This document shows, in pieces, positions 1 through 64,000 of a DNA stretch of 64,000 bases (positions within the stretch are counted from its first letter, which is position 1; each line of letters starts with the position of its first letter). The position numbers and the translations under genes were made by a program. The notes under the pieces are model-generated. The model searched no databases and was not told the origin of the DNA. It saw only the letters and a list, made by a program, of their open reading frames with translations. The DNA is from an uncultured Gammaproteobacteria bacterium (GTDB lineage: Bacteria > Patescibacteriota > Patescibacteriia > Buchananbacterales > UBA6539): positions 16,916 to 80,915 of the forward strand of contig CAZHUO010000002.1 of NCBI GenBank assembly GCA_964535715.1. Direction: 5' to 3'.

Positions 1-63
1 GATGAAATTAAAGAAAAAGTGGAGCAGTTAATTAAAAGTCTTGAATTATCTAAATTAAATTGA
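1..63 (+). CDS. 3' end of an upstream CDS (partial, product unknown)
   Basis: Frame 1 is open from the window edge (DEIKEKVEQLIKSLELSKLN) and stops at TGA 61-63. It is too short to assign. Confidence 0.4.
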   Translation, partial: DEIKEKVEQLIKSLELSKLN

Positions 64-218
64 TAACAGGTTTTATGCCGCTGTAAGTTAACAGTTTTAC
101 AGCATCAGCTGGACGTTTTTTGAAGAACTTGGTAAGATAAATATAACAATTTAACTAATCAACATAGCGCCGTTTTTGGCGTGTTTTTTAAAACTGCATA
201 ATCACCTTTACGTCATCT

Positions 219-255
219 TTGACGTCTTGACATAAAAAACCCTATAATATAAGAT
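219..255 (+). promoter_or_regulatory. Candidate sigma70-type promoter with an abutting palindrome, upstream of the peptide/radical-SAM cassette
   Basis: TTGACG (219-224), 18 nt, TATAAT (243-248). An alternative is TTGACA (227-232), 17 nt, TAAGAT (250-255). The perfect palindrome ACGTCA-tctt-TGACGT (210-225) overlaps the -35. Pattern only. Confidence 0.4.
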
Positions 256-436
256 AAAGCGTTAAATTGGTGGCAAAGACGATTATTTTAGTGGTTAATT
301 TTTGTTGATTTTACCCCTTAAACCTATTATTTTGAGGGAAGTCTAAAAGTATAAACCAACAGAAACTAGCCACTTGCTAGATTGTCCTTTGTCATAAGCG
401 AACAGAATGTGAATGGTCGAAAGGAGGTGACAGGTC

Positions 437-520
437 ATGTTGAAAGAGTTCACGCTCGAGAAGCGGTCAAAGGTATCCAGCCGCACGTTGAAGGACGCGG
501 TGGACATGGACCAGGACTAG
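437..520 (+). CDS. 27-aa candidate RiPP precursor peptide (MLKEFTLEKRSKVSSRTLKDAVDMDQD)
   Basis: ATG 437 follows a consensus SD AAGGAGGTGA (421-430) with a 6-nt spacer. TAG 518-520 lies just upstream of the PqqD-like/rSAM/SPASM gene. The ORF is too short for the supplied track and has no homology support. Confidence 0.5.
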   Translation: MLKEFTLEKRSKVSSRTLKDAVDMDQD

Positions 521-530
521 GCCGAGAAGC

Positions 531-2018
531 GTGGGGAGGATGGTGGCTTTGCTAAAGGCAAGGTGCCATCCTCCCCCAACATTCATTCAGGAAAGGAAAA
601 AAGTGATGTATCCAATACTGGTTGATTGCCGAGTAAGGGGGGCTGAAGGTGACTATTACCTTCATCGTTACCGTACGGGTGATGAGTTTGTTCTTGACTC
701 GTTACAAGCACAAATTCTGCAAGCCTGCACAGGAGAGCATGATGTTGAATGGTTGTCCGGAGAGTTCAATCAGCCAGCCGCAGATATCATGATTTTCCTT
801 GACACGCTCCAAGAGGCTGGTCTGGTGATGAAAAGCGAGGGGGCAACAAAGATTGAGTTCGCAGCGCTCACCAAGCCGCCTTACCTCCGCGAAGTTCATA
901 TTGACGCCACAGGCTGGTGCAATCTCTTTGGAAAGTGTAAGCATTGTTACGGCCGACGAACATTCGAAGAAGCTACTAATGACCAGCTAACAACGGAAGA
1001 GATGATACAGCTCATCGAACAGCTTGGCCAGATGAATGTGGCAAACTGCGTAATGTCCGGTGGGGAAGTGTTCATGAGAAAAGATTTACCCCAACTGATC
1101 TCTTGTCTGGCCCAGCAGCACATCCATCTCACCGGTATCTTCACGAATGGAACGATTTATCGCGATGACGTTGTCGATGCGCTTCAAAAGGAAAAGATGA
1201 GGACTCGTTTTCTTGTCAGCCTTGATGGCCACACTCCCGAGATTCATGACTTTATGCGGGGTCACGGTAACTTTCAAAAGACGGTCGATTTCATCGGTCG
1301 GATTCACGCCGCAGGATTTCCGGTAACAATCAATACCGTGGTCATCAAGCAGAACGTTGCGCACCTAATGGCGATGGCTCGTTTCCTGGAAATCCTTGGA
1401 ACGGTTTACCTCTGGCGCATATCGGTACCTCGCGAACAGGGAGAGACGATTGTCAACAAGGAGCTTATTCTGCCAGACTGGAATGACGTTTTTGCAGCCT
1501 ATGAGCAATTGATCAGGTATGCAATCGCTTCCACTGGCGGGATGCAGTACCAGATCAGCTCAATCTTCAAGTCAGCGTTGCTTGAAGAGCCAATCTACTA
1601 CCTGTTCCGCCCGGAAAGTAGTTGCTGCGAATACAAGCGCAACTCCATTACGGTTAAGCCGAATGGCAAGGTTACTCCTTGTACCGCCTTTGACAATTTC
1701 GTCTTGGGTGATGTCAGGCAAAGCTCGTTGGCCGACATCTGGTACAGTGATCTGACGCAGTCATTCAAGGTTCTTCCAGTTCAAGCAACGGCCTGCAGAG
1801 GCTGCGAACTGTTGCCGTATTGTGGAGGTGGTTGTCGCAAAGTGGCATGGGAGATGCACGGCAGCGCTTTGGCTCTGGACGACAGCGCTTGCCCACTTTA
1901 CCGGTTTGCCCGGGATGTTGTCGGGCCCCTTCTGGAGGAACAGGGCGTAACGGCAGAACTGCTTGAGCGCCCCAGTACCTATCGGTTCGATCCACGCATC
2001 ATCGATCACGCGATATGA
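531..2018 (+). CDS. Radical SAM/SPASM peptide-modifying enzyme with a fused N-terminal PqqD-like RRE domain
   Basis: RRE-like segment FVLDSLQAQILQACTGEHDVEWLSGEF...IMIFLDTLQEAGLV. rSAM core GWCNLFGKCKHCYG, SGGEVF, SLDG. 7-Cys SPASM region CCEYKRNSITVKPNGKVTPC...CRGCELLPYCGGGC...ACPLY. The start is ambiguous: GTG 531, ATG 540, TTG 549, or ATG 606 (AGGA 8 nt upstream). Confidence 0.9.
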   Translation: MGRMVALLKARCHPPPTFIQERKKVMYPILVDCRVRGAEGDYYLHRYRTGDEFVLDSLQAQILQACTGEHDVEWLSGEFNQPAADIMIFLDTLQEAGLVMKSEGATKIEFAALTKPPYLREVHIDATGWCNLFGKCKHCYGRRTFEEATNDQLTTEEMIQLIEQLGQMNVANCVMSGGEVFMRKDLPQLISCLAQQHIHLTGIFTNGTIYRDDVVDALQKEKMRTRFLVSLDGHTPEIHDFMRGHGNFQKTVDFIGRIHAAGFPVTINTVVIKQNVAHLMAMARFLEILGTVYLWRISVPREQGETIVNKELILPDWNDVFAAYEQLIRYAIASTGGMQYQISSIFKSALLEEPIYYLFRPESSCCEYKRNSITVKPNGKVTPCTAFDNFVLGDVRQSSLADIWYSDLTQSFKVLPVQATACRGCELLPYCGGGCRKVAWEMHGSALALDDSACPLYRFARDVVGPLLEEQGVTAELLERPSTYRFDPRIIDHAI

Positions 2019-2032
2019 GCTAATTAAGTTAT

Positions 2033-2075
2033 GGAGGGGAGGAGTGAAAACCACGTCTTCCCTCCAATATTTTTA
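2033..2075 (+). terminator. Intrinsic terminator closing the GC-rich cassette
   Basis: GGAGGGGAGGA (2033-2043) pairs imperfectly with TCTTCCCTCC (2056-2065), followed by aatattttt. Confidence 0.55.
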
Positions 2076-2884
2076 TGAAAATGAAAAAAAATAAAACTAG
2101 GAAAGAGTGGTGGCAAAAAATTTTTGATCAGGATTATATTAAAACTTACATTGATATCACACCACAAGAGCTTACGGACAAGCAAGTCTCTTTTTTAATA
2201 AATAAATTAAAGCCGATTTCCAAAAAGAAAATTTTAGATTTGGGATGTGGTTATGGCCGTCATACTCTAAAGCTTGCTAAGCTCGGTTGTTCGATTATTG
2301 GTCTTGATTATTCCAAATTATTTTTGAATATTGCCAAAAGACAAGCCGCAAAAGAAGGCATTAAAGCAAATTTTGTTACAGGCGATATGAGGAAGCTTGG
2401 ATTTAAAAATAAGTTTGACGCGGTTATTTGTATGTTTACATCCTTTGGCTATTTTAATGAATACACAGATCATGAGGATACAATTAGGGGTGTTGCCAAA
2501 GCCCTTAAGTCAAAGGGAATATTTTTATTAGATTTGAATAACCCAGCTCGTCGGTTAGCAGGGATAATCAAGAATGGTAAGCTGGACAAAAAAAGGAAAA
2601 TTTTAATCACTAAAAAGATTTTTAAATTATCGAACGGTTTGAAAGTTACGATAACGCAAGAATTTGATTTGATTAAAATGCGTTGGAAATTAATTAGGCA
2701 GTGGAAGGAAGGTAAGAGGAATAAAAAGTATTCTTCAGATATTTATTTATTTACCTTGCCGGAAATTAAACACTTACTGGAACACAATGGATTTAAAGTT
2801 GAGAAAACATGGGGCGATTTTGACGGTTCACTGTTTAATCTTGAGAGTCGAAGGTTGATTATTTTAGCAAGAAAAAAATTGTAA
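2075..2884 (+). CDS. Class I SAM-dependent methyltransferase
   Basis: Motif I ILDLGCGYGRH, followed by FDAVICMFTSFGYF. Confidence 0.85.
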   Translation: MKMKKNKTRKEWWQKIFDQDYIKTYIDITPQELTDKQVSFLINKLKPISKKKILDLGCGYGRHTLKLAKLGCSIIGLDYSKLFLNIAKRQAAKEGIKANFVTGDMRKLGFKNKFDAVICMFTSFGYFNEYTDHEDTIRGVAKALKSKGIFLLDLNNPARRLAGIIKNGKLDKKRKILITKKIFKLSNGLKVTITQEFDLIKMRWKLIRQWKEGKRNKKYSSDIYLFTLPEIKHLLEHNGFKVEKTWGDFDGSLFNLESRRLIILARKKL

Positions 2885-2895
2885 TATTTTGCATT

Positions 2896-3312
2896 ATGAA
2901 AATTCGTTGGGCTAAAACCAATAAAGATTTTACCTATATTGCTTCTTTATTTAACCCAAAAAATAACCGATATGTTTGGCCGAAAACTCAAACCGCTAAG
3001 CAAGTTAAACAAAACTGCAGTGAAACCAGACGTTATTATATTTTATTAGTTAAGAATAAACCAGTTGGCTGGTTTAACACTCGTTTGTCCGACAGTAAAG
3101 AAGCAACCATTGGAATAATTATTGACTATCCCTACCAAGGTCAAGGTTTTGGCAAACAAGCTATGGCTTTAATTAAAAAGGAAGCAAAAAAATTAGGAAT
3201 GAGAAGATTGCGGCTGGAAGTTTTTTTGGATAATAAATCAGCTATCAATCTTTATAAGAAAACCGGCTTTCGAACAGCAGCTAAAGTGGTGGTAATGGAA
3301 AAGAAAATTTAG
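2896..3312 (+). CDS. GNAT family N-acetyltransferase
   Basis: Acetyl-CoA motif QGQGFGKQAM and C-terminal NKSAINLYKKTGF. Confidence 0.8.
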   Translation: MKIRWAKTNKDFTYIASLFNPKNNRYVWPKTQTAKQVKQNCSETRRYYILLVKNKPVGWFNTRLSDSKEATIGIIIDYPYQGQGFGKQAMALIKKEAKKLGMRRLRLEVFLDNKSAINLYKKTGFRTAAKVVVMEKKI

Positions 3313-3346
3313 ATATCTAAACTTATTTTGTTAAAAATTATTAACC

Positions 3347-3760
3347 ATGCGAGTACGAGCGATTATAATTAAGGACAATAAAATAATCCTGATTAAAAGA
3401 GTAAGACCTAATGAAACATATTGGGTTTTTCCCGGTGGCGGTGTTGATTCTGGCGAAACAAAAGAAAATGCCCTAGCTAGAGAAATTAAGGAAGAATTGG
3501 GTTTGGATATTGAAGTAAAAGAATTATTTCTAAAAAGGCAATCAGATAAACCGGGAATGGAAGGTATAATGGAATACTTTTTTTCGGCAGATATTATCGG
3601 TGGTGAGCTCGGCAGTGGCGATGGTCCGGAATACCAGAGTGGTACTAATTATGAAGGTAATTACAAAATTGATTTAATTGACATTGGTGATTTAGACCAA
3701 ATCAATTTAAAACCAAAAGAAGCTAAGGATTTGGTTCTAAAATTATCTAGTCAAAAATGA
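3347..3760 (+). CDS. NUDIX hydrolase
   Basis: Nudix box GGGVDSGETKENALAREIKEELGL. Confidence 0.85.
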   Translation: MRVRAIIIKDNKIILIKRVRPNETYWVFPGGGVDSGETKENALAREIKEELGLDIEVKELFLKRQSDKPGMEGIMEYFFSADIIGGELGSGDGPEYQSGTNYEGNYKIDLIDIGDLDQINLKPKEAKDLVLKLSSQK

Positions 3761-4386
3761 AAAGAATTATTTTAACATCCCACGGATTCGAAAAAAATAA
3801 GAAATTAAAGCAGCAACTTCTTGGATTACTGCCATCTTTGACTAAAAATTTATCCGTTGTTATTATAACAACCGCTTCAGCCGAATGGAAGGAAAAAAAT
3901 AAACATGCCGTTTCCGCTAAACAAGCGTTGGAAAATATGGGATTTAAAAAGGTAGCTTTTCTGGACGTAGAATTTGAAAGTCCAAATAAGCTAAAGGATT
4001 TTAATTTAATTTATATTTGTGGTGGAAATCCATTTTATCTTTTATATCACCTTAAGAAAAGCGGAGCTGACAAAGTAATTCAGAAGCTAGCAGACAAGGG
4101 AGTTATCTTAGTTGGTGTTAGCGCTGGTGCTGTAGTATTAGGCCCAAGTATCAAAGTCGCTCAATATTTTGATGATGAGAAAAATATTGTTAAGTTAAAA
4201 AATTTTTCTGCCTTGAAACTAACTGACATTATAATTTTACCTCATTATAAAATAGAATACGAAAATAAAGTAAAAGATTTTGAAAAAGAAAATCATTGTC
4301 AGGTTACTCGTCTAAAAGATAGCCAAGGCGTTACGGTAATTGAAGATAAAATTAAGCCCATTGATTTCGGCGGCCGCAAACCGTAA
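3757..4386 (+). CDS. Peptidase S51 (dipeptidase E-like)
   Basis: ICGGNPFYLLYHL and VGVSAGAVVLG, the S51 nucleophile context. ATGA start/stop overlap with the preceding gene. Confidence 0.75.
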   Translation: MKRIILTSHGFEKNKKLKQQLLGLLPSLTKNLSVVIITTASAEWKEKNKHAVSAKQALENMGFKKVAFLDVEFESPNKLKDFNLIYICGGNPFYLLYHLKKSGADKVIQKLADKGVILVGVSAGAVVLGPSIKVAQYFDDEKNIVKLKNFSALKLTDIIILPHYKIEYENKVKDFEKENHCQVTRLKDSQGVTVIEDKIKPIDFGGRKP

Positions 4387-4419
4387 TTTGCGGTACAAGT
4401 AGCCTACTTTCAGTATCAG

Positions 4420-4738
4420 AATAATGGAATTGGATCAAATACTAATTACTCAGACTTAAAAACAGGACACACCAGTGTCCGATTTTTGGGACAGCACAAT
4501 ATCCCTGTCCCGTGTCCGATTTGTCCAATTTTGTAGAATTAGGCCTGACCGAGATGCCTCAAACTCGCCTCTAGTAAATACTCTAAATAACCCTTATAAT
4601 GCTTGTAAAGTTTCGGTTCTAGACCGAGGTACACTGCCAGAAAATCGCCGAAGAGGCGTTTTTTTGCCTGTCCGCCTCTCTGGCTCGCCATTCGGTGGCT
4701 TGCGGGGTATAATGTAACTAATAATTAATTCCATTATT
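4420..4738. repeat. IR-bounded GC-rich non-coding island (candidate ncRNA, regulatory array or MITE-like insert)
   Basis: A perfect 12-bp inverted repeat, AATAATGGAATT (4420-4431) / AATTCCATTATT (4727-4738), encloses palindromes GGACAC-acca-GTGTCC (4465-4480) and GGGACAG-N10-CTGTCCC (4488-4511), direct repeats GTGTCCGATTT (4475-4485, 4512-4522) and a terminator. Confidence 0.45.
4641..4665 (+). terminator. Intrinsic terminator inside the non-coding island
   Basis: aaaatCGCC-gaaga-GGCG followed by seven T (4659-4665). The stem is short (4 GC pairs). Confidence 0.45.
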
Positions 4739-4754
4739 TTTAACCAATATCATT

Positions 4755-5090
4755 ATGCAATTTCTAATCAATTGGCTAATCTATACTTTAGCCATTATCA
4801 TTACCGCCTATTTGCTGCCGGGCGCAACGATTGAAAGCCTTTTTGCCGCATTTGTTTTGGCTTTGGTTTTGGGGTTGATTAACGCGGTTTTAAAGCCGAT
4901 AATAATTATTTTGACTTTGCCGATTAATATTTTAACCCTGGGACTTTTGACATTGGTGATTAACGCCTTACTGGTGATGCTGGCCGATTTTATTGTGCCG
5001 GGTTTTTCCGTTGGCAGTTTTTGGTGGGCGCTTTTATTCAGCATCATTTTGTCAATTATCAATCTGGTGTTAAGCCGGATTAAAGAGTAA
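4755..5090 (+). CDS. Phage holin family IV / DUF360 (YvlD-like) membrane protein
   Basis: 111 aa, about four TM segments, LGLINAVLKPIIIILTLPINILTLGLLTLVINAL pattern typical of this family. Confidence 0.7.
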   Translation: MQFLINWLIYTLAIIITAYLLPGATIESLFAAFVLALVLGLINAVLKPIIIILTLPINILTLGLLTLVINALLVMLADFIVPGFSVGSFWWALLFSIILSIINLVLSRIKE

Positions 5091-5185
5091 ATAATCGAAT
5101 ATAAGTTTTCGTCGTAAAATGTTGTGTGAATTTTTGTCGTAGTCTATCCGCCAAAAGATACCATTTAGTTGTTGATATTTTTTGT

Positions 5186-5214
5186 TTGACTGAGTTTTGA
5201 GGCGGGTATATAAT
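5186..5214 (+). promoter_or_regulatory. Near-consensus sigma70 promoter
   Basis: TTGACT (5186-5191), 17 nt, TATAAT (5209-5214), about 120 nt upstream of ATG 5337. Confidence 0.5.
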
Positions 5215-5267
5215 ACCAAAGCTAATTATTTAATCGAGATTGTTATGGTAAAAACCGTAAATAATCA

Positions 5268-5366
5268 ACCCCGCACTAATTTTATAATCAATTTTATAAA
5301 TATATCTTTTAATTATAATTATTTAATAATAAATGTATGACTCAAAACACTAAATTAGTGCGGGGT
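5268..5366. repeat. 15-bp perfect GC-rich inverted repeat bracketing the start codon of ORF 5337
   Basis: ACCCCGCACTAATTT (5268-5282) / AAATTAGTGCGGGGT (5352-5366), 69-nt AT-rich spacer. It shares the 12-mer CCCCGCACTAAT with 15634-15645. Confidence 0.8.
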
Positions 5367-5663
5367 CAACATAGCGCAACAATTGATGACGTTTTAGAGG
5401 CAGTCAATATTTTTGCCGACGAAACTCATCAGGAGTTTAGTCATGTCAAAGGCGAGATATCGGAGATTAATAGTAACATAACAAGAATGGTTACCAAAGA
5501 TTACCTGGATGACAAGATGTCGGATTTAAGAGGCGATTTAGTAGTGATGATGAGAAAAGAAGATAATAAGCTAAAAACTCTGGTCGGTGTATTAAAAGAA
5601 AAGTCAGTTTTAGATAGCAGTGATGTCAGCCGGATATATTCAATGGAGCCTTTTGCTCAATAA
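5337..5663 (+). CDS. Hypothetical protein (coiled-coil-like)
   Basis: 108-aa ORF with a promoter upstream and a terminator downstream. No family recognised. Confidence 0.55.
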   Translation: MTQNTKLVRGQHSATIDDVLEAVNIFADETHQEFSHVKGEISEINSNITRMVTKDYLDDKMSDLRGDLVVMMRKEDNKLKTLVGVLKEKSVLDSSDVSRIYSMEPFAQ

Positions 5664-5682
5664 TCTGAATTAATTAAATTAA

Positions 5683-5706
5683 AGCCCGCCATTGGCGGCT
5701 TTTTTG
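5683..5706 (+). terminator. Intrinsic terminator
   Basis: AGCCCGCC-att-GGCGGCT followed by a T-run (5700-5705). Confidence 0.7.
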
Positions 5707-5822
5707 ATTTTTTTAAGTCTCTTTTTTTATAGCTAAGAATTCTATTTCTGCTGTTTTCTCCCAAGCTTGTAAGTAATTATAACCTTATCTATAATGTAAG
5801 ACAGGGAAGTAATTTTATAATT

Positions 5823-6845
5823 ATGGATTTAGATAGAATAAATGAAATACTAAAATCATATCAGTTTTTTCGGCGCAAGCAGGTTGATGAAGCGATTTTT
5901 AATCGCTTGGCTTCTAATTGGTCTGAAGTTTCCAACTTGCCCAAAGATCTGATTGAAATTCTTCAAAATGAATGCCCTTTGGAAATCAAAGCGAAAACCT
6001 TTGAAACCAAAGACAAAAAAACCGTAAAAGCTGCAATTATATTGTCAGACAATAAGGAAATCGAAACTGTTTTAATGCGTCATAAAGACAATCGCAATAC
6101 GGTCTGCGTATCTTGCCAGGTCGGCTGCGCTTTAAACTGCGCTTTTTGCGCAACCGGCCAGCAGGGCTTTTGCCGAGATCTGACATCTTCGGAAATTATT
6201 TTGCAGGTTTTATATTTTGCCCGCTTTTTAAAAAAAGAAAACGCCAAAATTACCAATGTTGTTTTTATGGGCATGGGCGAGCCGTTTTTGAATTATGATA
6301 ATGTAATGAAGGCGATTTATTGGCTGAATGACAAAGATAAATTTAATTTAGGAAGCCGCCAAATTTCCATTTCAACTTCAGGAATTATTGAAGGCATAAA
6401 TAAGCTTGCCAAAGAGCCATTGCAGGTAAATTTGGCTTTTTCATTTCATGCTGTTGATAACGATTTACGAACCAAGCTTATGCCGATTAACCAAACTAAT
6501 TCCTTGAGTAAAGTATTGGAGGCAATCGGCAATTATATTGAGAAAACAAATCGGCGGGTAATGATTGAATATCTAATGCTTGAAAATATTAATGATTCAG
6601 AAAATTCGGCTCTTGACTTGGCCAAGCTTTTAAAGAAAAAACTGCATCGACTTTTTTTTGTCAATTTGATCAGTTACAATGCGACTGAAAAATTTCAGCC
6701 TTCAAACCCGGAAACAATAAAAAAATTCAAAAGCATTTTGGAAAAAGAGGGAATTGTTGTGGTTCAAAGATATCGCTTCGGAACAGATATTAAAGCCGCC
6801 TGCGGCCAGCTGGCTTTAAATAGAGTAAAATTAAAAGACAAATAA
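5823..6845 (+). CDS. rlmN: 23S rRNA/tRNA (adenine-C2)-methyltransferase RlmN (radical SAM)
   Basis: CQVGCALNCAFCATGQQGF, GMGEPFLNYDNV, C-terminal ACGQL. Confidence 0.9.
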   Translation: MDLDRINEILKSYQFFRRKQVDEAIFNRLASNWSEVSNLPKDLIEILQNECPLEIKAKTFETKDKKTVKAAIILSDNKEIETVLMRHKDNRNTVCVSCQVGCALNCAFCATGQQGFCRDLTSSEIILQVLYFARFLKKENAKITNVVFMGMGEPFLNYDNVMKAIYWLNDKDKFNLGSRQISISTSGIIEGINKLAKEPLQVNLAFSFHAVDNDLRTKLMPINQTNSLSKVLEAIGNYIEKTNRRVMIEYLMLENINDSENSALDLAKLLKKKLHRLFFVNLISYNATEKFQPSNPETIKKFKSILEKEGIVVVQRYRFGTDIKAACGQLALNRVKLKDK

Positions 6846-6846
6846 T

Positions 6847-7674
6847 GTGAAAAAACTTTTTTATTTATTTTTATTAATATTTTTTTTCTTTTCATTTTAT
6901 TTAGGCTTAAAATTTTTTTACATTCAGAAAGAAAATAAAAGCCAAATCAATAGAGAAAAATTAGAAGAAACCGAAATCAAAGAGCAAAAAATAATTCCAG
7001 AACACGCCAAGGTGCCGATTCTAGTTTATCATCATATCAGGGATTTTTTGCCAAAAGACAGCGCAAATAGCCGGACTTTTATTGTTCCCGCTTCTGATTT
7101 TGCCAATCAGCTTAAATATTTGAAAGATAATGGCTTTGAAGCAATTTCCTTTAAAAATTTACTTGATTATTTTACCGGTGATTTTTCTATGCCAAACAAG
7201 CCGATAATCATTTCATTTGACGACGGGTTGATTAATCAATACCAAAATGCATTTCCGCTGCTCAAAGAATACGGTTTTTCCGCAACATTTTTTATTTTTA
7301 CAAACCCCATAGGAAAAAGCGAAAATTATATGAGCTGGGAAAATGTCAAAGAATTGAATGATGCGGGAATGGAATTTGGCATTCACGGCCATTACCATCT
7401 TTATTTTGACAAAATCAGCCCTGATGAGCTTGATAAAGAAATTGTTTTCAGCAAACAAGTACTAGAGGAAAAGATTAATAGCATGATCGATGTTATTGCC
7501 TATCCTTTTGGCAGTTATAACGATGAAGCATTGAATAAAATAAAAAAAGCTGGCTTTTTTGCTGCGAGAGGGATTACTAATGGCGTAATACATTATAAAG
7601 ATGATTTTTATGATTTAAATAGTTATTTTATAACGGATGATTTTTCGCGTTTTAAAAATATTGTTGAACAATAA
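6847..7674 (+). CDS. Polysaccharide deacetylase (NodB-type), membrane-anchored
   Basis: N-terminal TM segment, PILVYHHI, IISFDDG, HGHYH. GTG start adjoining the rlmN stop. Confidence 0.8.
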   Translation: MKKLFYLFLLIFFFFSFYLGLKFFYIQKENKSQINREKLEETEIKEQKIIPEHAKVPILVYHHIRDFLPKDSANSRTFIVPASDFANQLKYLKDNGFEAISFKNLLDYFTGDFSMPNKPIIISFDDGLINQYQNAFPLLKEYGFSATFFIFTNPIGKSENYMSWENVKELNDAGMEFGIHGHYHLYFDKISPDELDKEIVFSKQVLEEKINSMIDVIAYPFGSYNDEALNKIKKAGFFAARGITNGVIHYKDDFYDLNSYFITDDFSRFKNIVEQ

Positions 7675-7772
7675 AATCCGCCTTAAATTGTAATAATATA
7701 TCGGCAAATTACGCCCTTGTCTAATATTTTATACTTAATGATTAAATCAGTCTTAAAAAACAAATGATTTTC

Positions 7773-7801
7773 TTGGCAAAAATATTGAAATACGCTATAA
7801 T
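7773..7801 (+). promoter_or_regulatory. Candidate promoter of the HU gene
   Basis: TTGGCA (7773-7778), 17 nt, TATAAT (7796-7801). Confidence 0.5.
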
Positions 7802-7832
7802 AAATATATAATTAATAATTTTCTTAAAAAAA

Positions 7833-8114
7833 ATGGCTAAAATGACCAAATCTCAAACGCTTGCAGCATTGTCTGAAAGCACTGAGTTAAGCAAAAAAGA
7901 CGTAGCTAATCTACTTGATAAGCTAGTCGAGTTAGCTTATTCAGAAGTCAAGAAAAGCGGCGAATTTGCCATCCCTGGTGTTGGTAAATTAGTAAAAATG
8001 AACAGAAAAGCCAGAATGGGAAGAAATCCTGCCACCGGCGAAGAAATCAAAATCCCGGCAAAAACTGTTGTTAAATTCAGAGTTGCCAAAGCCGCAAAAG
8101 AAGCTGTTTTATAA
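7833..8114 (+). CDS. hup: HU family DNA-binding protein
   Basis: 93 aa, GEFAIPGVGKLVKMNRKARMGRNPATGEEIKIPAKTVVKFR. Confidence 0.9.
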   Translation: MAKMTKSQTLAALSESTELSKKDVANLLDKLVELAYSEVKKSGEFAIPGVGKLVKMNRKARMGRNPATGEEIKIPAKTVVKFRVAKAAKEAVL

Positions 8115-8133
8115 AAGCTTTATAAAAATAAAG

Positions 8134-8158
8134 GAGCCTGAAATTTTAGGCTCTTTTA
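8134..8158 (+). terminator. Intrinsic terminator after the HU gene
   Basis: GAGCCT (8134-8139) / AGGCTC (8148-8153) followed by TTTT. Confidence 0.7.
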
Positions 8159-8230
8159 TTATTCTAAGCAAGTTAGCATTTTTTCATTAACCTTTTTTCA
8201 AAAATAATGTATAATTAAAATAATGATTTT

Positions 8231-9583
8231 ATGACAAAAAAATGCGATAAAAAAACAAAAGCCTGGATAGTTTCTGTTGATATGGGTTATGGCCATCAGC
8301 GGCCCGCTCATGCTTTAAGGCACTTGGCAAATAAAGGCAGAGTCATCACCGCAAATAATTATCCCGGCATTCCTTCTTTTGATCGAAAAATTTGGTATGA
8401 AAGCCGGAGATTTTATGAATTTATGTCGCGTTTTAAGAATGTGCCTATTATCGGGGATAAGGCTTGGAAGATATATGATAACATGCAGGAAATTCCGGAA
8501 TTTTATCCAAAACGCGATTTGTCGAAGCTTAGCCTTCAGATCAGGCAGATTTATTCAATTATTGAGTCTAAAAAATGGGGCAGCCATTTAATAAATAAAT
8601 TGTCAAAAAATCCTTTGCCTTTAGTCTCAACTTTTTTTATCTCGGCATTTATGGCCGAAACTTTTAAATATCCGGGAGAAATATATTGTTTGGCTACCGA
8701 TACCGATATTAATCGGGCCTGGGCGCCAAAACAGCCGGCTTCTTCCAAGATAAAATATTTTGCTCCAAGTTATCGAGTGGTGGAAAGGCTTAAGCTATAC
8801 GGCGTTCCGGCCGAAAAGATTTTTTTAACCGGTTTTCCTTTGCCTTTGGAAAACACCGGCAACCTGAATCTTAATATTTTAAAAAAAGATTTAAAAAACA
8901 GGTTGGCTAATTTGGATCCAAATGGCAATTATTGGAAAACGTACCATGATGTTGCCGAAAAACATGCAGGTATTAAAAAATTGCCGGCTAAATCTGATCA
9001 TATACTGACCTTAATGTTTGCCGTCGGCGGCGCCGGTGCTCAAAGAGAAATCGGAGTGCAAATAATTAAAAGTTTGAAAAATAAGATTATTAAAAAGAAA
9101 ATAAGGGTAATTCTGGTGGCTGGAATTCATAATAGCCTAAATCAATTTTTCCGCAAATCAGTTGTGGATAACGGCTTGAAAAAGGAATTGGAAAATGGAG
9201 TAAAGATTATTTTTTCTGCCGGAAAATATGATTATTTTAAAAAATTTAATAAAGCATTGCGTACAACTGATGTTTTATGGACTAAGCCGTCCGAGCTGAG
9301 TTTTTATTGCGCTTTGGGAATACCGATTATTATTGCACCGCCAATAGGTTCTCAGGAAGAATTCAACCGGCGCTGGCTTAGGACTATTGGATCAGCTTCA
9401 AGTCAATTTGATCCAAAATATTGTAACGAATGGTTTTTTGATTGGGTTAATTCCGGCTGGCTGGCTGAAGCGGCAATGCAGGGTTTTGTTGAAGCGCCGA
9501 AATTCGGGACTTATAATATTGAAAAGATAATTTGCCATGAGTTTGAAAAGGCTAAAAAGCCCAAGATGGTTTTGCAGTATTAA
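8231..9583 (+). CDS. GT-B glycosyltransferase-like protein (MGDG synthase / GT28-like)
   Basis: N-terminal MGYGHQRPAHAL and C-terminal TKPSELSFYCALGIPIIIAPPIGSQEEFN resemble the UgtP/MurG-type donor-binding region. Motif-level call only. Confidence 0.5.
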   Translation: MTKKCDKKTKAWIVSVDMGYGHQRPAHALRHLANKGRVITANNYPGIPSFDRKIWYESRRFYEFMSRFKNVPIIGDKAWKIYDNMQEIPEFYPKRDLSKLSLQIRQIYSIIESKKWGSHLINKLSKNPLPLVSTFFISAFMAETFKYPGEIYCLATDTDINRAWAPKQPASSKIKYFAPSYRVVERLKLYGVPAEKIFLTGFPLPLENTGNLNLNILKKDLKNRLANLDPNGNYWKTYHDVAEKHAGIKKLPAKSDHILTLMFAVGGAGAQREIGVQIIKSLKNKIIKKKIRVILVAGIHNSLNQFFRKSVVDNGLKKELENGVKIIFSAGKYDYFKKFNKALRTTDVLWTKPSELSFYCALGIPIIIAPPIGSQEEFNRRWLRTIGSASSQFDPKYCNEWFFDWVNSGWLAEAAMQGFVEAPKFGTYNIEKIICHEFEKAKKPKMVLQY

Positions 9584-9585
9584 GT

Positions 9586-9660
9586 CATGGAACAGAGAAC
9601 ATAAAACATGGAACAAAAGCTTAATATTGCATGTTCTGTGGTATGTGTTTTATGTTCCAT
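9586..9660. repeat. Long imperfect AT-rich word hairpin (ATGGAACA/GAACATAAAACA words)
   Basis: Left arm ATGGAACAGAGAACATAAAACATGGAACA and right arm TGTTCTGTGGTATGTGTTTTATGTTCCAT pair in blocks of 8, 7 and 5 bp. Confidence 0.6.
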
Positions 9661-9693
9661 AAATCATGAATTTGTGTTATATTAAAATTACAT

Positions 9694-11442
9694 ATGAAAA
9701 ACAGCCAAAATACTAAAAATAACATTTTCACCTGGAAAATCGGCGGAATTGCCGGCGGGGGACAGCAAGCAGCTGGCCTGATTTTTACTAAAGCTTGTGT
9801 TCGCGGTGGCCTGTATACTTTTGACAGCTCCGAATATCCCTCGCGAATTCGCGGCGGGTTGGTAACTTACCGAGTCAGCATTTCCGAAAAACCGGTAATG
9901 GCAATTTACCAAAAAACTCAGCTATTAATTGCTTTGAATCGTGAAGCTTTTGACTACTGTCTACTGGATATGACCAAAGATGGTGTAATTTTATATGATA
10001 GCGATAATTTTGAAATAAAACCCAGTGAAGCCAAAGGAATTAAAGTTTATCCAATGCCTTTGGAAAAATTAGCTAAAGAAGCCGGCATTAAGCCGATTGC
10101 CGTAAATATTATCATTACCGGCGCTTGTGCGGCTTTGCTTGATTATGACTTAGGCATTCTGGATGAGGTTATTAAAGATTCATTTGCCGACAAGGGTCAA
10201 GAAGTTGTAGACATGAATATTACGGCTTCTAAGTTTGGTTATGACTATGCGGTCAAAAATTTTGATACCAAAAATTTTCCTTATAAATTAAAGCCTTTAA
10301 AGAAAAATAATGATTCGATGATTGTCACTTCCAACGATACGCTTTCTTTGGGAGCGGTTGCCTGCGGCTGTAAATTTTTAGCAGCTTACCCGATGACTCC
10401 AGCTTCTTCGATTATGCACAATTTGGCCGCCTGGGCGGAAAAACATGGCATGGTAGTCAAACATGCCGAAGACGAGATTTCCGCCATGCATATGGCAATT
10501 GGTGCGGGTTATGCCGGAGTTAGGTCAATGACTTGCACATCCGGGGGTGGTTTTGCTTTGATGTCTGAAGCCTTGGCTTTAGCCGGAATTACTGAAACGC
10601 CTGTTGTAATTGCTGAGGCGCAAAGGCCCGGCCCGGCCACCGGCTTGCCGACTTGGACTGAGCAAGGAGATTTGGATTTTCTGCGCCATGCCGGCCACGG
10701 CGAATTTATTCGGGTAATCTTGGCGCCGGGTGATCCTAAAGAAGCTTTTAATTTAACTGTTTTGGCTTTTAACTTGGCTGAAGTCTGGCAAATTCCGGTT
10801 TTTGTTTTGGTTGATAAATATATTGCCGAGGGTCATCAATCAATTGAAGATTTAAGCATTAATAAGATAAAAATTGATCGTGGAGAGCTTCTAAGTGAAG
10901 AACAGCTGGCAAAAATTAAAGACTTTAAGCGATATGAATATTCTAAATCAGGAGTTTCGCCTCGTTCTATTCCAGGCCAAAAAGGCGGAGTCTATTTGGC
11001 AAACAGCGATGAGCATGAAGAACACGGCTATACAATCGAAGGGTACGATGCAAAAACTCGGAAGCTGATGGTTGAAAAAAGAGCTTCTAAATTATCTGGT
11101 ATATTAAAAGATTTGCCCAAGCCGGAGTTATTTGGATCTAAATCAGCCAAGTTAACTTTAATCGGCTGGGGTTCAGTCAAAGGTCCGGTTTTGGAAGCAT
11201 TGAAAGTTTTAGATCAAGTAAATTATGTTCATATAGCCGCTCCTTGGCCTCTTAATGCTGATGAAGTCAGAAAAGTTCTAAAAGGAACCAAGAAATTGGT
11301 TGCTATTGAAAATAATCATACCGGCCAACTGGCTAATATTTTGGAACAAAACGGAATTAAAATTGATGAAAGATTAAACAAGTTCGATGGCGCCCAGTTT
11401 TTTCCGGAAGAAGTCATTGAGTCAGTTAGTAAGTTAAAATAA
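9694..11442 (+). CDS. 2-oxoacid:ferredoxin oxidoreductase, fused gamma/alpha subunit
   Basis: 582 aa, YPMTPASSIMHNLA, AEDEISAMHMAIGAGYAG. Followed by the TPP-binding beta subunit gene. Confidence 0.85.
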   Translation: MKNSQNTKNNIFTWKIGGIAGGGQQAAGLIFTKACVRGGLYTFDSSEYPSRIRGGLVTYRVSISEKPVMAIYQKTQLLIALNREAFDYCLLDMTKDGVILYDSDNFEIKPSEAKGIKVYPMPLEKLAKEAGIKPIAVNIIITGACAALLDYDLGILDEVIKDSFADKGQEVVDMNITASKFGYDYAVKNFDTKNFPYKLKPLKKNNDSMIVTSNDTLSLGAVACGCKFLAAYPMTPASSIMHNLAAWAEKHGMVVKHAEDEISAMHMAIGAGYAGVRSMTCTSGGGFALMSEALALAGITETPVVIAEAQRPGPATGLPTWTEQGDLDFLRHAGHGEFIRVILAPGDPKEAFNLTVLAFNLAEVWQIPVFVLVDKYIAEGHQSIEDLSINKIKIDRGELLSEEQLAKIKDFKRYEYSKSGVSPRSIPGQKGGVYLANSDEHEEHGYTIEGYDAKTRKLMVEKRASKLSGILKDLPKPELFGSKSAKLTLIGWGSVKGPVLEALKVLDQVNYVHIAAPWPLNADEVRKVLKGTKKLVAIENNHTGQLANILEQNGIKIDERLNKFDGAQFFPEEVIESVSKLK

Positions 11443-11489
11443 GTCTAGATAAGTCCAGACAAGAATCTTATCTTGACTTATCTCGACTT
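11441..11489. repeat. 23-bp-stem hairpin between the oxidoreductase subunit genes
   Basis: AAGTCTAGATAAGTCCAGACAAG-aat-CTTATCTTGACTTATCTCGACTT, 20 of 23 positions paired. Confidence 0.75.
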
Positions 11490-11506
11490 AATCCTTATTT
11501 CTATTT

Positions 11507-12361
11507 ATGTCTACCGAAAAAGATTTTATAACTCCCATAAAGCCCACTTGGTGTGTCGGATGCGGCAATTTTGGCATTTGGACGGCTTTAAGGCAGGCCT
11601 TGGCTGAATTAGGGTTGGAGCCCCATCAGGTTGCAATGGTTTTTGATATAGGTTGCTGCGGCAATGGCGCCAATTGGCATAACCTGTACGGCTTTCACAG
11701 TCTTCACGGCCGGCCTTTGCCGGTTGCATATGCCGTTAAGCTGGCAAATCATGATTTGAAAGTGATTGCCATTTCCGGCGATGGCGGCGGCTATGGCGAG
11801 GGTGGAAATCATTTTATTCATACTTGCCGAGGAAATATTGATATAACTTATATCATTCATAATAACCACCGCTATAGCTTAACCACCGGCCAATCTTCGC
11901 CGACTTCCGAGCAGGGAGCAAAAACCAAGTCAACTCCGGCCGGACTGATTGAAAAGCCTTTCAACGGCCTTCAGGTGGCAATAACTTGTGGCGCCACCTT
12001 TGTCGCCCAAGGCTATTCTGACGAGGTTGTCCATCTAAAAGAAATATTTAAAAAAGCCATCAGTCACAAGGGATTTTCTTTAGTTGATGTTTTACAGCCA
12101 TGCGTGATATTCAATGACAAAGATATCCGCCAGCAATACCGCGAAAAGACATACAAGCTTGAAGAATCCGGTTACAAGCCAAGCGATAAGCTTGAGGCTT
12201 ATAAAAAAGCAGGGGAGACTGAAAAATTGCCGATCGGCATATTATATCAGGAAGTCCGCCCTAGTTATGAAAGCCAGCTTTCCCAGCTTTTCAAGCAGCC
12301 TTTAGTAAAGCAGAAGGTGGAAAAAGTTGAAATTGCCGAGTTATTAAAAGAATTTAAATAA
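11507..12361 (+). CDS. 2-oxoacid:ferredoxin oxidoreductase, beta (TPP-binding) subunit
   Basis: WCVGCGNFGI and GDGGGYGEGGNHFIH. Confidence 0.85.
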   Translation: MSTEKDFITPIKPTWCVGCGNFGIWTALRQALAELGLEPHQVAMVFDIGCCGNGANWHNLYGFHSLHGRPLPVAYAVKLANHDLKVIAISGDGGGYGEGGNHFIHTCRGNIDITYIIHNNHRYSLTTGQSSPTSEQGAKTKSTPAGLIEKPFNGLQVAITCGATFVAQGYSDEVVHLKEIFKKAISHKGFSLVDVLQPCVIFNDKDIRQQYREKTYKLEESGYKPSDKLEAYKKAGETEKLPIGILYQEVRPSYESQLSQLFKQPLVKQKVEKVEIAELLKEFK

Positions 12362-12378
12362 TTTTTGAATAAAAAAGT

Positions 12379-13962
12379 ATGAAAAAATTTTTTATTTTAG
12401 TTGTCCTTTCTTTTTTAGTTATTCCAATATTCTCAGCCAAAGCAGCAGAAACTCTTGCTCAGCGTCTGAAGGGCTATATCCTTCTTCAGGTTGAAGAGCG
12501 CGGGGAAGCCTGGTATGTAAACCCCGATGATTCAAAAAGATATTACATGAAAGACGGGGTAGTCGCCTATGAAATGCTAAGAGAGTTTGGATTGGGTATT
12601 GCTGATGCAGATTTGGCTAAAATTCCAGTAGGCATTGAAGAAAGGTTTGAAGATACTGATACCGACAAAGACGGCTTAGCCGACAGGCTTGAAGAAGGTT
12701 TGGAAACCAATTTAAATTTAGCAGATACTGACAAAGACGGAGTTTCAGACGGCCAAGAAGTAAAAAGCGGCAATAATCCCTTAGGCGCAGGCAAAATGGC
12801 AGTTGACACCAACTTGGTAGGCAGGCTGAAAGGAAAAATTCTCCTTCAGGTTCAAAAAGCCGGCCAGGCCTGGTATATCAACCCAAAAGACGGCAAGCGT
12901 TACTACATGAAAAACGGCGATGCCGCCTACCAAATCATGAGATTTTTAAGCCTGGGTATTACTAATTCCGATTTGGAGAAGATTACAAAGAGTGATTGGT
13001 CTGTTCCTAATATAAGCCAGTCGAAGTCAGATCATTTTTTTGTTAAAAAAATTACAGATAATTTTTTTTCGCCTAAAATTGATAGTAATAACGGCATATA
13101 CTATTTATCAAGAGGTTCGGAAAATAGTTCAGAACTTAGAAAATTTACATTATCAGCCGATTTAATTATTGCAGAAAAAGGATTATGGAACATATATGTT
13201 GATAATAAAAATAATATCTGGGGCTACAATTCTTATGATGATACTGATGACGGGCTTTATTTTTTGGATAATACAAAATTAACAAAGTTTACTGCTGGTG
13301 ATTATTATTTGAAGTGGGTAAAAGTTGCTTCTGAAAATGATTTTTTACCAAGCAGTTCAATATATGATATAGCTTCAAATTCGGAAGGCTTGTGGATTGC
13401 GACAGATAAAGGTTTGGTGTTTTATAATTATAATACCTGGAAAACATTTACTTATAACGATTGGAAACCGGATGATTATTTCAAAGATAATAGAATAGAC
13501 CAGGTTGAAGCAAATGATTCATATGTGGTATTCAGGTCAGTATTTGATACTTATGTTTATAAGGATGGAAAATTTATTGAAATCAGCGATATGGTTGATG
13601 GTATGTCTGATCTTTATTTGGATGGGAATTTTTTATGGCAATATACTAATAATAGTTATATAACTAAAGGCGTATATAGATATAACATCAATACAAAAGA
13701 ACAAAAATTATTTGGTAATGAAGAAGGATTGGATAATCTTAAAATCGACTCTGTTTCAAAAGATTCTCAAGGAAATCTTTGGTTTGCGGCTAATGCAGAT
13801 AAAGATGAATTTGGTGGATTATACAAATATGACGGCAGCAATTTTACTAAATATTTTAGAGACGAAGGCTCAACTAGTTTCAATTTTTATGATTTATTAA
13901 TTGATTCTAATGATAATATTTATGCATGTGGGTTAGGTGATTTATACAAATTGGAATTTTAA
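12379..13962 (+). CDS. Secreted repeat protein (duplicated RLKGxILLQV...AWY.NP.D.KRYYM domain, TSP3-like DTDKDG repeats, C-terminal propeller-like region)
   Basis: Signal peptide MKKFFILVVLSFLVIPIFSAKA. Two roughly 60-aa repeats. DTDTDKDGLAD and DTDKDGVSDGQE. Confidence 0.7.
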   Translation: MKKFFILVVLSFLVIPIFSAKAAETLAQRLKGYILLQVEERGEAWYVNPDDSKRYYMKDGVVAYEMLREFGLGIADADLAKIPVGIEERFEDTDTDKDGLADRLEEGLETNLNLADTDKDGVSDGQEVKSGNNPLGAGKMAVDTNLVGRLKGKILLQVQKAGQAWYINPKDGKRYYMKNGDAAYQIMRFLSLGITNSDLEKITKSDWSVPNISQSKSDHFFVKKITDNFFSPKIDSNNGIYYLSRGSENSSELRKFTLSADLIIAEKGLWNIYVDNKNNIWGYNSYDDTDDGLYFLDNTKLTKFTAGDYYLKWVKVASENDFLPSSSIYDIASNSEGLWIATDKGLVFYNYNTWKTFTYNDWKPDDYFKDNRIDQVEANDSYVVFRSVFDTYVYKDGKFIEISDMVDGMSDLYLDGNFLWQYTNNSYITKGVYRYNINTKEQKLFGNEEGLDNLKIDSVSKDSQGNLWFAANADKDEFGGLYKYDGSNFTKYFRDEGSTSFNFYDLLIDSNDNIYACGLGDLYKLEF

Positions 13963-13975
13963 TTTAAATTAATTT

Positions 13976-14008
13976 AAAAATAGCACCTTCATTACGGAGG
14001 TGCTTTTT
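13976..14008. terminator. Bidirectional intrinsic terminator
   Basis: aaaaa-GCACCTTC-attac-GGAGGTGC-ttttt, between convergent ORFs. Confidence 0.7.
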
Positions 14009-14210
14009 AATGGTTTTTTTTGCCACCTATGGGCAAAATTTCGCCACAGCGAGAGCATGGCTCGCAGCCTTTTATTTTGTGTCCGACCCATGAACACCAA
14101 AGAGCATACCAAATCCATTTTTTTAGAATAATTTTCCTTTCCTCTGAAATTGAACTCTTGCCGTTTTTTTTTGCGATTTCTTTTGCGCCGTTTCTGTGAT
14201 TTTTTTTCAT
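14007..14210 (-). CDS. Small Lys-rich hypothetical protein with C-terminal CX2CX2C
   Basis: 67-aa ORF with GGGTGAG upstream of the ATG. WCSWVGHKIKGCEPCSRCGE. The Cys-coding part coincides with a GC hairpin, so it may be non-coding. Confidence 0.3.
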   Translation of the reverse strand: MKKNHRNGAKEIAKKNGKSSISEERKIILKKWIWYALWCSWVGHKIKGCEPCSRCGEILPIGGKKNH

Positions 14211-14286
14211 TTTCTCACCCTTTTAAGTTAGTATGGATTAGTCCTAAACAGCAAAGGATGATACTTTTATATTACTTCAATTTAAT

Positions 14287-14308
14287 AAAAAAAGCCATCT
14301 ATGATGGC
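14287..14308 (-). terminator. Intrinsic terminator (minus strand), about 175 nt downstream of the L,D-transpeptidase stop
   Basis: On the minus strand: GCCATC-ata-GATGGC followed by TTTTTTT. Confidence 0.55.
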
Positions 14309-14484
14309 GTAGTATTAATATGTAAATTATTATTAAATCCTAAACTCTAAATCCTAAATCCTAAATTCCAATTCTCCAAACGTTTGGAATTTATAATTTG
14401 TTATTTAGAATTTATTCGCCGAAGGCGAATCGCCGCCATTGGCGGGCAAGCGCCTACGGCGGAGATATTAGGATTTAAAATTTC

Positions 14485-15216
14485 TTATCGGCCTTCTTTT
14501 TTATCAAACTCTTTATTTTGGATTTCAACCAGTGTCGCTTTCGGCACAGTATCAAATAATTCAATGACGTCTTTATTTATCATCCGAATACAGCCATGGG
14601 AAGCCGGCTCGCCGATAAGGCCTTCCTCGTTAGTTCCATGAATAAATATGCCCCTTTGAGCGGAATTATCATTTATTCCTTTTTCCAAACCCTCAAGCGC
14701 TAAAAGCCTGGTAGTCATTAAATCACTAGGTGCTTGGACGTGCTCGGTATATATTGTAGTTTTGCCTTTTTTGCTTTGTTTTTCAAAAACAGTCCCTAAC
14801 TCTGCATTGTCGCCGATTTTAGCAGATATGCGGTGAGTTCCAAAAGGCGTTTTATTGCTATTATTTTTATTGCTAATACCTTTGGCAGCGGTTGAAATAT
14901 TATATGATTTGACAATTTGGTTATCTTTTACAAGAAGCATTTCCTGACGTTCAGGGTTAATGACTATGGCGAATTCTTCGGGTTTTAAATTGAAGTTGCT
15001 GGTTAATTTTTCTACGCTTTCCTTGATTTCTTCCCAGATTTGCTCCGGCGTTCTTTCTTGCTCTTTTTGTTCTGCGTCAGCTGATTTTAAAGAAAGCAGT
15101 TCTTTGGCAGCTAAAGCGCCAAAAAAGGCCTGTTTTAAAAATTCACGACGAGTTGGCTTGTTATTTTTTTCAGTTTTAGATTCTTCCGTTTCCGGATTAA
15201 ATGTTTCTTTTTCCAT
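14485..15216 (-). CDS. L,D-transpeptidase (YkuD family) with a Tat-like signal
   Basis: [15 protein letters not shown]. Catalytic [23 protein letters not shown]. Confidence 0.85.
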
Positions 15217-15236
15217 AAGAAATAATGTAATTTATT

Positions 15237-15585
15237 GGCGACGTAGGGCGAGAGTCCCGCACCTATTTTACTCATCAATCATTTTCAAGATTAATTTTTT
15301 CTACAGTATAAAATAAATTATTTAACCTAAACAGTGATCAGTAAAATAGGTGCGGGATCTAGTTAAGCCGCTACGACGCAGGTTTAATTAATGAATCTTA
15401 TCGTGAAAAGGGAGCCATCAAAGGGTGAAATACCCGAAAGCGCTCCGTCGCCAAAGCGGTACTTATCCAGTTTTGACGCGTCAACGACTTGTCCCGATTA
15501 ATCCTTCGCCTTTGGCGGAGTGAAAAATCTTAGATCCCGTCTTATTCATATCTAATTATAAAGCGGGACTCCGTGGTTAATACCC
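15237..15585. mobile_element. 349-bp GC-rich structured non-coding insertion with a 6-bp TTTATT target duplication (MITE-like / mobile ncRNA candidate)
   Basis: The string ATAATGTAATTTATTAAATATATT-TGG is contiguous at 16122-16148. Here it is split after TTTATT (15231-15236) and resumes with TTTATT (15586-15591). Subterminal IR GAGTCCCGC / GCGGGACTC. An 18-bp stem at 15255-15272 / 15340-15357. Confidence 0.5.
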
Positions 15586-15600
15586 TTTATTAAATATATT

Positions 15601-15765
15601 TGGTCGGGCTGGGGAGATTCGAACTCCCGACCTCCCCGCACTAATGTCCGCGAATTGGCATTTTTGAAATTTAAAGTTAGATTAGCGCGAACACCGCCTG
15701 CGGCTGGTATTTCAAGAGATGAGACAAGATAATAGACATGGTGCGGGGCAGGCATCATCCCGAAC
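15601..15765 (-). pseudogene. Disrupted tRNA-Pro remnant (3' part only, interrupted by a 119-bp insert)
   Basis: 15601-15633 is identical to the CCA, acceptor, T arm and variable loop of the intact tRNA. 15753-15765 (catcatcccgaac) is a mutated anticodon stem/loop. No 5' half is present. Confidence 0.7.
15634..15752. repeat. 119-bp IR-flanked insert at the variable-loop/anticodon-stem junction of the tRNA remnant
   Basis: CCCCGCAC (15634-15641) and GTGCGGGG (15741-15748). The same CCCCGCACTAAT word occurs at 5270-5281. Confidence 0.55.
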
Positions 15766-15790
15766 TTAAGTAAAGCAATTTTTAATTCTC

Positions 15791-15847
15791 TCGGGCTGGG
15801 GAGATTCGAACTCCCGACCTCATCGTCCCGAACGATGCGCGCTAGCC
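15791..15847 (-). pseudogene. tRNA-Pro 3' fragment (D-loop to acceptor, no CCA)
   Basis: 57 of 57 identical to 16149-16205 of the intact tRNA. It diverges on both sides. Confidence 0.8.
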
Positions 15848-16123
15848 CCCGCCAGAGGCGGGTCGGCCTTTGGCGGAAGCTGCTCTAATAATTATATTAC
15901 GAACTTGTCTTCCAAATCCACTTTTGTAAAATTTTTCTCTCATAATAGCATCCTGTTCGCATAAGTATTTTTCAAAATATAATAATATTAGATGACCATT
16001 CTCACGTGTCCATTTGTTCGATTTCTGATTATGTTGTTTTAATCTGTCTTCTGGATTAATTTTTGAGTAACCGACGTATATCTTTCCATTTTTTATACTT
16101 TTTAAAAAATATACATAAAACAT
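15842..16123 (-). CDS. GIY-YIG nuclease family protein
   Basis: MFYVYFLKSIKNGKIYVGYS...RLKQHN...REKFYKS. The stop TAG (15842-15844) lies inside the tRNA fragment. The GC-hairpin-encoded tail is AASAKGRPASGGG. Confidence 0.75.
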   Translation of the reverse strand: MFYVYFLKSIKNGKIYVGYSKINPEDRLKQHNQKSNKWTRENGHLILLYFEKYLCEQDAIMREKFYKSGFGRQVRNIIIRAASAKGRPASGGG

Positions 16124-16145
16124 AATGTAATTTATTAAATATATT

Positions 16146-16222
16146 TGGTCGGGCTGGGGAGATTCGAACTCCCGACCTCATCGTCCCGAACGATGCGCGC
16201 TAGCCAGCTGCGCTACAGCCCG
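16146..16222 (-). tRNA. tRNA-Pro (anticodon CGG), CCA encoded
   Basis: CGGGCTG-TA-GCGC-AGCTGGCTA-GCGC-G-CATCG-TTCGGGA-CGATG-AGGTC-GGGAG-TTCGAAT-CTCCC-CAGCCCG-A-CCA folds as a canonical 77-nt cloverleaf. Confidence 0.9.
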
Positions 16223-16311
16223 ATAAATAGCGATTAACCAATAACGGTTAACAGTCAATTATTATAGTTTATATTCTTTTTAGTATAAAATCAAGTTTAA
16301 GCCAAAAAGAT

Positions 16312-16347
16312 AAGGCCGCGTCATTTTGCAATAACGCGGCCTTTTTT
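16312..16347. terminator. Bidirectional hairpin terminator
   Basis: AAGGCCGCG (16312-16320) / CGCGGCCTT (16335-16343), T-run on plus, ATCTTTTT on minus. It lies downstream of the minus-strand gene at 16364. Confidence 0.6.
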
Positions 16348-16363
16348 GCGGGTTTTGGGGGAA

Positions 16364-16786
16364 TTATTTTTTCATAGAATCCCTTACTCTTTTTCTAGCC
16401 ATTACAAGCCAGAACATCTCGCAGGCGCTTATGTTAAGCGCAATGCCGAGAATCATGAGTAATAATCCAAATATTCCCTTTTGGGATGTCAGTAATGGAA
16501 TCGCAACAAGTGCAATTCCTAAACTTATCTGACATGCCCACCAGTACGGGTATTTGCGTGCGATTCTGCGGTGCGTCTTATTGGTAGCATCGCAAAAAAC
16601 CAAGCTTGCATAGGATATGAAGACGCCTAACCAAATGATTAACGTCCATATCATGCAAAGCATAGCCATCTCGGAAATTTTGCTGTAACGATCCGGATAA
16701 AACCTGTAGACCCAGCCAAACAGCACCATTATGCCGAGCAGCGCACAACACAGCTTTCCCATTCCATTCTTGTAATACCTGGTCAC
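16364..16786 (-). CDS. Hypothetical four-TM membrane protein, compositionally atypical
   Basis: 140 aa. GTG start with AGGAG 7 nt upstream. Sampled 60-nt lines give 22-30 G+C per 60, against about 17-20 per 60 in neighbouring genes. Confidence 0.6.
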   Translation of the reverse strand: MTRYYKNGMGKLCCALLGIMVLFGWVYRFYPDRYSKISEMAMLCMIWTLIIWLGVFISYASLVFCDATNKTHRRIARKYPYWWACQISLGIALVAIPLLTSQKGIFGLLLMILGIALNISACEMFWLVMARKRVRDSMKK

Positions 16787-16973
16787 CTTTTTTCTCCTTT
16801 TTTTTCTGTACAGCCCTGTACAATTTCCTTATCCTGATGCCCAAGAATGGAACTTATAACTATATCATATTTTTAATATTTTGTCAATATTTGAGGTAAA
16901 AATTGGTATTTTGACCGATTTTTGATTTAGAGGTAGAATGAAATAGCTTTAATTTGTTAAAATTTAGCGTTTT

Positions 16974-17666
16974 ATGACCAAAAAACACAATTTAAGCCAT
17001 ATTGGTATTATTATGGACGGCAACAGGCGCTGGGCCAAAAATAAGGGCTTACCGACTTTGGAAGGCCACCAAAAAGGCTACCAAAAGATGAAAAAAGTCG
17101 CCAAATGGTGTATTGACCGAGGCGTTAAGATATTAACAGTTTATGCTTTTTCAACGGAAAACTGGCATCGCCAAAAAAACGAAGTTAATTATCTAATGAA
17201 TCTGTTACGTGATGTTTTTAAAAAAGATTTTGACGAGCTTTCCAAACAAGGAATTAAAATCAAAGTCATTGGCCAAAAAGAGCGCCTGGCTTCTGATATT
17301 CAGCAAATAGTTGAAGAAGTTGAATTGAAAACTAAAAATAATAAAAAATTGCTGTTTCAAATCGCTATTTCTTATGGCGGCAGACCCGATATTGTCCAGT
17401 CGGTTAAAAAAATTGTTTCTCAAAATATCCCCGTTGAAAGAATTACCGAAGATCTGATTTCCAAAAACCTTTGGACTGCGGGAGTTTATGATCCCGATTT
17501 GATTGTTCGGACTTCCGGCGAACATCGTCTGTCTAATTTTTTAACTTGGCAGTCTGCCTATTCGGAGCTGATTTTTATTAAAAAACACTGGCCGGAGTTT
17601 TCTGAAAAAGATTTAGACAAGATTATCGCAGAATATAACAAAAGAAGTCGAAGATTCGGCAAATAA
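16974..17666 (+). CDS. uppS: Undecaprenyl-diphosphate synthase (isoprenyl transferase)
   Basis: HIGIIMDGNRRWAK, YAFSTENWHR, IRTSGEHRLSNFLTWQSAYSEL. Confidence 0.9.
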   Translation: MTKKHNLSHIGIIMDGNRRWAKNKGLPTLEGHQKGYQKMKKVAKWCIDRGVKILTVYAFSTENWHRQKNEVNYLMNLLRDVFKKDFDELSKQGIKIKVIGQKERLASDIQQIVEEVELKTKNNKKLLFQIAISYGGRPDIVQSVKKIVSQNIPVERITEDLISKNLWTAGVYDPDLIVRTSGEHRLSNFLTWQSAYSELIFIKKHWPEFSEKDLDKIIAEYNKRSRRFGK

Positions 17667-17671
17667 TAAAT

Positions 17672-17762
17672 ATCTAATATCTTAAATCTAACATCTAATA
17701 TCTACAAATTAAAAGATAAAATTCTTCATATTTTTTAGATTTAAGATCTAAGATTTAAGATT
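17672..17762. repeat. Word hairpin (ATCTTAAATCT / AGATTTAAGAT)
   Basis: ATCTTAAATCTA (17679-17690) is complementary to TAGATTTAAGAT (17736-17747) and to AGATTTAAGAT (17751-17761). Confidence 0.65.
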
Positions 17763-17773
17763 GAGCGAAGCGA

Positions 17774-19021
17774 ATGGATTTATTCGACGAAAAACTTAAA
17801 AATGACCTAAAAGCCAATGCACCCCTGGCTGACCGAATGCGGCCGGAAACACTGGCTGATTTTGCCGGCCAAAAAGAAGTTGTCGGGGAAGGCAAGCTTT
17901 TGCGCCAGGCGATTGAAAGCGACCAGATACCTTCAATGATTTTTTGGGGCCCGCCGGGAACAGGCAAAAGCACTTTGGCAAGAATTATTGCAAAAATGAC
18001 CAAATCGGTTTTTGTCCAGCTTTCGGCAGTGAGTTCAGGAGTTAAAGAATTTCGGGAAATTATTAAAGTGGCTCAAGATCAGAGGAAATTCAATGGCCAA
18101 AGGACAATCCTTTTTATTGACGAAATCCATCGCTGGAATAAAGCCCAGCAGGATGGCCTTTTGCCGTATGTTGAACAGGGAATAATTACGTTAATTGGCG
18201 CGACAACGGAAAATCCGAGCTTTGAAGTGGTTTCAGCTTTGCTTTCGCGTTGCCGGGTTTTTGTTTTAAACCAGCTAAGCGACCATGATATAGAAAAAAT
18301 AATTGCCCGAGGTTTAAAAATCGGTTTTCCCGGCTTAAAAATCGGTCTGGATGACGAAACCAGCCGTTACTTAGCGGGCTTGTCAAACGGCGATGCTAGA
18401 GTCGCTTTAAATGCTTTGGAATTTGCCGTTAATTCAACCAGGCCTAATTCAGTCGGCAAAATTATTTTAAATAAAGATACAATTAAAGAATCGCTGCAAA
18501 AGTCAAGCTTTTTGTATGATAAAGGCGGGGATCAACATTATAATATCATTTCCGCCCTGCATAAATCAGTTCGCGGAGGCAATGCCGATGCCGCTTTATA
18601 TTGGCTTGGCCGTATGCTTGAAGCGGGCGAGGATCCGCTTTATATTGCCAGGCGCTTGGTTCGAATGTCTGTTGAAGATATTGGTTTGGCTAATTCCCAG
18701 GCTCTTGAACAAGCTGTCGCCTGTTACCAAGGCTGCCATTTTTTGGGAATGCCTGAATGTAATATAATTTTAGCGCAATGCGTGGTTTACTTGGCAAAAT
18801 CAAAAAAATCGGTTGAAATTTACCAAGCTTATGGTAAGGTTAAGGAAGATGTTAAAGCCACAATGGATGAACCGGTACCGCTTCATTTGCGCAATGCACC
18901 AACCAAGCTGATGAAAGACTTAAATTATGGCAAAGATTACAAGTATTCTCCGGATTATGATTGGCAGGAAGACCAGGAGTATTTACCCGCCAAAATTAAA
19001 GGTAATAGATATCTAAAATAG
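17774..19021 (+). CDS. rarA: Replication-associated recombination protein A (AAA+ ATPase)
   Basis: [77 protein letters not shown]. Confidence 0.9.
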
Positions 19022-19124
19022 CTTATATCTGGCATGAAATATTGTAAATTAATCCCTTATGACTTTATAATGACGGCGGGTTTGCCGGAAAAGTTGAAGG
19101 GGAGAAAGTATCTTAAGTAAGCAC

Positions 19125-19266
19125 CAAATTCCAAATTACAAATAATAAACAAATCTCAAATTATAAATTCAAAATTCCAACGGGTAAGCTTAAGGGTTTG
19201 TGATTTGTGATTTTAAACATTGTAATTTGTTTGAAATTTGAGATTTGGAATTTGTAATTTATTATT
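19125..19266. repeat. Composite AT-rich word hairpin (AAATTCCAAAT / AAATTACAAAT / AAATCTCAAAT words)
   Basis: AAATCTCAAATT (left) / AATTTGAGATTT (right) and AAATTACAAAT / ATTTGTAATTT are complementary. It overlaps the track's extended N-terminus of the Nudix ORF. Confidence 0.6.
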
Positions 19267-19268
19267 CT

Positions 19269-19715
19269 ATGCTTCGCCAAAAAACAATCGGCATAATCAC
19301 TTTTAAGTTCGAAGGGCGGGGAATCCGCTATCTGCTTTTGCATCACGGCGGAGAATATTGGAATTTTTCCAAAGGCAGGCAGGAAGGGCTTGAAACCGAG
19401 ATAGATTCGGCTTTGCGCGAGCTCAAAGAAGAAACCGGAATTGAAAAAATTAATATTATTGAAGGCTTTAAGGATGAATATGACTATGATTTTGATACTC
19501 AAATTAAGGATGGATTAAGAAAAAAGGTCTGCAAAAAAGCGATATTTTTTTTAGGAGAAGTAATGCAGGATAAAGTAAAAATTTCCGATGAACATATTGA
19601 TTTTGGCTGGTTTGATTTTGAAACTGCTTTAGAAAGGCTATTTTATCAGGAAGGCCGTGATTCTTTGAAAAAAGCTCATCAGTTTATTTTAAAACGGCAG
19701 GATTTTGTGCTATAA
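19269..19715 (+). CDS. NUDIX hydrolase (Ap4A-hydrolase-like)
   Basis: Nudix box KGRQEGLETEIDSALRELKEETGI. I prefer ATG 19269 because 19245-19268 lies in the hairpin. Confidence 0.8.
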   Translation: MLRQKTIGIITFKFEGRGIRYLLLHHGGEYWNFSKGRQEGLETEIDSALRELKEETGIEKINIIEGFKDEYDYDFDTQIKDGLRKKVCKKAIFFLGEVMQDKVKISDEHIDFGWFDFETALERLFYQEGRDSLKKAHQFILKRQDFVL

Positions 19716-19800
19716 TTACGAGCGAGGGACAAATGAAAATTTATTTTCATTTGGAACGAGTGAAGTAATTTCATGGCTGCCGAAGGCAGACATGTAATAA

Positions 19801-19879
19801 CTACGAATACGAATTCTTACGAATATACGAATCACCATTCTAAGCTATTTGTATATTCGTATTTATTCGTATTTCGTAG
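19801..19879. repeat. Word hairpin (ACGAAT / ATTCGT)
   Basis: CTACGAATACGAATTCTTACGAATATAC versus GTATATTCGTATTTATTCGTATTTCGTAG, directly before the pilT ATG. Confidence 0.7.
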
Positions 19880-19880
19880 A

Positions 19881-20927
19881 ATGATGGATATAAATAAATA
19901 TTTTGATTTAGCAATAAAGAAAGGCGCTTCCGATCTTCATTTGGTTGCCGGCTGTAAATCGACTTTGAGAGTTGAGGGGAATTTACAGGTTATTGATGAT
20001 GGAATTTTAGACCAAAAAGAATTAGAAACAGCGGTTTTTTCTTTAATGAAAGAAGAAGATATTGATTTTTTTAAAAAAAACAAAGAGCTTGATTTTGCCC
20101 TGGATATTTCCGGCGGTAATTTTAGAGTTAATCTGCATCAACAGGAAGGTAAAATCGGAATTGCAGCCAGAGTCATTCCTGACAGAATTCCCGAACCTCA
20201 GGATATTATGTTTAGCGAAACAATGTATAATTTAAGCCATTTAAATCACGGCTTAATCCTGATTACCGGACCGTCAGGTTGCGGCAAATCAACGACGCTT
20301 GCAGTTCTGATAAATTTAATAAATAAAGAGCGTCGGGCGCACATCATTACGATTGAAGATCCAGTAGAGTTTATTTTTAATGAAAATCAAAGCATTATTG
20401 AGCAAAGAGAAATCGGCCGTGATACCAAATCCTTTAGCGAAGCTTTAAAAAGAGCATTGCGCCAAGACCCCAATGTCATAATGGTTGGCGAAATGCGCGA
20501 TTTGGAAACAATCTCAGCGACTTTGACTGCCGCTGAAACCGGCCATTTGGTTCTTTCCACTTTGCATACAAGCACAGCTAATGAGACCATTGAAAGGATT
20601 GTCGATATTTTTCCGGCTCACCGGCAAAAGCAGATTTTGCTTCAGCTGGGATCAACTTTGCGGGCAGTAGTCTGCCAGCAGATTTTACCCAAGAAAGGCG
20701 GCGGTTTGATTGTTGCCAGAGAAATAATGATAAATACTCCGGCTATTTCCAGCTTGATTCGGGAAGGAAAAATTGCCCATATCAACTCGGCAATTCAGAC
20801 CGGAAAAAGCGAAGGCATGATTACAATGGATACATCATTGAAAAGTTTGTATAAAGAAGGGTTGATTGAAAAGCAGGTTTATTTAAACAGGACCAGTAAA
20901 AGTGATACTTTAAATACTTATTATTAA
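19881..20927 (+). CDS. pilT: Type IV pilus retraction ATPase PilT
   Basis: GASDLHL, Walker A GPSGCGKSTT, DPNVIMVGEMRD, TGHLVLSTLHT. Start moved to ATG 19881, downstream of the hairpins. Confidence 0.85.
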   Translation: MMDINKYFDLAIKKGASDLHLVAGCKSTLRVEGNLQVIDDGILDQKELETAVFSLMKEEDIDFFKKNKELDFALDISGGNFRVNLHQQEGKIGIAARVIPDRIPEPQDIMFSETMYNLSHLNHGLILITGPSGCGKSTTLAVLINLINKERRAHIITIEDPVEFIFNENQSIIEQREIGRDTKSFSEALKRALRQDPNVIMVGEMRDLETISATLTAAETGHLVLSTLHTSTANETIERIVDIFPAHRQKQILLQLGSTLRAVVCQQILPKKGGGLIVAREIMINTPAISSLIREGKIAHINSAIQTGKSEGMITMDTSLKSLYKEGLIEKQVYLNRTSKSDTLNTYY

Positions 20928-20937
20928 TTTAAAGGCT

Positions 20938-21276
20938 ATGACCGATGAAAAATGGAATGATATAATTTCTAAAATAAAAGACAATTTTGAGTTGATAAGC
21001 CATAAAAATGAAGATCTTGATGAGGAAATTGGTCCGGGAACGATAGAAATTGTTGAATTTATCGGCCCTTTGGGCAAAATGAAGCTTGAACGCACAACCA
21101 AACCTCTGATGATTGATAAAAAAACAATCGGTTCAAAGCGGATTGGAAGCAATACTACGGTTGAATATCTTTATTCAGACACTGAAAAGGTTCATAAATT
21201 TAAAGCATATCGGTACAATGATAAAGATGAAATCTGGAATGAAATGGAAATGCAGAAAAGCGGAATGTTTTTTTAA
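20938..21276 (+). CDS. Hypothetical protein
   Basis: 112-aa ORF with host-like composition. No motif recognised. Confidence 0.5.
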   Translation: MTDEKWNDIISKIKDNFELISHKNEDLDEEIGPGTIEIVEFIGPLGKMKLERTTKPLMIDKKTIGSKRIGSNTTVEYLYSDTEKVHKFKAYRYNDKDEIWNEMEMQKSGMFF

Positions 21277-21318
21277 TCGTTAAGAGTTAATTTTATTTTA
21301 TTTATTCTAATTTAATTT

Positions 21319-21699
21319 ATGAAAAAAAATATAAAAATCTTAGTTTTTCTTTCTTTAATAGTAATCTTATCTGCCTGTACATTGAAAAAAAATGAAGTTA
21401 ATGATCCGGCCGTGAAAAGCGATGCTGAAAAAAAAGAAAATATAATAAAAGTTGAAAAAGAATATAAGTCGGCGCTTGTTGAGATTCTAAAGCCTTACTG
21501 GGAAAGCCAGCAAATTGCCGGGATTAAAGATAAAATTTTGGAATTGCGGGCTCCGGCGGAGGATTTTAATTTGCATTTTAACCTGGTGGTCGCTTTTGAG
21601 CTTTTGGAACAGGGCCAGGCTGAATCCGATCAGTCTAAGATTGAAGAGGGAATGGAAAAAATCAAAAAACTTCAAGAAGAATATTCATGGATTAAATAA
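21319..21699 (+). CDS. Putative lipoprotein
   Basis: Signal peptide with lipobox LILSAC. Confidence 0.6.
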   Translation: MKKNIKILVFLSLIVILSACTLKKNEVNDPAVKSDAEKKENIIKVEKEYKSALVEILKPYWESQQIAGIKDKILELRAPAEDFNLHFNLVVAFELLEQGQAESDQSKIEEGMEKIKKLQEEYSWIK

Positions 21700-21704
21700 A
21701 GCAT

Positions 21705-22202
21705 ATGCATACAAAATTAAACAAATGCCAAAAAGGCGTCACTTTAATAGAGTTAATGGTAAGTGTCTTGATTATCATATTGCTTGCAACCATTGGTATG
21801 ATTGCCATAAAGAATTCCCGGGCAAAGGCCAGAGACGCCAAAAGAGTTTATGATTTGCAGCAATACGCAAAAGCAATAAGGCTTTATGCCCAGTCAAGCC
21901 CCTCCGGCACCTATCCGCCAACCGCCGGTTTTCTGGGTAAAAATCATTTATCAGAAGATATTAATGACCAGCTGAAGCTATATATTCCGGATTTGCCAAG
22001 CGATCCGCTGGATTTAGGAGGAGATGTTGGAAATTATTTTTATTATTACATACCTGATAACAGCTGCTATGGCGGTGTTTATCCAACAGTGCATGTTTTA
22101 AACATAGAAACTTCAAATCCTGAATATAAAAAAAATGATTGTACTGACGGAAGTTCTGACAGGGGAGCGAATGCTGCAGACTATCTAATTATTATTCGCT
22201 AA
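21705..22202 (+). CDS. Type IV pilin-like protein (prepilin N-terminal cleavage/methylation domain)
   Basis: KG|VTLIELMVSVLIIILLATIGMIAI with Glu at +5. Confidence 0.8.
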   Translation: MHTKLNKCQKGVTLIELMVSVLIIILLATIGMIAIKNSRAKARDAKRVYDLQQYAKAIRLYAQSSPSGTYPPTAGFLGKNHLSEDINDQLKLYIPDLPSDPLDLGGDVGNYFYYYIPDNSCYGGVYPTVHVLNIETSNPEYKKNDCTDGSSDRGANAADYLIIIR

Positions 22203-22204
22203 AT

Positions 22205-23008
22205 ATGGAAAAAATCAAAAGGCTTAAAGAAAAATTAAGTAATAAAATTGCAAGAAAAAAGAGCATTAAAACTGGCAAAAATGTGAAATCAAGCTGTTTG
22301 ATGTTTGCGATTATTTTTTTAATGGTTTTTATTTTTATTTTTGTCTTATTGGTTGTTAAAACCGGCGCCGCAAGAGTGCCTATTTTATCGAAGGCTTTTT
22401 ACCAAAAACCTCAGCCAACAAGAGTCATCAGCATAGAGCCGGGCTATAAGGAGGAAGGTGGCGTTTTTTCGGACAAGACCACATTTATTTTAAAAATACC
22501 CGAGAAGAGCTTAACATTTACTTTGAGAGAAGAATTTATTAATAAAAGTCCGAACGCTTTTTTCAGGCCCGATATACAGATAGTTATTACTCCGAATGAA
22601 TTGGAATTTTATTCTTCACTTGTTAAGCCTTCCGATATGGCAATTATTTTTGGCATTAAGCCGGAAATTTCCAATGAAAAAATAGATTTCAAAATTACAA
22701 AGTTAAGAATCGGAAGTTTAAATATCCATCCCAATATTGCGGATTTTGTTATCCGCAAAATTATTGGGCGCAAAGTTACGCCAAATCTTCAAAAAAATAT
22801 AATGGAAAAATTAAACATGCTGGCCGATATAAATAGTTTTGAAATGTCTGAAGGAATGATAAATTTTTCTTTGGTGATGAAAATCAAACCCAACACAGAT
22901 GGTTCTGACTTAACGGAAGAACAGCTAAAATCGCTGGAAAATATCGATCTGACCGAAGAAAAAATAAACATTTTGAAAGAACAGCTCAAATCTAAAAATT
23001 TGCAATGA
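22205..23008 (+). CDS. Hypothetical single-pass membrane protein
   Basis: One N-terminal TM segment. Start 3 nt after the pilin gene stop. Confidence 0.55.
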   Translation: MEKIKRLKEKLSNKIARKKSIKTGKNVKSSCLMFAIIFLMVFIFIFVLLVVKTGAARVPILSKAFYQKPQPTRVISIEPGYKEEGGVFSDKTTFILKIPEKSLTFTLREEFINKSPNAFFRPDIQIVITPNELEFYSSLVKPSDMAIIFGIKPEISNEKIDFKITKLRIGSLNIHPNIADFVIRKIIGRKVTPNLQKNIMEKLNMLADINSFEMSEGMINFSLVMKIKPNTDGSDLTEEQLKSLENIDLTEEKINILKEQLKSKNLQ

Positions 23009-23772
23009 AATTACTTAATAAAATAATCCCGTTTTTGACCTCTTTTTCAATTATCGTTTTGCTTGAAATTCTGATAAAATATCCAAAAAGCATTTATTTG
23101 GTTGTAATTATTTCCTCATTATTAATTGTTTTCAGCGTTTATCAGATTACCGGCAGGATTTTATTTAAAAACGGCAATTTTTTAAATTTAGTCACAACCC
23201 CGTTATTTTTATTTGCCGGCAGTTTTATATTCATGATTTTTTTGGAAAATGTAATAGCCAGGCAATTTGTCATTATTTTGCTTTCGGTATTGATATTTGC
23301 GGTTTTACAGTCAACTACATTGAAGTTTAATTTTAGGCCGAAATATCAGCCCCACTCACTGGAAAACATCATTGACCATGCCAATTTGCTTAGCCTGTTT
23401 TTGATTTCTTGCAGCCTTTTCAGCCTGTCGATTTTCTTGGCGGTTCCCTTGTATATTTTGATAATTTCTTTTGTCGTTTTTATTATTTTAATCGCTTCTC
23501 AGCTTTTGTGGTTTAGTGAAACTTCGATCAGATCCAGCTGGCCGTATTTATTTGTAATAATAATTTTGATGCTTGAAACTTTTATTGTTGTCAGTTTTCT
23601 GCCGACCAGTATTTATGTCAACGGTATGATTTTGACTTTGTCTTATTATCTGCTCGGCGGGATATTAAAAAATTGGCTTTTAGGGATACGAGAAAACAAG
23701 GTAATTAAGCGCTATTTATTTGCAAGCGCAATAAGCTTAATAATAATTTTAGCCACCGCCAAGTGGTTTTAA
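23005..23772 (+). CDS. Hypothetical polytopic membrane protein
   Basis: About 7 hydrophobic segments. ATGA overlap with the upstream gene. Confidence 0.55.
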   Translation: MKLLNKIIPFLTSFSIIVLLEILIKYPKSIYLVVIISSLLIVFSVYQITGRILFKNGNFLNLVTTPLFLFAGSFIFMIFLENVIARQFVIILLSVLIFAVLQSTTLKFNFRPKYQPHSLENIIDHANLLSLFLISCSLFSLSIFLAVPLYILIISFVVFIILIASQLLWFSETSIRSSWPYLFVIIILMLETFIVVSFLPTSIYVNGMILTLSYYLLGGILKNWLLGIRENKVIKRYLFASAISLIIILATAKWF

Positions 23773-23776
23773 AAAT

Positions 23777-24955
23777 ATGAATTTGTTTAAAATAAAAAAT
23801 GACCAGAAATTTATTTCTCAAGTTGTTGTCTTATCGATAATTTTCGGCTTTGCCGCCGGAGTGGTGGGGCAAATAGTATCAAACGTCTATTTTGATCCGT
23901 GGCAAAATAATTATATTTATCAAGACACATTGGCGTCTAATGCCAACCCGCTGAACAATGTCGAGCAGATCCCGGAGCTTAGGAGGATAGAGAGGTTTTT
24001 GGGCATTCAGCAGGATTTTGAAGTTAATAATTCAATCCAAAAAGCAAAACCGACAATGGTTGGAATTTATTTTAAAAAATCGCAGGCAACAAAGCCGATT
24101 GACCAGCTTTATTTGTCATCAGGCCTTAAAGCCAATGGCTTTATCTTAACAAATGACGGCTGGGTTATAACCTATGGCGATGTTTTCAAAAATGCAAAAA
24201 ATGAAGATTTTGTCGTAGCTTACGGTGAAAAAATATTTTCGGTTGAAAATATTGTCATTGATTCTGTTACCGGCGTTGTTTTCGTAAAAATTTCGGCCAC
24301 CAATCTGCCGGTGGTAATTTTAGGGGATTCAAAAGACATGACAAACGGCCAGCTTGGCATTGCTTTGAATTTTTTAGATGAAGTTTCTGTCACTAGTATT
24401 AAAAGCGTCAATTATTGGCCGGTATATTCCAAAGATGATTATATTTTATCATCGGAAGCATATAATAAATTATTTTTACTGGCAGATAATCTAGACGGCA
24501 ATTATGTCGGCGGTCCGTTAATTAATTTAGGCGGGGAATTAATAGGCATTATTAAGGAATTTGATTCTAAAAAAGGAGTTTCTACCGTTTTGCCGATAAA
24601 TCAATTTCGTTCGATAATTTTAGATGTGTTGAAAGATAATAAAATTACGAGACCTTATCTTGGGATTAAATATATTGATTTGTCACAATCTGTCGGCTTA
24701 AGCAACGAGTTAAGCCAAAATTTAAATAAGGGAGCGTTGGTTTATCAAAAGCCCGATTTAAATTCACCGGCAGCGGAAATTGGCATTGAACAGTATGACA
24801 TAATAGTTAGCGTTTATGGACAGCAGGTAAGCGAGGAAAATAATTTGGCTGAATTGCTTCAGCAGTATAAAGCTGGCGATAAAATCGAGCTGGAAATACT
24901 TCGCGGCAAAGAAACTATGGTTAAAAGTTTAGCTTTAAGCGCTTTGTCTGATTAG
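23777..24955 (+). CDS. HtrA/S1C-like protein with PDZ domain, catalytic triad apparently lost
   Basis: Positions aligning to TNxHV, DIAVLK and GNSGGPL read TYGDV, TGVVFVK and GNYVGGPL. The C-terminal PDZ-like region contains GDKIELEILRG. Confidence 0.65.
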   Translation: MNLFKIKNDQKFISQVVVLSIIFGFAAGVVGQIVSNVYFDPWQNNYIYQDTLASNANPLNNVEQIPELRRIERFLGIQQDFEVNNSIQKAKPTMVGIYFKKSQATKPIDQLYLSSGLKANGFILTNDGWVITYGDVFKNAKNEDFVVAYGEKIFSVENIVIDSVTGVVFVKISATNLPVVILGDSKDMTNGQLGIALNFLDEVSVTSIKSVNYWPVYSKDDYILSSEAYNKLFLLADNLDGNYVGGPLINLGGELIGIIKEFDSKKGVSTVLPINQFRSIILDVLKDNKITRPYLGIKYIDLSQSVGLSNELSQNLNKGALVYQKPDLNSPAAEIGIEQYDIIVSVYGQQVSEENNLAELLQQYKAGDKIELEILRGKETMVKSLALSALSD

Positions 24956-24968
24956 TTAAATAATTAAT

Positions 24969-24997
24969 TAAAAGACGCGGAAATTATTCCGCGCTTT
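24969..24997. terminator. Bidirectional intrinsic terminator
   Basis: aaaa-ga-CGCGGAA-atta-TTCCGCG-c-tttt, between convergent genes. Confidence 0.7.
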
Positions 24998-25025
24998 TGT
25001 TTATATAAGTTTTTTTTGTTGATAA

Positions 25026-25307
25026 TTAATTTTTGTTTTTTTCCGCAAGCAGCGGGTTAGGGGAATAAAGCTTATTTTTTATTTTCCACTTATCCACATA
25101 CTGGCCAATTCCGCTATTTGCCAATTTATTTTTTGCGGCGGTCTTTTTTTGTGACCACTCCAGAAGGCTAGAAAAATTGATTTTGTATCTCCCTTGAACT
25201 ACGATGTATTTTACTTCTTCGGATTTGATTATTCGTCTTATTGTTTTTTGATCAACTCCAAAAAGCCTTGAAGCTTCTGAAACCGATACTCTTATAACGT
25301 TTGGCAT
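25026..25307 (-). CDS. Excisionase-family helix-turn-helix DNA-binding protein
   Basis: VSVSEASRLFGVDQKTIRRIIKSEEVKYIVVQGRYKI. Confidence 0.65.
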   Translation of the reverse strand: MPNVIRVSVSEASRLFGVDQKTIRRIIKSEEVKYIVVQGRYKINFSSLLEWSQKKTAAKNKLANSGIGQYVDKWKIKNKLYSPNPLLAEKNKN

Positions 25308-25530
25308 AATTATATGTTAATTTTTTTAAATATGAAGGTGGTAGATATATAAATTTGGTATTTTGTCTAGAATAGTCTGGACAAAATTTATCATTTTAAT
25401 AATATAACATTATAAATAGATTGTCAACATTTAATTTGTTTAATATTTAACTTTATTACTTTATTTACAATATTACTATAATATTTATCGCTATAATGCC
25501 CATTATTCACATATTATTAACTTATTTCTC

Positions 25531-25559
25531 TTGACTTAAAAATGGAAAATCGTTATATT
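25531..25559 (+). promoter_or_regulatory. Candidate promoter of the ECF sigma operon
   Basis: TTGACT (25531-25536), 17 nt, TATATT (25554-25559). Confidence 0.45.
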
Positions 25560-25614
25560 AGAATCTATTGTTGTAACAATTATTAACTTTTTGCGTCATA
25601 ATTATTGTAACCTA

Positions 25615-26178
25615 ATGAAACCTTTGAAATTCAATGAAAAACTGATTTTACTGAAGCTGAAAAAAAAGGATCCGGAAGCATTTTCTCAAATATATGATCT
25701 GTATGTGACTCCGATATATAGGTTCATTTATTTTAAGGTTGCTACTCGTCAGGATGCGGAGGATTTGACATCGGAAGCTTTTTTAAAAGTTTGGCAATAT
25801 ATTGCTGAAACAGAAAATGAAGTTGAAAATTTAAGAGCTTTTCTTTACAAGACCGCACGCAATTTGGTGATAGATTTTTATCGCCGCAATGCCAAAAGAG
25901 ATATTACCCAGGACATTGAAGTATTGAGCTCCGTACAAGATGAAAGGCAGCAAGATCTTTTATCCAGGATTGAAACCAAGATTGATATGGAAAATATGGA
26001 AACGATTTTGCGCAAGATGAAAGATGAATATCGGGAAATTATAATTTTACGCTACATTGAAGAACTTTCAATCAATGAAATTGCAAAAGTTCTGGAACGT
26101 TCAAAAGGTTCAGCCAGAGTTTTGCTTCATCGGGCATTGAAAGTCGCCAGAGAATTGCTTAAAAAAAATGGAAAATAA
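25615..26178 (+). CDS. ECF-type RNA polymerase sigma-70 family factor
   Basis: Region 2 DAEDLTSEAFLKVW and region 4 ELSINEIAKVLERSKGSARVLLHRA. I prefer ATG 25615 over the track's TTG 25591. Confidence 0.85.
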   Translation: MKPLKFNEKLILLKLKKKDPEAFSQIYDLYVTPIYRFIYFKVATRQDAEDLTSEAFLKVWQYIAETENEVENLRAFLYKTARNLVIDFYRRNAKRDITQDIEVLSSVQDERQQDLLSRIETKIDMENMETILRKMKDEYREIIILRYIEELSINEIAKVLERSKGSARVLLHRALKVARELLKKNGK

Positions 26179-27052
26179 AATACTCATCAAAGAGATTAAA
26201 AAATTAAGAAAAGAAATTACCCCATCTGAAACATGGGTTAATTTTAGTAAGAGCAGTTTATTAAAGCAAATCAATCCGCAAAATCAATATCATGAAGAAA
26301 AAATCGGTTTGGGGGGATATCTTTATTTATTTACCAATACGTTCCGCCAAACGCTTTTGCAGCCGGCAATAATGATGCTTATGGTTTTAGTTACATTTTT
26401 AGGAAGCAGTCTGTCAATCAATGCCGCTTTTTACAGTCTGCCTGGCGAGTACTTATATAATGTTAAGCTGGCGCTTGAGAAAACTCATATGGCTTTGACT
26501 CCGCAAGAGCAAAAAGCTCAGCTTCAGGTTGAATTTGTCCAAAAGCGGGTTTTGGAGTTTGAAAAGATTGTTTCTCAGCCAGACATTGAGCCTCAGGAGA
26601 TGAAAAGAAGAATTCAAACCGTTGCCAAAGAATTTAAAAATAATATTTCCAATGTAAATAATCAGCTGGCGATAATCAGCCAGAATATGAATAGTACCGA
26701 AATCGGAGATGATGTTTTGGCTCAGGATAAGGAAAAAACTTTGCAAATGGCGGTATCGGTAAGCGAAAAAACGAAAGAATTAGTTAAAACATTCGGTGAT
26801 AAAGTAAATTCGCTTCCGCAAGAGGATTTGACTGAGCTTGAAAATATAGTTATTGATGTCGCTCAGACTGTCGAGGATGTAAATAATTCAGCCGAACAAT
26901 TATCCGGTGATAAAGATAATCCGGCAGATGAAAGCGCTGCCCAGCAGGGAGAAGTTAAAGGAGCTGAAAACACTGATGAAAATAAAATAGAAAATACCGC
27001 AAATACTGAAGCGGAAAAAACCAATGATCAGGATTTAGAAGCTAGTAATTAA
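26168..27052 (+). CDS. Putative anti-sigma / DUF5667-like membrane protein
   Basis: Overlaps the sigma gene stop. One TM segment (PAIMMLMVLVTFLGSSL) and an acidic coiled C-terminus. Confidence 0.5.
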   Translation: MENKILIKEIKKLRKEITPSETWVNFSKSSLLKQINPQNQYHEEKIGLGGYLYLFTNTFRQTLLQPAIMMLMVLVTFLGSSLSINAAFYSLPGEYLYNVKLALEKTHMALTPQEQKAQLQVEFVQKRVLEFEKIVSQPDIEPQEMKRRIQTVAKEFKNNISNVNNQLAIISQNMNSTEIGDDVLAQDKEKTLQMAVSVSEKTKELVKTFGDKVNSLPQEDLTELENIVIDVAQTVEDVNNSAEQLSGDKDNPADESAAQQGEVKGAENTDENKIENTANTEAEKTNDQDLEASN

Positions 27053-27311
27053 TTTATTTTAAACCCAACCAAGTTTTAATATAAAGTTGGGAGTTAATTA
27101 GTTCATTAATACTTTTTTGGAGAATTAGGGTCTGAGTTCCCTTGAATTTTTTAGGCAAAGGCCGACTCAATGAGTTGAGGTCTAAAAAACTAAAGGCGAT
27201 CAGGACTTAGGCAGCTTTAAAAAGCTCAGTGATATTGTTAGGTTCGCCTAGGCGTAGCAAGATCACTTGCCTAACCAGAAAAACTAATGAATTAAGAAAG
27301 GAAAATTAAAC

Positions 27312-30300
27312 ATGAAAAAATTATTAACCTACAGCCTGGTAATCACTACCATTGTATGGTCTGTCGGTTTAATCGCAATGCCTTTGGGAGTTGCGGCTGT
27401 TTCTTCTGGAAGCCTTATTAAAAAGGCTGACAGTCCAGCTGTCTACTACTTGGGTGCAGATGGAAAGAGATATGCTTTCCCGCGATCTGAAATCTACATG
27501 ACCTGGTATAGCAACTATTCCGGCGTAGAAGTTGTAAGCGATGAAGTTTTCAACTCTTATGCTTATGGTGGCAGTGTATTCCCGAAACCGGGCGTTAAAT
27601 TGGTTCAATTCGTCGATGGTGAAACACCATGGCACGTTTTGGATCCAAAAGTATATGCAGTTGCCGGTGATGGCGTCTTAAGACACATTACCACTGCTGA
27701 AGCTGCTGTAAGTATATTTGGTGCAAACTGGGAAACAATGATCATCCCGATTATTGAATTGCTTGCTTCTGAATACACTTTCGGCGCAGACATTGTTTCT
27801 GCTTCTGATTTCGACAAAGCTGCAGAAACTGCCGAATCTTCCACAATTAATGAAAATCAGAATTTAGGTGGAGTAGTTTCCGGCGGAACAAGCTTGACCG
27901 TTTCTTTAGCTGCTGACACCCCGGCTTCCGGGATTGTCGTTGCCAATGCCGGCCGAGTTCCATACACCAAAGTTAATCTAACCGCTTCAGCCGATGGTGA
28001 CATCACTATTGACAGTTGGGTAGTTTTAAGAGCCGGTTTAGCCCAGGATGCCGCTTTTTCAAGCGTTGACATCTTAGACGGCGCAACCATGCTTCCGATT
28101 AACGAAACCGGAAAAACCTTCAATTCAACCCACAAAGCTAACTTTACTGAAGATTTTGTTATTCCAGCCGGAACAACCAGATCGATTTATTTAGCCGGTA
28201 ATATGGGTGCCACAGGATCATATGCTGGTGAGACTCCGGCTTTAGCTTTGGAATCAGTTGTCTTAAAGAGCGGTGGTGCAGTTATTGGTTCATTGCCGAT
28301 TACCGGTAATTACCAGACTGTAAACGGTACCATTACTATTGGTACTGCCACTGTCAGCAGAGGTGCATACACCAATGCCACTGACACAACCTTGGAAGTT
28401 GGAAAAACCGCTTACACCTTTTTCTCTTTCAAGATTGAAAATGGTTCTGCTGAAAAAGTATCTTTCAGCAATATAAAAGTTTATCAAAAAGGCAGCGCTT
28501 CTTTGAGCACTGACTTGGATAACTTGGCTTTGTACCAGGATGGCACAAAGGTTGCTGACGGAACAGTTTCCGGCAATTATATCACATTTGTTTTCACCCC
28601 GATTGCTTTTGAAAAGGGTGCAACCAAACAGTATCAGGTAAAAGGCGATATAATTTCCGGCTCTGCCAGGGTTATTGAGCTTGGTATTTACCGCTCAACC
28701 GACCTTTTGGTAAAAGGTGAAACTTACGGTTATAACATTACTCCTACATATAGCGGAACCGGATCTTCTTCAAGCAACCCGGTTTTACAGGACAATGAAT
28801 TTACTGTTTCTCAAGGAACATTTAGAGTCGGTCGATCAAGCACTGTTGGTTCTGAAAACATCGCTGTTGGCGACAATCAGACTTTAGGAGCCTTTGAATT
28901 AGAAGCCAAAGGCGAACCGATTATCGTTTCTGCTTTAACTTTGACTATTGTGTCTTCAACTGTTGGTGCAACCATTCTTGAAGATGCTTTGCAGTCAGTT
29001 AAATTAGTTGATGCTTCCGGAGCTACTGTTGCCGGTCCAACTGATGTTACAAACAACGCTTTAACAGTTGCTTTCACTGATTCATTTACTGTTCCTGTTG
29101 GAGTAAATCATTATAAAGTAGTTGGTAATATTGCTACTAATGGCGGCTGGATCTCAAATAATACTATTTATGCAAAGATTTCCACCCCGGCCACAGCCAT
29201 TACTGCTAAAGGAGAAAATACCGGTTTAAGCATTACCCCAACACCGGCTGCAGACATTACTACTGCCACTCAAACAGTTAAAGCCGCAAATGTAACAGTC
29301 AGCAAGAATTCAACTCCAACCAATAAATCTGTTATTACTAACAGTACCGGAGTTTTAATCGGCAGCTGGTCATTTGATGCAAGTAATTCAGGTGAAGACA
29401 TCAGAATTACCTCAATTGCAATCAAGGCTTCAAGTACCGGCAAGTTGAATAATCTAACCTTAAAAGATGGCTCAACTGCTTTAGATCCGACAAACGATGC
29501 TGTCACTGCAACAACTATTGCTGCTCCGACAACTTCTACCTTTGCTTTATCAGAACCGATTATAATCACTAAAGGCACTTCAAAGACAATTAACCTTTAC
29601 GCTGATATTGGTTCAGATGCATTACAAGGTGAAGTGGATGCTTGGGGCATTACCTCAGGCGCCGCAGTAACTGCTTATGGCGTCACTACTGGTAATTCCG
29701 CCAATGTTTCTGTCACTGCAAGCGATGGTGCATTAGTTACAATTGCAACAGCCGGTACTATTGAATTTCTTGAACATGCAGACTCATTAACACAACGCTT
29801 AGTTGTTGATGGCTCTACTGCCCAGGCCTTGACTGATATGAAAGTTAAAGCTACCAATGAAGATGTAGATATTACTAGTTTAACTATCTATGTCCAAGAT
29901 GGTGGTTTAACCGGTACCGGAGCTGGCAGCTATACCCAGTTATCAAAGGTATATCTTAAATTGGATGGTACAATTGTCGGCAACGTTGATGGTTATAACA
30001 TGGCCGACGCTTCAAAATTAATCAATCTTGAAAGAGGCCAATTAACCATTCCAAAAGGCGATGCTGGTAAAAAATTAAGCATTTTAGGCGATATAGTTGA
30101 AATCGGAACCGGTGAGCCGGGAACTGAAGCTGTTGATATCAAAGTCGGCATTTCTGATCCTGCCACCACTGTTGGTGCAGGTTCTAATGCCAGTGCAGCA
30201 AGGACTTATACAGACGCTTCCGGTTCAGCCGTCATCATTCATGAAGCTGTACCGCAAGTTGCAATCGTTCCGGTAGCAACATTTGGTGGTAGTTTGGCTT

Positions 30301-30881
30301 CCGGGCATCTTCACAGAACCAATATCACAGCAGTCGGCGGTCCTATTGGCATCTGGAGAATGTCTTATGAAGTAACTACCAATACCGCAACTCTTGATGC
30401 TAATACTGCCTATTTGTATTGTGCTTCAGGTTGCAGCGGTATACCAAATGGTACTCAATTATCCGCTACTTCTGATGGTGCCGACGTTGAAGCCCAATCC
30501 CGTGAAAACTTTTTCCTAGAAGTCGATTCCTCTTTTGCTAACAGCAAATCATACGTTCAGATTGCTGAGAACGCAACTGCGGTAATTGACCTTTATGCAA
30601 CTATTTCCGGCCAAAGTACTACTCAAGTTGATAGTGCTGTTGTCAGATTGTTGGGCGACCAAGCTACAACTACAGCTGACAATTTAACCGGTAATGCCGC
30701 TACTACATCAGTCTGGGGTGAAACCGATCAAGTTCATAATAACTTCATCTGGTCATCTCTGTACTCAGACAGCAGTAATTCCGCAGCTGCTTTAGCTGCT
30801 GAACAATGGTTTAATGGTTATTTGGTGAGCGGTATGGGAACAGCAGTCAGTACTACACCTATTAGTATCCCGGAATCATAA
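27312..30881 (+). CDS. Large secreted surface (S-layer-like) protein, Thr/Ser/Ala/Gly-rich with repeated beta-rich modules
   Basis: 1189 aa. Signal peptide MKKLLTYSLVITTIVWSVGLIAMPLGVAA. N-terminal SPAVYYLGADGKRYAFP module. SD-like AAAGGA upstream. About 260-nt leader. Confidence 0.75.
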   Translation: MKKLLTYSLVITTIVWSVGLIAMPLGVAAVSSGSLIKKADSPAVYYLGADGKRYAFPRSEIYMTWYSNYSGVEVVSDEVFNSYAYGGSVFPKPGVKLVQFVDGETPWHVLDPKVYAVAGDGVLRHITTAEAAVSIFGANWETMIIPIIELLASEYTFGADIVSASDFDKAAETAESSTINENQNLGGVVSGGTSLTVSLAADTPASGIVVANAGRVPYTKVNLTASADGDITIDSWVVLRAGLAQDAAFSSVDILDGATMLPINETGKTFNSTHKANFTEDFVIPAGTTRSIYLAGNMGATGSYAGETPALALESVVLKSGGAVIGSLPITGNYQTVNGTITIGTATVSRGAYTNATDTTLEVGKTAYTFFSFKIENGSAEKVSFSNIKVYQKGSASLSTDLDNLALYQDGTKVADGTVSGNYITFVFTPIAFEKGATKQYQVKGDIISGSARVIELGIYRSTDLLVKGETYGYNITPTYSGTGSSSSNPVLQDNEFTVSQGTFRVGRSSTVGSENIAVGDNQTLGAFELEAKGEPIIVSALTLTIVSSTVGATILEDALQSVKLVDASGATVAGPTDVTNNALTVAFTDSFTVPVGVNHYKVVGNIATNGGWISNNTIYAKISTPATAITAKGENTGLSITPTPAADITTATQTVKAANVTVSKNSTPTNKSVITNSTGVLIGSWSFDASNSGEDIRITSIAIKASSTGKLNNLTLKDGSTALDPTNDAVTATTIAAPTTSTFALSEPIIITKGTSKTINLYADIGSDALQGEVDAWGITSGAAVTAYGVTTGNSANVSVTASDGALVTIATAGTIEFLEHADSLTQRLVVDGSTAQALTDMKVKATNEDVDITSLTIYVQDGGLTGTGAGSYTQLSKVYLKLDGTIVGNVDGYNMADASKLINLERGQLTIPKGDAGKKLSILGDIVEIGTGEPGTEAVDIKVGISDPATTVGAGSNASAARTYTDASGSAVIIHEAVPQVAIVPVATFGGSLASGHLHRTNITAVGGPIGIWRMSYEVTTNTATLDANTAYLYCASGCSGIPNGTQLSATSDGADVEAQSRENFFLEVDSSFANSKSYVQIAENATAVIDLYATISGQSTTQVDSAVVRLLGDQATTTADNLTGNAATTSVWGETDQVHNNFIWSSLYSDSSNSAAALAAEQWFNGYLVSGMGTAVSTTPISIPES

Positions 30882-30934
30882 TAAGATTTTCGCGATCCGA
30901 TATAGATTCTTATAGATAAAATTTCTATAGGATG

Positions 30935-30988
30935 AATAAAATCAAGAAGCCCTGCCAAAAGCGGGGCTCTTGATTTTATTGGGTTTTT
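30935..30988 (+). terminator. Strong intrinsic terminator after the surface-protein gene
   Basis: AATAAAATCAAGAAGCCCTGC-caaaa-GCGGGGCTCTTGATTTTATT, followed by gggttttt. Confidence 0.8.
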
Positions 30989-31007
30989 GGGTTAAAATGA
31001 GGACATA

Positions 31008-31210
31008 TTGTCATTCTGAATTTATTACTGCTTTGTCATCCTGAATTCATTTCAGGATCCAGTAAAGCCTAGAGTGACAAGTCTAGAAAAAAAGCACCCC
31101 CTTTGTCATCCTGAAATTGGTTCAGGATCTGGAAAAGTCTAGAAAGCACCTCCTTGTCATTTCGAGCGACTCACCGAAGCCTAAAAGGCGGAGGTGAGGA
31201 GTCGAGAAAT
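31008..31210 (+). repeat. Array of four TTGTCAT(C/T)(C/T)(C/T)GA(A/G) hairpin repeats upstream of the GIY-YIG gene
   Basis: Copies at 31008, 31033, 31103 and 31154. Hairpins ATCCTGAA-n5-TTCAGGAT occur twice. TTTCGAGCGACTCACC...GGTGAGGAGTCGAGAAA also forms a hairpin. Confidence 0.75.
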
Positions 31211-31224
31211 CCCACACGTAAATT

Positions 31225-31521
31225 ATGCAAGAAAAAGAATACTATACATATATCATGATGAACAGGTGGAACACGGTTTCTTATGTCGGAATAAGCGGCG
31301 ATCTTTCCTTTAGGGTTTGGCAGCACAAAGAAAAGGTAAATGAAGGTTTTACTAAAAAATACAACATCAATAAGTTAGTTTATTATGAAACCTATGATAA
31401 TCCCGATGACGCCATTGTCAGAGAAAAACAGTTGAAACGGTGGAACAGAAAGAAAAAGGTTGATTTAATAAAAAAAGAAAATCCTGAATTTAAGGACTTA
31501 TCGGATGGTTGGGAGGTGTGA
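31225..31521 (+). CDS. GIY-YIG nuclease family protein
   Basis: YYTYIMMNRWNTVSYVGISGDLSFRVWQHK...AIVREKQLKRWNRKKK. Confidence 0.8.
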   Translation: MQEKEYYTYIMMNRWNTVSYVGISGDLSFRVWQHKEKVNEGFTKKYNINKLVYYETYDNPDDAIVREKQLKRWNRKKKVDLIKKENPEFKDLSDGWEV

Positions 31522-31558
31522 GATCTCTCCACTCCTCTTTTAAATAAAACAAAGTCGT

Positions 31559-31632
31559 CGGTCGAGATGACTAAGCGAGAGATTTTTTTCAGCCCTAGCT
31601 AATGGGATTCTTAAACTAGTTCAGAGTGGCAA
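31559..31632 (-). repeat. Inverted copies of the TTGTCAT-type repeat downstream of the GIY-YIG gene
   Basis: The reverse complement of 31559-31573 (TAGTCATCTCGACCG) matches TTGTCATTTCGAGCG at 12 of 15. The reverse complement of 31620-31632 (TTGCCACTCTGAA) matches TTGTCATCCTGAA at 10 of 13. Confidence 0.55.
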
Positions 31633-31677
31633 TAAAGAAAATAAAGCCTCTAAATTTAATCCTTAATCCTTACAAAA

Positions 31678-32421
31678 ATGTCTGAGAAAAAAAGAAAAAT
31701 AATTATATCTTTAGCTGTTGCTTTTGGCATTATTTTAATTATCGCCGGTCTGCTTTTTTATTATCAGAAGCAGGGAATGATAAAAATATTTCCAACCAAA
31801 GAAGAAAAAGAAATTGCCAAAATTTTGGAAATTGACAGAGAAAAGCTTCGTCCGGCTCAGGATTTATCGCAAGAAGATTTTGAAAAGATAATTAAAGAGC
31901 TTGAAAAAGAGAAAGAAAATGTTTTGTCAGATCCAAAAAGCGCAACCGCCTGGCATGAATTTGCAATCCTTAAAAATTTTTTAAACGATCACCAAGGCGC
32001 TGTTGAAGCCTGGGAAATGTCTTTTGAGATTCAGCCAAATAATTTTAGAACGGCGTTGAATTTGGCAAATACTTGTCAGTATTTTGTAAAAGATTATCCA
32101 AAAGCCGAGTACTATTACAGAAAAGTTTTAGAATTACAGCCCCAATTAACCTCGGCATTTGACGGACTAATGGATCTTTATCGCTATAATTATAAAGAAA
32201 AGCAAAGTGAATACGAGCCATTGGTTTTGCAGGGAATTGAAAATGATCAGGCTAATGCCGCGGCTTATTATTCGAGCCTGATTGGGTTTTTTATGTCAGA
32301 AGAGACATCAAATGAAGAAAAGGCCGTCAAGTATTGGGAAAAGCTTAATAGTATTGATTCAGTCAAAGCTGAAGCGGCTTTTGATTCTTATCCAAAACTT
32401 AAAGAACTAGTAGAAAAATAG
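31678..32421 (+). CDS. Membrane-anchored TPR repeat protein
   Basis: N-terminal TM segment. TPR-like AWHEFAILKNFLNDHQGAVEAWEMSFEIQPNN and AEYYYRKVLELQP. Confidence 0.65.
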   Translation: MSEKKRKIIISLAVAFGIILIIAGLLFYYQKQGMIKIFPTKEEKEIAKILEIDREKLRPAQDLSQEDFEKIIKELEKEKENVLSDPKSATAWHEFAILKNFLNDHQGAVEAWEMSFEIQPNNFRTALNLANTCQYFVKDYPKAEYYYRKVLELQPQLTSAFDGLMDLYRYNYKEKQSEYEPLVLQGIENDQANAAAYYSSLIGFFMSEETSNEEKAVKYWEKLNSIDSVKAEAAFDSYPKLKELVEK

Positions 32422-32422
32422 T

Positions 32423-34759
32423 ATGGGTTATAAAAATATTTTAGAAAAAATCAGCATTGGCGCGATTTTTTTTGGAATCGGCGTCACTTTATTTGTTCCG
32501 TTAATTACCAATAGTAATTTTGTTTTTCCTTTTATATTTCCAAAAGTAATTATTTTTCGCGTTGCAGTTTCCTTGATCTTTTTATTTTATTTACTTTTGG
32601 TTTATCTTGATAAAAAATATCTGCCCAGATTGAATTTAATTTTTTGGTTGATCTTTGGTTTTATCTTTATTGCTTTTGTTTCATCATTTTTCGGCCTTGA
32701 TTTTTATTTAAGTTTTTGGGGTGATATTGAAAGAAGTGAAGGTCTAATTTTATGGCTTCATTTGATGGCTTATTTCATAGTCTTATCCGGGGTTTTAAAT
32801 AATGAGAAGATTTGGCTGATTTTTTTTGATGTGTCATTATTTTCCAGTCTCCTTCTTTGTCTTTTTGCTTTAGCCCAGATTTTTAAGGTTGAATCGGTAT
32901 TAAATACAACCGGTGAAAGAGTCTCATCAACTATCGGTAATCCGGCATTTTTAGCGGTATATTTGATGTTTCAGCTGGCATTTTGCGCTTATTTGTTTAT
33001 AAAAAGGCCGATTTATTTAAAGTTTTATTATGTCGCATTGTTTTTATTTTTTTCCTATATCATTATTGAAACCGAGACTAGGGGAGCAGCAGTTGGATTA
33101 GCTGTTGCCTTTTTAGTTTCCGGCGGCTTATTTTTGCTGACAACAAAAAATAAAATAGTCAGGGTAGTATCCTTAATTTTAATTTCTTTTGTTATTTTAA
33201 GCAGCACCTTGATATATATTGGCCGAGATACCGATTTTATTAAAAATGATCCGACTTTGCGCCGCCTAGCTTCCATATCATTAAACAGCCCGACGGTTAA
33301 AACCCGTTTAGTCGCCTGGCAAGCTGCATGGAATGGCTGGCAGGATAGTTTTATTTTGGGTTATGGATTGGAAAATTTTAATAAAATTTTTGACAAAAAT
33401 TTTCCGCCTTCAATTTATGAAGAAGAAGGCTCGCAAGTTTGGTTTGACCGGGCGCATAATTTTATTTTTGACCGAGGTTTAACAAGCGGTATTTTGGGGC
33501 TTTCTCTGTATTTGGCTTTTATTTTATTGCCATCAGTAATATTTTTAAAAAAGATCTTTTTGAAGCCTGATGAGGAGGATGAAAAAGATGAGGCAGATTA
33601 TTATTTGTACATAATCTTTATCAGCTTTACCGTCGGTTTTTTAATTCAAAATTTATTTGTCTTTGAAACAGTCACAACTTATATTATTTTATTTTTCTGC
33701 TGGGCTTTTATTTCTTCTAAAATTGATTTGTTCAGATTAAAATTGGAAATAAACAATAAGATATGGTTTTCAGCATTTGTTTTATTTTTGATTTTATTAA
33801 CCCCTTTAATTTGGTTTTCTGATATTAAGCCGGCTTTGGCAAATGCCGAAGTGGCCAAGGCTTTGCATTTAGAAAAAAATTTAAGCGACCCAAAAGCCAA
33901 GTATGATTTTTTTGATGTGGTTGATGAATTTAAAAAAGGGCTAAAGATTCAAACATATGGCCTGCCGGAATACAGAATTCAATTTATTGAGTTTTTATAT
34001 AATCAGCTGGCGAATGTTGGATCGGTATCAGAAAAAGTCAAGCCCGAACTTTTATATGGCCAGGAAATTATTAATGATCATCTATTGCAAAGGCCCAACG
34101 ATGCCAAAAGCTATCTTTTGGCCATGAGATTTTATAATTACACTTTTAATTCTTTACCAGGCCAAGAAATTGAACGTTTGGACACTTCACTTGTTTTTTT
34201 CCCAAAGCTTAAAGAATTAAGCCCGACTCGGCCGCATGTTTATCAGGAAGCCGGATTTTCTGAGCTTTATAAATTTAGAATATATCAACAAAATAATGAT
34301 TTAGATTTAGCTGAAAAGTCCAAAGAAAAGGCTGAAGAATATTTTAAGCAAGCAGTAAAATTAAATCCGAAGGTTGTTGAGTCGCATATTAATTTAATAA
34401 TGCTTTATTTAAATTCCGGACAAGATGAAAAAATTCAGGAGGTCATAAATAATATGGAAGAAAACGAGGCTGATTTTAGAGATGCTGATTATCTCAGTCG
34501 TTTAATCAGTCTTTCCGTTGGCAATAAAAATTATAAATGGTCAGTTTGGTTTGCCGAAGAATTCATTAAAATAGATCAGAAAAATCTCGGCGCATGGAAT
34601 AATTTGGCCATATCTTATGCATATCTTGGCCAAGATGAAAAAGCAATAGAAATTGCAGAAAAAATGAAAGAAATTTTTTCCGGAACTTATGGTTTGAATA
34701 ACGACATTAATTTGTTTATTCAATCGATTAAAGCCGGAAAATACAAGGAAAAAGATTGA
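32423..34759 (+). CDS. O-antigen ligase-like (Wzy_C) polytopic membrane protein with C-terminal TPR domain
   Basis: More than 10 TM segments. ETETRGAAVGLAV loop typical of O-antigen ligase family. C-terminal TPR-like repeats. Confidence 0.7.
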   Translation: MGYKNILEKISIGAIFFGIGVTLFVPLITNSNFVFPFIFPKVIIFRVAVSLIFLFYLLLVYLDKKYLPRLNLIFWLIFGFIFIAFVSSFFGLDFYLSFWGDIERSEGLILWLHLMAYFIVLSGVLNNEKIWLIFFDVSLFSSLLLCLFALAQIFKVESVLNTTGERVSSTIGNPAFLAVYLMFQLAFCAYLFIKRPIYLKFYYVALFLFFSYIIIETETRGAAVGLAVAFLVSGGLFLLTTKNKIVRVVSLILISFVILSSTLIYIGRDTDFIKNDPTLRRLASISLNSPTVKTRLVAWQAAWNGWQDSFILGYGLENFNKIFDKNFPPSIYEEEGSQVWFDRAHNFIFDRGLTSGILGLSLYLAFILLPSVIFLKKIFLKPDEEDEKDEADYYLYIIFISFTVGFLIQNLFVFETVTTYIILFFCWAFISSKIDLFRLKLEINNKIWFSAFVLFLILLTPLIWFSDIKPALANAEVAKALHLEKNLSDPKAKYDFFDVVDEFKKGLKIQTYGLPEYRIQFIEFLYNQLANVGSVSEKVKPELLYGQEIINDHLLQRPNDAKSYLLAMRFYNYTFNSLPGQEIERLDTSLVFFPKLKELSPTRPHVYQEAGFSELYKFRIYQQNNDLDLAEKSKEKAEEYFKQAVKLNPKVVESHINLIMLYLNSGQDEKIQEVINNMEENEADFRDADYLSRLISLSVGNKNYKWSVWFAEEFIKIDQKNLGAWNNLAISYAYLGQDEKAIEIAEKMKEIFSGTYGLNNDINLFIQSIKAGKYKEKD

Positions 34760-34761
34760 TT

Positions 34762-37617
34762 ATGTTTTTTAAATTATATTATCGCATAATAAAATCAAAA
34801 AGGATAAAAATTTTTTCAATTTTTTTGGCCATTTTGATTTTAGCTGGTTTGTTTTTTTTGTCTTTTGCAAAAACCAGCTTTGTATCAGTTGAAAGCCGAG
34901 CTGAATTTTTGCGCAGCCATCCGACTATACAGAAGCTTCTGCCGCTTTATTGGAAAATCAGGAAAATTGGTGATATTACATATTTTCCGTATGTTTTTAA
35001 AAAAAATGAATTGCCGACTTATCGACTTGTAATAAAGCCGGAAAACTTAAAGATTTTAAATGATAATCTGCCTGATGAATTCATGTCGGTAATCTATGGC
35101 GATAAAACCTATGTGCCGGCTAAATTTTATTATCAGGAAAAAGAATATGATGTAAAAGTCCGCTATCGCGGTGATACTGCTATTCATTGGAATGCCCCGA
35201 AAAAATCTTATCATGTTAAATTTGACAAAGACCAGCCGTTTAACGGTTTTAGGGAGCTTGCTTTTGTTATTGCGGATGATCGAAAATTTGTTTTAGAATA
35301 TTTTAACAATTATCGCGCAGATAAGTTTGGCTTATTTCACCCGCCAAGCTTTTTTGCTAATTTAAATTTAAATGGCAATAAACAAGGCTTGTATTTTGTG
35401 ATCGAGGGCTGGTCGCAGGAAATGCTGACTAAATGGGAAGTACCCGATGAAGCCAATCTTTATGGCGATGATAATTTTGGCGTCGTGTGGGACAGCCCTT
35501 TTGGCTGGCGCTTGGTGACAAAAGACAGCCAGGATCGGTTTGCCTTTGATAATTTTTCGGCCATGAACTATTTATTGGATCTATTCAGTAATTCAACCGA
35601 TGAGGAATTTTTTTCTCAAATATTCAATTTGCTGGATGAAGAAAATTTTTATAATTGGCAGATTCAAAATCAACTTATTAATTCGTCGCATCAAAACTTG
35701 GGGAATATCCAATTTTATTTTGATGATTCAAGAGGAAAATTTTATATTATTCCCTGGGATGTTATGGGTGATTCGGTCGATACCGATAATTTCACTAACT
35801 ACGGCCCGATTGCCAGGCGGATTTTTACCAATCCGGAATTTTTTCACAAAAAAAATCTAATGCTTTATCAGTATGTATCTGATGAAAAAAATCTTGAAGA
35901 TGATTTAAAGTTTTATGACCAATCCTATAATAGTATTAAGCCGGCTTTATATAAAGATCGGGAAAAAATTTATACAAACGCTTGGGCTGACAGTATTTAC
36001 AAAGAAAACCGGGAAAAAATTATTACGGTTTTTAATCGGCTAAAAGAACATTTAAAATCAGGTTCTATTTTTGCCGAAATTGCCGTTAATGACGATGATA
36101 ATATAAAAATTAATTCAGTAAATTTATTAGCTGAAATCAATCTGACCGCTAAAAGCGTGCCGGAATTTTATTTAATCTCGGTTAAGCCGGAGTTAATTGA
36201 TAATTTGGCAGAAGCTGACTATCAATTATATTATGATTCTAATTCTAATAATGAATTTGATTTAAAAGACCAGAAGCTAGAAGATCCAAAAAAGGTTATG
36301 ATTTATAGCAGGCAAGCAATCAATCCAGTAAACAGCAGGCTTGAGCCGCAATCGACAAAATATAAGTTTTTTCTAGTCAGCAATAATGTTTCGCCGCAGG
36401 AATTTGCAGGCAAGGTAAAGTCTTTTGAGCTTGAATTGGAAAATGCAATCACCGCCGAAATTCTTGAAAAAGAAAATATTGACCTGAAAATAGTCGGTCG
36501 AAATGTTTTTAAATATTTTTCAGCAATAAATGATATAAGCGGTTTTATAAAAAAATACCCGATTTTTAAAGTCGATGAATCAAGCAAGGAAATATTGCTT
36601 GATTCAGGCTTTTATCAAATCAATCAGACAGTTATTGTTCCAAAAGGCTTTACCTTAAAAATTATGGCGGGCGCTAATTTAATTTTCGGCCCAAAAACTT
36701 CATTAGTCAGCTATAGTCCGGTTTTGGCTTTGGGCACAAAAGAAAAGCCAATTATAATTTCCGGGCAATCTGGCAGCCAACCTTGGGGTGTTTTTGCAGT
36801 TTTAGACCAGGGTAAACAAGAAAGCAAATTTAGCTACGTCCAATTTTTAGGCGGAAAAGATGATTATATCAACGGCGCATATTTTTCCGGCCAGCTTTCG
36901 GTTTATTTTTCCGATGTGCTAATTGATAATTGCCAATTTTCCGATGCCAATGCGGATGATTCTTTAAACGTTAAAAAATCAAAAGTTATAATTTCCAACA
37001 GCCTGTTTTTCAACAACAGCGCTGATGCGATAGATTTTGATTTTATTAAAGACGGTGAAATAAACAATAGCCGATTTTTCAATAATGGCAACGATGGAAT
37101 TGATATAAGCGGTTCGGAGGTTTTGCTTAAAGGTAATTATATTGAGAAATCCGGAGATAAGTGCATCAGTATCGGTGAATATTCGCGAGGTTCAAAAATT
37201 TATAATAATGTTTTAAACGGCTGTAATATCGGCATTGAAGTAAAAGACGGTTCTAATCCTTTTATTATTAATAATGTGATAGTAAATAATAATATTGGTA
37301 TAAATGCCTACGTTAAAAAACCGGTCTTTTCCGGAGATCTGATTACGGTTTATAACAGCATCATATGGAATAATAAGGAGCCGATAAAAACCGCAGACAA
37401 CATGTCAATTGAAATTTATTCAAGTGATCTTCCCGTCTACTCTGATAAAAATAATAATTTTGATATTGAGCCAATTTTTAGCAATCCGGATGAAAAAGAC
37501 TTTACAATAAATAAGGATAATGTTAAAATGTCATTTATTGATAAAGGCAATTCAGCTATTTTAGAAAGTGTTTTGAATATTAAAATAAAAAAAGCTCCCA
37601 TTGGTTTAATCAGATAA
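34762..37617 (+). CDS. CotH kinase family protein fused to a right-handed beta-helix domain
   Basis: CotH pattern VKVRYRGDTAIHWNAPKKSYHVKF...LNLNGNKQGLYFVIEG. C-terminal NNSADAIDF / NNGNDGIDISGS beta-helix repeats. ATG 34762 preferred over TTG 34756. Confidence 0.75.
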   Translation: MFFKLYYRIIKSKRIKIFSIFLAILILAGLFFLSFAKTSFVSVESRAEFLRSHPTIQKLLPLYWKIRKIGDITYFPYVFKKNELPTYRLVIKPENLKILNDNLPDEFMSVIYGDKTYVPAKFYYQEKEYDVKVRYRGDTAIHWNAPKKSYHVKFDKDQPFNGFRELAFVIADDRKFVLEYFNNYRADKFGLFHPPSFFANLNLNGNKQGLYFVIEGWSQEMLTKWEVPDEANLYGDDNFGVVWDSPFGWRLVTKDSQDRFAFDNFSAMNYLLDLFSNSTDEEFFSQIFNLLDEENFYNWQIQNQLINSSHQNLGNIQFYFDDSRGKFYIIPWDVMGDSVDTDNFTNYGPIARRIFTNPEFFHKKNLMLYQYVSDEKNLEDDLKFYDQSYNSIKPALYKDREKIYTNAWADSIYKENREKIITVFNRLKEHLKSGSIFAEIAVNDDDNIKINSVNLLAEINLTAKSVPEFYLISVKPELIDNLAEADYQLYYDSNSNNEFDLKDQKLEDPKKVMIYSRQAINPVNSRLEPQSTKYKFFLVSNNVSPQEFAGKVKSFELELENAITAEILEKENIDLKIVGRNVFKYFSAINDISGFIKKYPIFKVDESSKEILLDSGFYQINQTVIVPKGFTLKIMAGANLIFGPKTSLVSYSPVLALGTKEKPIIISGQSGSQPWGVFAVLDQGKQESKFSYVQFLGGKDDYINGAYFSGQLSVYFSDVLIDNCQFSDANADDSLNVKKSKVIISNSLFFNNSADAIDFDFIKDGEINNSRFFNNGNDGIDISGSEVLLKGNYIEKSGDKCISIGEYSRGSKIYNNVLNGCNIGIEVKDGSNPFIINNVIVNNNIGINAYVKKPVFSGDLITVYNSIIWNNKEPIKTADNMSIEIYSSDLPVYSDKNNNFDIEPIFSNPDEKDFTINKDNVKMSFIDKGNSAILESVLNIKIKKAPIGLIR

Positions 37618-37620
37618 TTT

Positions 37621-38376
37621 ATGCCGAAATTGAATTTACATTTTCAGAGATTTGAATTTAAATATTATCTGCCGAAAAATAAAGCAGATAAAATAATTCC
37701 GGCTTTTTTGGCTCATATGGAATGGGATCCCTATATTCAGGGAACCGGCCGGGATTTTTATGAAGTAAACAGCCTTTATTTTGACAGTTCTAATTTTGGT
37801 TGTTTTTGGGACAAGGAAAGCGGAATTGCTGACCGAAAAAAATTGAGACTCAGGTTTTATGGTCAGGAAATTAATGATAAAACGCCTGTATTTGTCGAAA
37901 TAAAGAGAAAAAAAGATGCTTTGGTAATTAAGGATAGAATCAAACTGGAAGCGGCTGATTGTTTTAATAATGTTTTTGATGAAAAATTACTTGGATTGTT
38001 AAGTAAAGATCAGGAAAATAATTTTTTGCAGGAGTTAGTTTGGTTTAAAAAAAGAAATGTAATGAGGCCAAAGCTTTTTGTATCTTATAATCGCAAAGCA
38101 TTAATCAGCAAAATGGATAAAAGATTCAGGGTGACATTTGATTATAATATTAAAACCAAACTTCTTAATGATTTTAAGGATTACAGCTGCAACAATTTAA
38201 AAGAAGTATATCCTAACGGTTTGATTTTGGAGCTTAAATATAATAATATTTTGCCGGCTTGGTTTCAGCAAATCATCCAAAAATATCAGCTTCAGAGAAT
38301 AGCTTTTTCCAAATACTGCAATTCATTGAGAAAAGTTGTTCCGAACCTTGATGATAATAATTATTCAATAAATTAA
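37621..38376 (+). CDS. VTC (polyphosphate polymerase-type) domain protein
   Basis: RFEFKYYL, SLYFDS, KLRLRFY, VFVEIKRK. Confidence 0.7.
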   Translation: MPKLNLHFQRFEFKYYLPKNKADKIIPAFLAHMEWDPYIQGTGRDFYEVNSLYFDSSNFGCFWDKESGIADRKKLRLRFYGQEINDKTPVFVEIKRKKDALVIKDRIKLEAADCFNNVFDEKLLGLLSKDQENNFLQELVWFKKRNVMRPKLFVSYNRKALISKMDKRFRVTFDYNIKTKLLNDFKDYSCNNLKEVYPNGLILELKYNNILPAWFQQIIQKYQLQRIAFSKYCNSLRKVVPNLDDNNYSIN

Positions 38377-38389
38377 ATTAATAAAAATT

Positions 38390-39076
38390 ATGCCGCAAAA
38401 TTTGTTTAACATCACGCCGATTGGCGAGCCTTTAACTTTATTGACAATAATAATCACTATTTTGTTAGCATTTATATTGTCTTTGGCTGTTGCTTGGGTT
38501 TATAAAATTACCCACAAAGGCCTTTCGTATTCACAATCATTTACTTTTACTTTAATTTTAATCGGCTTATTGCTGTCGGTTATTATGATGGTAATCGGCA
38601 ACAGCTTAGCGATTGCATTCGGAGCATTCGGCGCATTTTCTTTGATTCGTTTTCGCACAGCAATAAAAGATACAAAAGACGTGGCCTTCATTTTACTTGC
38701 TGTGACAATTGGCTTGGCAATGGGGACAAGGAATTTCTTAATTGCCATTATAATTACTGTTTTTACCTTGTTGGTTATTTATATATTGACAAAGATCAAT
38801 TTTGGCTCGATAAAAAAGTATGATTATATTTTGAATTTTTCCGCCAATAGTAATATTTTTTCTAATGAAAAAATGCGCAAGCTTTTTAGCGAATTTTTTA
38901 AATATGATAATTTGTTAAATGTTGTTTCCAAAGAAAATGGCAGGATTCTAGATTATACTTTTAATATTAAATTCATTAAATCCGAAGAATTGGAAGCGTT
39001 TATCAAGAAATTCAGTCAGCTTGAGGGAGTTACCAATATTGACATTATCAGTGCAAAAAACGACATCGAATATTAA
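38390..39076 (+). CDS. DUF4956 domain membrane protein
   Basis: AFILSLAVAWVYKITHKGLSYSQSF...GAFSLIRFRTAIKDTKDVAFILLAVTIGLAMG. Confidence 0.65.
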   Translation: MPQNLFNITPIGEPLTLLTIIITILLAFILSLAVAWVYKITHKGLSYSQSFTFTLILIGLLLSVIMMVIGNSLAIAFGAFGAFSLIRFRTAIKDTKDVAFILLAVTIGLAMGTRNFLIAIIITVFTLLVIYILTKINFGSIKKYDYILNFSANSNIFSNEKMRKLFSEFFKYDNLLNVVSKENGRILDYTFNIKFIKSEELEAFIKKFSQLEGVTNIDIISAKNDIEY

Positions 39077-39083
39077 ATTCATT

Positions 39084-39116
39084 AAAAAAACACTTTGTGA
39101 AAGCAAAGTGTTTTTA
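39084..39116. terminator. Bidirectional intrinsic terminator
   Basis: aaaaaa-ACACTTTG-tgaaag-CAAAGTGT-tttt, between convergent genes. Confidence 0.75.
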
Positions 39117-39142
39117 TATTGGTTGTAATTATTTGTAAACTC

Positions 39143-40264
39143 TTATTCGCTATAAATTTTTTTTGTTCTTTCAACCATTTTTTCTAAGCTAAAATAATTT
39201 TCTACATCAATTTTTGCTTGCCTGCCAATTTTTACTGCTAAAACATTATCTTTTAGCAGGCGAGTGATTTTTGTTGCCAAATCAGACGGGCTGAATGGTT
39301 CAACCAGCAAGCCGTTGGTTTCGTTTTTTAACATTTCCGGAATTCCGCCTACTTTTGTGGCAACAATTGGCAAGCCGGCGCGCATCGCTTCCAAAATGGC
39401 ATATGGAAAGCCTTCTTTTATTGAAGGCAAAACGAAAATGTCAAAGGCGTTAAGGTATTTTTTTGCATCCAGTACTTTTGACAAAAAAAAGTTATTTTGC
39501 AAATTAAGACCTCTAATTTTCAATTTTAATTCCTTTTCCAGCTGGCCAAAGCCGATTAATCTGAAAATTATATCAGGAAATTGTTTTGTAATTTCTTTGG
39601 CTGCAGAAATTAAATATGTTAAGCCTTTAGTTTCATAAAAGTTTGCAATAGTTCCAATAACAATTTTATCTGGTGGTAAATCAAGTTTTTGCCTGGCAAT
39701 TACTTTATTTAGAAAATCTATCGGTTCAATGCCGTTATTTATCGTAATAAGCTTATTTTCAGGGGCAATTTTATTTTTTATTCCGGCTTGCCGGTCAAAT
39801 TCCGAAACGCAAATCAGCTTGTCTTTGTATCTGGCGGAAAATTTTTCGGCAAAAGTGTAAATATTTTTTTGCAAGTTGCTCATTGGTTCGTTGAAAACAA
39901 AGCCGTGGACCGTATAGATAATTTTTTTTACTTTAGCATGCTTTCCGGCTATTGCTCCAATTACTCCGGCTTTGCTGCTGTTGAGGTGTAAAACATCGGG
40001 TTTTAATTCATTAATCAATTTTTTTATTTCAAAATATGCCTTTATGTCTTCAAGCGGACTGATTTCTCGAATTAAATGTTTTAATTTATAATTTTTTATG
40101 CCATGTTTGTTCAGTTTACTATAGAGTTCCTCATTTCCGCCGGCCGCTACCATTACTTCATATTTTTCTTGTGGCAAATTTGTCGCTAAATCAAAAATAT
40201 AGTGCTGAGCTCCGCCCCATTCCGATTGAGTAACAATATATAAAATTTTGCTGATTTTAGCCAT
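39143..40264 (-). CDS. Glycosyltransferase family 4
   Basis: SIKEGFPYAILEAMRAGLPIVATKVGGIPEML. Confidence 0.85.
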   Translation of the reverse strand: MAKISKILYIVTQSEWGGAQHYIFDLATNLPQEKYEVMVAAGGNEELYSKLNKHGIKNYKLKHLIREISPLEDIKAYFEIKKLINELKPDVLHLNSSKAGVIGAIAGKHAKVKKIIYTVHGFVFNEPMSNLQKNIYTFAEKFSARYKDKLICVSEFDRQAGIKNKIAPENKLITINNGIEPIDFLNKVIARQKLDLPPDKIVIGTIANFYETKGLTYLISAAKEITKQFPDIIFRLIGFGQLEKELKLKIRGLNLQNNFFLSKVLDAKKYLNAFDIFVLPSIKEGFPYAILEAMRAGLPIVATKVGGIPEMLKNETNGLLVEPFSPSDLATKITRLLKDNVLAVKIGRQAKIDVENYFSLEKMVERTKKIYSE

Positions 40265-40278
40265 TTTTTTAGAGTAAA

Positions 40279-40310
40279 GTTAACTGTTAACTGTTAAATG
40301 TTAACTGTTG
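40279..40310. repeat. Tandem GTTAACT heptamers in a divergent promoter region
   Basis: GTTAACT GTTAACT GTTAAAT GTTAACT GTTG. Three GTTAAC palindromes. Confidence 0.7.
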
Positions 40311-40449
40311 AATTAGTGTTGACCAAAAGTTTAATTTATATAATAATGATAAGGTATAATTGTTTAATAATCAAGCTTAATTTTTACTAAATTTACTTAA
40401 TTTAGCAAAACCCTTTTTGGGGGTTTTATTAAATTTTATAATTCAAACT

Positions 40450-41700
40450 ATGGAAACAAAAATTTGTGTTGTAGGGCTTGGATATGTTGGCTTGCCTTTG
40501 GCCTGCCTTTTTTCAAAAGAATATAAAGTCTATGGTTTTGATGTTAATCAAAAAAAGATTGATGAATTAAAAAATGGCTTTGACCGAACCAATGAAGTTG
40601 AAAATCTGAAAAATTACAAGCTGGAATATTCAAGCGATCCGTCAATAATCAAGAAGGCTAACTTTATTATTGTTGCTGTGCCAACACCGATTTTGTACGA
40701 TAAGCGGCCGGATTTAAGCTTAGTTATCAGCGCCTCAGAGATTGTCGGCAAAAATTTGCAGCCTGGCTCAATCGTGGTTTATGAAAGTACGGTCTATCCT
40801 GGTTGTACTGAAGAAAAATGTTTGCCAATTTTGGAAATGGAGTCAGGGCTAGTCTTGGGTAACGGTTTTAAAATAGGTTATTCGCCGGAACGGGTTAATC
40901 CCGGCGATAAAATTCATACGATTGATAAGATTTTCAAAATTGTTTCTGGAAGCGACAAAGAAGCTTTGGAAAAAATCGCTGAAGTCTATGGATCAATTAC
41001 AAAAATTCATAAAGCTCAAAGCATCAAAGTCGCAGAAGCAGCTAAAGTGATTGAAAATGTCCAGCGCGATTTGAATATAGCTTTGATGAATGAGCTGGCT
41101 TTAATTTTTGATCGTTTGGGAATCAACACCCGCGAAGTAATAGAAGCGGCCGGTACGAAATGGAATTTTCATAAATACTATCCGGGATTAGTTGGCGGAC
41201 ATTGCATCGGTGTTGATCCGTATTATCTGACTTACAAGGCGATGCAAGTCGGTTATAATCCGCAGGTAATTTTGGCCGGTCGGGGTATTAATGAATTTAT
41301 GACAGAATTTGTTGCTTCAAAATTAGTAGATTGCCGAAAAATTTTGGTAATGGGCTTAACCTTTAAAGAAAATGTGACGGATGTCAGAAACAGCAAAGCC
41401 AATGATCTGATAAGTAAACTGCGGGGCCAGGGCTCGGAAGTTTACGGATATGATCCGTTGCTGGAAAATTTTAAAGATGCCTTGTCCCGATTTGGCTATA
41501 CTTTGATTGAAGATTTTCCTCCTGATAAAAAATTTGATGCAATTATATTGTTTAGCCCTCATGATATTTTCAAATCGAAAAAATATTCACTTGATAATCT
41601 AAAAAATATTTGTAATGAAAATCCAATTTTATTTGATATGAAAGGTTTTTATAATAAAATTGATGCGGAAAATTCCGGTTTTAAATATTTAACGCTCTAA
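40450..41700 (+). CDS. Nucleotide-sugar (UDP-N-acetyl-hexosamine type) dehydrogenase
   Basis: KICVVGLGYVGLPLA and GGHCIGVDPYYL. Start at ATG 40450 (METKICVVG). Confidence 0.8.
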   Translation: METKICVVGLGYVGLPLACLFSKEYKVYGFDVNQKKIDELKNGFDRTNEVENLKNYKLEYSSDPSIIKKANFIIVAVPTPILYDKRPDLSLVISASEIVGKNLQPGSIVVYESTVYPGCTEEKCLPILEMESGLVLGNGFKIGYSPERVNPGDKIHTIDKIFKIVSGSDKEALEKIAEVYGSITKIHKAQSIKVAEAAKVIENVQRDLNIALMNELALIFDRLGINTREVIEAAGTKWNFHKYYPGLVGGHCIGVDPYYLTYKAMQVGYNPQVILAGRGINEFMTEFVASKLVDCRKILVMGLTFKENVTDVRNSKANDLISKLRGQGSEVYGYDPLLENFKDALSRFGYTLIEDFPPDKKFDAIILFSPHDIFKSKKYSLDNLKNICNENPILFDMKGFYNKIDAENSGFKYLTL

Positions 41701-41704
41701 TTTG

Positions 41705-42823
41705 ATGAAAGTATTGATAATTTCATTAGCTTACCCGCCGTTTGTCGGCGGTGCTGAGCTGGCAGTAAAAGAAATCACCGATAGGATTTCCAGTTTAAGT
41801 TTTGACATGATTACAGCAAACCTAGATGGAAGACAAAAAGAGTCTGAAAAAATCGGCAACATAAATATATATCGAGTAGGCAAGGGTGTAGTTTCAAAAT
41901 ATTTGTTTCCATTTATCGGCTTTAAAAAAGCTGAAGAATTACATAAAAAAAATAAATACGATGTTGTTTGGGCAATTATGGCAAATCAGGCCGGTTTAGC
42001 GGCTTTAAAATTTAAAAAGAAATTTCCCAATGTCAAATACATTCTGACTTTGCAGGAAGGGGATTCACTTTTAAGAATTTGGTCTCGAACTTGGTTTATG
42101 CGCTCTCGTTATAAAAAAATTTATCTGAAAGCTGATTTAATCCAGGCAATAAGCAATTTTTTGGCCAATCGGGCGAAAAAATACGGCTATAAGGGAAAAA
42201 TGGAAATTGTGCCAAACGGCGTTGACCTTTCCAGTTTTAGCAGGGAATTTGATTTGCAGGAGTTGCTAGATTTTAAAAAAAGTTTGGGTTTGGCTAAAGA
42301 AGATAAAGTTGTAACCACTATATCTCGTTTAGTCCATAAAAACGGAATAGATACTTTGATAAAATCAGCCAGAAATTTATCGGTAAAAGTTTTGATTATC
42401 GGATCAGGCAAGCTTGAAAACAGGCTTAAGTCATTGGCCCAGGAAACAGGGGTTAGGGATAAAGTTTTGTTTTTGGGCTATATTTCTTCTGAAAAGCTCT
42501 CAAAATATTTAAAAATTTCAGATGTGTTTGTTCGGACTTCCCGTTCTGAAGGCCTGGGCTCGGCGTTTTTAGAGGCAATGGCCGCGGAAGTTCCGGTAAT
42601 TGGCACATGCGTCGGTGGTATTCCTGATTTTTTAAAGCCCGAAGAAACAGGCTTATTTTGCGAGGTCGGAAATCCGACTGACTTGGCAAGTAAAATTTCT
42701 GTTTTACTTTCAAACGAGGAATTAAAAAATAAGTTGGTAAAAAACAGCAAAAAGCTAGTTTTGGAAAATTATGACTGGCAGGCAATTTCCCAAAAAATGG
42801 AAAGCGTTTTTAAATCATTATGA
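41705..42823 (+). CDS. Glycosyltransferase family 4
   Basis: SRSEGLGSAFLEAMAAEVPVIGTCVGGIPDFL. Confidence 0.85.
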   Translation: MKVLIISLAYPPFVGGAELAVKEITDRISSLSFDMITANLDGRQKESEKIGNINIYRVGKGVVSKYLFPFIGFKKAEELHKKNKYDVVWAIMANQAGLAALKFKKKFPNVKYILTLQEGDSLLRIWSRTWFMRSRYKKIYLKADLIQAISNFLANRAKKYGYKGKMEIVPNGVDLSSFSREFDLQELLDFKKSLGLAKEDKVVTTISRLVHKNGIDTLIKSARNLSVKVLIIGSGKLENRLKSLAQETGVRDKVLFLGYISSEKLSKYLKISDVFVRTSRSEGLGSAFLEAMAAEVPVIGTCVGGIPDFLKPEETGLFCEVGNPTDLASKISVLLSNEELKNKLVKNSKKLVLENYDWQAISQKMESVFKSL

Positions 42824-42962
42824 ATCCCGTCAGAAGTCGCGGTTATGTTAATTACAAAAACTATCAAAATGTTTAATAAACTTATAAATAATTTAATTTG
42901 GCCAAGCGGTATTGATTTATTTTCTTTAGAGATAAGACAGGCCGCCACCTACTTTTAACGGG

Positions 42963-44135
42963 ATGAAATTATTAATTGCCACAGGCATCTACCCGCCTGA
43001 TATTGGCGGTCCGGCGACAATTTTAAAAGCTTTGGCTGACTCTTTAATCGGTTTGGGTATTAGCGTGAAAATAATTACTTACTCAGAGAAAACAGAAGTT
43101 GTTAAAGATAATGAGATTAAAATTTATAAAATAAACAAGAAAAGATTTTTTCTAAGGCGTTATTTTAGATATTTATATAGATTCTCAAAACTAGCCAAGT
43201 GGGCAGATCTAGTTTATGTAACGGATACTTATAGTGTTGGTTATTTTGCTTATTTGTTAAAAAAATTTTTAAATATAAAATATATTGTTCGCTTTGCCGG
43301 CGATAGCGCCTGGGAAATGTCTGTAGCAAACGGCTGGACTAACGATTATATCGTTGATTTTCAAAAGAAAATTTATAGCAAAAAAATTGAAAAATTAAAA
43401 AATCGTCGAAAGAAAATTTTGTTAAATGCCAACAAAGTAATTGCGGTTAGCAATTTTTTAGCCGATATTGCTGAAGCAATCGGTGTTGCCAAAGATAAAA
43501 TAGAAGTTATATATAATTCAATTGACTTTTTGGAAGATCCAATAAATTTAGTCCGAAAAACAGAAAATATTAAATTTAAGTATGGCAGAAATGCAAAAAT
43601 AATCGTTACTGCTTGCCGACTCACCCCTTGGAAGGGAGTGGCCGGAATTATAAAAATTTTGCCGGAATTAAAAAATAGAATTGGCAACGTAAATTTGCTT
43701 GTTTTAGGAGACGGACAAGAATTGGAAAATTTGAAAAGTTCGGCATTTAATTCTGGAGTTAAAGACGAAGTTATTTTTCTCGGTAAAATTAAACATCAAG
43801 ATATTATTAGTTATTTTAAAGCCGCCGATTTATTTATTCTCAATACAAACTATGAAGGTTTATCCCATACTATATTGGAAGCAATGAAATCCGAAGTGCC
43901 AATCATTACAACCAATATTGGCGGTAATCCGGAGGTAATTACCGACGGCAAAGAAGGTATGTTGATTAATTATGATGATCAGAAAGGCATGTTTGATTCA
44001 GCAGTAAAAATTTTATCCGATAAACAGTTTAGTGAAAGTTTAACTAATCAAGCGAAAGAAAAGTTGAAAGTTTTTAATTGGAAAGATGGCATGGAAAAAA
44101 CACTAGAATTATTAAAAAAAGTCAGCAATGAATAA
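42963..44135 (+). CDS. Glycosyltransferase family 4
   Basis: TNYEGLSHTILEAMKSEVPIITTNIGGNPEVI. Confidence 0.85.
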   Translation: MKLLIATGIYPPDIGGPATILKALADSLIGLGISVKIITYSEKTEVVKDNEIKIYKINKKRFFLRRYFRYLYRFSKLAKWADLVYVTDTYSVGYFAYLLKKFLNIKYIVRFAGDSAWEMSVANGWTNDYIVDFQKKIYSKKIEKLKNRRKKILLNANKVIAVSNFLADIAEAIGVAKDKIEVIYNSIDFLEDPINLVRKTENIKFKYGRNAKIIVTACRLTPWKGVAGIIKILPELKNRIGNVNLLVLGDGQELENLKSSAFNSGVKDEVIFLGKIKHQDIISYFKAADLFILNTNYEGLSHTILEAMKSEVPIITTNIGGNPEVITDGKEGMLINYDDQKGMFDSAVKILSDKQFSESLTNQAKEKLKVFNWKDGMEKTLELLKKVSNE

Positions 44136-45573
44136 GATATTATTAATAAATCCGGCTTTTAATATTGCCAAAGACAACTACGACAGTTCGATTTCAGTCG
44201 GATTATTAAGTATTGCCACATACTTAGATAGTCAAGGAGTAGGGGTGGAAATAGTTGATGGAGCAAGACAAAATAATTATTTGGATTTAATCAAAGCTAA
44301 AGCCTCAGGTTATAATTTTTTCGGCTTGTCGGTAATGACCACTCAAATCCCTGGTGCTTTAAAAATAAGCCAATTAATAAAAGATTTAAATCCAAACTGT
44401 AAAATTATTTGGGGTGGAACCCATCCAACCTTTTTTCCAAAAGAAACAATCGCACATCCTTTAGTTGATATTGTTTGTATTGGCGAAGGGGAATCTACCG
44501 TTTTGGATATAGCTAGCGGTAAAAGTTTAGAAGGAATTGACGGCATTGTCTATAAAAGGAATGATGAAATTATTACTAATCATCCGCGCAAATTGCACAA
44601 TCCCGCCGATATGCCTATTTTTAAATGGAGCCTGATACCGGAAGTGATTTTAAAAAAGTTGGAATTAGTTCCGTCTTTGACTTCGCGTGGTTGTCCGCAC
44701 CGTTGCACTTTTTGTATAAATGCTATTTTGAAAAATAAGTGGCGTGGTCGTACTGTTGATCAAGTTTTGAGTGATTTGGAAACTATAAAAAATAATATAT
44801 ATTTTAAGGGGAAAAATGTAAGATTTTGGGATGAAAATTTTTTTGTTGATATTAATAGATCTAAAGAAATTATCAACGGTATGATTGAAAGAAGTTTAGA
44901 AATACCGTGGGAAACAACAATCAGGGTTGATTATATTAAGGATGGGCAAGTTGATGATAATTTTTTGGCGAAAATTAAAAAGTCCGGCTGTTATCTTCTT
45001 TCTTTCGGAGCGGAATCGGGGTCATCGGAAATTTTAGCCAAGATAAAAAAGGATATTACTGCTGAAGAAATTTTGAATTCGGCAAGAATGTGTTTAAAAC
45101 ATAATATTATTCCTCAATATTCTTTTATGATCGGGTTGCCGGGTGAAAGCAAAAAGGATATGAAGATGACCCTGAAGGTTATTGATCGACTAGTTAAACT
45201 AAGCGATAAAGTTCAAATTCTTGGTCCTCAGGCTTTTAGGCCATATCCGGGATCCACTTTGTATGAAGAATGTATTACTGCTGGCTGGCAGGCTCCTAAA
45301 ACTTTGGAGGATTGGTCTCATTTGATAGAAAATGAATTAAGTTATCTAACTGTTCAAAATTTTCCCTGGGTTAAATATAAAAATTTTGTTGAATCAATGG
45401 AAGCCTATGTCCGTTTTGGCGCCCATAACATTAAAAGTGCAATGGGTTCAACTGTTAAGGCTAAAAAGCTGGTAAAATTAATTTTTGTTTTAATTTGTAA
45501 ATTAAGATGGAAGTTGAAATTTTTTGCCTGGCCAATAGAATTTAAATTAGCTAAAAGGTTTGTTACCAAGTAA
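44128..45573 (+). CDS. B12-binding domain radical SAM protein (class B-like)
   Basis: N-terminal B12-domain-like region (GLSVMTTQ, IIWGGTHPT) followed by TSRGCPHRCTFC (CX3CX2C). Confidence 0.8.
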   Translation: MNKILLINPAFNIAKDNYDSSISVGLLSIATYLDSQGVGVEIVDGARQNNYLDLIKAKASGYNFFGLSVMTTQIPGALKISQLIKDLNPNCKIIWGGTHPTFFPKETIAHPLVDIVCIGEGESTVLDIASGKSLEGIDGIVYKRNDEIITNHPRKLHNPADMPIFKWSLIPEVILKKLELVPSLTSRGCPHRCTFCINAILKNKWRGRTVDQVLSDLETIKNNIYFKGKNVRFWDENFFVDINRSKEIINGMIERSLEIPWETTIRVDYIKDGQVDDNFLAKIKKSGCYLLSFGAESGSSEILAKIKKDITAEEILNSARMCLKHNIIPQYSFMIGLPGESKKDMKMTLKVIDRLVKLSDKVQILGPQAFRPYPGSTLYEECITAGWQAPKTLEDWSHLIENELSYLTVQNFPWVKYKNFVESMEAYVRFGAHNIKSAMGSTVKAKKLVKLIFVLICKLRWKLKFFAWPIEFKLAKRFVTK

Positions 45574-45576
45574 AAT

Positions 45577-46686
45577 ATGAGAGTTTTAATGATCTCAATT
45601 GATAAAGGACTGCTTGGTCAAGGTCAACTTGGAGATGTAGTTGAGCGTCATATTGAATATGGAAAACAAGTTGAGAGGTTAGATATTATTGTTTTTTCTC
45701 ATAAAGGTTATAGAAATTATAAAATTTCTGAAAAAGTTACTTCTTATCCGACCAATTCAGCAAGTAAGTTTAGATATTTTTCTGATGCTTTAAAAATTGG
45801 AAAATGCTTATTTAAGGATAAACGGTATGACTTAATTGTCACTCAAGAGCCATTTTTAGCAGGTTTAGTTGGTGTTATTTTAAAAAAGAAATTTGGCAGT
45901 AAGTTATTGGTTCATTTTCACGGAGATTTTTGGAAAAATAAAAATTGGTTGAAAGAACATTGGGTTAACTATATATTTTTATTAATTTCAAAATTTGTCG
46001 TGCCAAAAGTCGATGGCATTAGAGTTATGAGTCAAGGACAAAAAGATAAATTAGTTAAAGTGGGAATTGATAAAAATAAAATCAGAGTAATTTCTACGCC
46101 GGTTGATTTGCAAAAATATTTAAATCAAGAATTAAGAATTAAGAGTCAAGAATCAAGAATAGTTTTACATGTTGGTAGGAACGATAAGGTTAAGGACTAT
46201 TCAACTTTAATTAAAGCATTTAAAATAGTCAGCCAAAAATTGCCAAATGCAAAATTTATTCAGGTCGGTGCGGACTCAGAAATTAAGAAAGCAATTGAAG
46301 ATTTTGGACCCATTGAAGTAGATATTTTAGGAAAAGTCAGTTCTGAAAATTTGATTAATATCTATAATCAATCTGACGTCGTTGTTTTAAGTTCAACTTC
46401 TGAAAGTTTTGGCAAGGTCCTAGTTGAAGCCAATGCCTGCGGCAAGCCGGTAGTTTCTACGGCTACGACAGGTGCTAAAGAAATAATCCAAGACGGTTAT
46501 AATGGCTATTTAGTATCGATCGGTGATGCTGAGGACTTGGCTGAGAAAATTTTATATCTTTTAAATAATCCAGAAGATGCCAAAGAGATGGGGAAAAAGG
46601 GCCGTAAACTGGTCAAAGAAAAATTTGGCAACAATATGGAAAGGATAATTAATTTTTGGCAAGAATTAACTTATGGCAAAAAGTAA
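45577..46686 (+). CDS. Glycosyltransferase family 4
   Basis: STSESFGKVLVEANACGKPVVSTATTGAKEII. Confidence 0.8.
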   Translation: MRVLMISIDKGLLGQGQLGDVVERHIEYGKQVERLDIIVFSHKGYRNYKISEKVTSYPTNSASKFRYFSDALKIGKCLFKDKRYDLIVTQEPFLAGLVGVILKKKFGSKLLVHFHGDFWKNKNWLKEHWVNYIFLLISKFVVPKVDGIRVMSQGQKDKLVKVGIDKNKIRVISTPVDLQKYLNQELRIKSQESRIVLHVGRNDKVKDYSTLIKAFKIVSQKLPNAKFIQVGADSEIKKAIEDFGPIEVDILGKVSSENLINIYNQSDVVVLSSTSESFGKVLVEANACGKPVVSTATTGAKEIIQDGYNGYLVSIGDAEDLAEKILYLLNNPEDAKEMGKKGRKLVKEKFGNNMERIINFWQELTYGKK

Positions 46687-47284
46687 ATTGTTTGAAGAAA
46701 AAATAATAAAAATTTTTACTGAAAAAAATAAAATTATTGATATTGGCGGGGGATTAAGAATTAATTCCGAAAAGAATAATCGTTTTGATGAAAATAACAA
46801 ATGGTTAAAGCCTTATTTGGAAAAGGTGAATTACTTGATTTTAGACAAAGTTTCAAGCTATAACCCCGATATTGTTGGCGATATTCACCAGCTCCCTTTG
46901 GCGGATAATTCCGTTGATGCGATTATTTGCATTGCGGTTTTGGAACATGTAGAAAATCCAATTAAGGCTTGTGAAGAAATTTATCGTGTTTTAAAACCCG
47001 GCGGCTATGTTTTTATTTATGTACCGTTTCTTTATTATTATCATCCAATGGAAGGGTATTATCAAGATTTTTATCGTTTTACAATCGATGGTGTAAAATA
47101 TCTGTTGCGCAATTTTAGAAATCTGGAAATAGAAAAAGTCAGAGGACCGCTAGAAACATTAAATAATTTATTGCCGGGAAAGATTTCTCGCCGAACTGCT
47201 TTTATCGCCAGATTTTTTGACCGGTTTATAAAGCGGCCAAGAAACAATGTTGTTAGCGGATTTTATATATTTTGTGTTAAATAG
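46673..47284 (+). CDS. Class I SAM-dependent methyltransferase
   Basis: VDAIICIAVLEHVENP...YRVLKPGGYVFI. Confidence 0.75.
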   Translation: MAKSKLFEEKIIKIFTEKNKIIDIGGGLRINSEKNNRFDENNKWLKPYLEKVNYLILDKVSSYNPDIVGDIHQLPLADNSVDAIICIAVLEHVENPIKACEEIYRVLKPGGYVFIYVPFLYYYHPMEGYYQDFYRFTIDGVKYLLRNFRNLEIEKVRGPLETLNNLLPGKISRRTAFIARFFDRFIKRPRNNVVSGFYIFCVK

Positions 47285-48322
47285 ATGAAATTATTAATGA
47301 TAACCAGAAAAGTTGACAGAAACGAGCATTTAGCCGGGTTCATTTATAATTGGGTTAAAAAAATTGGAGAGCAAGTTGAAGAGCTTAGAGTCATTAGCTG
47401 GCAGGAAGGGGACAGCTCTGGCTTGCTGGAAAATATCAAAGTTTGGCATTTGCCGACTAATGGCAATAAGCTTATAAAGATCATAAAATTTAAATTATTA
47501 GTTTGGAAAAATCTAAATGGTGTTGACGGAATTTTTTGTCATCAAATGCCAATTTATACTATCATCGCCGGATCTTTGGCCCGTTTACGTGGCAAAAAGG
47601 TGGTGAGCTGGTACATGCATCGTCAGATTGACCTTAAGGTAAGGCTGATGGAAAAAATCGCTAATGTAATTTTGTCTGCTTCAAAGGAAAGTTTTAGGCT
47701 CCCCTCTAAAAAATTGGTCACTACTGGCCACGGGATTGATACAAAGCTTTTTAAGCCGGCTGAAAAAATGCCAGAAAATATTTTTAAAATAATCAGTATT
47801 GGACGGATTTCGCCAACCAAAGATTATGAATCAATGATTAAGGCAGTTGATATTTTAGCCGAGCAGGGGATTGATAATATAAAATTAACTATCATCGGCG
47901 ATGCCGGATTGTCTGATCAAAAATCTTATTTTGAAAATTTAAAACAGATGACAGAAAAAATGAATTTGTCCGAAAAAGTTGAGTTTTTAGGGCCAAAACC
48001 CAATCATGAAATTCCCCTTTATTTACAACAGTCGGATTTGTTTATTAATATGAGCAAAACAGGAAGTATTGACAAGGCGGTTTTGGAAGCAATGAGCTGC
48101 GGTTGTTTGGTTTTAACTGCTAATGAATCTTTTCTTGAAATTTTACCACCCGAGATGCAGACTGAAAGGGATAATCCGCAGAAGTTGGCAGAAAAGACCA
48201 AGCGGCTGATAAATTTATCGCCGGAAAAAACCAGACAGTTTTATCAGCAGCTAAGGCAAGAAGTTGTCAATAATCATAATCTGGATAATTTAGTAAAAAA
48301 AATTATTAATCAGTTTTCCTAA
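47285..48322 (+). CDS. Glycosyltransferase family 4-like
   Basis: SKTGSIDKAVLEAMSCGCLVLTAN. GT-B layout. Confidence 0.7.
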   Translation: MKLLMITRKVDRNEHLAGFIYNWVKKIGEQVEELRVISWQEGDSSGLLENIKVWHLPTNGNKLIKIIKFKLLVWKNLNGVDGIFCHQMPIYTIIAGSLARLRGKKVVSWYMHRQIDLKVRLMEKIANVILSASKESFRLPSKKLVTTGHGIDTKLFKPAEKMPENIFKIISIGRISPTKDYESMIKAVDILAEQGIDNIKLTIIGDAGLSDQKSYFENLKQMTEKMNLSEKVEFLGPKPNHEIPLYLQQSDLFINMSKTGSIDKAVLEAMSCGCLVLTANESFLEILPPEMQTERDNPQKLAEKTKRLINLSPEKTRQFYQQLRQEVVNNHNLDNLVKKIINQFS

Positions 48323-48326
48323 AATA

Positions 48327-49238
48327 ATGAATTTAAAAAATATTAAATTGCAATTTTTTTATCTTCGCAAGTCTTTTTTTCAATATAAAAAAGGTTTTGA
48401 ATATGTTTATTATAAACATATTTTAGCTCCAAAAATTTTAAAAATTAATAAAGTTTTAGAAAAGCCAATTAACAATAATGATTTGTCAATTCATATTTTG
48501 ACTTGCCATAAGGATTTAGTAATAACGGTCTGGTCACTGGCAAGTTTTTACAACAATATTGAGTTATCTGGTCAACTATTCATTCATAATGATGGAAGCT
48601 TAAACTCAGCAGATCAAGATATATTGAAAAAATTTTTTCCAAACTCAAAAATAATCAACCCGAATTACTTATTTGAAAAGTATAGTGATAAATTGGATGC
48701 CTATCCGATGATAAAAAAATTTAGGTTGGAATTTAATGGCTATTTTTTGCTAAAAAAATTGATTGATCCCTATTTTATTTCTGACAAAAAAATTCGATTG
48801 GTTATTGATTCAGATTTGTTATGGTTTTTTCCGCCGACGGAAATTATCGACGCCATTAATGGAAATGGAATAGGAAGTCGGTCATTAATGATGAAAAACA
48901 ATAGAAGTTGTTATATCTATTTTAATGACGGCAAGTTAAACGATGATTTAGCTTCTTTTAATTCCGGAATTGTTCTATATAGCAAGGCTGATTTTAATTT
49001 AGATAAATTATCAGATTATTTAAGTAAGATTGATATTGAAAATAAGGAAAATGCCCATTTTATTGAACAGGCTGGTTATGCCTATTGTCTAAATAATCTA
49101 ATTTCGTTGCCTGAAAATTTATATACTATAAAAGATAAAGTTGAAGGTAATACAGTGGTTAAGCATTATACCAGTCCGCGTCGTCCGTTATTTTTTATTG
49201 AGGGTTTGAAAAATTTAAAAAATAAATTATTAAAGTAA
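48327..49238 (+). CDS. Hypothetical protein, possible GT-A-type sugar transferase
   Basis: LVIDSDLLWF (DxD-like), context within a glycan cluster. Weak. Confidence 0.35.
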   Translation: MNLKNIKLQFFYLRKSFFQYKKGFEYVYYKHILAPKILKINKVLEKPINNNDLSIHILTCHKDLVITVWSLASFYNNIELSGQLFIHNDGSLNSADQDILKKFFPNSKIINPNYLFEKYSDKLDAYPMIKKFRLEFNGYFLLKKLIDPYFISDKKIRLVIDSDLLWFFPPTEIIDAINGNGIGSRSLMMKNNRSCYIYFNDGKLNDDLASFNSGIVLYSKADFNLDKLSDYLSKIDIENKENAHFIEQAGYAYCLNNLISLPENLYTIKDKVEGNTVVKHYTSPRRPLFFIEGLKNLKNKLLK

Positions 49239-51083
49239 ATGTGTGGTATAAATGGTTTTAATTGGCAAGACGAAGGATTGATAAAAAAAATGAATCAGCG
49301 AATTAGTCATCGTGGTTTTGATGATAGTGGATTTTTTCTTACTCAAAATGTTTCTCTTGGCCACCAGCGACTATCAATTCTTGATTTGTCAGAAAAAGGC
49401 CACCAGCCGATGAGTTTCAAAAATTTGACCATTATTTATAATGGTGAACTTTATAATTATCAGGAGATTAGAGATGAATTAAAAAAAAGCGGTCATCAAT
49501 TTGAATCTGATACGGACACGGAGGTAATTTTAAAAAGTTACTATGCCTGGGGAACTAAATGTTTAGATAAATTTAATGGGATTTTTGTTTTAGCAATTTT
49601 GGATCAGAAAAAACAGGAGTTATTCTTAGCGCGCGATCAAATTGGAGTTAAGCCTTTATTTTATTATTTAAAGGATAAAACATTTATCTTTTCTTCAGAA
49701 ATTAAGGCAATCTTAGAACATAAGATTGATAAGACTATCTTACCGGAACGAATAAGTTTTGTTTACAAAATGTCTTGCCTGCCCGGGGAATTGACCATGT
49801 TTAAATACATTCATCAATTACCGGCTGCCCATTATGTTGTTTTTAAAAATAATTTTTTGGTTAAAAAATGTTATTGGCAATTGACCGATTTTACGGATAT
49901 AAATAATAAAGATGAAATAGCAACAAAAATAAGGGAAATTTTGAACGATTCAGTAAAAAAGCAAATGATTAGCGATGTGCCATTGGGAGTTTTTTTGTCT
50001 GGTGGTATTGATTCTAGCGTGATAACGATGTTGGCAAGTCGGCATTCCCATCAGCCGGTTAAAACTTTTTCCGTTGGTTTTGATGTCGAGCAAGAATCAG
50101 AGAAGTTCAATGCCGATTTTTATTTAGCGCGCCAGACTGCTCAATATTTTAAAACTGATCATCAAGAATTATTTTTAAAAAAAGGACAAGCTCTCCAATA
50201 TATGGATTTTTTGGCTGATAATTTGGAAATGCCTAACAACATGACGACTTCTATTCCGAGTTTTTGGTTATCAAAATGGGCTAAAAAACAGGTTAGTGTA
50301 GTTTTAGGCGGAGATGGCGGAGATGAACTTTTTGGCGGTTATCAGCGCTATCAGCTTAGCCTAATTATTTCCAATTGGTTAAGAATTCCTTCGTTATTAC
50401 GCAAGGTGGCACCTTACAAATTAATTGAGGTGATTGCAAAAAAGAGAGATTTGATCTCTCGGCTTAGAACTGAGGATGAACTTAAACGCTATCTTAGCTT
50501 TAAGTGCCACCGAGATGAAGATGCACCAGCTATTTTTAAAGAAATTTATAAGCCCGAATTGGTTGATGAATATTTAGCTGAAAATTTTTTTAGGAAGCCT
50601 TTGCCGACTAAAGATTTTGAAAAATATTTTATGCTTGTAGATTTACAAACTTGGCTTGTTGATCATTCATTAATTAGATCAGACAAGGTGACAATGAACT
50701 TTGCCTTAGAAGAACGTGTTCCAATGCTTGATCGTAGATTAGTTGAGCTTTCTGTAAAAATTCCAACAAAATATAAACTAGATTCAAGAAATACAAAAAA
50801 GATTTTCAAAGAAACTTTTAAAAATGATTTGCCAGAATTTTTGTTTAATCAGCCAAAGCGTGGCTGGCTTGCGCCGGCGGCAAAATGGTTAAGATTTGAA
50901 ATGAAAGAATTTGCTTATGATGTTTTATCTGATAATTTTGTTCCGGAATCAAAAAATTATTTTGATTTAAAATTAGCTAGAGATTTGCTAGATAAACACA
51001 TAAAAGGCGAACGGTATAATCTTCATTTGCTTTGGATATTAATAACTTGGCAGCTTTGGTATAAAAAAAATATTTTGAGATAA
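49239..51083 (+). CDS. asnB: Asparagine synthase (glutamine-hydrolysing) family amidotransferase
   Basis: N-terminal MCGI nucleophile. PP-loop FLSGGIDSS. Confidence 0.85.
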   Translation: MCGINGFNWQDEGLIKKMNQRISHRGFDDSGFFLTQNVSLGHQRLSILDLSEKGHQPMSFKNLTIIYNGELYNYQEIRDELKKSGHQFESDTDTEVILKSYYAWGTKCLDKFNGIFVLAILDQKKQELFLARDQIGVKPLFYYLKDKTFIFSSEIKAILEHKIDKTILPERISFVYKMSCLPGELTMFKYIHQLPAAHYVVFKNNFLVKKCYWQLTDFTDINNKDEIATKIREILNDSVKKQMISDVPLGVFLSGGIDSSVITMLASRHSHQPVKTFSVGFDVEQESEKFNADFYLARQTAQYFKTDHQELFLKKGQALQYMDFLADNLEMPNNMTTSIPSFWLSKWAKKQVSVVLGGDGGDELFGGYQRYQLSLIISNWLRIPSLLRKVAPYKLIEVIAKKRDLISRLRTEDELKRYLSFKCHRDEDAPAIFKEIYKPELVDEYLAENFFRKPLPTKDFEKYFMLVDLQTWLVDHSLIRSDKVTMNFALEERVPMLDRRLVELSVKIPTKYKLDSRNTKKIFKETFKNDLPEFLFNQPKRGWLAPAAKWLRFEMKEFAYDVLSDNFVPESKNYFDLKLARDLLDKHIKGERYNLHLLWILITWQLWYKKNILR

Positions 51084-51086
51084 TTT

Positions 51087-51710
51087 ATGTCCGATTCTAA
51101 CATTTTAAACCCGGATGAATATTTAGGAAGATCCTATCTTAATAAAGAAAGATGGGTTAGTTATTCATTGCAGATAAAACTTATCAGCGAGTTTGTTGCT
51201 AAAGGGGAGATTTTAGAAATAGGAGTCGGAAATAAAATTGTAGCTGATTTTTTAAGTAAAAAATATAAGCTAACTACAGTTGATATTAATCCCGACTTAA
51301 AGCCTGATATTATAGCCTCAGTAAATAATTTAATCAGCTTGGTTGATCGTAAATTTGATGCCTCGCTTTGTTTTGAAGTTTTGGAACACTTGCCTTATAG
51401 TGAATTTAAAAATTGCTTGTCAGAGTTAAGACGTGTCAGCCGAAGCTATGTTTTATTGTCTTTGCCGTACTGGGGATATACTTTCGGCTTTAAGATAAAA
51501 ATTCCTGTTTTGGGCGAATGGGTTTTTAAATTTAAAGTTACTTCTTTAAAAAAACATCAGTTCAACGGCCAGCATTACTGGGAGCTAGGAAAGAAAGGTT
51601 ACCAGCTTAGGAGAATAAAAAAAGATATCATTGATTCTGATTTTAAAATAGTTAAATCATTTTGGGATTTGGATGATCCTTATCATTATTATTTTGTATT
51701 AATGAAATAA
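51087..51710 (+). CDS. Class I SAM-dependent methyltransferase
   Basis: ILEIGVGNK and FDASLCFEVLEHL. Confidence 0.65.
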   Translation: MSDSNILNPDEYLGRSYLNKERWVSYSLQIKLISEFVAKGEILEIGVGNKIVADFLSKKYKLTTVDINPDLKPDIIASVNNLISLVDRKFDASLCFEVLEHLPYSEFKNCLSELRRVSRSYVLLSLPYWGYTFGFKIKIPVLGEWVFKFKVTSLKKHQFNGQHYWELGKKGYQLRRIKKDIIDSDFKIVKSFWDLDDPYHYYFVLMK

Positions 51711-51713
51711 AAT

Positions 51714-52889
51714 ATGAAAATTTTATATATTGCTAACGCCCGAATACCGACAGAAAAAGCGCATGGTTATCAGATTATGAAAATGTGTGAATCATTTTCT
51801 AAAATTGGTTTTAAGCTTGAACTGATATTGCCAACCAGAAGGAATAAAGAATTAAGCGGCATAATACTGTTTGATTATTATAGAGTGAAGAATATTTTTA
51901 AAATAACTAAAATTTTTTGTCCTGATCCGTATTTTTTACTTAAATTTCCAAAAGGTGTATTCATTAAATTTCAAACTTTATTTTTTGGCATTAGCTTATT
52001 TTTTTATTTACTTTTGAAAAAAAATAAAAAAGGATATATTTTTTACACCCGTGATGAGCATTTATTACCAATTTTATTTTTATTTTCAAAAAAGGTTGTG
52101 TGGGAGAGTCATAATTTGCCCAGTCATAAATTAAAATATTCAGCCATTTGGAAAAAATGTTTTAGAATTATTGCCATAACACAAGGTTTAAAGGATGATT
52201 TAATTAAATTAGGTATTGGTTCAAAAAAGATTTTAGTTGCGCCTGATGGCGTAGACTTGGCAGATTTTGATAATTTACCTGATAATCAAAATGAACTAAG
52301 ATTGGAATTAAAGCTTCCGTTGGATAAAAAAATAATTCTTTACTCAGGGCATTTGTATGATTGGAAAGGTGCCCTTATTTTTGCTGAATCTGCCAAATTT
52401 TTTTCGGAAAATAGTTTAGCTGTTTTTCTTGGAGGTACAGATGATGATATAAAAAGCTTCAAGACAAAGTATGGAAATTATGGCAATATTTTAATTTTAG
52501 GAAGAGTGGAAAAAAGTCAGGTTGCAAAATATTTAAAAGCAGCGGATATATTGGTTTTGCCTAACTCCGCAAAACTGGAAATCTCAGCCAGATATACCTC
52601 TCCGCTAAAACTTTTTGAATATATGGCATCAGGCAAGCCTATTGTGTCCAGTAATCTCCCGGCCATTAGAGAGATATTGAGTGAAAACAGCGCTTTATTG
52701 GTTGAGCCGGATAGCGCCAAAGACTTGGCTGATGGTATTTTTAAATTGCTTAGTGATGATATTATTTCTCATCATTTGTCAAAACAAGCTTTACTTGGCG
52801 TTCAAAAGTATTCTTGGGAAAAAAGAGCTGACAATATTTTAGACTTCATTAAAGATGGTAATTTGGCAAAAAATCAAGAAAAATTGTAA
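51714..52889 (+). CDS. Glycosyltransferase family 4
   Basis: RYTSPLKLFEYMASGKPIVSSNLPAIREIL. Confidence 0.8.
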   Translation: MKILYIANARIPTEKAHGYQIMKMCESFSKIGFKLELILPTRRNKELSGIILFDYYRVKNIFKITKIFCPDPYFLLKFPKGVFIKFQTLFFGISLFFYLLLKKNKKGYIFYTRDEHLLPILFLFSKKVVWESHNLPSHKLKYSAIWKKCFRIIAITQGLKDDLIKLGIGSKKILVAPDGVDLADFDNLPDNQNELRLELKLPLDKKIILYSGHLYDWKGALIFAESAKFFSENSLAVFLGGTDDDIKSFKTKYGNYGNILILGRVEKSQVAKYLKAADILVLPNSAKLEISARYTSPLKLFEYMASGKPIVSSNLPAIREILSENSALLVEPDSAKDLADGIFKLLSDDIISHHLSKQALLGVQKYSWEKRADNILDFIKDGNLAKNQEKL

Positions 52890-52982
52890 TTTAGCAAATT
52901 AGCCCAATGGCTAAATATTAATTTGTCAGCAGTGGTTTTTTTTGATATAATTAGTATAATTTATTTTTTATTTATTTGAAAA

Positions 52983-53720
52983 ATGCCAGAAAATATTACA
53001 GTCAATAAGTTTTCGATTTCAGTTTTTTTTCCCTGTTATAATGATAAGGGGACTATTGCCACTTTGGTAATAGAAGCAAAAGCGGTATTAGAAAAAATTA
53101 CTGATGATTATGAAATAATCGTTATTGATGACGGCTCAACCGATGGCAGCCGTGATTTGCTTTTGGAATTAAAGGCAAGTGTTCCTCAGCTGCGCATAGT
53201 TTTTCATCAACAAAACGAAGGATATGGTTGCGTATTACAGACCGGTTTTAAGACGGCAACCAAAGAATTAGTTTTTTATACCGATGGCGATGGCCAATAT
53301 GATGTTAAAGAATTGCCAAAATTATTGGAAAAAATGGCTGAAGGCATTGATATAGTTAACGGTTATAAAATTAAGCGTTCCGACCCATTACATAGGATTA
53401 TTATCGGATATACTTATCAGGAAGTGATGCGCTTGGCTTTTTGGCTGCCGATTAAAGATCCTGACTGCGATTTTCGGCTAATGCGGCGAAAAATTTTTGA
53501 TAAAGTAAGTTTGAAAAGCAAAACAGGAACTGTCTGCATCGAGCTTGTTAAAAGGATAGATCGGGCCGGGTTTAAATTTGCTGAAGTCGGAGTGAGCCAT
53601 TATTTCAGAACATATGGTAAATCTCAGTTCTTTAACTTCCCTAGGGTTTTCCGAAGCTTGGTTCAGCTTGGACTTTTATGGCTCGAATTAATGATTTTTA
53701 ATAGGAAAAATATAAAATAA
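52983..53720 (+). CDS. Glycosyltransferase family 2 (polyprenol-phosphate sugar transferase-like)
   Basis: YEIIVIDDGSTDGS and YTDGDGQY. Confidence 0.85.
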   Translation: MPENITVNKFSISVFFPCYNDKGTIATLVIEAKAVLEKITDDYEIIVIDDGSTDGSRDLLLELKASVPQLRIVFHQQNEGYGCVLQTGFKTATKELVFYTDGDGQYDVKELPKLLEKMAEGIDIVNGYKIKRSDPLHRIIIGYTYQEVMRLAFWLPIKDPDCDFRLMRRKIFDKVSLKSKTGTVCIELVKRIDRAGFKFAEVGVSHYFRTYGKSQFFNFPRVFRSLVQLGLLWLELMIFNRKNIK

Positions 53721-54307
53721 TGAAAAATATGCTTAAAAAATTTTTGACAGTTCCTTGGGTTTCAATTTTTTTAAGAAGAATTGTTGAAAATAATTTTAAA
53801 AAGGAAAAAGAGTTAATAAAAAAATATTTTTCAATTATTAATGATCAGATATTGGATTTAGGTTGCGGAACCGGAGAATTCTCAGTTTTTTTTCCCCCAG
53901 AAAAATATATCGGAATTGATATTGATTTGGAAAATATCAAATATGCTTCTTCCCATTATAAAGGAAATTTTTTAGTTGCTGATGCTAAAAATATGCTTTT
54001 TCCAGACAACAGTTTTTCTAATGTTCTGGTTATCGGAGTTTTTCATCATCTATCTGACCAGGATTGCCAACTAGTCTTGGCAGAAATTAAAAGAGTTTTG
54101 AAGCCGCAAGGCAGATTATTGATTATGGAAGATACTATCGATAAAAATATGCTTTCAAAAATTATTAATTATTTTGATCAAGGGAAATACATCAGAAAAA
54201 AGGAAGAATGGAAAAGAATTTTCAGCGAATTGTGGCATATTGAAAAAGAATCTGATTTCAGAGCCGGAATTTGCTTTTACTCCGCCTATTTATTAAAAAA
54301 TAAATAA
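53720..54307 (+). CDS. Class I SAM-dependent methyltransferase
   Basis: ILDLGCGTGEF, VIGVFHHL, LKPQGRLLIME. Confidence 0.8.
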   Translation: MKNMLKKFLTVPWVSIFLRRIVENNFKKEKELIKKYFSIINDQILDLGCGTGEFSVFFPPEKYIGIDIDLENIKYASSHYKGNFLVADAKNMLFPDNSFSNVLVIGVFHHLSDQDCQLVLAEIKRVLKPQGRLLIMEDTIDKNMLSKIINYFDQGKYIRKKEEWKRIFSELWHIEKESDFRAGICFYSAYLLKNK

Positions 54308-54323
54308 ATTTTAACTTAAAATT

Positions 54324-55586
54324 ATGAACGAATTTAATCATGATGTCTCATTGGGAAAATTAGACAGGTGTCAAATAACTGGTTCCAAAAATCTATTCGA
54401 AGCCATTGATTTGGGACATCAGCCGCCTTGTGATGCCTTGTTAAACGAAGAAGATTTAGATAAGCCGGAAACGACTTACCCGTTAAAGCTGATGATTTGT
54501 CCTGATTCCGGTCTTGGTCAGCTGGATTTTGTTGTTGACGGCTCCATTATTTATCCGCCTAATTATCCCTACCGTGCCGGCATATCAAAACCTTTGCGCG
54601 AATACCAGCAATCATTTGCCGATGGTGTAGTTGATAAATATAAAATTGAAAAAGATTCGTTGTGTGTTGATATTGGCAGTAATGACGGAACTTTGCTTAC
54701 CGGCTTTAAAAAACATGGAATGAAAACACTTGGAGTTGAACCGACAAACATGTCAAAATTTGCTGTTTTAGAAAATAATATCGAAACTATACAGGAATTT
54801 TTTACTGAAAAAGTTGCCGCCGAAATAGTTGAAACAAGGGGATACGCCAAGGTTATAACAATGACGAATGTTTTTGCCCATATGGCGCCTCTTGGCGAAG
54901 TTATGCGCGGTATAAACAAGCTAATGGATAAAGATGGTATTTTTATCACTGAAAGCCAATATTTATTGGATGTTTTAGAAAGCAACCAATTTGACGGGAT
55001 TTACCATGAGCATATAAGAACCTATAGTTTTAAATCGCTGGTAACGCTTTTCTCTTATTATGATATGGAAGTTTTTGATGTCCAGCGCGCAAGTCGGTAT
55101 GGTGGTAATATTCGGGCTTATATTGCTCGCAAAGGTGTAAAAAAAATCAGTCCGGAAGTTAAAAAATTACTTGATTTGGAAGAGAAAGTCGGACTGCATA
55201 GGCCTGAAGCTTGGGCCAAGTGGCACAAAAGAGTAATGGATAATCGGATTAAATTTATGGAACATGCCTATAGCGTTAAAAGTAAAGGTCAAAAATTAGT
55301 TGCTGATTCATGCCCTGGCCGTGGAGCGGTTTTAGTTAATTATTATGGTATTGACCACAACTTAATGCCATATATAGCCCAATTGCCCGGATCTGAAAAA
55401 ATTGGAAAATATTTGCCGGGAACCCATATTCCGATTGTTGATAATAAAATTATATTGGAAGAGCAGCCGGATTATATTGTGATTCTTGCCTGGCATTATA
55501 GCGATTATATTATAGATAATTGGCGCAAAAAAGGAGTAAAATCTAAATTTATCTTGCCTTTGCCGGAATTTAAAATTGTTGATTAA
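54324..55586 (+). CDS. NDP-hexose C-methyltransferase-like enzyme (TylCIII-like)
   Basis: N-terminal zinc-ribbon-like CQITGS...HQPPCDAL, a central methyltransferase fold and a C-terminal C-methyltransferase-type domain. Confidence 0.65.
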
Positions 55587-55588
55587 AT

Positions 55589-56686
55589 ATGATTCAATTT
55601 TTGAACTTAAAAAAAATAAATGCCATTCATCGGGAAGAATTAATTGATGTGGTCAAAGGTGTTATCGACTCTGGATCTTATATATTGGGAGAAAAAGTTA
55701 AAGATTTTGAAAAAAAGTTTTCTGAATATTGTGGTGTCAGCCATACCGTTGGTACGGGTAATGGTTTAGACGCATTAACTTTAATTTTTCGATCATATAA
55801 GGAAATGGGAGCATTAAAAGATAATGATGAAGTTTTGGTGCCGGCTAATACCTACATTGCGACTATTTTGGCTATCACAGAAAATAATTTAAAGCCGATT
55901 TTGATTGAACCAGATATTGCTTCCAGTCAGATTAATATTGATTTTTTAAAAAAAAGCATTAATAAAAAAACCAAAGCATTAATTGTTGTACATCTTTATG
56001 GTCAAATTGATTTTTCCGACGATATAATAAGGATTGCAAAAAAGCATAAGCTGATTATTATTGAGGACTGTGCTCAAGCTGCCGGCGCGATTTATCAAGG
56101 AAAAAAAGCTGGATCGCTGGGTGATGCAGCCGGATTTAGCTTTTATCCGTCAAAAAATTTGGGGGCGTTAGGTGACGCCGGTGCGATTACGACAAGCAAT
56201 AAAGAATTAGCTGAAATTGCCAGGGCATTAAGAAATTATGGAAGTCACAAAAAGTATCATAATATATTCAAAGGCGTTAATAGTCGCTTGGATGAAATTC
56301 AGGCGGCTGTTTTGTTGGTTAAGCTTAAATATCTTGATCAAGAAAATAGCAAGCGAAAAGAAATTGCCAAGCTTTATTTAAAAAAAATTAAAAACGATAA
56401 ATTAAAAATGCCGACTTTGAACTCAGAAGAATCGCATGTCTGGCATTTATTCGCTTTAAGGACTGCTAATCGGGATGAGTTTGGCAAATTTTTATTGAAA
56501 AATGGGATTGAATATTATATTCATTATCCCATTCCTCCTCATTTTCAGCCGGCTTTCTCCGAGTGGAAAAATGAAAAATTTCCAGCCAGTGAAGAAATTC
56601 ATAAAACAACTATTAGTTTGCCATTAGACATATCAATGACAGCTGATGAAATAGAAAAAGTTATAGAAGTATGTAATGCTTATTAG
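55589..56686 (+). CDS. DegT/DnrJ/EryC1/StrS family sugar aminotransferase
   Basis: [21 protein letters not shown] (PLP lysine context). Confidence 0.85.
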
Positions 56687-56713
56687 AGGTTTACTTTTAA
56701 CATAAATAAATTT

Positions 56714-57085
56714 ATGAATCCAATAATTTTTTTGCTTATAGCTGACGTTTTAATGGCGGTTTGCGGACAGTTGCTTTTAAAAAAAGGAATGACAATATTA
56801 GGGCCGATTGATTTTAACTTAAATAATATTTGGGTTTTAATAATCAGCGCCTTAAAAAATATTTATATTTGGATTGCAGTGATTTGCTATGTGCTGGGCT
56901 TGGTTTTTTGGCTTTTTATTCTGTCAAAAGTCAAACTTTCAGTGGCCTATCCGATAACAGCATTAGTATACGTTTTAGTCGTATTCAGCTCATGGCTTTT
57001 ATTAAAAGAAGAAATAGGTGTATATCAAATTGTTGGAACAGGCTTAATAGTTTTTGGCTTGTTGTTCATGTTTAAATTTTTATAG
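56714..57085 (+). CDS. EamA/SMR-like small membrane transporter (ArnE/ArnF-like flippase subunit)
   Basis: 123 aa, four TM segments, next to a sugar aminotransferase and a large membrane protein. Confidence 0.55.
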   Translation: MNPIIFLLIADVLMAVCGQLLLKKGMTILGPIDFNLNNIWVLIISALKNIYIWIAVICYVLGLVFWLFILSKVKLSVAYPITALVYVLVVFSSWLLLKEEIGVYQIVGTGLIVFGLLFMFKFL

Positions 57086-57086
57086 A

Positions 57087-58874
57087 ATGAACCAAAAAAT
57101 AAAAATTTTTTTTACACGCCATTATCTAGCAATTTTATTTTCTATTTTAGTCGGCTTGATTTATATTTGGCCGCATGTCTGGTTTATCGCATCAAATAGC
57201 GATATTTATCAAGGAATACCCTTAATGCAGATTGATAATGAGGATTTTTACTTAGCCCGAATGCAAGAAATTTTAGACGGTCATCCATCATTAGGGTCGC
57301 CGGCTTTTTTTGAATATAAAGATCAGCCGCCAATGTCTCCGCCAACAGTTGAGATTTTATATGCATTGCCGACTATCTTTTTAGGTATTCCGTTGATAAT
57401 TACGCTTACCGCAAGTAAATTTATTTTACCGTTAGTTCTTTTTTTACTTATTTATTCGTTTATTTTTTCATTGCTTGGCCGTGAAAATAATTTAGCAAAT
57501 AAAATCAGCTCTATTGCTGGCGCAGCCCTTATTTTATTGGGTTATGATTTAATTGATTATCGTTATATTTTTAATTTATTATCAGGGTCTATAGAGCCGA
57601 GCAGATGGCTGATTTGGACAAGACCAGTAAATCCTATAACCGGCGCTATTTTCCTATTTTCTTTTTTATTATTTCTTAAAGCTGCGGTTTGTAATACTAA
57701 AAAATCACTAATACCAGCTATTGGGGCGGGATTTTTTTTGGCCTTGATGTTTTCCAGTTATTTTTTTAGCTGGGGAATTGCACTTTCGATATTAGCTATG
57801 ATGGGATTCTTTTATATTTTACGGCGTAATTATTATGTTGTTAAACGCATTATATTAATATCAATCCTTGGAATATTTTTATCCCTTCCTTACTGGTATT
57901 CATCATGGCAGGCAAAACAAAATATTTGGTACGATGAGGCTTTATTAAAAAGCGGTTTGTTTTATACCCACTACCCATTATTTAATAAAGTATTGATTGT
58001 ATCCTTTCTAATCTACCTCTTATTTTTACTTTTTAAGTTTTTTAATAATTCTCGTCGTTTCAATTTTGAAGACAATGATTATTTTATTTTGGCTCTTTTG
58101 ACCGGTGGCTTATTTGCCTTTAACCAGCAGGTTATTACCGGAATGACTGTTTGGCCATTTCATTTTGTCCAATATACTATTCCTTTTTCGATTATTGCCG
58201 GAATTATAGTATTACATAATATCACATATAAACACTGCAGGGTTGTTTGGCTAATGGCTATAGGTATTATCATTTTGGCTTCATCGTCTTACGGAATATA
58301 TATTCAATTTGCTACATATTCTAATTATTTGGAATATAATAAGTCGGTTCAAGACTATGCGGCATTATTTAAATGGATTAATAGCCAGGAAAAAGACTGC
58401 GTTGTTTTAGTTGCCGGTGATCGCAGGCAATTTAAAGAGCTGAGTGGCTTGGTTCTTGCTTTTACTCATTGCAATCAATATAGTAATGAATGGGCATATA
58501 CCTTAATGCCTTCGGAAAGAGTTTATCATAACTATTTAGTTAATTTGAGAATGAAAGGAATATCAGCTGATGGGTTTGAAGAATATTTACAAAAAAATTT
58601 CTCAGAAGCAAGATCTTTTTTGTTTTCTAATTGGGCGGGATTATACGGAGTTTCTACATTTCCTGACTTTACAGATGAAAAATTACAAGAAAGAATCAAA
58701 GGGTTGCCTGGTGATTATCATGAGTTTCTAAAAAAAGATTTTAAAACAGAACTAAATAAATATCGTTTGGATTTTATTATATCTTTTGGGCCCTTGTCGG
58801 AGCAGGCTATGAGTCAATTAAGTGATATAAAATTTCTTGAAAAAATAAATAATTTGTTCATTTATGAATATTAA
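57087..58874 (+). CDS. Large polytopic membrane protein, possible GT-C-type glycosyltransferase
   Basis: More than 10 TM segments then a soluble C-terminal domain. The function call rests on context only. Start at ATG 57087. Confidence 0.4.
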   Translation: MNQKIKIFFTRHYLAILFSILVGLIYIWPHVWFIASNSDIYQGIPLMQIDNEDFYLARMQEILDGHPSLGSPAFFEYKDQPPMSPPTVEILYALPTIFLGIPLIITLTASKFILPLVLFLLIYSFIFSLLGRENNLANKISSIAGAALILLGYDLIDYRYIFNLLSGSIEPSRWLIWTRPVNPITGAIFLFSFLLFLKAAVCNTKKSLIPAIGAGFFLALMFSSYFFSWGIALSILAMMGFFYILRRNYYVVKRIILISILGIFLSLPYWYSSWQAKQNIWYDEALLKSGLFYTHYPLFNKVLIVSFLIYLLFLLFKFFNNSRRFNFEDNDYFILALLTGGLFAFNQQVITGMTVWPFHFVQYTIPFSIIAGIIVLHNITYKHCRVVWLMAIGIIILASSSYGIYIQFATYSNYLEYNKSVQDYAALFKWINSQEKDCVVLVAGDRRQFKELSGLVLAFTHCNQYSNEWAYTLMPSERVYHNYLVNLRMKGISADGFEEYLQKNFSEARSFLFSNWAGLYGVSTFPDFTDEKLQERIKGLPGDYHEFLKKDFKTELNKYRLDFIISFGPLSEQAMSQLSDIKFLEKINNLFIYEY

Positions 58875-58953
58875 TTAATTATTTCTCAGTTTCTTAATTT
58901 TTTGGCTTATCTTAGATAAAAAAAGTAATTTATATGATACTTGTTGACACCTA

Positions 58954-58982
58954 TTGACACCATCATAAATTGCAGTTATAAT
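58954..58982 (+). promoter_or_regulatory. Consensus sigma70 promoter with duplicated -35 box
   Basis: TTGACA (58954-58959), 17 nt, TATAAT (58977-58982). TTGACACC is directly repeated (58944-58951 and 58954-58961). Confidence 0.6.
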
Positions 58983-59007
58983 TTAGAGTATTAATCCTAA
59001 TCATTAT

Positions 59008-59256
59008 ATGAATCAAGAAATTAAGCCAAACGCAGTTTATACTACCGAGGAAACTCAAGAATTACTTAAAATCAGCAGGAGTACTATTAAACGAATGCTT
59101 AAGAAAGGCTTGATCCGAGCAAATAAAGTTGGCGCCCAATATCGAATTTTAGGTAAAGAGATTTTAAGATTAGTTTCGCCTGAAATTGAGAAAGAGGCGG
59201 CTAAGCGCTACATGAAGGTTAAGGGTAAGGTAGTTGAAACCATTAATAAATGGTAG
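59008..59256 (+). CDS. Excisionase-family helix-turn-helix DNA-binding protein
   Basis: YTTEETQELLKISRSTIKRMLKKGLIRANKVGAQYRI. Confidence 0.65.
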   Translation: MNQEIKPNAVYTTEETQELLKISRSTIKRMLKKGLIRANKVGAQYRILGKEILRLVSPEIEKEAAKRYMKVKGKVVETINKW

Positions 59257-59272
59257 TTTTTTTTATTTTATT

Positions 59273-61069
59273 ATGACAGCCAAAAATAATCGCGTCGTTA
59301 CAATAATTAAATTATCCAATAAAGCTTTTGGTAAGTATAAAAAGCAGATTTTAATTTTGATTCTTTTAGGATTTGCTGGGGCATTTTTGGAAGGCATTGG
59401 AGTAAATGCCATTATTCCGCTTTTTTCTTTTGTTATTGGCGATACTCAAAATAATAGCGATATGATTTCGCAAGTAATTGAACAGTTTTTTGGATTTATA
59501 AAAATTGATTTCAATGTAAACTATTTGCTGATTTTTATCATAATTATGTTTGTCTTAAGATCATTTATTAAAGTTTATCTTGATTATGTAAGAATAAAGA
59601 TTACTGCAGAGTATGAGAATGAAACCCGTAACTTCATTTTTCAGAAAATATTAAAATCTGATTGGCCACATTTAATAAAACAAAAATTAGGATACCTCGA
59701 AAATATTATGCTAATAGACGTTCCTTATAGTGCCCTTATCCTTCGGGAAATTAGTACTATTATAATGTTAGCTACGAGTTTGATTGTTTATCTTTTGGTG
59801 GCTTTTAATATTAATTTAATAATTACACTTTTAACCTTAGCTTTGGGGTTGATAATTTTTTTGGTTTTAAAGCCCCTAAATTATAAGACAAAAGTCTTAT
59901 CTACTGATTCTGCCAAGCAGAATAAAAACATTACTCACCATATTACGGAAAATATTTTAGGAATTAAAACCGTAAAAAGTATGTGGGTTTCTTCCGGTGT
60001 TGAAGAAAAAGGAAAATATTTTTTTGATAAACTCTATAATATTAAAATAAAAATTTTTGTTATCAAAAGTATTATTAGTTCGTTTATTCAGCCAATAGGT
60101 TTAATTTTTGTTTGTTTGGTTTTTGCTTTTACTTATAAATCCTCGAGTTTTAATCTAGCTTCTTTGGCGGCAATTATTTATTTAATTCAGAAAATTTTTA
60201 CTTATATTCAACAACTTCAGCAAAGTCTAAATATTATGAATGAAAAATTGCCTTATTTAAAAAGTTCTCTTGATTATCAAGAGCAAGCCATTAAAAATGA
60301 AGAAGAAAATTATGGAAATAAGAAGTTTGTCTTTAATGACGAATTAAGATTCAACAATGTTAATTTTAAATATAGTGAAAACGATAATGAAAGAAAAGTG
60401 CTGAATGATATTAGTTTTACTGTTAAAAAAGGAGAGATGGTCGGTATGATTGGTCCTTCTGGCGTGGGTAAAACTACTTTAGTCGATTTAATATTAAGAC
60501 TTTTGAAACCGGATAGCGGCAGTATTACCTTGGATGGTGAAGATATATCAAAAATTGATCTAAAATCTTGGCGTAAGAATATTGGATATATATCTCAAGA
60601 TATGTTTTTAATGAATGACACAATTGCCAATAATATTAAATTTTATGATAATTCTATTACTGATGATAATTTAATTAAAGCGGCTAAGATGGCAAATATT
60701 TACGAATTTATTGAAAATTTACCGGATAAATTTGAAACCAACATCGGCGAACGGGGAGTCAGGCTTTCCGCCGGTCAGCGCCAGAGAGTAGTGATTGCTC
60801 GTATTTTAGCTCATGGTCCGGAGATTTTAATTCTTGATGAAGCTACTAGTGCTCTTGATAATCAATCAGAAATTAAAATACAAAAAGTTTTAGATAATTT
60901 AAAGGGTAATATTACAGTTTTGGCAATTGCCCATCGGTTAACAACGGTCGAAGGATCGGATAAGCTTTTAATTGTAGAAAATGGATGTATCAGCGAACAA
61001 GGGCTTCCTCAGGAGTTATTAAAGAACAGGGAGTCTTATTTTTCTAAAACGTATAATCTAAAAAAATAA
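59273..61069 (+). CDS. ABC transporter, fused permease/ATPase (MsbA-like exporter)
   Basis: Six TM segments. Walker A GPSGVGKTT, signature LSAGQRQR, Walker B ILILDEATS. Start at ATG 59273. Confidence 0.85.
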   Translation: MTAKNNRVVTIIKLSNKAFGKYKKQILILILLGFAGAFLEGIGVNAIIPLFSFVIGDTQNNSDMISQVIEQFFGFIKIDFNVNYLLIFIIIMFVLRSFIKVYLDYVRIKITAEYENETRNFIFQKILKSDWPHLIKQKLGYLENIMLIDVPYSALILREISTIIMLATSLIVYLLVAFNINLIITLLTLALGLIIFLVLKPLNYKTKVLSTDSAKQNKNITHHITENILGIKTVKSMWVSSGVEEKGKYFFDKLYNIKIKIFVIKSIISSFIQPIGLIFVCLVFAFTYKSSSFNLASLAAIIYLIQKIFTYIQQLQQSLNIMNEKLPYLKSSLDYQEQAIKNEEENYGNKKFVFNDELRFNNVNFKYSENDNERKVLNDISFTVKKGEMVGMIGPSGVGKTTLVDLILRLLKPDSGSITLDGEDISKIDLKSWRKNIGYISQDMFLMNDTIANNIKFYDNSITDDNLIKAAKMANIYEFIENLPDKFETNIGERGVRLSAGQRQRVVIARILAHGPEILILDEATSALDNQSEIKIQKVLDNLKGNITVLAIAHRLTTVEGSDKLLIVENGCISEQGLPQELLKNRESYFSKTYNLKK

Positions 61070-61070
61070 T

Positions 61071-62567
61071 ATGAAGGTTTGTTTTTTACTACAAAGAGAA
61101 TTTGCTTATATAGGCCATGATTTAGCTGTTCATTTGAAAAACCGTCATGGAATTGAAGAATTTTGTGCTTATGTATTAAATCGTCCGAGTTACAGGTTTC
61201 TTAAATTTCAAAAAGAAATTAATTATTCCAGTTTACTTTTAGATGAAGATCTTCACCGCAAGGCCGAAAAAGAAAAATTGGATTTGAAGTATGTAAAATT
61301 TTTAGAAGAAGAATATGGTATTCCTAATCTTTGGCCGTATGTTGAAGTCGACAGAATTATCCGTCTTAACCAATTGGTCAGAGAATATCCCATGGAAGCC
61401 AGAAAGTATACTCACGAGCAAATGATGATTCAAATTCAAGTTCGAGCCAAAGCCATTATTGAGATGCTGGAAAAAGAAAAGCCTGATTATTTGTTTTGTA
61501 CTGTTGTCGGCGGCATAGGGGGGCTATTACTTTTTAATATTGCCAAAAAAATGGGAATAAATGTCCGCATGATAATGCCGGGAAAAGTTGGGACAAGATA
61601 TCTAATTTCCGAGGCTTATGACAGTTTTGTAGAAATTGACAAGGAACTTGATTCTCTCATTGCAGACGGCAAAAATGTAGATAACTATGAAGAGGCTAAA
61701 AAAATTCTGATTGATTTTAGAAATCATCCGACTTCATATGCAAAAATGACAAATTTTTATTTAGAACGTGCCAGACAAATCAAACAGTTTGATTTTATTC
61801 TACCATCAAAAGTGGTCAGATATTTAAATTGGCTTTTTGGCAGGGTGTATTATTATTTTTCCCAAGAAGATAAATATGATTATACTTATATAAAAATTTT
61901 ACCAAAAATAAAGGATCAAATAGTTCGTAAATTGCGGGCAGTAAGGGGAATGAATGATCTCTTCGATGATATTGATTTGGATAATGAAGACTTTGTTTTT
62001 TTTCCTCTCCATATGGAACCAGAGACTACCTTGCTTCTTTATGCTTATAGATATACAAATCAGATTGAAGTAATAAAGCAGGTTGCAAAATCTTTGCCAA
62101 TTCATTTTAAACTTTATGTTAAAGAACACCCCCGCATGGTTGGTTTTAGGACTCGTAAATATTATAAGGAATTAAAGAAGATTCCCAACGTTAAATTAGT
62201 AAGACATCAGGCTAGCAGTCTGGAATTAATAAAGAAAGCCAGGCTGGTTACTGTCATTAGCGGTTCGGCTGGCTGGGAAGCTATTCAGCTGAAAATTCCA
62301 GTCATTACTTTTGGCGGAGTATTTTTTAACAAGCTTTCAATGGTCAAAAGTTGTGATAGTTATAATAAATTATCTAACATTGTAAAGCAGCAATTGGAAA
62401 ATTTTGATTATAACGAAGAAGAGATTATTAATTATGTTGGATTAATACTAAAACATAGCGTACTTGTTGATTTAAGACATCTTTGGCATCATGAATCAGA
62501 TAAAAAGAAAAAAAGAGAAGATCTAACAATATTAGCTGATTTAATTGCTGAGTATATAAAAAAATGA
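61071..62567 (+). CDS. Capsule polysaccharide biosynthesis protein family (KpsS/LpsZ-like)
   Basis: FFPLHMEPETTL...LYVKEHPRM pattern and context. Motif-level call. Confidence 0.5.
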   Translation: MKVCFLLQREFAYIGHDLAVHLKNRHGIEEFCAYVLNRPSYRFLKFQKEINYSSLLLDEDLHRKAEKEKLDLKYVKFLEEEYGIPNLWPYVEVDRIIRLNQLVREYPMEARKYTHEQMMIQIQVRAKAIIEMLEKEKPDYLFCTVVGGIGGLLLFNIAKKMGINVRMIMPGKVGTRYLISEAYDSFVEIDKELDSLIADGKNVDNYEEAKKILIDFRNHPTSYAKMTNFYLERARQIKQFDFILPSKVVRYLNWLFGRVYYYFSQEDKYDYTYIKILPKIKDQIVRKLRAVRGMNDLFDDIDLDNEDFVFFPLHMEPETTLLLYAYRYTNQIEVIKQVAKSLPIHFKLYVKEHPRMVGFRTRKYYKELKKIPNVKLVRHQASSLELIKKARLVTVISGSAGWEAIQLKIPVITFGGVFFNKLSMVKSCDSYNKLSNIVKQQLENFDYNEEEIINYVGLILKHSVLVDLRHLWHHESDKKKKREDLTILADLIAEYIKK

Positions 62568-63496
62568 TTACCATAAGTTCAATTTGTTATCATTATATTG
62601 CTAGAGGGGATGAATTTAAAAGGATTTGGGGGCACAGCTTTGAGCTTTTCAAAGAGCATATAGATTTTTTTAAAAAGAATAAAAGAATTATTGACCCGCA
62701 AGATGTTTTGCATGAAAGATTTGAAGAAGGGAATAATTATATTCTTTTGACATTCGATGATGGTCTGAAAGAGCATATTAGGATAGCTGATTATTTAGAT
62801 AGTCTAAAGCTGAAAGGGATTTTTGCTATCCCAACTTGCATATTAAGAGAAGAACCTTCAAATCCCCAGATAATCCATTTTGGCTCGGCCTATTATGGAA
62901 TAAGAAAATTCTATAGCTTCGTTGCCAAAGAAATAGAAAGTAATTTTTCTCAAGATTATTTTTTGCTGGCAGAGAAGCCAAATAGATTAGACATCAATGA
63001 GTTGCACAGAACTACTAAAGATATTTTTAAACGCAGAGTGGCACCGGTAATAGGCAGGAGGATATTATTAAATATTTTTAATAACAAAATTAAAAAGGAT
63101 TTTCCAAATTTTATGGAATTGGTGCATTTAAATAAGAAAGACATTGTTAATTTGGTAAAAAAAGGGCATACTGTTGCGGTTCACTCCGATACCCACCCTG
63201 TTGTTAGGAATATTGAAACAGATAAAGGCTTAATTTCAAAAGAAATTATGAAATCAAAGGCAAGTCTTTCCGGTTTAATTGGCCGGGAAGTGGAAATTTT
63301 TGCTTATCCTTTTGGAGAAAAAAATGATATTATAAATGATACAACAATTTTGACTGAAGCTGGCTATAAACAAATTTTAACCACTTATCAAGCCGGATTA
63401 GATTTTAATCAGTTGAATCTGGGTAGATATTGTTCACAAAGCCAGGATCAAGCTGAAAATTTGGCTAACCAGCTTTGGAAATATAAAGTTAAATAA
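62564..63496 (+). CDS. Polysaccharide deacetylase family protein
   Basis: LLTFDDGLKEH and HSDTHP. Confidence 0.75.
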   Translation: MITISSICYHYIARGDEFKRIWGHSFELFKEHIDFFKKNKRIIDPQDVLHERFEEGNNYILLTFDDGLKEHIRIADYLDSLKLKGIFAIPTCILREEPSNPQIIHFGSAYYGIRKFYSFVAKEIESNFSQDYFLLAEKPNRLDINELHRTTKDIFKRRVAPVIGRRILLNIFNNKIKKDFPNFMELVHLNKKDIVNLVKKGHTVAVHSDTHPVVRNIETDKGLISKEIMKSKASLSGLIGREVEIFAYPFGEKNDIINDTTILTEAGYKQILTTYQAGLDFNQLNLGRYCSQSQDQAENLANQLWKYKVK

Positions 63497-63500
63497 TATT

Positions 63501-64000
63501 ATGAATATAAAAAAAGTAGTATTGCTTAATAAAGTCGGGGATATTATTGATGGAATCGAAAAACCTGTTGATTCCTATAATTCAGGCAATATTTATCCTC
63601 TAGTGATTGAAAATTATGTTTGGAACAAAGAGATGCAAAGAAACAGTGCTGAAATTTATAAGGATAAAATTAAAAGGGTTTATGATATAGATAATATTCC
63701 CGGAGAAACTAAAAAAATGGTTGAAGATGATATATGCAGAATAGATTTAATAAAGACTTTTGACTATGGACCCAAGGTGTTGGAAGTTGGTTGCAGTGAT
63801 GGAACTGTCAGTATCAAACTTGCTGAATTACCGACCACTGAATTAATTTTAGGAATTGATATACGCCAATCTGCTATTGATGATGGACATAATTTGATTG
63901 ACAAGCTAGTTAAGGAAAAAAAATTAACCAATGAAGCGGCAAAAAAAGTCAGGCTGGAAGAATTTAGAATAGAAGATTTACCGGTTAATTATGGTAAATA
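63501..64000 (+). CDS. SAM-dependent methyltransferase (5' partial, runs off the window)
   Basis: ATG 63501, open to the window end. Motif I VLEVGCSDG. Not in the ORF track because no stop is present. Confidence 0.6.
   Translation, partial: MNIKKVVLLNKVGDIIDGIEKPVDSYNSGNIYPLVIENYVWNKEMQRNSAEIYKDKIKRVYDIDNIPGETKKMVEDDICRIDLIKTFDYGPKVLEVGCSDGTVSIKLAELPTTELILGIDIRQSAIDDGHNLIDKLVKEKKLTNEAAKKVRLEEFRIEDLPVNYGK

Follow-up and report, generated by a model that had tools for sequence, protein, structure and literature searches.

The 93-amino-acid ORF that adjoins a tRNA-Pro gene in the 64 000 nt stretch of DNA analysed here (the window) is probably the nuclease gene of a small, mobile, homing-type cassette that resides inside tRNA transcription units. 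Such a cassette would have three parts: a gene of approximately 80 codons for a GIY-YIG protein consisting of the catalytic domain only, a conserved 30 nt double-hairpin module (H) and a partial copy of the host tRNA. It looks like undescribed selfish DNA and not a one-off accident, because the gene, the 30-base double hairpin and the tRNA fragment recur at tRNA genes in dozens of bacteria and are missing from matching sites in relatives. The locus in the window is one member of this family, not a unique local invention.

The tRNA-Pro locus and its nuclease gene

The features of the locus are listed below, in descending order of coordinates.

16261..16289, minus strand: promoter-like site TTTATA-17-TATAAT, ~40 nt upstream of the tRNA (consensus match only, 10 of 12 positions)
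16146..16222, minus strand: intact tRNA-Pro(CGG), CCA encoded, the working copy (ARAGORN; Rfam tRNA, 65.2 bits)
16122..16145, minus strand: copy 1 of the native tRNA-to-neighbour spacer (aatatatttaataaattacattat), the final two bases of which are the AT of the ORF's ATG
15887..16123, minus strand: GIY-YIG catalytic core, amino acids 1–79 (Pfam PF01541)
15878..15886, minus strand: agaGCAGCT, nine nt read as codons R-A-A, from the 5′ side of the tRNA D-stem/loop (tRNA: agcGCAGCT), by sequence reading
15848..15877, minus strand: double-hairpin module H, 2×15 nt, translated as SAKGRPASGG; an insertion in the disabled copy at tRNA position 17/18
15791..15847, minus strand: fragment B (repeat family D1), tRNA-Pro positions 18–73 followed by 'gag' in place of CCA
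15637..15790, minus strand: spacer between fragments B and C, with a decayed hairpin (cagccgcaggcgg) and a long stem formed with its own 3′ part
15586..15636, minus strand: fragment C, tRNA-Pro from T-arm to CCA plus 15 nt of the native downstream spacer (copy 2, truncated)
15237..15585, no strand assigned: region X, 349 nt, which splits the second spacer copy and has the 6 nt direct repeat AATAAA on both flanks
15214..15236, minus strand: copy 3 of the native spacer (aataaattacattatttctt; repeat family D3) and the ATG of an L,D-transpeptidase gene

Both ARAGORN and Rfam call a single intact tRNA gene at this locus, the tRNA-Pro(CGG). Judging by its consensus match, the promoter-like site likely drives a transcript of the tRNA and the ORF; there are no terminator-like sites on the minus strand between tRNA-Pro and 15126, hence none ahead of the ORF. 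The ORF itself runs from 16123 to 15842 on the minus strand, and the view of the preliminary description that a free-standing GIY-YIG nuclease gene is wedged precisely between the tRNA and its fragment was borne out.

The ORF belongs to the GIY-YIG nuclease superfamily by domain score, catalytic-type residues and fold alike. Residues 1–72 match Pfam PF01541 (E=4.8e-15; 56.1 bits against a cut-off of 22.6). Across 81 relatives, Y5, Y16, G18, R27, H31, R62, E63, K67 and G71 are invariant or near-invariant, and the catalytic-type Y5, Y16, R27, H31 and E63, all of which the window ORF has, are invariant or at least 96 % conserved; no counterpart of the distal Asn of I-TevI was identified. The AF2 model of the product has a pLDDT of 87.9, with values above 90 over the core and 46 for the last 10 residues. 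The top Foldseek matches were 1ZG2, Slx1 (7CQ2 and 6SEH; TM 0.6, rmsd 2.1 Å), 1YWL and I-TevI (1LN0), all with weak E-values of at least 0.0075. UPF0213 proteins (PDB 1YWL and 1ZG2) and Slx1 are the best matches by both sequence and fold, at sequence E-values of just 0.007–0.06. A separate DNA-binding domain of the I-TevI/SegB type is absent, the conserved protein ending at approximately amino acid 79; the NCBIfam group I intron endonuclease model scored 21.8 bits against a cut-off of 56 and covered the catalytic part alone, and the Pfam SegE-type model gave only E=0.057.

Both ends of the ORF fall on duplicated sequence. The ATG (16123–16121) does use the last two bases of a repeated leader, 22 nt past the CCA of the tRNA, as first described. 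The 15-mer ATAATGTAATTTATT occurs exactly twice in the window, at 16122–16136 and 15222–15236 (0 expected; 100 shuffles), and at the latter site it forms the leader of the adjacent L,D-transpeptidase ORF (15216 to 14485; ATG at 15216; YkuD domain). The idea that the start was 'borrowed' from this neighbour holds for the AT overlap with the repeat and no further, since the N-terminus MFYVYFLKS is the conserved start of the family itself and the spacer was duplicated by the insertion. The event in the window duplicated the tRNA T-arm plus the 24 nt native tRNA-to-neighbour spacer, which is why the ORF seems to take over the neighbour's leader; the arrangement is better described as a spacer duplication with the ORF start right at the junction. 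The first 15 nt of spacer copy 1 are common to the flank of fragment C and its last 15 nt to the neighbour's leader.

At the other end, the stop codon TAG (15844 to 15842) is the CTAG of GGCTAGCG in the D-loop, inside a 57 nt tRNA copy (fragment B) that is 100 % identical to positions 18–73 of the intact tRNA-Pro (57/57), so the stop reported previously was confirmed. Fragment B scores 30.6 bits in Rfam, barely above the cut-off of 29, and ARAGORN makes no call. Its acceptor stem is unpaired, with three of seven acceptor pairs and one D-stem pair flagged as non-standard, and it was rejected as a functional tRNA, for which a paired acceptor stem would be expected. A third tRNA copy, additional to the intact gene and fragment B, spans T-arm to CCA at 15601–15636 within fragment C, and a 49 nt exact repeat links 15586–15634 with 16131–16179 (0 expected by chance).

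The sequence between fragments B and C begins with 'tcgggatg' (tRNA positions 1–7, one mismatch), 26 nt past fragment B; its fold z-score is −2.3, and it gave a weak match to the tmRNA model (16.7 bits, far under the cut-off). Region X contains one H-like half (tccgccaaaggcg, 15507–15519) and an imperfect hairpin with 49 nt arms (15255–15357), and resembles nothing else in the window or the fetched loci. For H, region X and the spacer, Rfam returned tRNAs, chance-level miRNA-type hairpin matches over the region X hairpin and the tmRNA match, and no known RNA family of their own. The repeats enclose the GIY-YIG ORF and a 68-amino-acid ORF (15552–15758) overlapping fragment C and the spacer, and no others; tblastn of region X and the spacer gave no sign of a second, decayed nuclease gene. 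Nested-insertion and staggered-cut schemes for a stepwise origin of fragment B, the spacer, fragment C and region X fit partly, none of them fully.

A family of tRNA-associated cassettes

The relatives comprised 86 ORFs, of which 82 were intact. An intact tRNA gene on the same strand adjoins the ORF in 65 of the 82, against a chance expectation of about 1 % (0.9 % or 0.7 %) given a background density of one tRNA per 14.7 kb. A partial copy of the adjoining tRNA lies on the other side of the ORF in 55/82, GC-rich hairpins lie within 150 nt of the ORF in 61/82, and tRNA, partial copy and hairpins occur together in 53/82. In all, 25 tRNA species host the family. The cassette always has one intact tRNA gene on one side and a truncated duplicate of that gene on the other. 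The gene is thus found almost uniformly at tRNA sites, the opposite of the uniformly non-tRNA distribution that the preliminary description had named as grounds for abandoning its central idea, which is thereby strengthened.

Among more than 60 loci, about half have the ORF upstream of the tRNA together with a 5′ fragment, while in the 'downstream' layout the ORF sits at the 3′ end of the tRNA. Spacing at the junctions is exact to the nucleotide: 16 loci have a tRNA that begins 9 nt ahead of the ORF end and eight have one that begins 22 nt ahead of it, and in 12 loci the distance from the called tRNA end to the ATG is −1 to 3 nt. Stop codons supplied by tRNA sequence occur throughout the family and are not peculiar to the window; relatives use the U8-A9-G10 TAG of the intact downstream tRNA (n=16) or a D-loop TAG (n=8), and some stop at a TGA within a GGCTGA variant of the hairpin.

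The same sharing extends to the C-terminal tail. Codons 83–92 are two hairpins, TCCGCC-AAA-GGCCGA (15877 to 15863, one C.C mismatch) and CCCGCC-TCT-GGCGGG (15862 to 15848), and the disabled tRNA copy starts with the preceding agaGCAGCT; relatives are organised likewise, for example locus L007 with TTAGCTCAGTT, H and GGCTAGAGC in succession. The tail is encoded by hairpin DNA and is not protein-like, as had been proposed: conservation and model confidence both fall away beyond the core, and H is 80–97 % identical between relatives whose coding cores are 59–72 % identical. H is more conserved than the coding core. The 13-amino-acid tail is a by-product, because a nuclease ORF without a stop codon of its own reads into whatever follows. 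The closest homologues, in other genomes, end in SAKGGPAYGGG, SAKGGPASGGG.. and SAKGGSAFG, because they carry the same 30 nt double-hairpin module, and the suggestion of a recently remodelled C-terminus was abandoned, the double hairpin being a conserved, inherited part of the cassette. Homologues with the same tail in unrelated contexts were to have counted against the first interpretation; the tail is indeed shared, but always in tRNA contexts.

In alignment A2, which holds 18 position-defined H modules, 99.1 % pairing is accompanied by compensatory changes in 6 of 12 pairs, which none of 500 shuffles equalled. The only G.U pair is a U.G, one among 216 cells, too few to separate RNA-level from DNA-level structure. 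Treated as a single long 30 nt palindrome, H paired and covaried no better than shuffles, and this version was rejected. So was an intrinsic terminator, as 15848–15877 has no T-run and no terminator-like site, in comparison with the true terminator at 5686. Insertions of H are clean (30, 19 or 15 nt) and lose no tRNA bases. The site in the disabled copy is mostly D-loop position 17/18 and sometimes the T-loop; this position in the tRNA fragment is constant across layouts, whereas the position in the mRNA is not, as H precedes the ORF in one layout and falls within the ORF's 3′ end in the other. H is approximately 44-fold enriched within 200 nt of the ORFs (105 near versus 12 elsewhere).

A recA-linked tRNA-Pro(GGG) locus exists in both filled and empty states. 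Loci L100, L101 and L102 lack ORF, H and fragment, and the filled loci show three layouts (L001, L010 and L014; L028 and L030; L015). ORF, H and fragment are either all there or all missing at this orthologous site, the presence/absence polymorphism at homologous sites that characterizes homing endonuclease genes. For the window's own locus no empty allele was found: identical copies of the neighbour gene occur only on short Logan contigs, all ending ~50 nt upstream of its ATG, and a metagenome scan with tRNA positions 27–65 brought up only plain tRNA-Pro(CGG) genes from other organisms. In L091, the closest relative, the order of intact tRNA, fragment B and fragment C is repeated at a tRNA-Val; the sequence of fragment B there departs from that of the resident tRNA, and the fragment therefore travelled with the cassette. 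The hosts are above all Patescibacteria, with Bacteroidota, Omnitrophota, Planctomycetota and others; cultivable examples are the Maribacter or Muriicola strains of L069 and L079. A phage origin was rejected, as there were no relatives in viral contigs (IMG/VR).

A probable mobile cassette and its rivals

Our data are consistent with a model in which the gene would be transcribed from the tRNA promoter as a trailer of the tRNA. In relatives where the ATG lies 1–4 nt past the discriminator base, tRNA 3′ processing would leave a leaderless mRNA. By analogy with T4 SegB, which acts at the T-loop box, the nuclease may break tRNA-gene DNA at or near the conserved D- or T-loop boxes, and repair of the break would copy in the cassette from a filled allele, the flanking tRNA sequences acting as homology arms. 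The duplication would keep one tRNA copy functional, rendering the insertion harmless. The spare copy has H within its D- or T-loop box, and the interruption could make that copy uncuttable, or a poorer partner for recombination that deletes the cassette. The latter, 'anti-deletion' role fails in the window, because H does not shorten the 57 nt perfect repeat.

Several features count against this reading, among them the negative searches for relatives in viral contigs and for an empty allele of the window's own locus, and the way in which ORF lineages track the amino-acid family of their tRNA. The intact tRNA, the presumed target, remains beside every cassette, an arrangement that can be tolerated on the precedent of SegB, whose carrier genome's own tRNA genes stay cuttable (PMC2330249). 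The protein is a catalytic domain alone, without the DNA-binding domain from which I-TevI and SegB derive their specificity. In the window, one H hairpin has a mismatch, and fragment C, the spacer and region X require extra events.

Could the ORF instead be a domesticated host gene, a cellular factor of DNA repair or of the metabolism of tRNA genes or RNA, deliberately placed in the same transcript as tRNAs, with the fragments as by-products of tandem duplication and H as an RNA stabiliser or processing signal? The intact state of 82 of the 86 ORFs, with conserved catalytic residues, would suit such a gene, and the UPF0213 proteins, its nearest solved relatives, are ordinary chromosomal genes. 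ORF lineages track the amino-acid family of their tRNA and some loci are syntenic across species (L007–L009), a pattern also compatible with long vertical inheritance; furthermore, GC-rich CCGCC-NNN-GGCGG hairpins serve as 3′ elements of ordinary genes in the window. A host gene is nevertheless an unlikely explanation for a patchy distribution in which orthologous sites are empty, one orthologous locus has three layouts and 25 different tRNAs act as hosts. An RNA signal also sits poorly with a module that keeps its place in the tRNA fragment and not in the mRNA, and that has no T-run or likeness to a terminator.

Alternatively, the unit that actually moves might be H, acting as a miniature palindromic element: it would insert precisely into tRNA-like loops and be tolerated only in non-functional copies, with the nuclease as a neighbour or trans-acting mobiliser in the manner of REP and RAYT. 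Clean insertions without target duplication or loss at t8/9, 12/13, 17/18, 22/23 and the T-loop speak for this, as do extra hairpins within the tRNA fragments of L002, L010, L076 and L091, H-bearing fragments without an ORF beside tRNA-Leu in L091 and near tRNA-Gly in L032, and ORFs that are 90 % identical (L012 and L013) with H at different fragment positions. We regard this account as decidedly improbable, given that H is nearly confined to the vicinity of the ORF, is found at none of the empty sites and has no further copy in the window, and that the partial tRNA duplication and the precise ORF–tRNA junctions would be left unexplained. Least credible, and very improbable indeed, is a remnant of an integrase-mediated genomic island or prophage in the 3′ end of tRNA-Pro, with the fragments as old att sites and the nuclease as leftover cargo. 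Direct repeats of the 3′ part of the tRNA, including the 49 nt exact repeat, do flank the insert, the classical signature of tRNA integration, but the whole insert of ~500 nt contains no tyrosine or serine integrase or other cargo between the repeats, the fragments begin in the D-loop with H, the same nucleotide-precise junctions recur in more than 60 unrelated loci, and the upstream layout with a 5′ fragment, found in half of the loci, is not an integrase product.

Beyond the homing-type cassette that we favour, a more specific proposal is that the ~80-residue catalytic-only GIY-YIG enzyme and the 30 nt double hairpin form an undescribed minimal class of bacterial mobile element, marked by precise insertion in tRNA D- and T-loops, partial tRNA duplication, parasitic expression and hairpin recognition; this is possible, and we hold it tentatively, with considerable doubt. 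Such an element would insert into the universally conserved D-/T-loop boxes without duplicating the target or losing target bases, and would rescue its host through partial duplication of the tRNA. Its expression would be parasitic on tRNA transcription and processing, through a leaderless mRNA and a stop codon drawn from U8-A9-G10 or the D-loop, and its enzyme would recognize a DNA structure, the hairpin, and not a long sequence.

If the cassette reading holds, a compact selfish element resides unnoticed in the tRNA genes of many small-genome bacteria. It would rank as the smallest nuclease system of the homing type to date, raising the question of how an 80-amino-acid catalytic domain finds its target, and as a natural example of gene-safe insertion via partial duplication of an RNA gene. 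The cassette also makes tRNA pseudo-copies that pass detectors (fragment B exceeds the Rfam cut-off, and ARAGORN calls the fragment of L004 a tRNA-Val), breaks short-read assemblies at tRNA loci, and inflates protein predictions through hairpin-encoded tails.

Comparison with known systems

Full-text literature searches found no published description of the arrangement of GIY-YIG ORF, H and tRNA fragment, and a paper on tRNA introns in Patescibacteria makes no mention of it. UPF0213/YhbQ-type stand-alone GIY-YIG proteins and the nuclease domain of Slx1 are of the same size and likewise consist of the catalytic domain only; to our knowledge, none of the solved UPF0213 members is tRNA-linked or mobile. 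Slx1 cuts branched and hairpin-like DNA, which suggests, by analogy, that the ORF enzyme may cut H in a structure-specific manner.

SegB of phage T4, a homing endonuclease of the GIY-YIG type with a free-standing gene in the T4 tRNA gene cluster, recognizes the conserved tRNA T-loop box GGTTCRANTCC and cuts the 3′ ends of tRNA genes (PMC2330249). The cassette resembles it in its GIY-YIG catalytic domain and its free-standing gene among tRNA genes, and the SegB cut site corresponds to the position of the ORF in the 'downstream' layout. SegB differs in being a phage protein with a separate DNA-binding region, whereas the family described here is an ~80-amino-acid catalytic core in cellular genomes; SegB also lacks the partial tRNA duplication, the hairpin module and the ORF–tRNA overlap. 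Beyond the superfamily, no sequence relationship between SegB and the ORF was found.

The mobile element of Allomyces atp6 reportedly places an endonuclease gene beside a partial gene duplicate (Paquin et al., in 1994), and Allomyces mitochondrial DNA contains GC-rich 'double hairpin elements'. More generally, fungal mitochondria have free-standing homing endonuclease genes placed between a gene and its partial C-terminal duplicate (atp6 and cob; PMC6279837). Shared with the cassette are an endonuclease ORF between an intact gene and a displaced partial copy, and a host gene that keeps working. The fungal systems have protein-coding organelle hosts and larger endonucleases, in contrast to the bacterial tRNA hosts seen here, where 5′ and 3′ duplications both occur and a conserved hairpin marks the disabled copy.

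Integrase islands and prophages also target tRNAs, at their 3′ ends, restore the intact tRNA and leave a displaced 3′ fragment as a direct repeat, whereas the family has no integrase, an insert of 0.3–0.5 kb, 5′ duplications as well, and a D-loop break point with a hairpin insert. Lastly, REP/REPIN-RAYT and IS200/IS605 elements likewise tie short GC-rich hairpins to one nuclease or transposase gene and insert without target duplication. Those systems depend on HUH/Y1 transposases, in place of which the cassette has a GIY-YIG gene and no HUH/Y1 gene, and, in contrast to REP and IS200-type hairpins, H is a 30 nt module that is specific to tRNA loops and not scattered through the genome.

A GIY-YIG gene joined to tRNA-Pro(CGG)

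The 93 aa ORF beside tRNA-Pro(CGG) is predicted to encode a genuine GIY-YIG catalytic domain, with a Pfam match to PF01541 (56 bits, E=4.8e-15, aa 1-72). The surrounding locus contains a 30 nt double-hairpin module, here termed H, and partial copies of the tRNA.

Parts of the locus, in order along the minus strand
16289-16261, minus: promoter-like site, the most upstream part
16222-16146, minus: intact tRNA-Pro(CGG), CCA encoded
Between the tRNA CCA and the ORF, minus: AT-rich spacer, 22 nt
16123-15842, minus: GIY-YIG ORF, 93 aa
ORF codons 80-82, minus: aga gca gct, resembling the D-stem of the same tRNA (agc gca gct)
15877-15848, minus: ORF codons 83-92, which are H (two 15 nt hairpins, TCCGCC-AAA-GGCCGA and CCCGCC-TCT-GGCGGG)
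15847-15791, minus: fragment B, 57 nt, 100% identical to tRNA positions 18-73
15636-15601, minus: fragment C, a third tRNA copy from T-arm to CCA, followed by the same 15 nt as the intact tRNA
15585-15237: region X, 349 nt, with AATAAA on both flanks
Directly after region X, minus: leader of an L,D-transpeptidase gene

Every detail of the preliminary description, in which the ORF takes its start from a duplicated neighbour leader, its tail from hairpins and its stop from a tRNA fragment, was borne out at this locus; the final Gly codon and TAG fall within fragment B. The spacer following the intact tRNA, aatatatttaataaattacattat, shares sequence with both neighbours: the first 15 nt recur as the flank of fragment C and the last 15 nt as the L,D-transpeptidase leader, an exact 15-mer present twice where none is expected. 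Fragment C and its 15 nt flank form a 49 nt exact repeat with the intact tRNA region (chance expectation, none). The simplest reading is an ancestral order of tRNA, approximately 29 nt and then the neighbour gene, into which the nuclease-bearing DNA was inserted with a duplication spanning the T-arm to 24 nt beyond the CCA.

Region X (15237-15585) splits the duplicated spacer and is flanked by the 6 nt direct repeat AATAAA. It contains an imperfect hairpin with 49 nt arms (15255-15357) and an H-like half-module (15507-15519), the only further trace of H found in the window. No similarity to region X was found elsewhere in the sequences searched, and it could be another small insertion. An identical L,D-transpeptidase gene is present on five short-read Logan contigs (L086-L090), all five of which end 44-55 nt 5′ of its ATG, within the X hairpin arm; the repeats apparently break assemblies, and there may be strain polymorphism at the locus.

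The spacer between fragments B and C, together with fragment C (15601-15766, minus), folds into a structure resembling a tRNA acceptor/T-arm minihelix (z = -2.3), with the 5′ end ‘cgggatg’ paired to the 3′ end ‘cagcccg’ and an insert of approximately 125 nt forming a long stem in place of the D and anticodon arms. The tmRNA model matched at just 16.7 bits (cut-off 47), and the region perhaps represents an older tRNA-Pro copy that was disrupted. Disabled tRNA copies can pass tRNA detectors: fragment B plus hairpin (15791-15861) scores 30.6 bits against an Rfam cut-off of 29, and a fragment in comparison locus L004 (3285-3354) is called tRNA-Val by ARAGORN. They probably give rise to false tRNA annotations in genomes of this type.

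Conservation of the cassette at tRNA genes

Relatives came from a GTDB scan of one genome per species, which yielded 378 confirmed relatives; we analysed the best 80 of these together with earlier loci and the window, a set in which a few loci are redundant copies of one contig. Among 1.84 billion representative proteins, phmmer returned 1217 clusters at E<=1e-3. An intact same-strand tRNA gene abuts 65 of the 82 intact ORFs, a partial copy of that tRNA (at least 9 nt exact) lies on the opposite side of 55, and GC-rich hairpins occur within 150 nt of 61; all three features coincide in 53. Same-strand tRNAs occur once per 14.7 kb in the same loci, giving a chance of abutment below 1%. The host genes represent 25 tRNA species, and the carriers are mainly Patescibacteria, with others in Bacteroidota, Omnitrophota, Planctomycetota, Verrucomicrobiota and elsewhere. 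The core of the proposal, a nuclease gene lodged against a tRNA, is supported and holds more widely, as a cassette of nuclease ORF, H and partial tRNA copy.

The cassette has two layouts. In layout A, the window type, the order is intact tRNA, ORF, H and 3′ fragment, and the ATG lies -1 to 3 nt after the called tRNA end in 12 loci. In the majority layout, B, a 5′ fragment with H precedes the ORF and then the intact tRNA. Here the ORF runs into the tRNA for exactly 9 nt at 16 loci, where the stop is the U8-A9-G10 TAG, and for 22 nt at eight, where it is a D-loop TAG. A stop taken from the tRNA is therefore the rule in this family, and not the one-off borrowing first envisaged.

The protein tail follows the same design. 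The closest homologues (61-69% identity) end in SAKGGPAYGGG, SAKGGPASGGGSAQGWGS and SAKGGSAFG, and their loci share one order: intact tRNA (Pro-GGG, Val-CAC or Val-TAC), ATG 1-7 nt on, ORF, H and, with nothing in between, a 3′ fragment of the same tRNA beginning at the D-loop GG or the T-loop. Identity of H between loci is 80-97%, against 59-72% for the coding cores and 32-59% at third codon positions. Protein conservation among 81 relatives ends at about residue 79, and the AlphaFold model of the window ORF has a confident core and a pLDDT of 46 over the last ten residues. The tail therefore arises because translation reads through a conserved nucleic-acid module; it is not protein-like, as was suspected, and the suggestion of a recently remodelled C-terminus gives way to a conserved cassette design. 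The window locus is a typical, slightly decayed member, ordinary within a family that is itself mechanistically intriguing.

A subfamily of the same small ORFs lacks a nearby tRNA (L064, L074, L081 and also L050). An inverted repeat of approximately 13 nt brackets the ORF, one arm just 5′ of the ATG and the other forming the last codons (in L074, tcccgtacgaaat ... atttcgtacggga). The window carries a second, distantly related small GIY-YIG ORF (31225-31521, plus strand, 98 aa; 30-35% identity, tblastn E about 1e-5) with no adjoining tRNA (31000-31521). In front of it lie three or four units of another hairpin repeat (TTGTCATCCTGAA..TTCAGGATC; gtcatttcgagcgac..gagtcgagaaatc), making this the genome's second pairing of a nuclease with hairpins.

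The hairpin module and probable mobility of the cassette

Defining inserts by position alone, as DNA between two stretches contiguous in the intact tRNA, revealed H as a clean insertion, with tRNA bases neither lost nor duplicated. Inserts measured 30 nt (15 loci), 19 nt (10) or 15 nt (3), and lay at tRNA position 17/18 (8 loci), 12/13 (5), 15/16, 22/23 or 8/9, and in the T-loop in some loci. Across 18 aligned modules the two-hairpin structure is 99.1% paired, the single unpaired helix 1 cell being the window's own, and compensatory double changes occur in 6 of 12 pairs, a result equalled in 0 of 500 shuffles. A single long palindrome fitted no better than shuffles. Within 200 nt of the ORFs the density of double hairpins is about 44 times that in the rest of these loci, and the few outlying modules lie near other tRNAs.

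H-like elements were also seen apart from the nuclease. L091, the locus of the closest relative, has two tRNA-Leu 3′ fragments (240-390) after an intact tRNA-Leu, each with a hairpin pair in its T-loop and no nuclease ORF, and in L032 (about 3879) a lone double hairpin stands 70 nt 5′ of a tRNA-Gly. Three consecutive GC-rich mini-hairpins (14410-14462, minus; tCCGCC-GTA-GGCGc, CCGCC-AAT-GGCGG and ATTCGCC-TTC-GGCGAAT) stand just 3′ of the L,D-transpeptidase stop, and a canonical terminator, CCGCC-ATT-GGCGG plus T-run, lies at 5686-5698 (plus); hairpins of H-like composition therefore also occur as ordinary 3′ elements of the AT-rich genome studied here.

In several Microgenomates genomes recA adjoins tRNA-Pro(GGG), and the cassette occurs there in three arrangements: layout A (L001, L010, L014), layout B lying between recA and its tRNA neighbour (L028, L030), and layout B with the tRNA and ORF reversed with respect to recA and bacA (L015). 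With RecA as anchor, we found relatives (L100, L101, L102; RecA identity 84-86%) in which the same tRNA stands beside recA and the ORF, H and tRNA fragment are all absent; L099 is also empty. The three parts are therefore gained and lost as a set. The H-adjacent fragment of L091 does not match the resident tRNA-Val in sequence, and so some of the tRNA-like DNA moves with the cassette; a further fragment and its flank are identical to the resident gene. Related ORFs occupy tRNAs of one amino-acid family (Pro/Pro, Val/Val, Arg/Arg), as expected if tRNA homology guides insertion.

Some loci carry repeated parts: a second ORF copy beginning right after the tRNA fragment (L009, 2240-2355), a second H-bearing 5′ fragment between ORF and intact tRNA (L019, L025), or a repeat of the whole tRNA 3′ end and flank (L022, about 2651). 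This suggests repeated events at one site.

A possible mechanism and known systems

Beyond the observed architecture, co-occurrence, precise junctions, hairpin structure and presence or absence of the cassette, we infer a model of its expression and copying. There is no room for a promoter of the ORF's own and no terminator was found between tRNA and ORF, so transcription of the ORF most likely starts at the tRNA promoter. By analogy with phage T4 SegB (below), the nuclease probably cleaves tRNA genes at or close to the conserved D/T-loop boxes; a filled allele, its flanking tRNA sequences serving as homology arms, would then be the repair template from which the cassette is copied. One working tRNA is left by the duplication, and the conserved box of the spare copy is interrupted by H. 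Its two most likely roles are protection from re-cutting and the enzyme's own recognition site; the best fold matches of the nuclease include the structure-specific nuclease Slx1. Weak points of the model are that the nuclease has no DNA-binding domain, that an intact tRNA always stays beside the ORF and that the 57 nt repeat in the window is not shortened by H.

The cassette fails tests for an integrase-type island and for a two-domain enzyme of the I-TevI/SegB type. Full-text searches of a literature that takes in a minority of the subscription journals turned up no account of small GIY-YIG genes joined to tRNA genes together with a partial duplication and double hairpin, and a recent tRNA-intron survey of Patescibacteria is silent on the cassette; within that scope the family appears to be undescribed. 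Among the closest known things are the stand-alone GIY-YIG proteins UPF0213/YhbQ and those free-standing endonuclease genes of fungal mitochondria that are located between a gene (atp6 or cob) and a partial duplicate of its C-terminal end (PMC6279837). A third is SegB of phage T4, a GIY-YIG enzyme encoded among tRNA genes; it recognizes the T-loop box and cleaves tRNA genes at their 3′ ends, its own genome's included (PMC2330249). SegB has in common with the cassette the enzyme superfamily and, as far as the cassette's putative target goes, the tRNA box. We rate the cassette as belonging with the free-standing homing-type endonuclease cassettes.

Follow-up and report, generated by a model that had tools for sequence, protein, structure and literature searches.

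A short segment of the 64,000-nucleotide stretch of DNA analysed here (hereafter the window) very probably carries an Ssn/SRM module, namely a 98-amino acid GIY-YIG protein, predicted to be a single-stranded DNA (ssDNA) endonuclease by analogy with tested homologues, together with its cognate hairpin repeats, the Ssn-related motifs (SRM). The window has a G+C content of 35%, and the best homologues of its genes are found in metagenome-assembled genomes (MAGs) of Patescibacteria (candidate phyla radiation). The Ssn/SRM system has already been described (Chenal et al. 2025, Nat Commun 16:2388; PMC11893778), a fact that went unrecognised in the original prediction, which had proposed a GIY-YIG gene bracketed by inverted repeats. 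The locus is a typical example of this known system rather than a surprise, and extends it to a bacterium of the candidate phyla radiation.

Ssn proteins consist of a single GIY-YIG domain, measure about 94 aa (CDD cd10448, GIY-YIG_unchar_3) and act as site-specific endonucleases on ssDNA only; their binding sites are hairpin repeats, and cleavage takes place a few nucleotides upstream of these (PMC11893778). The Neisseria repeat is called NTS (CGTCATTCCCGCGMAVGCGGGAATCYRG), SRM being the general name. Its layout is C-GTC-ATTCCCGCG-MAV-GCGGGAAT-C-YRG, in which the GTC 5' of the palindrome matters for cleavage and the C directly 3' of the palindrome is the most important position for binding (PMC11893778). 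The complementary strand, double-stranded DNA (dsDNA) and RNA are left uncut by Ssn, and the tested Ssn proteins bind neither RNA nor dsDNA. This ssDNA-specific and orientation-specific cleavage upstream of the hairpin was observed with the four Ssn proteins tested. An SRM is present nearby in 71% of the Ssn homologues, and on both sides of the gene in 42% (PMC11893778).

The 98-aa protein matches the Pfam GIY-YIG family (PF01541, E-value = 9e-13) over residues 6-78, the sole domain found, and NCBIfam, PADLOC and PHROGs provide no family for it beyond this Pfam assignment. A BLASTP comparison with the SsnA orthologue of Neisseria gonorrhoeae yields an ungapped alignment of 85 aa with 44% identity (E-value = 2e-27), the cut-off for SsnA homology used in PMC11893778 being E < 1e-10. 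Residues Y9, Y20 and E67 align with the catalytic Y6, Y17 and E64 of SsnA and are invariant in 30 homologues; the protein carries all 23 invariant columns of the family. In size (about 94-98 aa), single-domain architecture and alignment of the catalytic Y, Y and E, it is alike to Ssn.

The gonococcal sequence used in this comparison comes from N. gonorrhoeae chromosomes mislabelled as plasmids in PLSDB, in which tblastn (7.3-Gb database) detects one site per chromosome (E-value = 1e-17). The ORF at this site reads ...VYILASQRNGTLYIGVTSDL...REKQLKKWNRAWK..., comprises 94 codons when counted from an ATT codon, exhibits Y6, Y17 and E64 numbered as in PMC11893778, and is located among seven canonical NTS repeats. 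From the codon count, the residue numbering and the NTS flanks, we infer that it is the SsnA orthologue. A sequence search of the PDB revealed no close solved relative, the best matches being spurious designed TIM barrels. The UPF0213 structure 1zg2 gave a marginal match (E-value = 0.16), which, at the level of sequence, argues against the neighbouring family cd10456. The family of the window protein is very large, with at least 7995 matches.

The GIY-YIG catalytic core is shared with UPF0213/YhbQ (cd10456), Slx1-type proteins, I-TevI and Seg. Its presence, along with the presence or absence of the gene at a syntenic site (see below), would also be expected if the gene encoded a free-standing homing endonuclease of the GIY-YIG type, with empty alleles as its double-stranded target and the repeats as incidental neighbours. 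Such an origin is most improbable. Unlike I-TevI and Seg, the window protein lacks both an additional DNA-binding domain and an association with introns or dsDNA homing; unlike the other GIY-YIG gene of the window, it matches no group-I-intron endonuclease model. Its homology to SsnA is clear, and throughout the family the repeats accompany the gene closely and in a defined orientation. We discarded the homing endonuclease on the ground that nothing that could serve as a DNA-binding domain is found beyond the 98-aa catalytic core.

The features of the locus are listed in Table 1 in their left-to-right order; the gene following the last repeat begins at position 31678. The sequence TTGTCATYYYGAR exhibits four forward copies in the window (31008, 31033, 31103 and 31154), as had been reported, against 0.13 expected, a number reached in 0 of 100 shuffles. 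Three of these copies had been said to head hairpins. Two do so with perfect 8-bp stems, ATCCTGAA-n5-TTCAGGAT at 31038-31058 and 31108-31128 (-6.2 and -6.3 kcal/mol, z = -4.4 and -2.5, respectively), and the third, which spans the type-B element, is imperfect (-9.9 kcal/mol, z = -1.3). The z-score of the type-B' hairpin is -0.95. The truncated copy, which comprises the 5' half only and exhibits no fold, matches the first 19 nt of the copy that follows with 89% identity. The degenerate tandem repeat is real as well. It has a period of 70 nt, with 81% identity between 31031-31073 and 31101-31143, and both units also contain AAGTCTAGAAA and AAAGCACCYCCTT; TRF made no call for this 70-nt duplication.

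The two inverted copies described downstream of the gene required a closer look. Inverted matches to the 13-mer with two mismatches number 23 in the window versus 29 expected, so that the 13-mer evidence for them does not rise above chance. By longer comparison, however, both copies are real. The type-B' element is an inverted copy of the whole type-B element, with head and tail blocks conserved and with arms (31196-31217 and 31516-31537) that are 86% complementary. The type-A' element matches 17 of the 22 specified positions of the 27-nt short-hairpin consensus, for which matches with five or fewer mismatches are expected 0.07 times per window. The proposal of a compact unit (31154-31573, about 420 bp) in which terminal inverted repeats enclose the GIY-YIG gene is thus upheld with its right end at 31575, the bracket consisting of inverted elements of about 60 nt.

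Table 1. Features of the Ssn/SRM locus (positions refer to the window)
Feature	Position	Strand	Basis or remark
Terminator-like hairpin of the upstream 1189-aa gene	30935-30980	+	Inverted repeat, 18-nt arms, 89% complementary
Truncated type-A SRM, head and 5' arm only (TTGTCATTCTGAATTTATT)	31008-31026	+	Exact pattern match
Type-A SRM copy 1, TT-GTC-ATCCTGAA-ttcat-TTCAGGAT-C-CAG	31033-31062	+	Consensus match, 0 mismatches
Second unit of the 70-nt tandem duplication (type-A SRM copy 2 and spacer)	31101-31153	+	
Type-A SRM copy 2, TT-GTC-ATCCTGAA-attgg-TTCAGGAT-C-TGG	31103-31132	+	
Type-B SRM, long hairpin element TTGTC-ATTTC...GAAAT-C-CCACAC	31154-31217	+	Left terminal repeat of the module
ssn gene, 98-aa single-domain GIY-YIG nuclease, Ssn family	31225-31521	+	Pfam and SsnA homology
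Type-B' SRM, inverted	31516-31575	-	Right terminal repeat of the module
Type-A' SRM, inverted and decayed; reverse complement TTGCCACTCTGAACTAGTTTAAGAATC	31606-31632	-	

Both complete type-A copies exhibit the layout TGTC-ATCCTGAA-n5-TTCAGGAT-C-YRG, and the type-B and type-B' elements retain GTC-AT(T/C)TC...GA(A/G)AT-C. As in NTS, a GTC head is followed by a stem that starts and ends with AT, then by C and YRG, and the gene has repeats on both sides. The differences lie in the stem, which is AT-rich in the window (ATCCTGAA, or ATTTC with a long interior), in the host, a candidate-phyla-radiation (Patescibacteria) bacterium, and in the orientation of the nearest SRMs, head-outward here versus head-inward at the gonococcal locus. 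Neisseria genomes contain hundreds of dispersed copies, whereas the 64-kb window contains gene-flanking copies only.

The degenerate SRM search sequence of PMC11893778, HGTCWYN(0-2)YYVSBRHN(0-5)WNVSBRGN(0-2)RNCYNB, has no match in the entire 64-kb window, while the same script returns eight matches in the 3.25-kb gonococcal locus. The pattern misses the window repeats because their stem is AT-rich, CCTGAA placing T/A where the pattern wants V/S. Surveys based on this pattern therefore undercount pairs with such an AT-rich SRM variant. Judged by the architectural definition and by the functionally mapped positions, and not by the published search string, the window repeats are SRMs. A looser detector (GTC[AT][CT], a stem of at least 6 bp directly after GTC, then C) has a background of 9.1 +/- 3.6 chance matches per 64 kb and returns 17 matches in the window; five of them cluster at ssn and the other 12 correspond to the background level. 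Every SRM copy of the window is located within 220 nt of ssn, with only 5-6 SRMs in 64 kb. Some of these sites may be relics, the type-B and type-B' hairpins being weak and the type-A' copy decayed. A search of Rfam over 30800-31800 with a permissive E-value returned chance-level matches only, none of which falls on the repeats.

The coupling of gene and repeats is observed across a set of 80 metagenomic loci, the homologues of which exhibit 48-64% identity. An SRM-like hairpin lies within 250 nt of the gene at 71 of the 80 loci, and hairpins are found on both sides at 51. A forward copy is present upstream at 60 loci and a reversed copy downstream at 56; both occur together at 46, reproducing the arrangement of the unit of about 420 bp in the window. 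The density of SRMs amounts to 5.5 per kb near the genes versus 0.51 per kb far away. The repeats are thus not scattered at random relative to GIY-YIG genes, being about 11-fold concentrated beside them. Their orientation is biased in the same manner as in the window (upstream, 76 forward versus 31 reverse; downstream, 75 reverse versus 26 forward). A tally of GTCAT sites, which is a less circular check than the detector counts, gives a consistent picture: a basal hairpin followed by C is present at 63% of the sites near the genes, versus 20% of the distant and 6% of the intragenic sites. Across lineages, conservation extends to the stem base, AT(Y)C...G(R)AT, and to the sequence flanking it; the remainder of the stem differs in sequence while retaining complementarity (ATCCTGAA, ATTCCCGC, ATTGCGAG, ATCCCGCA and others). 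A stem identical to the type-A stem of the window is also found beside homologues whose identity is no more than 48-57%. In the P0005 group (L022-25) and in some distant homologues (L012-16), the looser detector finds no SRM. A single-protein scan of genome contigs returned only 11 loci.

The downstream repeat is closely fitted to the end of the gene. Of the 56 loci with a reversed downstream copy, 37 have it either beginning no more than 8 nt past the stop codon or overlapping this codon by 8 nt at most. On the coding strand, the conserved SRM tail ATC-TCA becomes TGA-GAT, and the stop codon is consequently often contained in the repeat. The same is seen in the window, where the tail of the type-B' element (GTGTGAGAT on the + strand) includes the TGA of ssn (GTG TGA GAT). 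On the other side, the type-B element ends 7 nt upstream of the start codon.

A reverse SRM beginning at the stop codon sits where a terminator would be expected, and the forward SRMs occupy the 5' leader/promoter region, the sole + strand sigma-70-like sites upstream of ssn being 5' of the array. The repeats might accordingly be read as RNA-level or transcription signals (terminators, attenuators, mRNA stabilisers or an operator) with no nuclease partnership at the DNA level; regulation was also what the authors of the Ssn study at first considered (PMC11893778). We regard this as improbable. The conserved non-palindromic flanks (GTC...C), which define the orientation, match the mapped determinants of ssDNA binding and cleavage, neither RNA nor dsDNA is bound by the Ssn proteins tested, and relatives without ssn also lack the hairpins at the same intergenic site. 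As for terminators in particular, no SRM is followed by a T-run and a terminator scan calls none of them, while the upstream gene has a conserved terminator of its own, with a terminator-like site (30948-30968) followed by a T-rich tail. On these two grounds we rejected terminators. The hairpin of this upstream terminator, kept in the related loci L026 and L019, is the left boundary of the module and lies outside the module itself.

Comparison with related loci shows which parts of the Ssn/SRM module are constant. The locus L026, from another MAG, is syntenic with the window (1189-aa gene, ssn with 77% identity, TPR gene, Wzy_C gene). The terminator, one type-A copy, the type-B element, the gene, the type-B' element and a better-preserved type-A' copy are all present in it. 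This type-A' copy, with three mismatches, occupies the same alignment columns in L026-28. The type-B element is conserved in L019-21 and L026-28, and the type-B' element in these loci and in L110. Type-A copy 1 is kept in both L026 and L019, relative to which the second 70-nt unit is an insertion; the truncated type-A copy is absent from both in the alignment of relatives. The absence of the truncated copy and of the second 70-nt unit from L026 indicates that the SRM copy number varies between relatives.

In Buchananbacteria (L112/113) and Doudnabacteria (L114/115) the order of large surface protein, TPR and Wzy_C genes is kept, and the spacer of 117 or 142 nt at the corresponding position contains a terminator hairpin only, analogous to that of the window, with no ssn and no GTCAT hairpin. 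The repeats are thus not fixed in all relatives, the syntenic relatives without the gene being also without the repeats. These empty-site relatives are distant, with a TPR protein about 50% identical to that of the window. L110, a closer relative, has ssn and the type-B' element at the same site. Such empty sites point to gain or loss of the module, rather than to a recent movement.

Discrete units can be delimited by all-against-all blastn, which retrieved segments of about 410-430 bp common to unrelated flanks. The cleanest pair, L009 and L010, both from one Gastranaerophilaceae MAG, exhibits 86% identity over 433 nt, with homology starting exactly at TT(G/A)TCATCCCGCAGG and ending exactly at CCTGCGGGATGACA, at the TTGTCAT and ATGACA hairpin tips. 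L066 and L076 exhibit 86% identity over 408 nt. Between L019 and L027/28 the identity is 95.6% over 429 nt, the homology running about 9-12 nt past the hairpin tips. The contexts differ even among close homologues: those of 77-81% identity are found beside SAM-synthetase, DUF2391, enolase or 434-aa genes, and the MAG containing L026 has a second copy (L011) on another contig, adjoining a SAM-synthetase gene. Among Rhizobium plasmids, only that of CIAT894 has an ssn homologue beside a peptidase gene; with relatives about 85% identical and an IS4 element adjacent, this comparison is uninformative about insertion polymorphism. Taken together, the comparisons fit the gain of a discrete module, without amounting to proof of recent transposition.

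These observations raise the question of whether the segment from the type-B to the type-B' element (31154-31575) transposes as a unit in the manner of an insertion sequence (IS), with the GIY-YIG nuclease as its transposase. Immediately beyond the outward-facing hairpin ends, a nick would be introduced into each strand by the nuclease, and the short type-A hairpins would be non-autonomous satellites comparable to REP or MITE. The same hypothesis was raised by the discoverers of Ssn, who noted the IS-like NTS-ssnA-NTS layout (PMC11893778). The unit is discrete, has defined terminal inverted repeats and occurs in several genomic contexts, as illustrated by the three pairs of loci with unrelated flanks, the second copy at the SAM-synthetase gene and the varied neighbourhoods of homologues of 77-81% identity. 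The empty sites in Buchananbacteria and Doudnabacteria and the differing number of type-A copies between relatives point in the same direction. Against transposition, no target-site duplication is visible at the ends of L009/L010, and the empty sites are confined to distant relatives. The gene has been stable at one site over long periods, since it is found at the same position in the window, L026 and L110 although the TPR proteins next to it are only 59-65% identical. The same changes of context could also arise by recombination between dispersed SRMs. To our knowledge, GIY-YIG hydrolases have no strand-transfer activity, so that integration would need host recombination. On balance, we consider transposition by the nuclease rather unlikely. 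IS-like mobility is nonetheless plausible as an extension of the Ssn/SRM explanation, which it does not exclude, and a selfish history of the IS-like or REP/RAYT-like kind is compatible with the comparisons.

Equally tentative is the stronger proposal that the segment of about 420 bp with tips TTGTCAT...ATGACAA constitutes a new class of autonomous mobile element, with the 98-aa GIY-YIG enzyme as its only protein. Host recombination or repair would complete its movement, solo SRMs possibly serving as landing pads. It would then rank among the smallest autonomous transposable elements known in prokaryotes, and would be the first to use a GIY-YIG enzyme.

Returning to the Ssn/SRM explanation, the four tested homologues suggest how the locus would operate. 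An SRM would form its hairpin when the DNA becomes single-stranded, and the 98-aa protein would bind this hairpin, recognising both the bottom of the stem and the C that immediately follows on the 3' side. It would then cleave the strand bearing the hairpin, a few nucleotides 5' of GTC, and would spare the complementary strand as well as dsDNA and RNA. The heads of the SRMs point outward on both sides of the gene (two type-A copies and type B forward upstream, types B' and A' reversed downstream), which places putative cleavable sites on each strand at the 5' edge of the module. The most likely role would be the processing or restriction of ssDNA carrying SRMs, either incoming or replicative, and so a modulation of recombination; by comparison with neisserial transformation, such processing or restriction would be the most economical assumption. 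In Neisseria, expression of the nuclease was shown to lower the efficiency with which donor DNA containing the repeats is transformed or recombined. Together with the repeat on either side, the gene persists as a compact and probably selfish module.

The outward heads, the stop codon within the repeat tail, the discrete units of about 420 bp in several contexts and the empty syntenic sites all bear on the mobility of Ssn/SRM modules and on their role outside Neisseria. Each new Ssn/SRM pair is also a candidate tool for sequence-specific cutting of ssDNA.

The module can be compared with other systems of small hairpin repeats. In REP/BIME with RAYT (TnpA-REP, a HUH Y1 transposase-like protein), a small nuclease gene is likewise located between inverted short hairpin repeats that are recognised as ssDNA, as would be the case for the window SRMs. 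Extra repeat copies form local mosaics in both, and a scenario of a domesticated transposase could apply to both. The enzymes, however, have unrelated folds and chemistry, RAYT being a HUH tyrosine enzyme with a covalent intermediate and the window protein a GIY-YIG hydrolase, and no genome-wide expansion of the repeat is evident within the 64-kb window. The peel-and-paste elements IS200/IS605 are also compact, present ssDNA hairpin ends to their own enzyme and are cleaved at a distance from the hairpin. Both of their ends, however, are found on a single strand and do not form inverted repeats, in contrast to the inverted ends of the window module, which is itself a candidate element with a GIY-YIG enzyme of no known strand-transfer chemistry. 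The neisserial dRS3/NIME arrays differ in sequence and host, and the window array is very small (2-3 units). Both are nevertheless composed of oriented hairpin repeats with short repeated spacers and vary in copy number between relatives, a variation that in the window concerns the 70-nt unit of a type-A repeat plus spacer.

The B-ssn-B' unit of the syntenic MAG locus (L026) is flanked on both sides by a 52-nt direct repeat (locus positions 2876-2927 and 3376-3427, 98% identical), in which the tail of an inverted short hairpin (A') is joined through a spacer to the head of a long one (B). This pattern would be left by a circular form integrated through recombination at a solo site of the Ssn-related-motif (SRM) hairpin; a partial tandem duplication would leave it as well. 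On the L026 contig, the 1189-aa gene is present together with ssn and the TPR gene, a partial ssn and a SAM-synthetase gene being found on another contig of the same MAG (L011). In three independent assemblies (L019-L021), by contrast, the 1189-aa gene is joined to an ssn copy followed by the SAM-synthetase gene. The two layouts reflect either a difference between strains, in which two ssn modules have recombined, or an assembler crossover at the repeat. All five public contigs (Logan, L001-L005) that encode a protein identical to the Ssn-type protein of the window stop precisely where the first complete type-A hairpin lies (window position 31033). This shared end point is probably an assembly break due to the repeat.

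Ssn homologues were also observed on plasmids. The homologue of Planktothrix agardhii (52% identical; locus at NZ_LR882964.1, 17341-20616) has at least eight SRM-like hairpins around the gene. On one side of it is a type IIL (MmeI-like) restriction-modification gene and on the other the DISARM gene drmA, which is a defence-island context. No PADLOC model matches the Ssn-type protein of the window. In Rhizobium sp. CIAT894 (plasmid pRheCIAT894e, 584919-588176), the homologue adjoins an IS4 transposase gene. Unlike this plasmid, 115 other Rhizobium-group plasmids carry the same peptidase gene without an adjacent Ssn homologue, which is thus accessory in this lineage too. It should also be noted that some PLSDB entries that carry a plasmid label are gonococcal chromosomes of 2.17 Mb, and the N. 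gonorrhoeae locus compared here (L006, NZ_CP119142.1) comes from one of these. Its ssnA ORF (~1480-1764) exhibits no in-frame ATG, reading ATT ATA TGC ACG GTT TAT...; a start codon other than ATG may serve, or the gene may be a pseudogene in that strain.

The other GIY-YIG gene of the window encodes a protein with 30% identity to the Ssn-type protein, and matches group-I-intron endonucleases only weakly. Past this gene are two partial copies of the 3' part of tRNA-Pro (~15791-15850 and 15601-15632); AAATATATTTAATAAA follows the intact tRNA gene and likewise the last partial copy. Judged from these sequences, the region looks like an insertion of ~545 bp at the tRNA-Pro 3' end with duplication of the target. 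SRM hairpins are absent at this element, which is therefore a different kind of GIY-YIG element from the Ssn type.

Additional features of the window
Feature	Position	Strand	Remark
Other GIY-YIG gene	15848-16120	-	within side region 15601-16222 (-); directly after tRNA-Pro
tRNA-Pro(CGG)	16146-16222	-	
Type IV pilin-like protein gene	21705-22202	+	N-terminal GVTLIELMVSVLIIILLA

If DNA taken up by the cell is a substrate of the Ssn nuclease, the pilin-like protein may be of relevance.

Follow-up and report, generated by a model that had tools for sequence, protein, structure and literature searches.

Organization of the Locus

The analysed window, i.e., the whole stretch of 64,000 nucleotides, comes from a Patescibacteria (CPR) bacterium. 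At positions 31678–39076 of its plus strand lie five tightly packed ORFs, encoding in this order a TPR anchor, a Wzy_C protein with TPRs, a CotH protein with a β-helix, a VTC-domain protein, and a DUF4956 protein. The features of the block are the following.

31678–32421, plus strand: TPR anchor protein, 247 aa (TM helix at the N-terminus, then TPR repeats)
32423–34759, plus strand: Wzy_C (O-antigen ligase/polymerase-like) polytopic protein with C-terminal TPR, 778 aa (Pfam Wzy_C, hydropathy)
34756–37617, plus strand: CotH-like membrane-anchored protein with β-sandwich and right-handed β-helix, 953 aa (Pfam, AF2, Foldseek)
34798–34878, plus strand: signal-anchor helix of the CotH protein, N-terminal, ~residues 15–41
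35017–36057, plus strand: CotH kinase-like domain, ~residues 88–434 (profile A2, column analysis)
36067–36498, plus strand: all-β sandwich linker domain, ~residues 438–581 (AF2 secondary structure)
36568–37425, plus strand: right-handed parallel β-helix (CASH/pectin-lyase-like), ~residues 605–890 (Pfam, AF2, Foldseek)
37621–38376, plus strand: VTC-domain (triphosphate-tunnel) protein, 251 aa, soluble and stand-alone (Pfam VTC, Vtc4 profile)
38390–39076, plus strand: DUF4956 membrane protein, 228 aa (Pfam DUF4956, structure model)
39086–39115, no strand: hairpin with a 13-bp stem, AAAAACACTTTGTG-AAAG-CAAAGTGTTTTT, between the DUF4956 stop and a convergent GT4 gene

The preliminary description of five co-directional genes with minimal spacing is accurate: all ORFs are found on the plus strand exactly where it had placed them, with intergenic gaps of 1, −4 (or +2), 3, and 13 nt. 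The CotH ORF is counted here from a TTG start, while the public gene calls begin at the ATG at 34762 and give 951 aa. The five domain assignments (TPR, Wzy_C, CotH/β-helix, VTC, and DUF4956) are likewise confirmed by Pfam scores above the cut-offs, the HMM searches giving 67.9 bits for CotH (cut-off 23.8, residues 135–433), 151.9 bits for VTC (cut-off 23, 2.7e-44, end to end), and 47.3 bits for DUF4956 (cut-off 30.6).

The hairpin at 39086–39115 is likely a bidirectional terminator at which the transcription unit stops, and the 1189-aa ORF upstream of the block is closed by a terminator-like hairpin of its own (30948–30968). Judging by the spacing and these terminators, the CotH/VTC/DUF4956 trio appears to be co-transcribed here with a locus-specific Wzy_C-TPR protein and TPR anchor.

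The TPR anchor has a single N-terminal TM helix (~residues 8–28) with KKRK in front of it. Its TPR_17 match exceeds the Pfam cut-off and the remaining TPR models fall slightly under theirs. The TPR domains of the block resemble periplasmic TPR scaffolds of EPS systems (PelB/BcsC/AlgK type) weakly and partially, the anchor having such weak, partial matches to PrsT and BcsC. The Wzy_C match (68.4 bits, cut-off 31.7, 7.6e-19) covers residues 206–364 of a protein with ~12–13 hydrophobic segments, an 81-residue loop (270–350) within the match, and TPRs at ~629–750. The Wzy_C domain thus sits within a polytopic protein, as in WaaL/Wzy/PglL-type enzymes, but unlike classical WaaL the protein is a Wzy_C::TPR fusion, and it does not share the conservation of the trio.

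From 39143 to at least 63496 the window carries a glycan cluster with seven GT4 and one GT2 glycosyltransferases, a UDP-sugar dehydrogenase, a B12-radical SAM enzyme, several methyltransferases, an AsnB-like amidotransferase, a DegT aminotransferase, an ABC exporter, a Capsule_synth-like protein, and a polysaccharide deacetylase. The trio had been described as lying directly upstream of a very large glycan cluster; the cluster is real, but its first gene (39143–40264) is on the minus strand.

Conservation of the Trio

Co-occurrence was counted over 64 independent species-level loci. In 51 of 57 species-level loci the gene directly 3′ of VTC, in the same orientation, is DUF4956, and in none of the 57 is it more than 5 kb away. 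CotH is found no more than 10 kb from VTC in 33/36 loci, and 22 of the 36 have it directly upstream. A β-helix is present in 17 of the 22 directly upstream CotH proteins, and many CotH proteins of the trio are without one. VTC–DUF4956 pairs with no CotH within 10 kb occur in some loci (L015, L031, L038, and L039) and CotH genes without VTC in others (L073 and L074), CotH being a frequent, not an obligate, partner of the pair. The trio is also present in a DPANN archaeon (L071), in a swapped order in L072, and in at least one unrelated, higher-GC lineage (L075, 55% GC). Because co-occurrence over the 64 loci is near-universal for VTC–DUF4956 and high for CotH, the adjacency of the three genes is not due to chance. 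These counts show that the conserved functional core consists of the three genes CotH-like/VTC/DUF4956, across many Patescibacteria lineages.

The five-gene module that had been proposed therefore holds for the co-conserved trio and not for its two upstream genes. No homologue of the TPR anchor was found across the loci beyond the contig's own copies, and the anchor is locus-specific, outside the conserved module. A Wzy-like ORF is close to VTC in only ~5 loci (L013, L020, L025, L035, and L036), in L035 in the same order as in the window, making the Wzy_C-TPR protein an occasional neighbor of the trio that is rare among the loci; the link to an O-antigen-ligase-like enzyme is thus seen as adjacency here and is not a general one. 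The trio itself had been called recurrent but functionally uncharacterized, which agrees with its co-conservation and with our finding no functional test of it in the literature.

Homologues of the glycan genes of the window are present in 40 of the 46 related loci of at least 12 kb, showing that the trio is embedded in cell-surface glycan biosynthesis clusters. Two domain fusions point in a related direction. A synthase-type GT2::VTC fusion is followed by DUF4956 and a CotH with a signal peptide, and CotH::CYTH fusions, one of which is directly upstream of VTC–DUF4956 (L018), have no TM segment between the domains, which puts a further triphosphate-tunnel domain on the same side of the membrane as CotH. 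The two fusions support a tie of the trio to glycans and to tri/polyphosphate.

VTC-Domain and DUF4956 Proteins

The claim that the VTC domain carries the polyphosphate polymerase catalytic fold is borne out by the Pfam match, by the profile search, whose best PDB match is the catalytic domain of yeast Vtc4 (3g3q, E 1.2e-12), and by the tunnel residues. Six of the nine residues critical in Vtc4 (K200, R264, R266, K281, Y359, and R361) align to invariant residues, namely K14, R76, R78, K95, Y156, and R158. For the other three, Vtc4 E426, S457, and K458, no HMMER alignment was obtained, and the family has three invariant residues that follow in a consistent order, E204, S230, and K231, as their counterparts. 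Of these, K231 would correspond to K458, by which active Vtc4 differs from inactive Vtc2/3, the family having an S–K pair where the latter show S–I/L. The protein is a candidate polyphosphate polymerase; no assay of any bacterial VTC-domain protein was found in the literature.

As in the yeast VTC complex (Vtc4/Vtc3/Vtc1; 3g3q, 7ytj, 8i6v), a homologous tunnel domain with conserved triphosphate-binding residues is coupled, here genetically, to a membrane partner. In contrast to yeast, the tunnel domain stands alone as a soluble protein, with no SPX domain or TM segment found in the window protein and no TM stretch in any of 120 homologues, and the partner is DUF4956 instead of 3-TM DUF202-type subunits.

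The DUF4956 protein is modelled with five TM helices (residues 17–41, 49–69, 71–90, 95–112, and 116–135), followed at residues 146–221 by a β-α-β-β-α-β domain of the ACT/MgtC-C type. This is a membrane protein of MgtC/YhiD-like kind whose ACT-like domain is cytoplasmic. It differs from MgtC/SapB/YhiD in scoring far under the family cut-off (24 vs 214 bits) and in that its gene always has a VTC-domain gene as partner, as MgtC genes do not. Relatives of MgtC are known as regulators acting through contacts with other proteins, membrane proteins among them, and not as channels, and for links to ATP/Pi homeostasis. Two loops, THKGLSYSQ and RFRTAIKDTKD, are invariant, with a predicted cytoplasmic location. 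No similarity of the TM domain to the Vtc1/3/4 channel or to solved transporters was detected, and the ACT-like domain alone matches anything. Since no channel-like fold was detected and the conserved basic residues are located in loops outside the membrane, export of polyphosphate by DUF4956 is pure inference.

CotH–β-Helix Protein

The signal-anchor of the CotH protein has six K/R before it and two within 15 residues after it, for which an N-in/C-out topology is predicted. A single N-terminal anchor, with K/R commoner before than after, is found in 28 of 30 CotH homologues, the bulk of CotH being predicted outside; other family members have signal peptides or T9SS tails. A streptococcal homologue has been reported in a secretome (bioRxiv 10.1101/2024.04.20.589940).

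The AF2 model (pLDDT 89.3) matches B. cereus CotH (5jd9/5jda) in Foldseek with E 2e-15 and TM 0.8, and profile A2 matches 5jd9 with E 1.4e-34. The atypical kinase fold assigned in the preliminary description is hence well founded, while kinase activity cannot be taken from it, because a His stands where the canonical catalytic Asp would be. The catalytic loop reads SSHQNLGN (H312–N317, nt 35689–35706), and column analysis finds no acidic residue at the position of Bs CotH D228, which is occupied by the family-specific, nearly invariant His312. The metal-binding Asp335 (nt 35758–35760) is kept, as are Asn317 and the YRG and KKS motifs, all shared with the Bacillus spore-coat Ser/Thr kinase, and the family has the extra conserved basic residues H144, R176, R187, K328, and K404. 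Close relatives have an Asp beside the Asn (HQxxDN) or the canonical H-[FY]-D-x-x-H-N. The D228Q and D251A variants of Bs CotH are inactive (PMC7821199). Further differences from Bacillus CotH are the membrane anchor, the predicted extracytoplasmic location, the glycan-type β-helix, and the non-sporulating host. Given the missing Asp in its sequence, the window CotH may have no phosphotransferase activity at all.

The β-helix matches Pfam Beta_helix (49.8 bits, cut-off 25.9, residues 746–889) and the NosD model, has the conserved acidic repeat motifs DAIDFDF, NGNDGIDISGS, and SGDKCISIGE, and resembles GH87, AlgG, PL6 lyases, NosD, RbmB, and phage depolymerases in Foldseek. On account of this likeness to glycan epimerases, lyases, and hydrolases, we take it to be glycan-directed. 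CotH has been described in the literature as a distant relative of Fam20C. An analogy for the possible role of the CotH–β-helix protein may be found among non-cytosolic enzymes. The Fam20/POMK enzymes are secretory-pathway glycan kinases of atypical kinase fold that act on glycans or secreted substrates outside the cytosol, with the difference that they have lumenal ATP at their disposal. CotH is ATP-dependent wherever studied, and none is known to use polyphosphate.

Relation to Pel Operons

The trio has been published before, as an accessory block that accompanies Pel operons in Gram-positive bacteria (PMC7112168; bioRxiv 10.1101/2024.04.20.589940). A cotH/polyphosphate-polymerase/DUF4956 (/DUF4832) block was described in Pel operons of Streptococcus, Clostridia, and Bifidobacterium (Whitfield et al. 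2020, PMC7112168), SIR_1594–1592 of S. intermedius is the trio at such an operon (bioRxiv 10.1101/2024.04.20.589940), and an association with C. perfringens NELoc-2 is also known (PMC11677781). The same three contiguous families thus occur at an exopolysaccharide locus, again with CotH predicted to be secreted and VTC to be cytoplasmic, and with a DUF4956 of 4–5 TM helices and an ACT-like domain. The window differs in its CPR host, in a locus that resembles a lipid-linked glycan pathway (Wzy_C/ABC/GT4-rich), and in a CotH with a His-type catalytic loop that is fused to a β-sandwich and β-helix and not to FN3. No pelD/E/G gene or DUF4832 was found within the scanned 27–64 kb, and the adjacent GT4 scores under the PelF cut-off (60.7 vs 100).

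Proposed Mechanism and Alternatives

For the "envelope phosphorylation or polyphosphate module" suggested earlier, the best reading is a prediction that concerns the trio, which probably adds phosphate chemistry to a cell-surface glycan. As to how, we tentatively favor, at somewhat less than an even chance, a polyphosphate-linked module for surface-glycan modification. In such a mechanism, the soluble VTC protein would be an active triphosphate-tunnel enzyme that, like yeast Vtc4, uses NTP to make inorganic polyphosphate on the cytoplasmic side of the membrane. DUF4956 would tether it there, its invariant basic loops and ACT-like domain serving as a docking or regulatory surface, and would perhaps move the chain across the membrane. 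The CotH-like protein, anchored by its one helix with the bulk outside, would grip the surface glycan with the β-helix, and its kinase-like domain would transfer phosphate or a phosphate chain onto the glycan or a glycoprotein. As ATP is unavailable outside, the exported polyphosphate could be the phosphoryl source. Working on this outer side too, the Wzy_C-TPR protein and the TPR anchor might ligate or polymerize the lipid-linked glycan that the downstream cluster makes, and serve as a scaffold for the modifying enzyme.

We have also considered that the polyphosphate made by a DUF4956-tethered VTC stays in the cytoplasm, where it would buffer phosphate or energy locally or regulate glycan synthesis, a metabolite being sensed by the ACT-like domain, while the CotH–β-helix protein outside acts on its own, either on the glycan or on proteins of the surface. 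The kinship of DUF4956 with regulatory MgtC/YhiD proteins linked to ATP/Pi homeostasis, the undetected channel-like fold, the GT2::VTC fusion, which sets VTC beside a cytoplasmic catalytic domain, and the pairs without CotH all speak for it, and the S. intermedius preprint suggests that polyphosphate may remain cytoplasmic (bioRxiv 10.1101/2024.04.20.589940). We nevertheless regard it as unlikely, though well short of far-fetched, since it leaves unexplained why the pair is most constantly joined by an extracytoplasmic CotH (directly adjacent in 22/36) and why a CYTH tunnel domain was gained on its side of the membrane. A rather improbable reading is that the CotH domain of this sub-lineage is a pseudokinase or serves for binding, and that catalysis lies with the β-helix, as a lyase, epimerase, or hydrolase that trims or remodels the surface polymer, VTC/DUF4956 being unrelated or regulatory. 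The loop without an acidic residue where Bs D228 is essential would fit, as would the strongly conserved acidic motifs of a β-helix resembling AlgG, PL6 lyases, GH87, and RbmB; however, the conservation of Asp335, Asn317, YRG, KKS, and His312 under selection, together with the Asp pattern of the close relatives, suggests an active, if modified, site, and many CotH proteins of the trio have no β-helix.

The TTM/CYTH superfamily spans several chemistries, and VTC could instead be a tripolyphosphatase, an NTP phosphohydrolase, or a cyclase. The C-terminal catalytic residues that are not directly alignable, along with a literature in which we found no bacterial assay, leave some room for such an enzyme, but it is made decidedly improbable by the end-to-end VTC match (152 bits) of a protein on which the CYTH Pfam model finds no match, by the catalytic Vtc4 domain as top PDB match, and by invariant residues that fit the full Vtc4 set, with S–K in place of the S–I/L of inactive Vtc2/3. 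That the five genes only happen to lie side by side in a mixed envelope locus, devoid of functional coupling, is barely credible: the TPR anchor and the Wzy_C-TPR protein are indeed not conserved with the trio, but for the trio itself this is already contradicted by co-conservation over phylum- and domain-level distances, at times with a changed gene order, and by two independent domain fusions.

Organization of the Five-Gene Block

The preliminary description had placed five co-directional, minimally spaced genes in this block (31678-39076), and all five ORFs are recovered on the + strand with intergenic gaps of −4 to 13 nt. The domains assigned to their products (Wzy_C, CotH, beta-helix, VTC, and DUF4956) each score above the curated Pfam cut-off in the profile search. 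The genes and the two hairpins that flank them are as follows.

30948-30968, strong, terminator-like hairpin, which closes the upstream 1189-aa ORF (27312-30881)
31678-32421, +, TPR anchor, 247 aa, N-terminal TM helix followed by TPRs (ORF call, Pfam)
32423-34759, +, Wzy_C with TPRs, 778 aa (ORF call, Pfam)
34756-37617, +, CotH with Beta_helix/NosD, 953 aa from TTG (951 aa from the ATG at 34762 in public gene calls)
37621-38376, +, VTC, 251 aa (ORF call, Pfam)
38390-39076, +, DUF4956, 228 aa (ORF call, Pfam)
39086-39115, hairpin with a 13-bp stem, 3′ of the DUF4956 stop and ahead of a convergent GT4 gene

Because of the two flanking hairpins, the five genes look like a single transcription unit, possibly together with a GIY-YIG ORF at 31225-31521. 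The Wzy_C protein (PF04932, 68.4 bits against a cut-off of 31.7, residues 206-364) is polytopic, with about 12-13 hydrophobic segments and a large, putatively external loop of 81 residues. An Rfam scan returned only tRNAs, all far upstream of the block, and a reading of the block as a defense system was rejected, the five proteins and two upstream ORFs having given 0 PADLOC hits.

The stand-alone GIY-YIG ORF (82-98 aa) is found in the window and also in a Buchananbacteria locus (L003:2252-2500), in the glycan cluster and at different positions relative to the CotH/VTC/DUF4956 genes. It could represent an endonuclease-like element that is mobile.

Conservation of the CotH/VTC/DUF4956 Trio

A profile built from 52 VTC homologues was run against one genome per GTDB species and gave 64 loci, nearly all from Patescibacteria (CPR), together with two Spirochaetales MAGs. 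Neighbors were counted with HMMs built iteratively on the window proteins; the presence of the beta-helix was scored by single-pass phmmer with residues 701-900, a three-iteration HMM having drifted to match almost every CotH ORF. DUF4956 lies within 5 kb of VTC in all of the 57 loci counted, and immediately 3′ of it on the same strand in 51 of these (53 when overlapping stop-to-stop ORFs are included). CotH is found within ±10 kb of VTC in 33 of the 36 loci with sufficient flank; in 22 of the 36 it is immediately 5′ on the same strand, and 17 of those 22 carry the beta-helix. A Wzy_C-like ORF occurs near VTC in only five loci, one of which (L035) has the gene order of the window, and the HMM scan of the 64-locus set revealed no homologue of the TPR anchor beyond copies of the window contig itself.

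These neighbor counts identify CotH/VTC/DUF4956 as the conserved unit and the two TPR-bearing genes as locus-specific. Co-conservation thus holds for the trio and fails for the Wzy_C gene and the TPR anchor; the five-gene block as a conserved module was rejected on the rarity of the former and the uniqueness of the latter.

The trio is embedded in glycan loci. Of the 46 loci that span 12 kb or more, 40 have homologues of the window glycan genes and 32 contain a glycosyltransferase; the Pfam-annotated neighbors include GT4s, epimerases, DegT, Wzx flippases, radical SAM enzymes, and carbamoyltransferases. For all three core proteins, the closest homologues belong to Patescibacteria/CPR MAGs that bear the names Buchanan-, Komeili-, Kuenen-, Doudna-, and Falkowbacteria, and identical 9-kb contigs were found in two Logan runs. 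Beyond the CPR, a Diapherotrites/DPANN archaeon MAG (L071, GCA_030649345.1) has CotH-beta-helix/VTC/DUF4956 in the order seen here, within a glycan cluster, which suggests either that genes have passed between the CPR and DPANN archaea or that the contig is mis-binned. In a further locus (L072) the DUF4956 and VTC positions are swapped, and in another (L073) no trio lies beside a T9SS-tailed CotH.

Twelve loci that are 36-68% identical to the window module (L008, L009, L012, L015, L021, L023, L024, L026, L027, L037, L041, and L051) have CPR-like neighbors. Their MAG records are titled 'uncultured Gammaproteobacteria bacterium', and these titles look like taxonomic mislabels.

The VTC Protein

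The VTC domain (PF09359) scores 151.9 bits against a cut-off of 23, residues 10-238 covering profile positions 2-233 of 235, i.e., end to end. Single-sequence PDB searches were empty or weak for CotH and VTC (for the latter, a weak Vtc2 match only), and family profiles were therefore needed; the VTC profile matches the catalytic domain of yeast Vtc4 (PDB 3g3q) with an E value of 1.2e-12. Cryo-EM work on VTC marks K200, R264, R266, K281, Y359, R361, S457, K458, and the Mn-binding E426 as critical; the first six coordinate triphosphate and their mutation lowers polyphosphate, while K458 sets active Vtc4 apart from Vtc2/3 (bioRxiv 10.1101/2023.01.27.525886). At these six positions of the profile alignment the window protein has K14, R76, R78, K95, Y156, and R158, all invariant in the 52 VTC homologues apart from K95, which is conserved in at least 90%. 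Next come the invariant E204-x-K206 and S230-K231, in the order expected of Vtc4 E426 and S457-K458; of this C-terminal half, HMMER matched no more than the Y-x-R / R-x-T-x-D strand to Vtc4. The alignment points to an intact Vtc4-like tunnel, and the protein is a candidate polyphosphate polymerase.

The membrane arrangement differs from that of yeast. The VTC complex of yeast has an SPX domain and a covalent 3-TM channel domain and forms a hetero-oligomer with Vtc1, whereas the 251-aa window protein has no TM stretch, SPX, or second Pfam domain, and its DUF4956 partner shows no Vtc-like fold. The family is large, with 13,400 cluster representatives at E ≤ 1e-3 and 6,915 at E ≤ 1e-10 in a 50%-identity library; among the best matches listed, almost all are stand-alone proteins of ~240-270 aa.

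The DUF4956 Partner

The DUF4956 protein (PF16316, 47.3 bits against a cut-off of 30.6) has 2865 homologues at E values up to 0.001, and the matches listed carry PF16316. It has the same architecture and C-terminal ACT-like fold as MgtC/SapB/YhiD. The MgtC/SapB family model NCBIfam PRK09977 matches it weakly, at 24.4 bits and below the cut-off of 214; some homologues bear the Pfam MgtC domain, and JGI calls them YhiD-like. Neither the single sequence nor the family profile retrieved a solved relative from the PDB. By the positive-inside count the topology is N-out/C-in, and the invariant loops THKGLSYSQ (41-49) and RFRTAIKDTKD (87-97) are predicted to lie on the cytoplasmic side, beside the ACT-like domain. 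Such an arrangement would suit the docking of VTC or of a polyanion.

The CotH–Beta-Helix Protein

CotH (PF08757) scores 67.9 bits against a cut-off of 23.8 over residues 135-433, and Pfam places Beta_helix/NosD at residues 719-889. The family profile matches PDB 5jd9 (E 1.4e-34), and in Foldseek the CotH part superimposes on Bacillus cereus CotH with a TM score of 0.79-0.82 (E 2e-15). The structure model (pLDDT 89.3) is divided as follows.

Residues 15-41, TM helix
Residues 45-81, helical linker
Residues 88-434, CotH domain
Residues 438-581, beta-sandwich
Residues 605-890, right-handed beta-helix

Foldseek likens the beta-helix to GH87 glucanase, the alginate epimerase AlgG, PL6 lyases, NosD, RbmB, and phage depolymerases. 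A single N-terminal anchor, usually richer in K/R before than after it, is present in 28 of 30 CotH homologues; signal peptides or T9SS tails occur elsewhere in the family, and a streptococcal homologue has been reported in the secretome (bioRxiv 10.1101/2024.04.20.589940). It is therefore most likely that the bulk of the protein is outside the cell.

In B. subtilis (Bs) CotH, both D228Q and D251A are inactive (PMC7821199). The metal-binding Asp is kept in the window protein as D335 of an IPWD motif, aligned to D247 of B. cereus and Bs D251 (Asp in 87 of ~92 sequences), as is the conserved Asn, N317. The catalytic Asp (Bs D228) is absent: its loop, SSHQNLGN, contains no D/E and has H312 at N317 minus 5 (H312-N317, window 35689-35706). 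This His is found in 81 of 90 family members and is nearly invariant in CPR/DPANN CotH. Relatives form a graded series, from H-[FY]-D-x-x-H-N (His and canonical Asp, in divergent CPR/DPANN relatives) through HQxxDN (many close relatives) to HQxxGN, and Spirochaetales CotH has the canonical NWD and lacks the His. Basic residues H144, R176, R187, K328, and K404 are conserved in the family, none being found in Bacillus at the same sites. The active site thus looks selected but modified; with the catalytic Asp missing and the loop altered, the name 'kinase' is an extrapolation.

Fusions and Known Neighborhoods

Two kinds of fusion tie the module to polysaccharide synthesis and phosphate-chain chemistry. 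In three homologues (P0144, P0146, and P0148) a CYTH domain (PF01928, triphosphate-tunnel superfamily) replaces or follows the beta-helix of CotH with no TM segment between, and one related locus has such a CotH::CYTH gene (L018:7794-9974) immediately upstream of VTC-DUF4956. With this fusion, a fold that binds tri/polyphosphate would lie on the same side of the membrane as CotH. In the 718-aa protein P0382, a membrane-embedded synthase-type GT2 is joined to a complete VTC domain. On a 55%-GC metagenomic contig (L075:1265-8560, also L076), its operon comprises, in this order, DUF2334 (deacetylase-like), GT2::VTC, DUF4956, and a CotH with a signal peptide and LTD, ILEI, and CHB_HEX_C_1/Fn3_assoc domains.

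The trio with DUF4832 has been reported as an accessory block in Gram-positive Pel operons (PMC7112168), its Streptococcus intermedius proteins have been described bioinformatically (bioRxiv 10.1101/2024.04.20.589940), and it is present in Clostridium perfringens NELoc-2 (PMC11677781). The Pel cassette and the window have contiguous cotH, polyphosphate polymerase, and DUF4956 genes in common. However, the cassette adjoins pelDEA(DA)FG and DUF4832, whereas no PelD/E/G or DUF4832 occurs among ORFs 27312-63496 of the window, where the GT4 at 39143-40264 scores 60.7, below the PelF cut-off of 100. No functional work on a bacterial VTC-domain protein, DUF4956, or a trio CotH came up in a literature search, and the view of the trio as recurrent but functionally uncharacterised is borne out. 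The neighborhood itself had already been noted; what is new here is its CPR/DPANN form, with a beta-helix-fused, His-loop CotH in a non-Pel glycan cluster.

Possible Mechanism and Alternatives

The trio is conserved in glycan loci and combines VTC with a membrane protein resembling MgtC and a CotH-fold protein, predicted to be anchored at the surface, that bears a glycan-type beta-helix. In the mechanism favored here, VTC would make polyphosphate at the membrane, and DUF4956 would tether or regulate VTC and might also move the chain to the outside. The CotH-like enzyme would add phosphate to a surface glycan or glycoprotein, possibly from the exported polyphosphate, while the Wzy_C-TPR protein and the TPR anchor would ligate or polymerize glycan on that side of the membrane and provide a scaffold.

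The main rivals concern the fate of polyphosphate and the chemistry of the two enzymes. Polyphosphate may remain cytoplasmic and regulatory, a reading that suits the likeness of DUF4956 to MgtC/YhiD and that has to be set against the CYTH fold fused to the external CotH. It may also be that the CotH domain is noncatalytic and that the beta-helix, with its likeness to glycan-active enzymes, is the enzyme; the lost Asp speaks for this, and the retained D335 and near-invariant His312 speak for a working CotH site. Finally, the tunnel enzyme could be a hydrolase, the C-terminal half being the less well aligned, against which stand the conserved counterparts of the residues on which polyphosphate formation by Vtc4 depends.

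The mechanism can be pushed further, to a version that we consider speculative and rather unlikely: the organisms' own bacterial/archaeal VTC-type synthase and its MgtC-like partner would deliver polyphosphate to the outside, where the His-site CotH-like enzyme would use it, not ATP, to (poly)phosphorylate surface glycans. If true, this would explain how an enzyme with a kinase fold can operate where there is no ATP, and would amount to a new kind of glycan modification pathway, acting on Pel-type biofilm polysaccharides too.

Prokaryotic polyphosphate synthesis is credited to PPK1/PPK2, and VTC is regarded as eukaryotic (bioRxiv 10.1101/2023.01.27.525886). In contrast, a large family of stand-alone VTC proteins is seen here, its catalytic residues apparently retained, locked to DUF4956 and usually to a surface CotH-like enzyme in the loci examined. 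Should the module work as proposed, it would be a third prokaryotic route to polyphosphate and would assign a role to DUF4956 and to CotH proteins not involved in sporulation. It would also represent a phosphate-based modification of exopolysaccharides, relevant to streptococcal/clostridial Pel biofilms, and would bear on the cell surface where CPR/DPANN episymbionts meet their hosts. GT2::VTC, CotH::CYTH, and the His-type CotH loop are concrete, mutable experimental targets.

Surrounding Genes

A very large glycan cluster had been claimed downstream of the block, and glycosyltransferases, an exporter, and sugar-modifying genes do extend to the window end, the first GT4 being convergent. The cluster contains seven GT4, one GT2, a TviB-like UDP-sugar dehydrogenase, a B12-radical SAM enzyme, methyltransferases, an AsnB-like amidotransferase, DegT, an ABC exporter, a Capsule_synth-like protein, and a polysaccharide deacetylase. 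Immediately behind a short EamA-like ORF (56714-57085) comes a 606-aa protein (57054-58874) that Pfam does not match; it has some 9 hydrophobic segments and may be an unrecognized GT-C-type glycosyltransferase or polymerase of the cluster.

Upstream of the block are unrelated and envelope genes (PFOR, L,D-transpeptidase, UppS, PilB-type ATPase, HtrA, and an ECF sigma factor). The 1189-aa ORF at 27312-30881, Thr/Ala/Ser/Gly-rich with a signal-peptide-like N-terminus and without a Pfam, NCBIfam, or PADLOC match, may be a surface or S-layer-type protein. It is preceded by the ECF sigma factor (25591-26178) and a 294-aa ORF without matches, possibly an anti-sigma factor; NELoc-2 likewise pairs sigma/anti-sigma genes with CotH/VTC (PMC11677781).

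A weak Rfam tRNA on the − strand (15791-15861, 30.6 bits against a gathering score of 29), not called by ARAGORN, lies ~300 nt from tRNA-Pro(CGG) at 16146-16222. The first 8 kb encode a radical SAM/SPASM protein (531-2018), a second radical SAM protein (5823-6845), and a polysaccharide deacetylase (6847-7674), and the first 2 kb of the window have a GC content of 47%, compared with about 33%.
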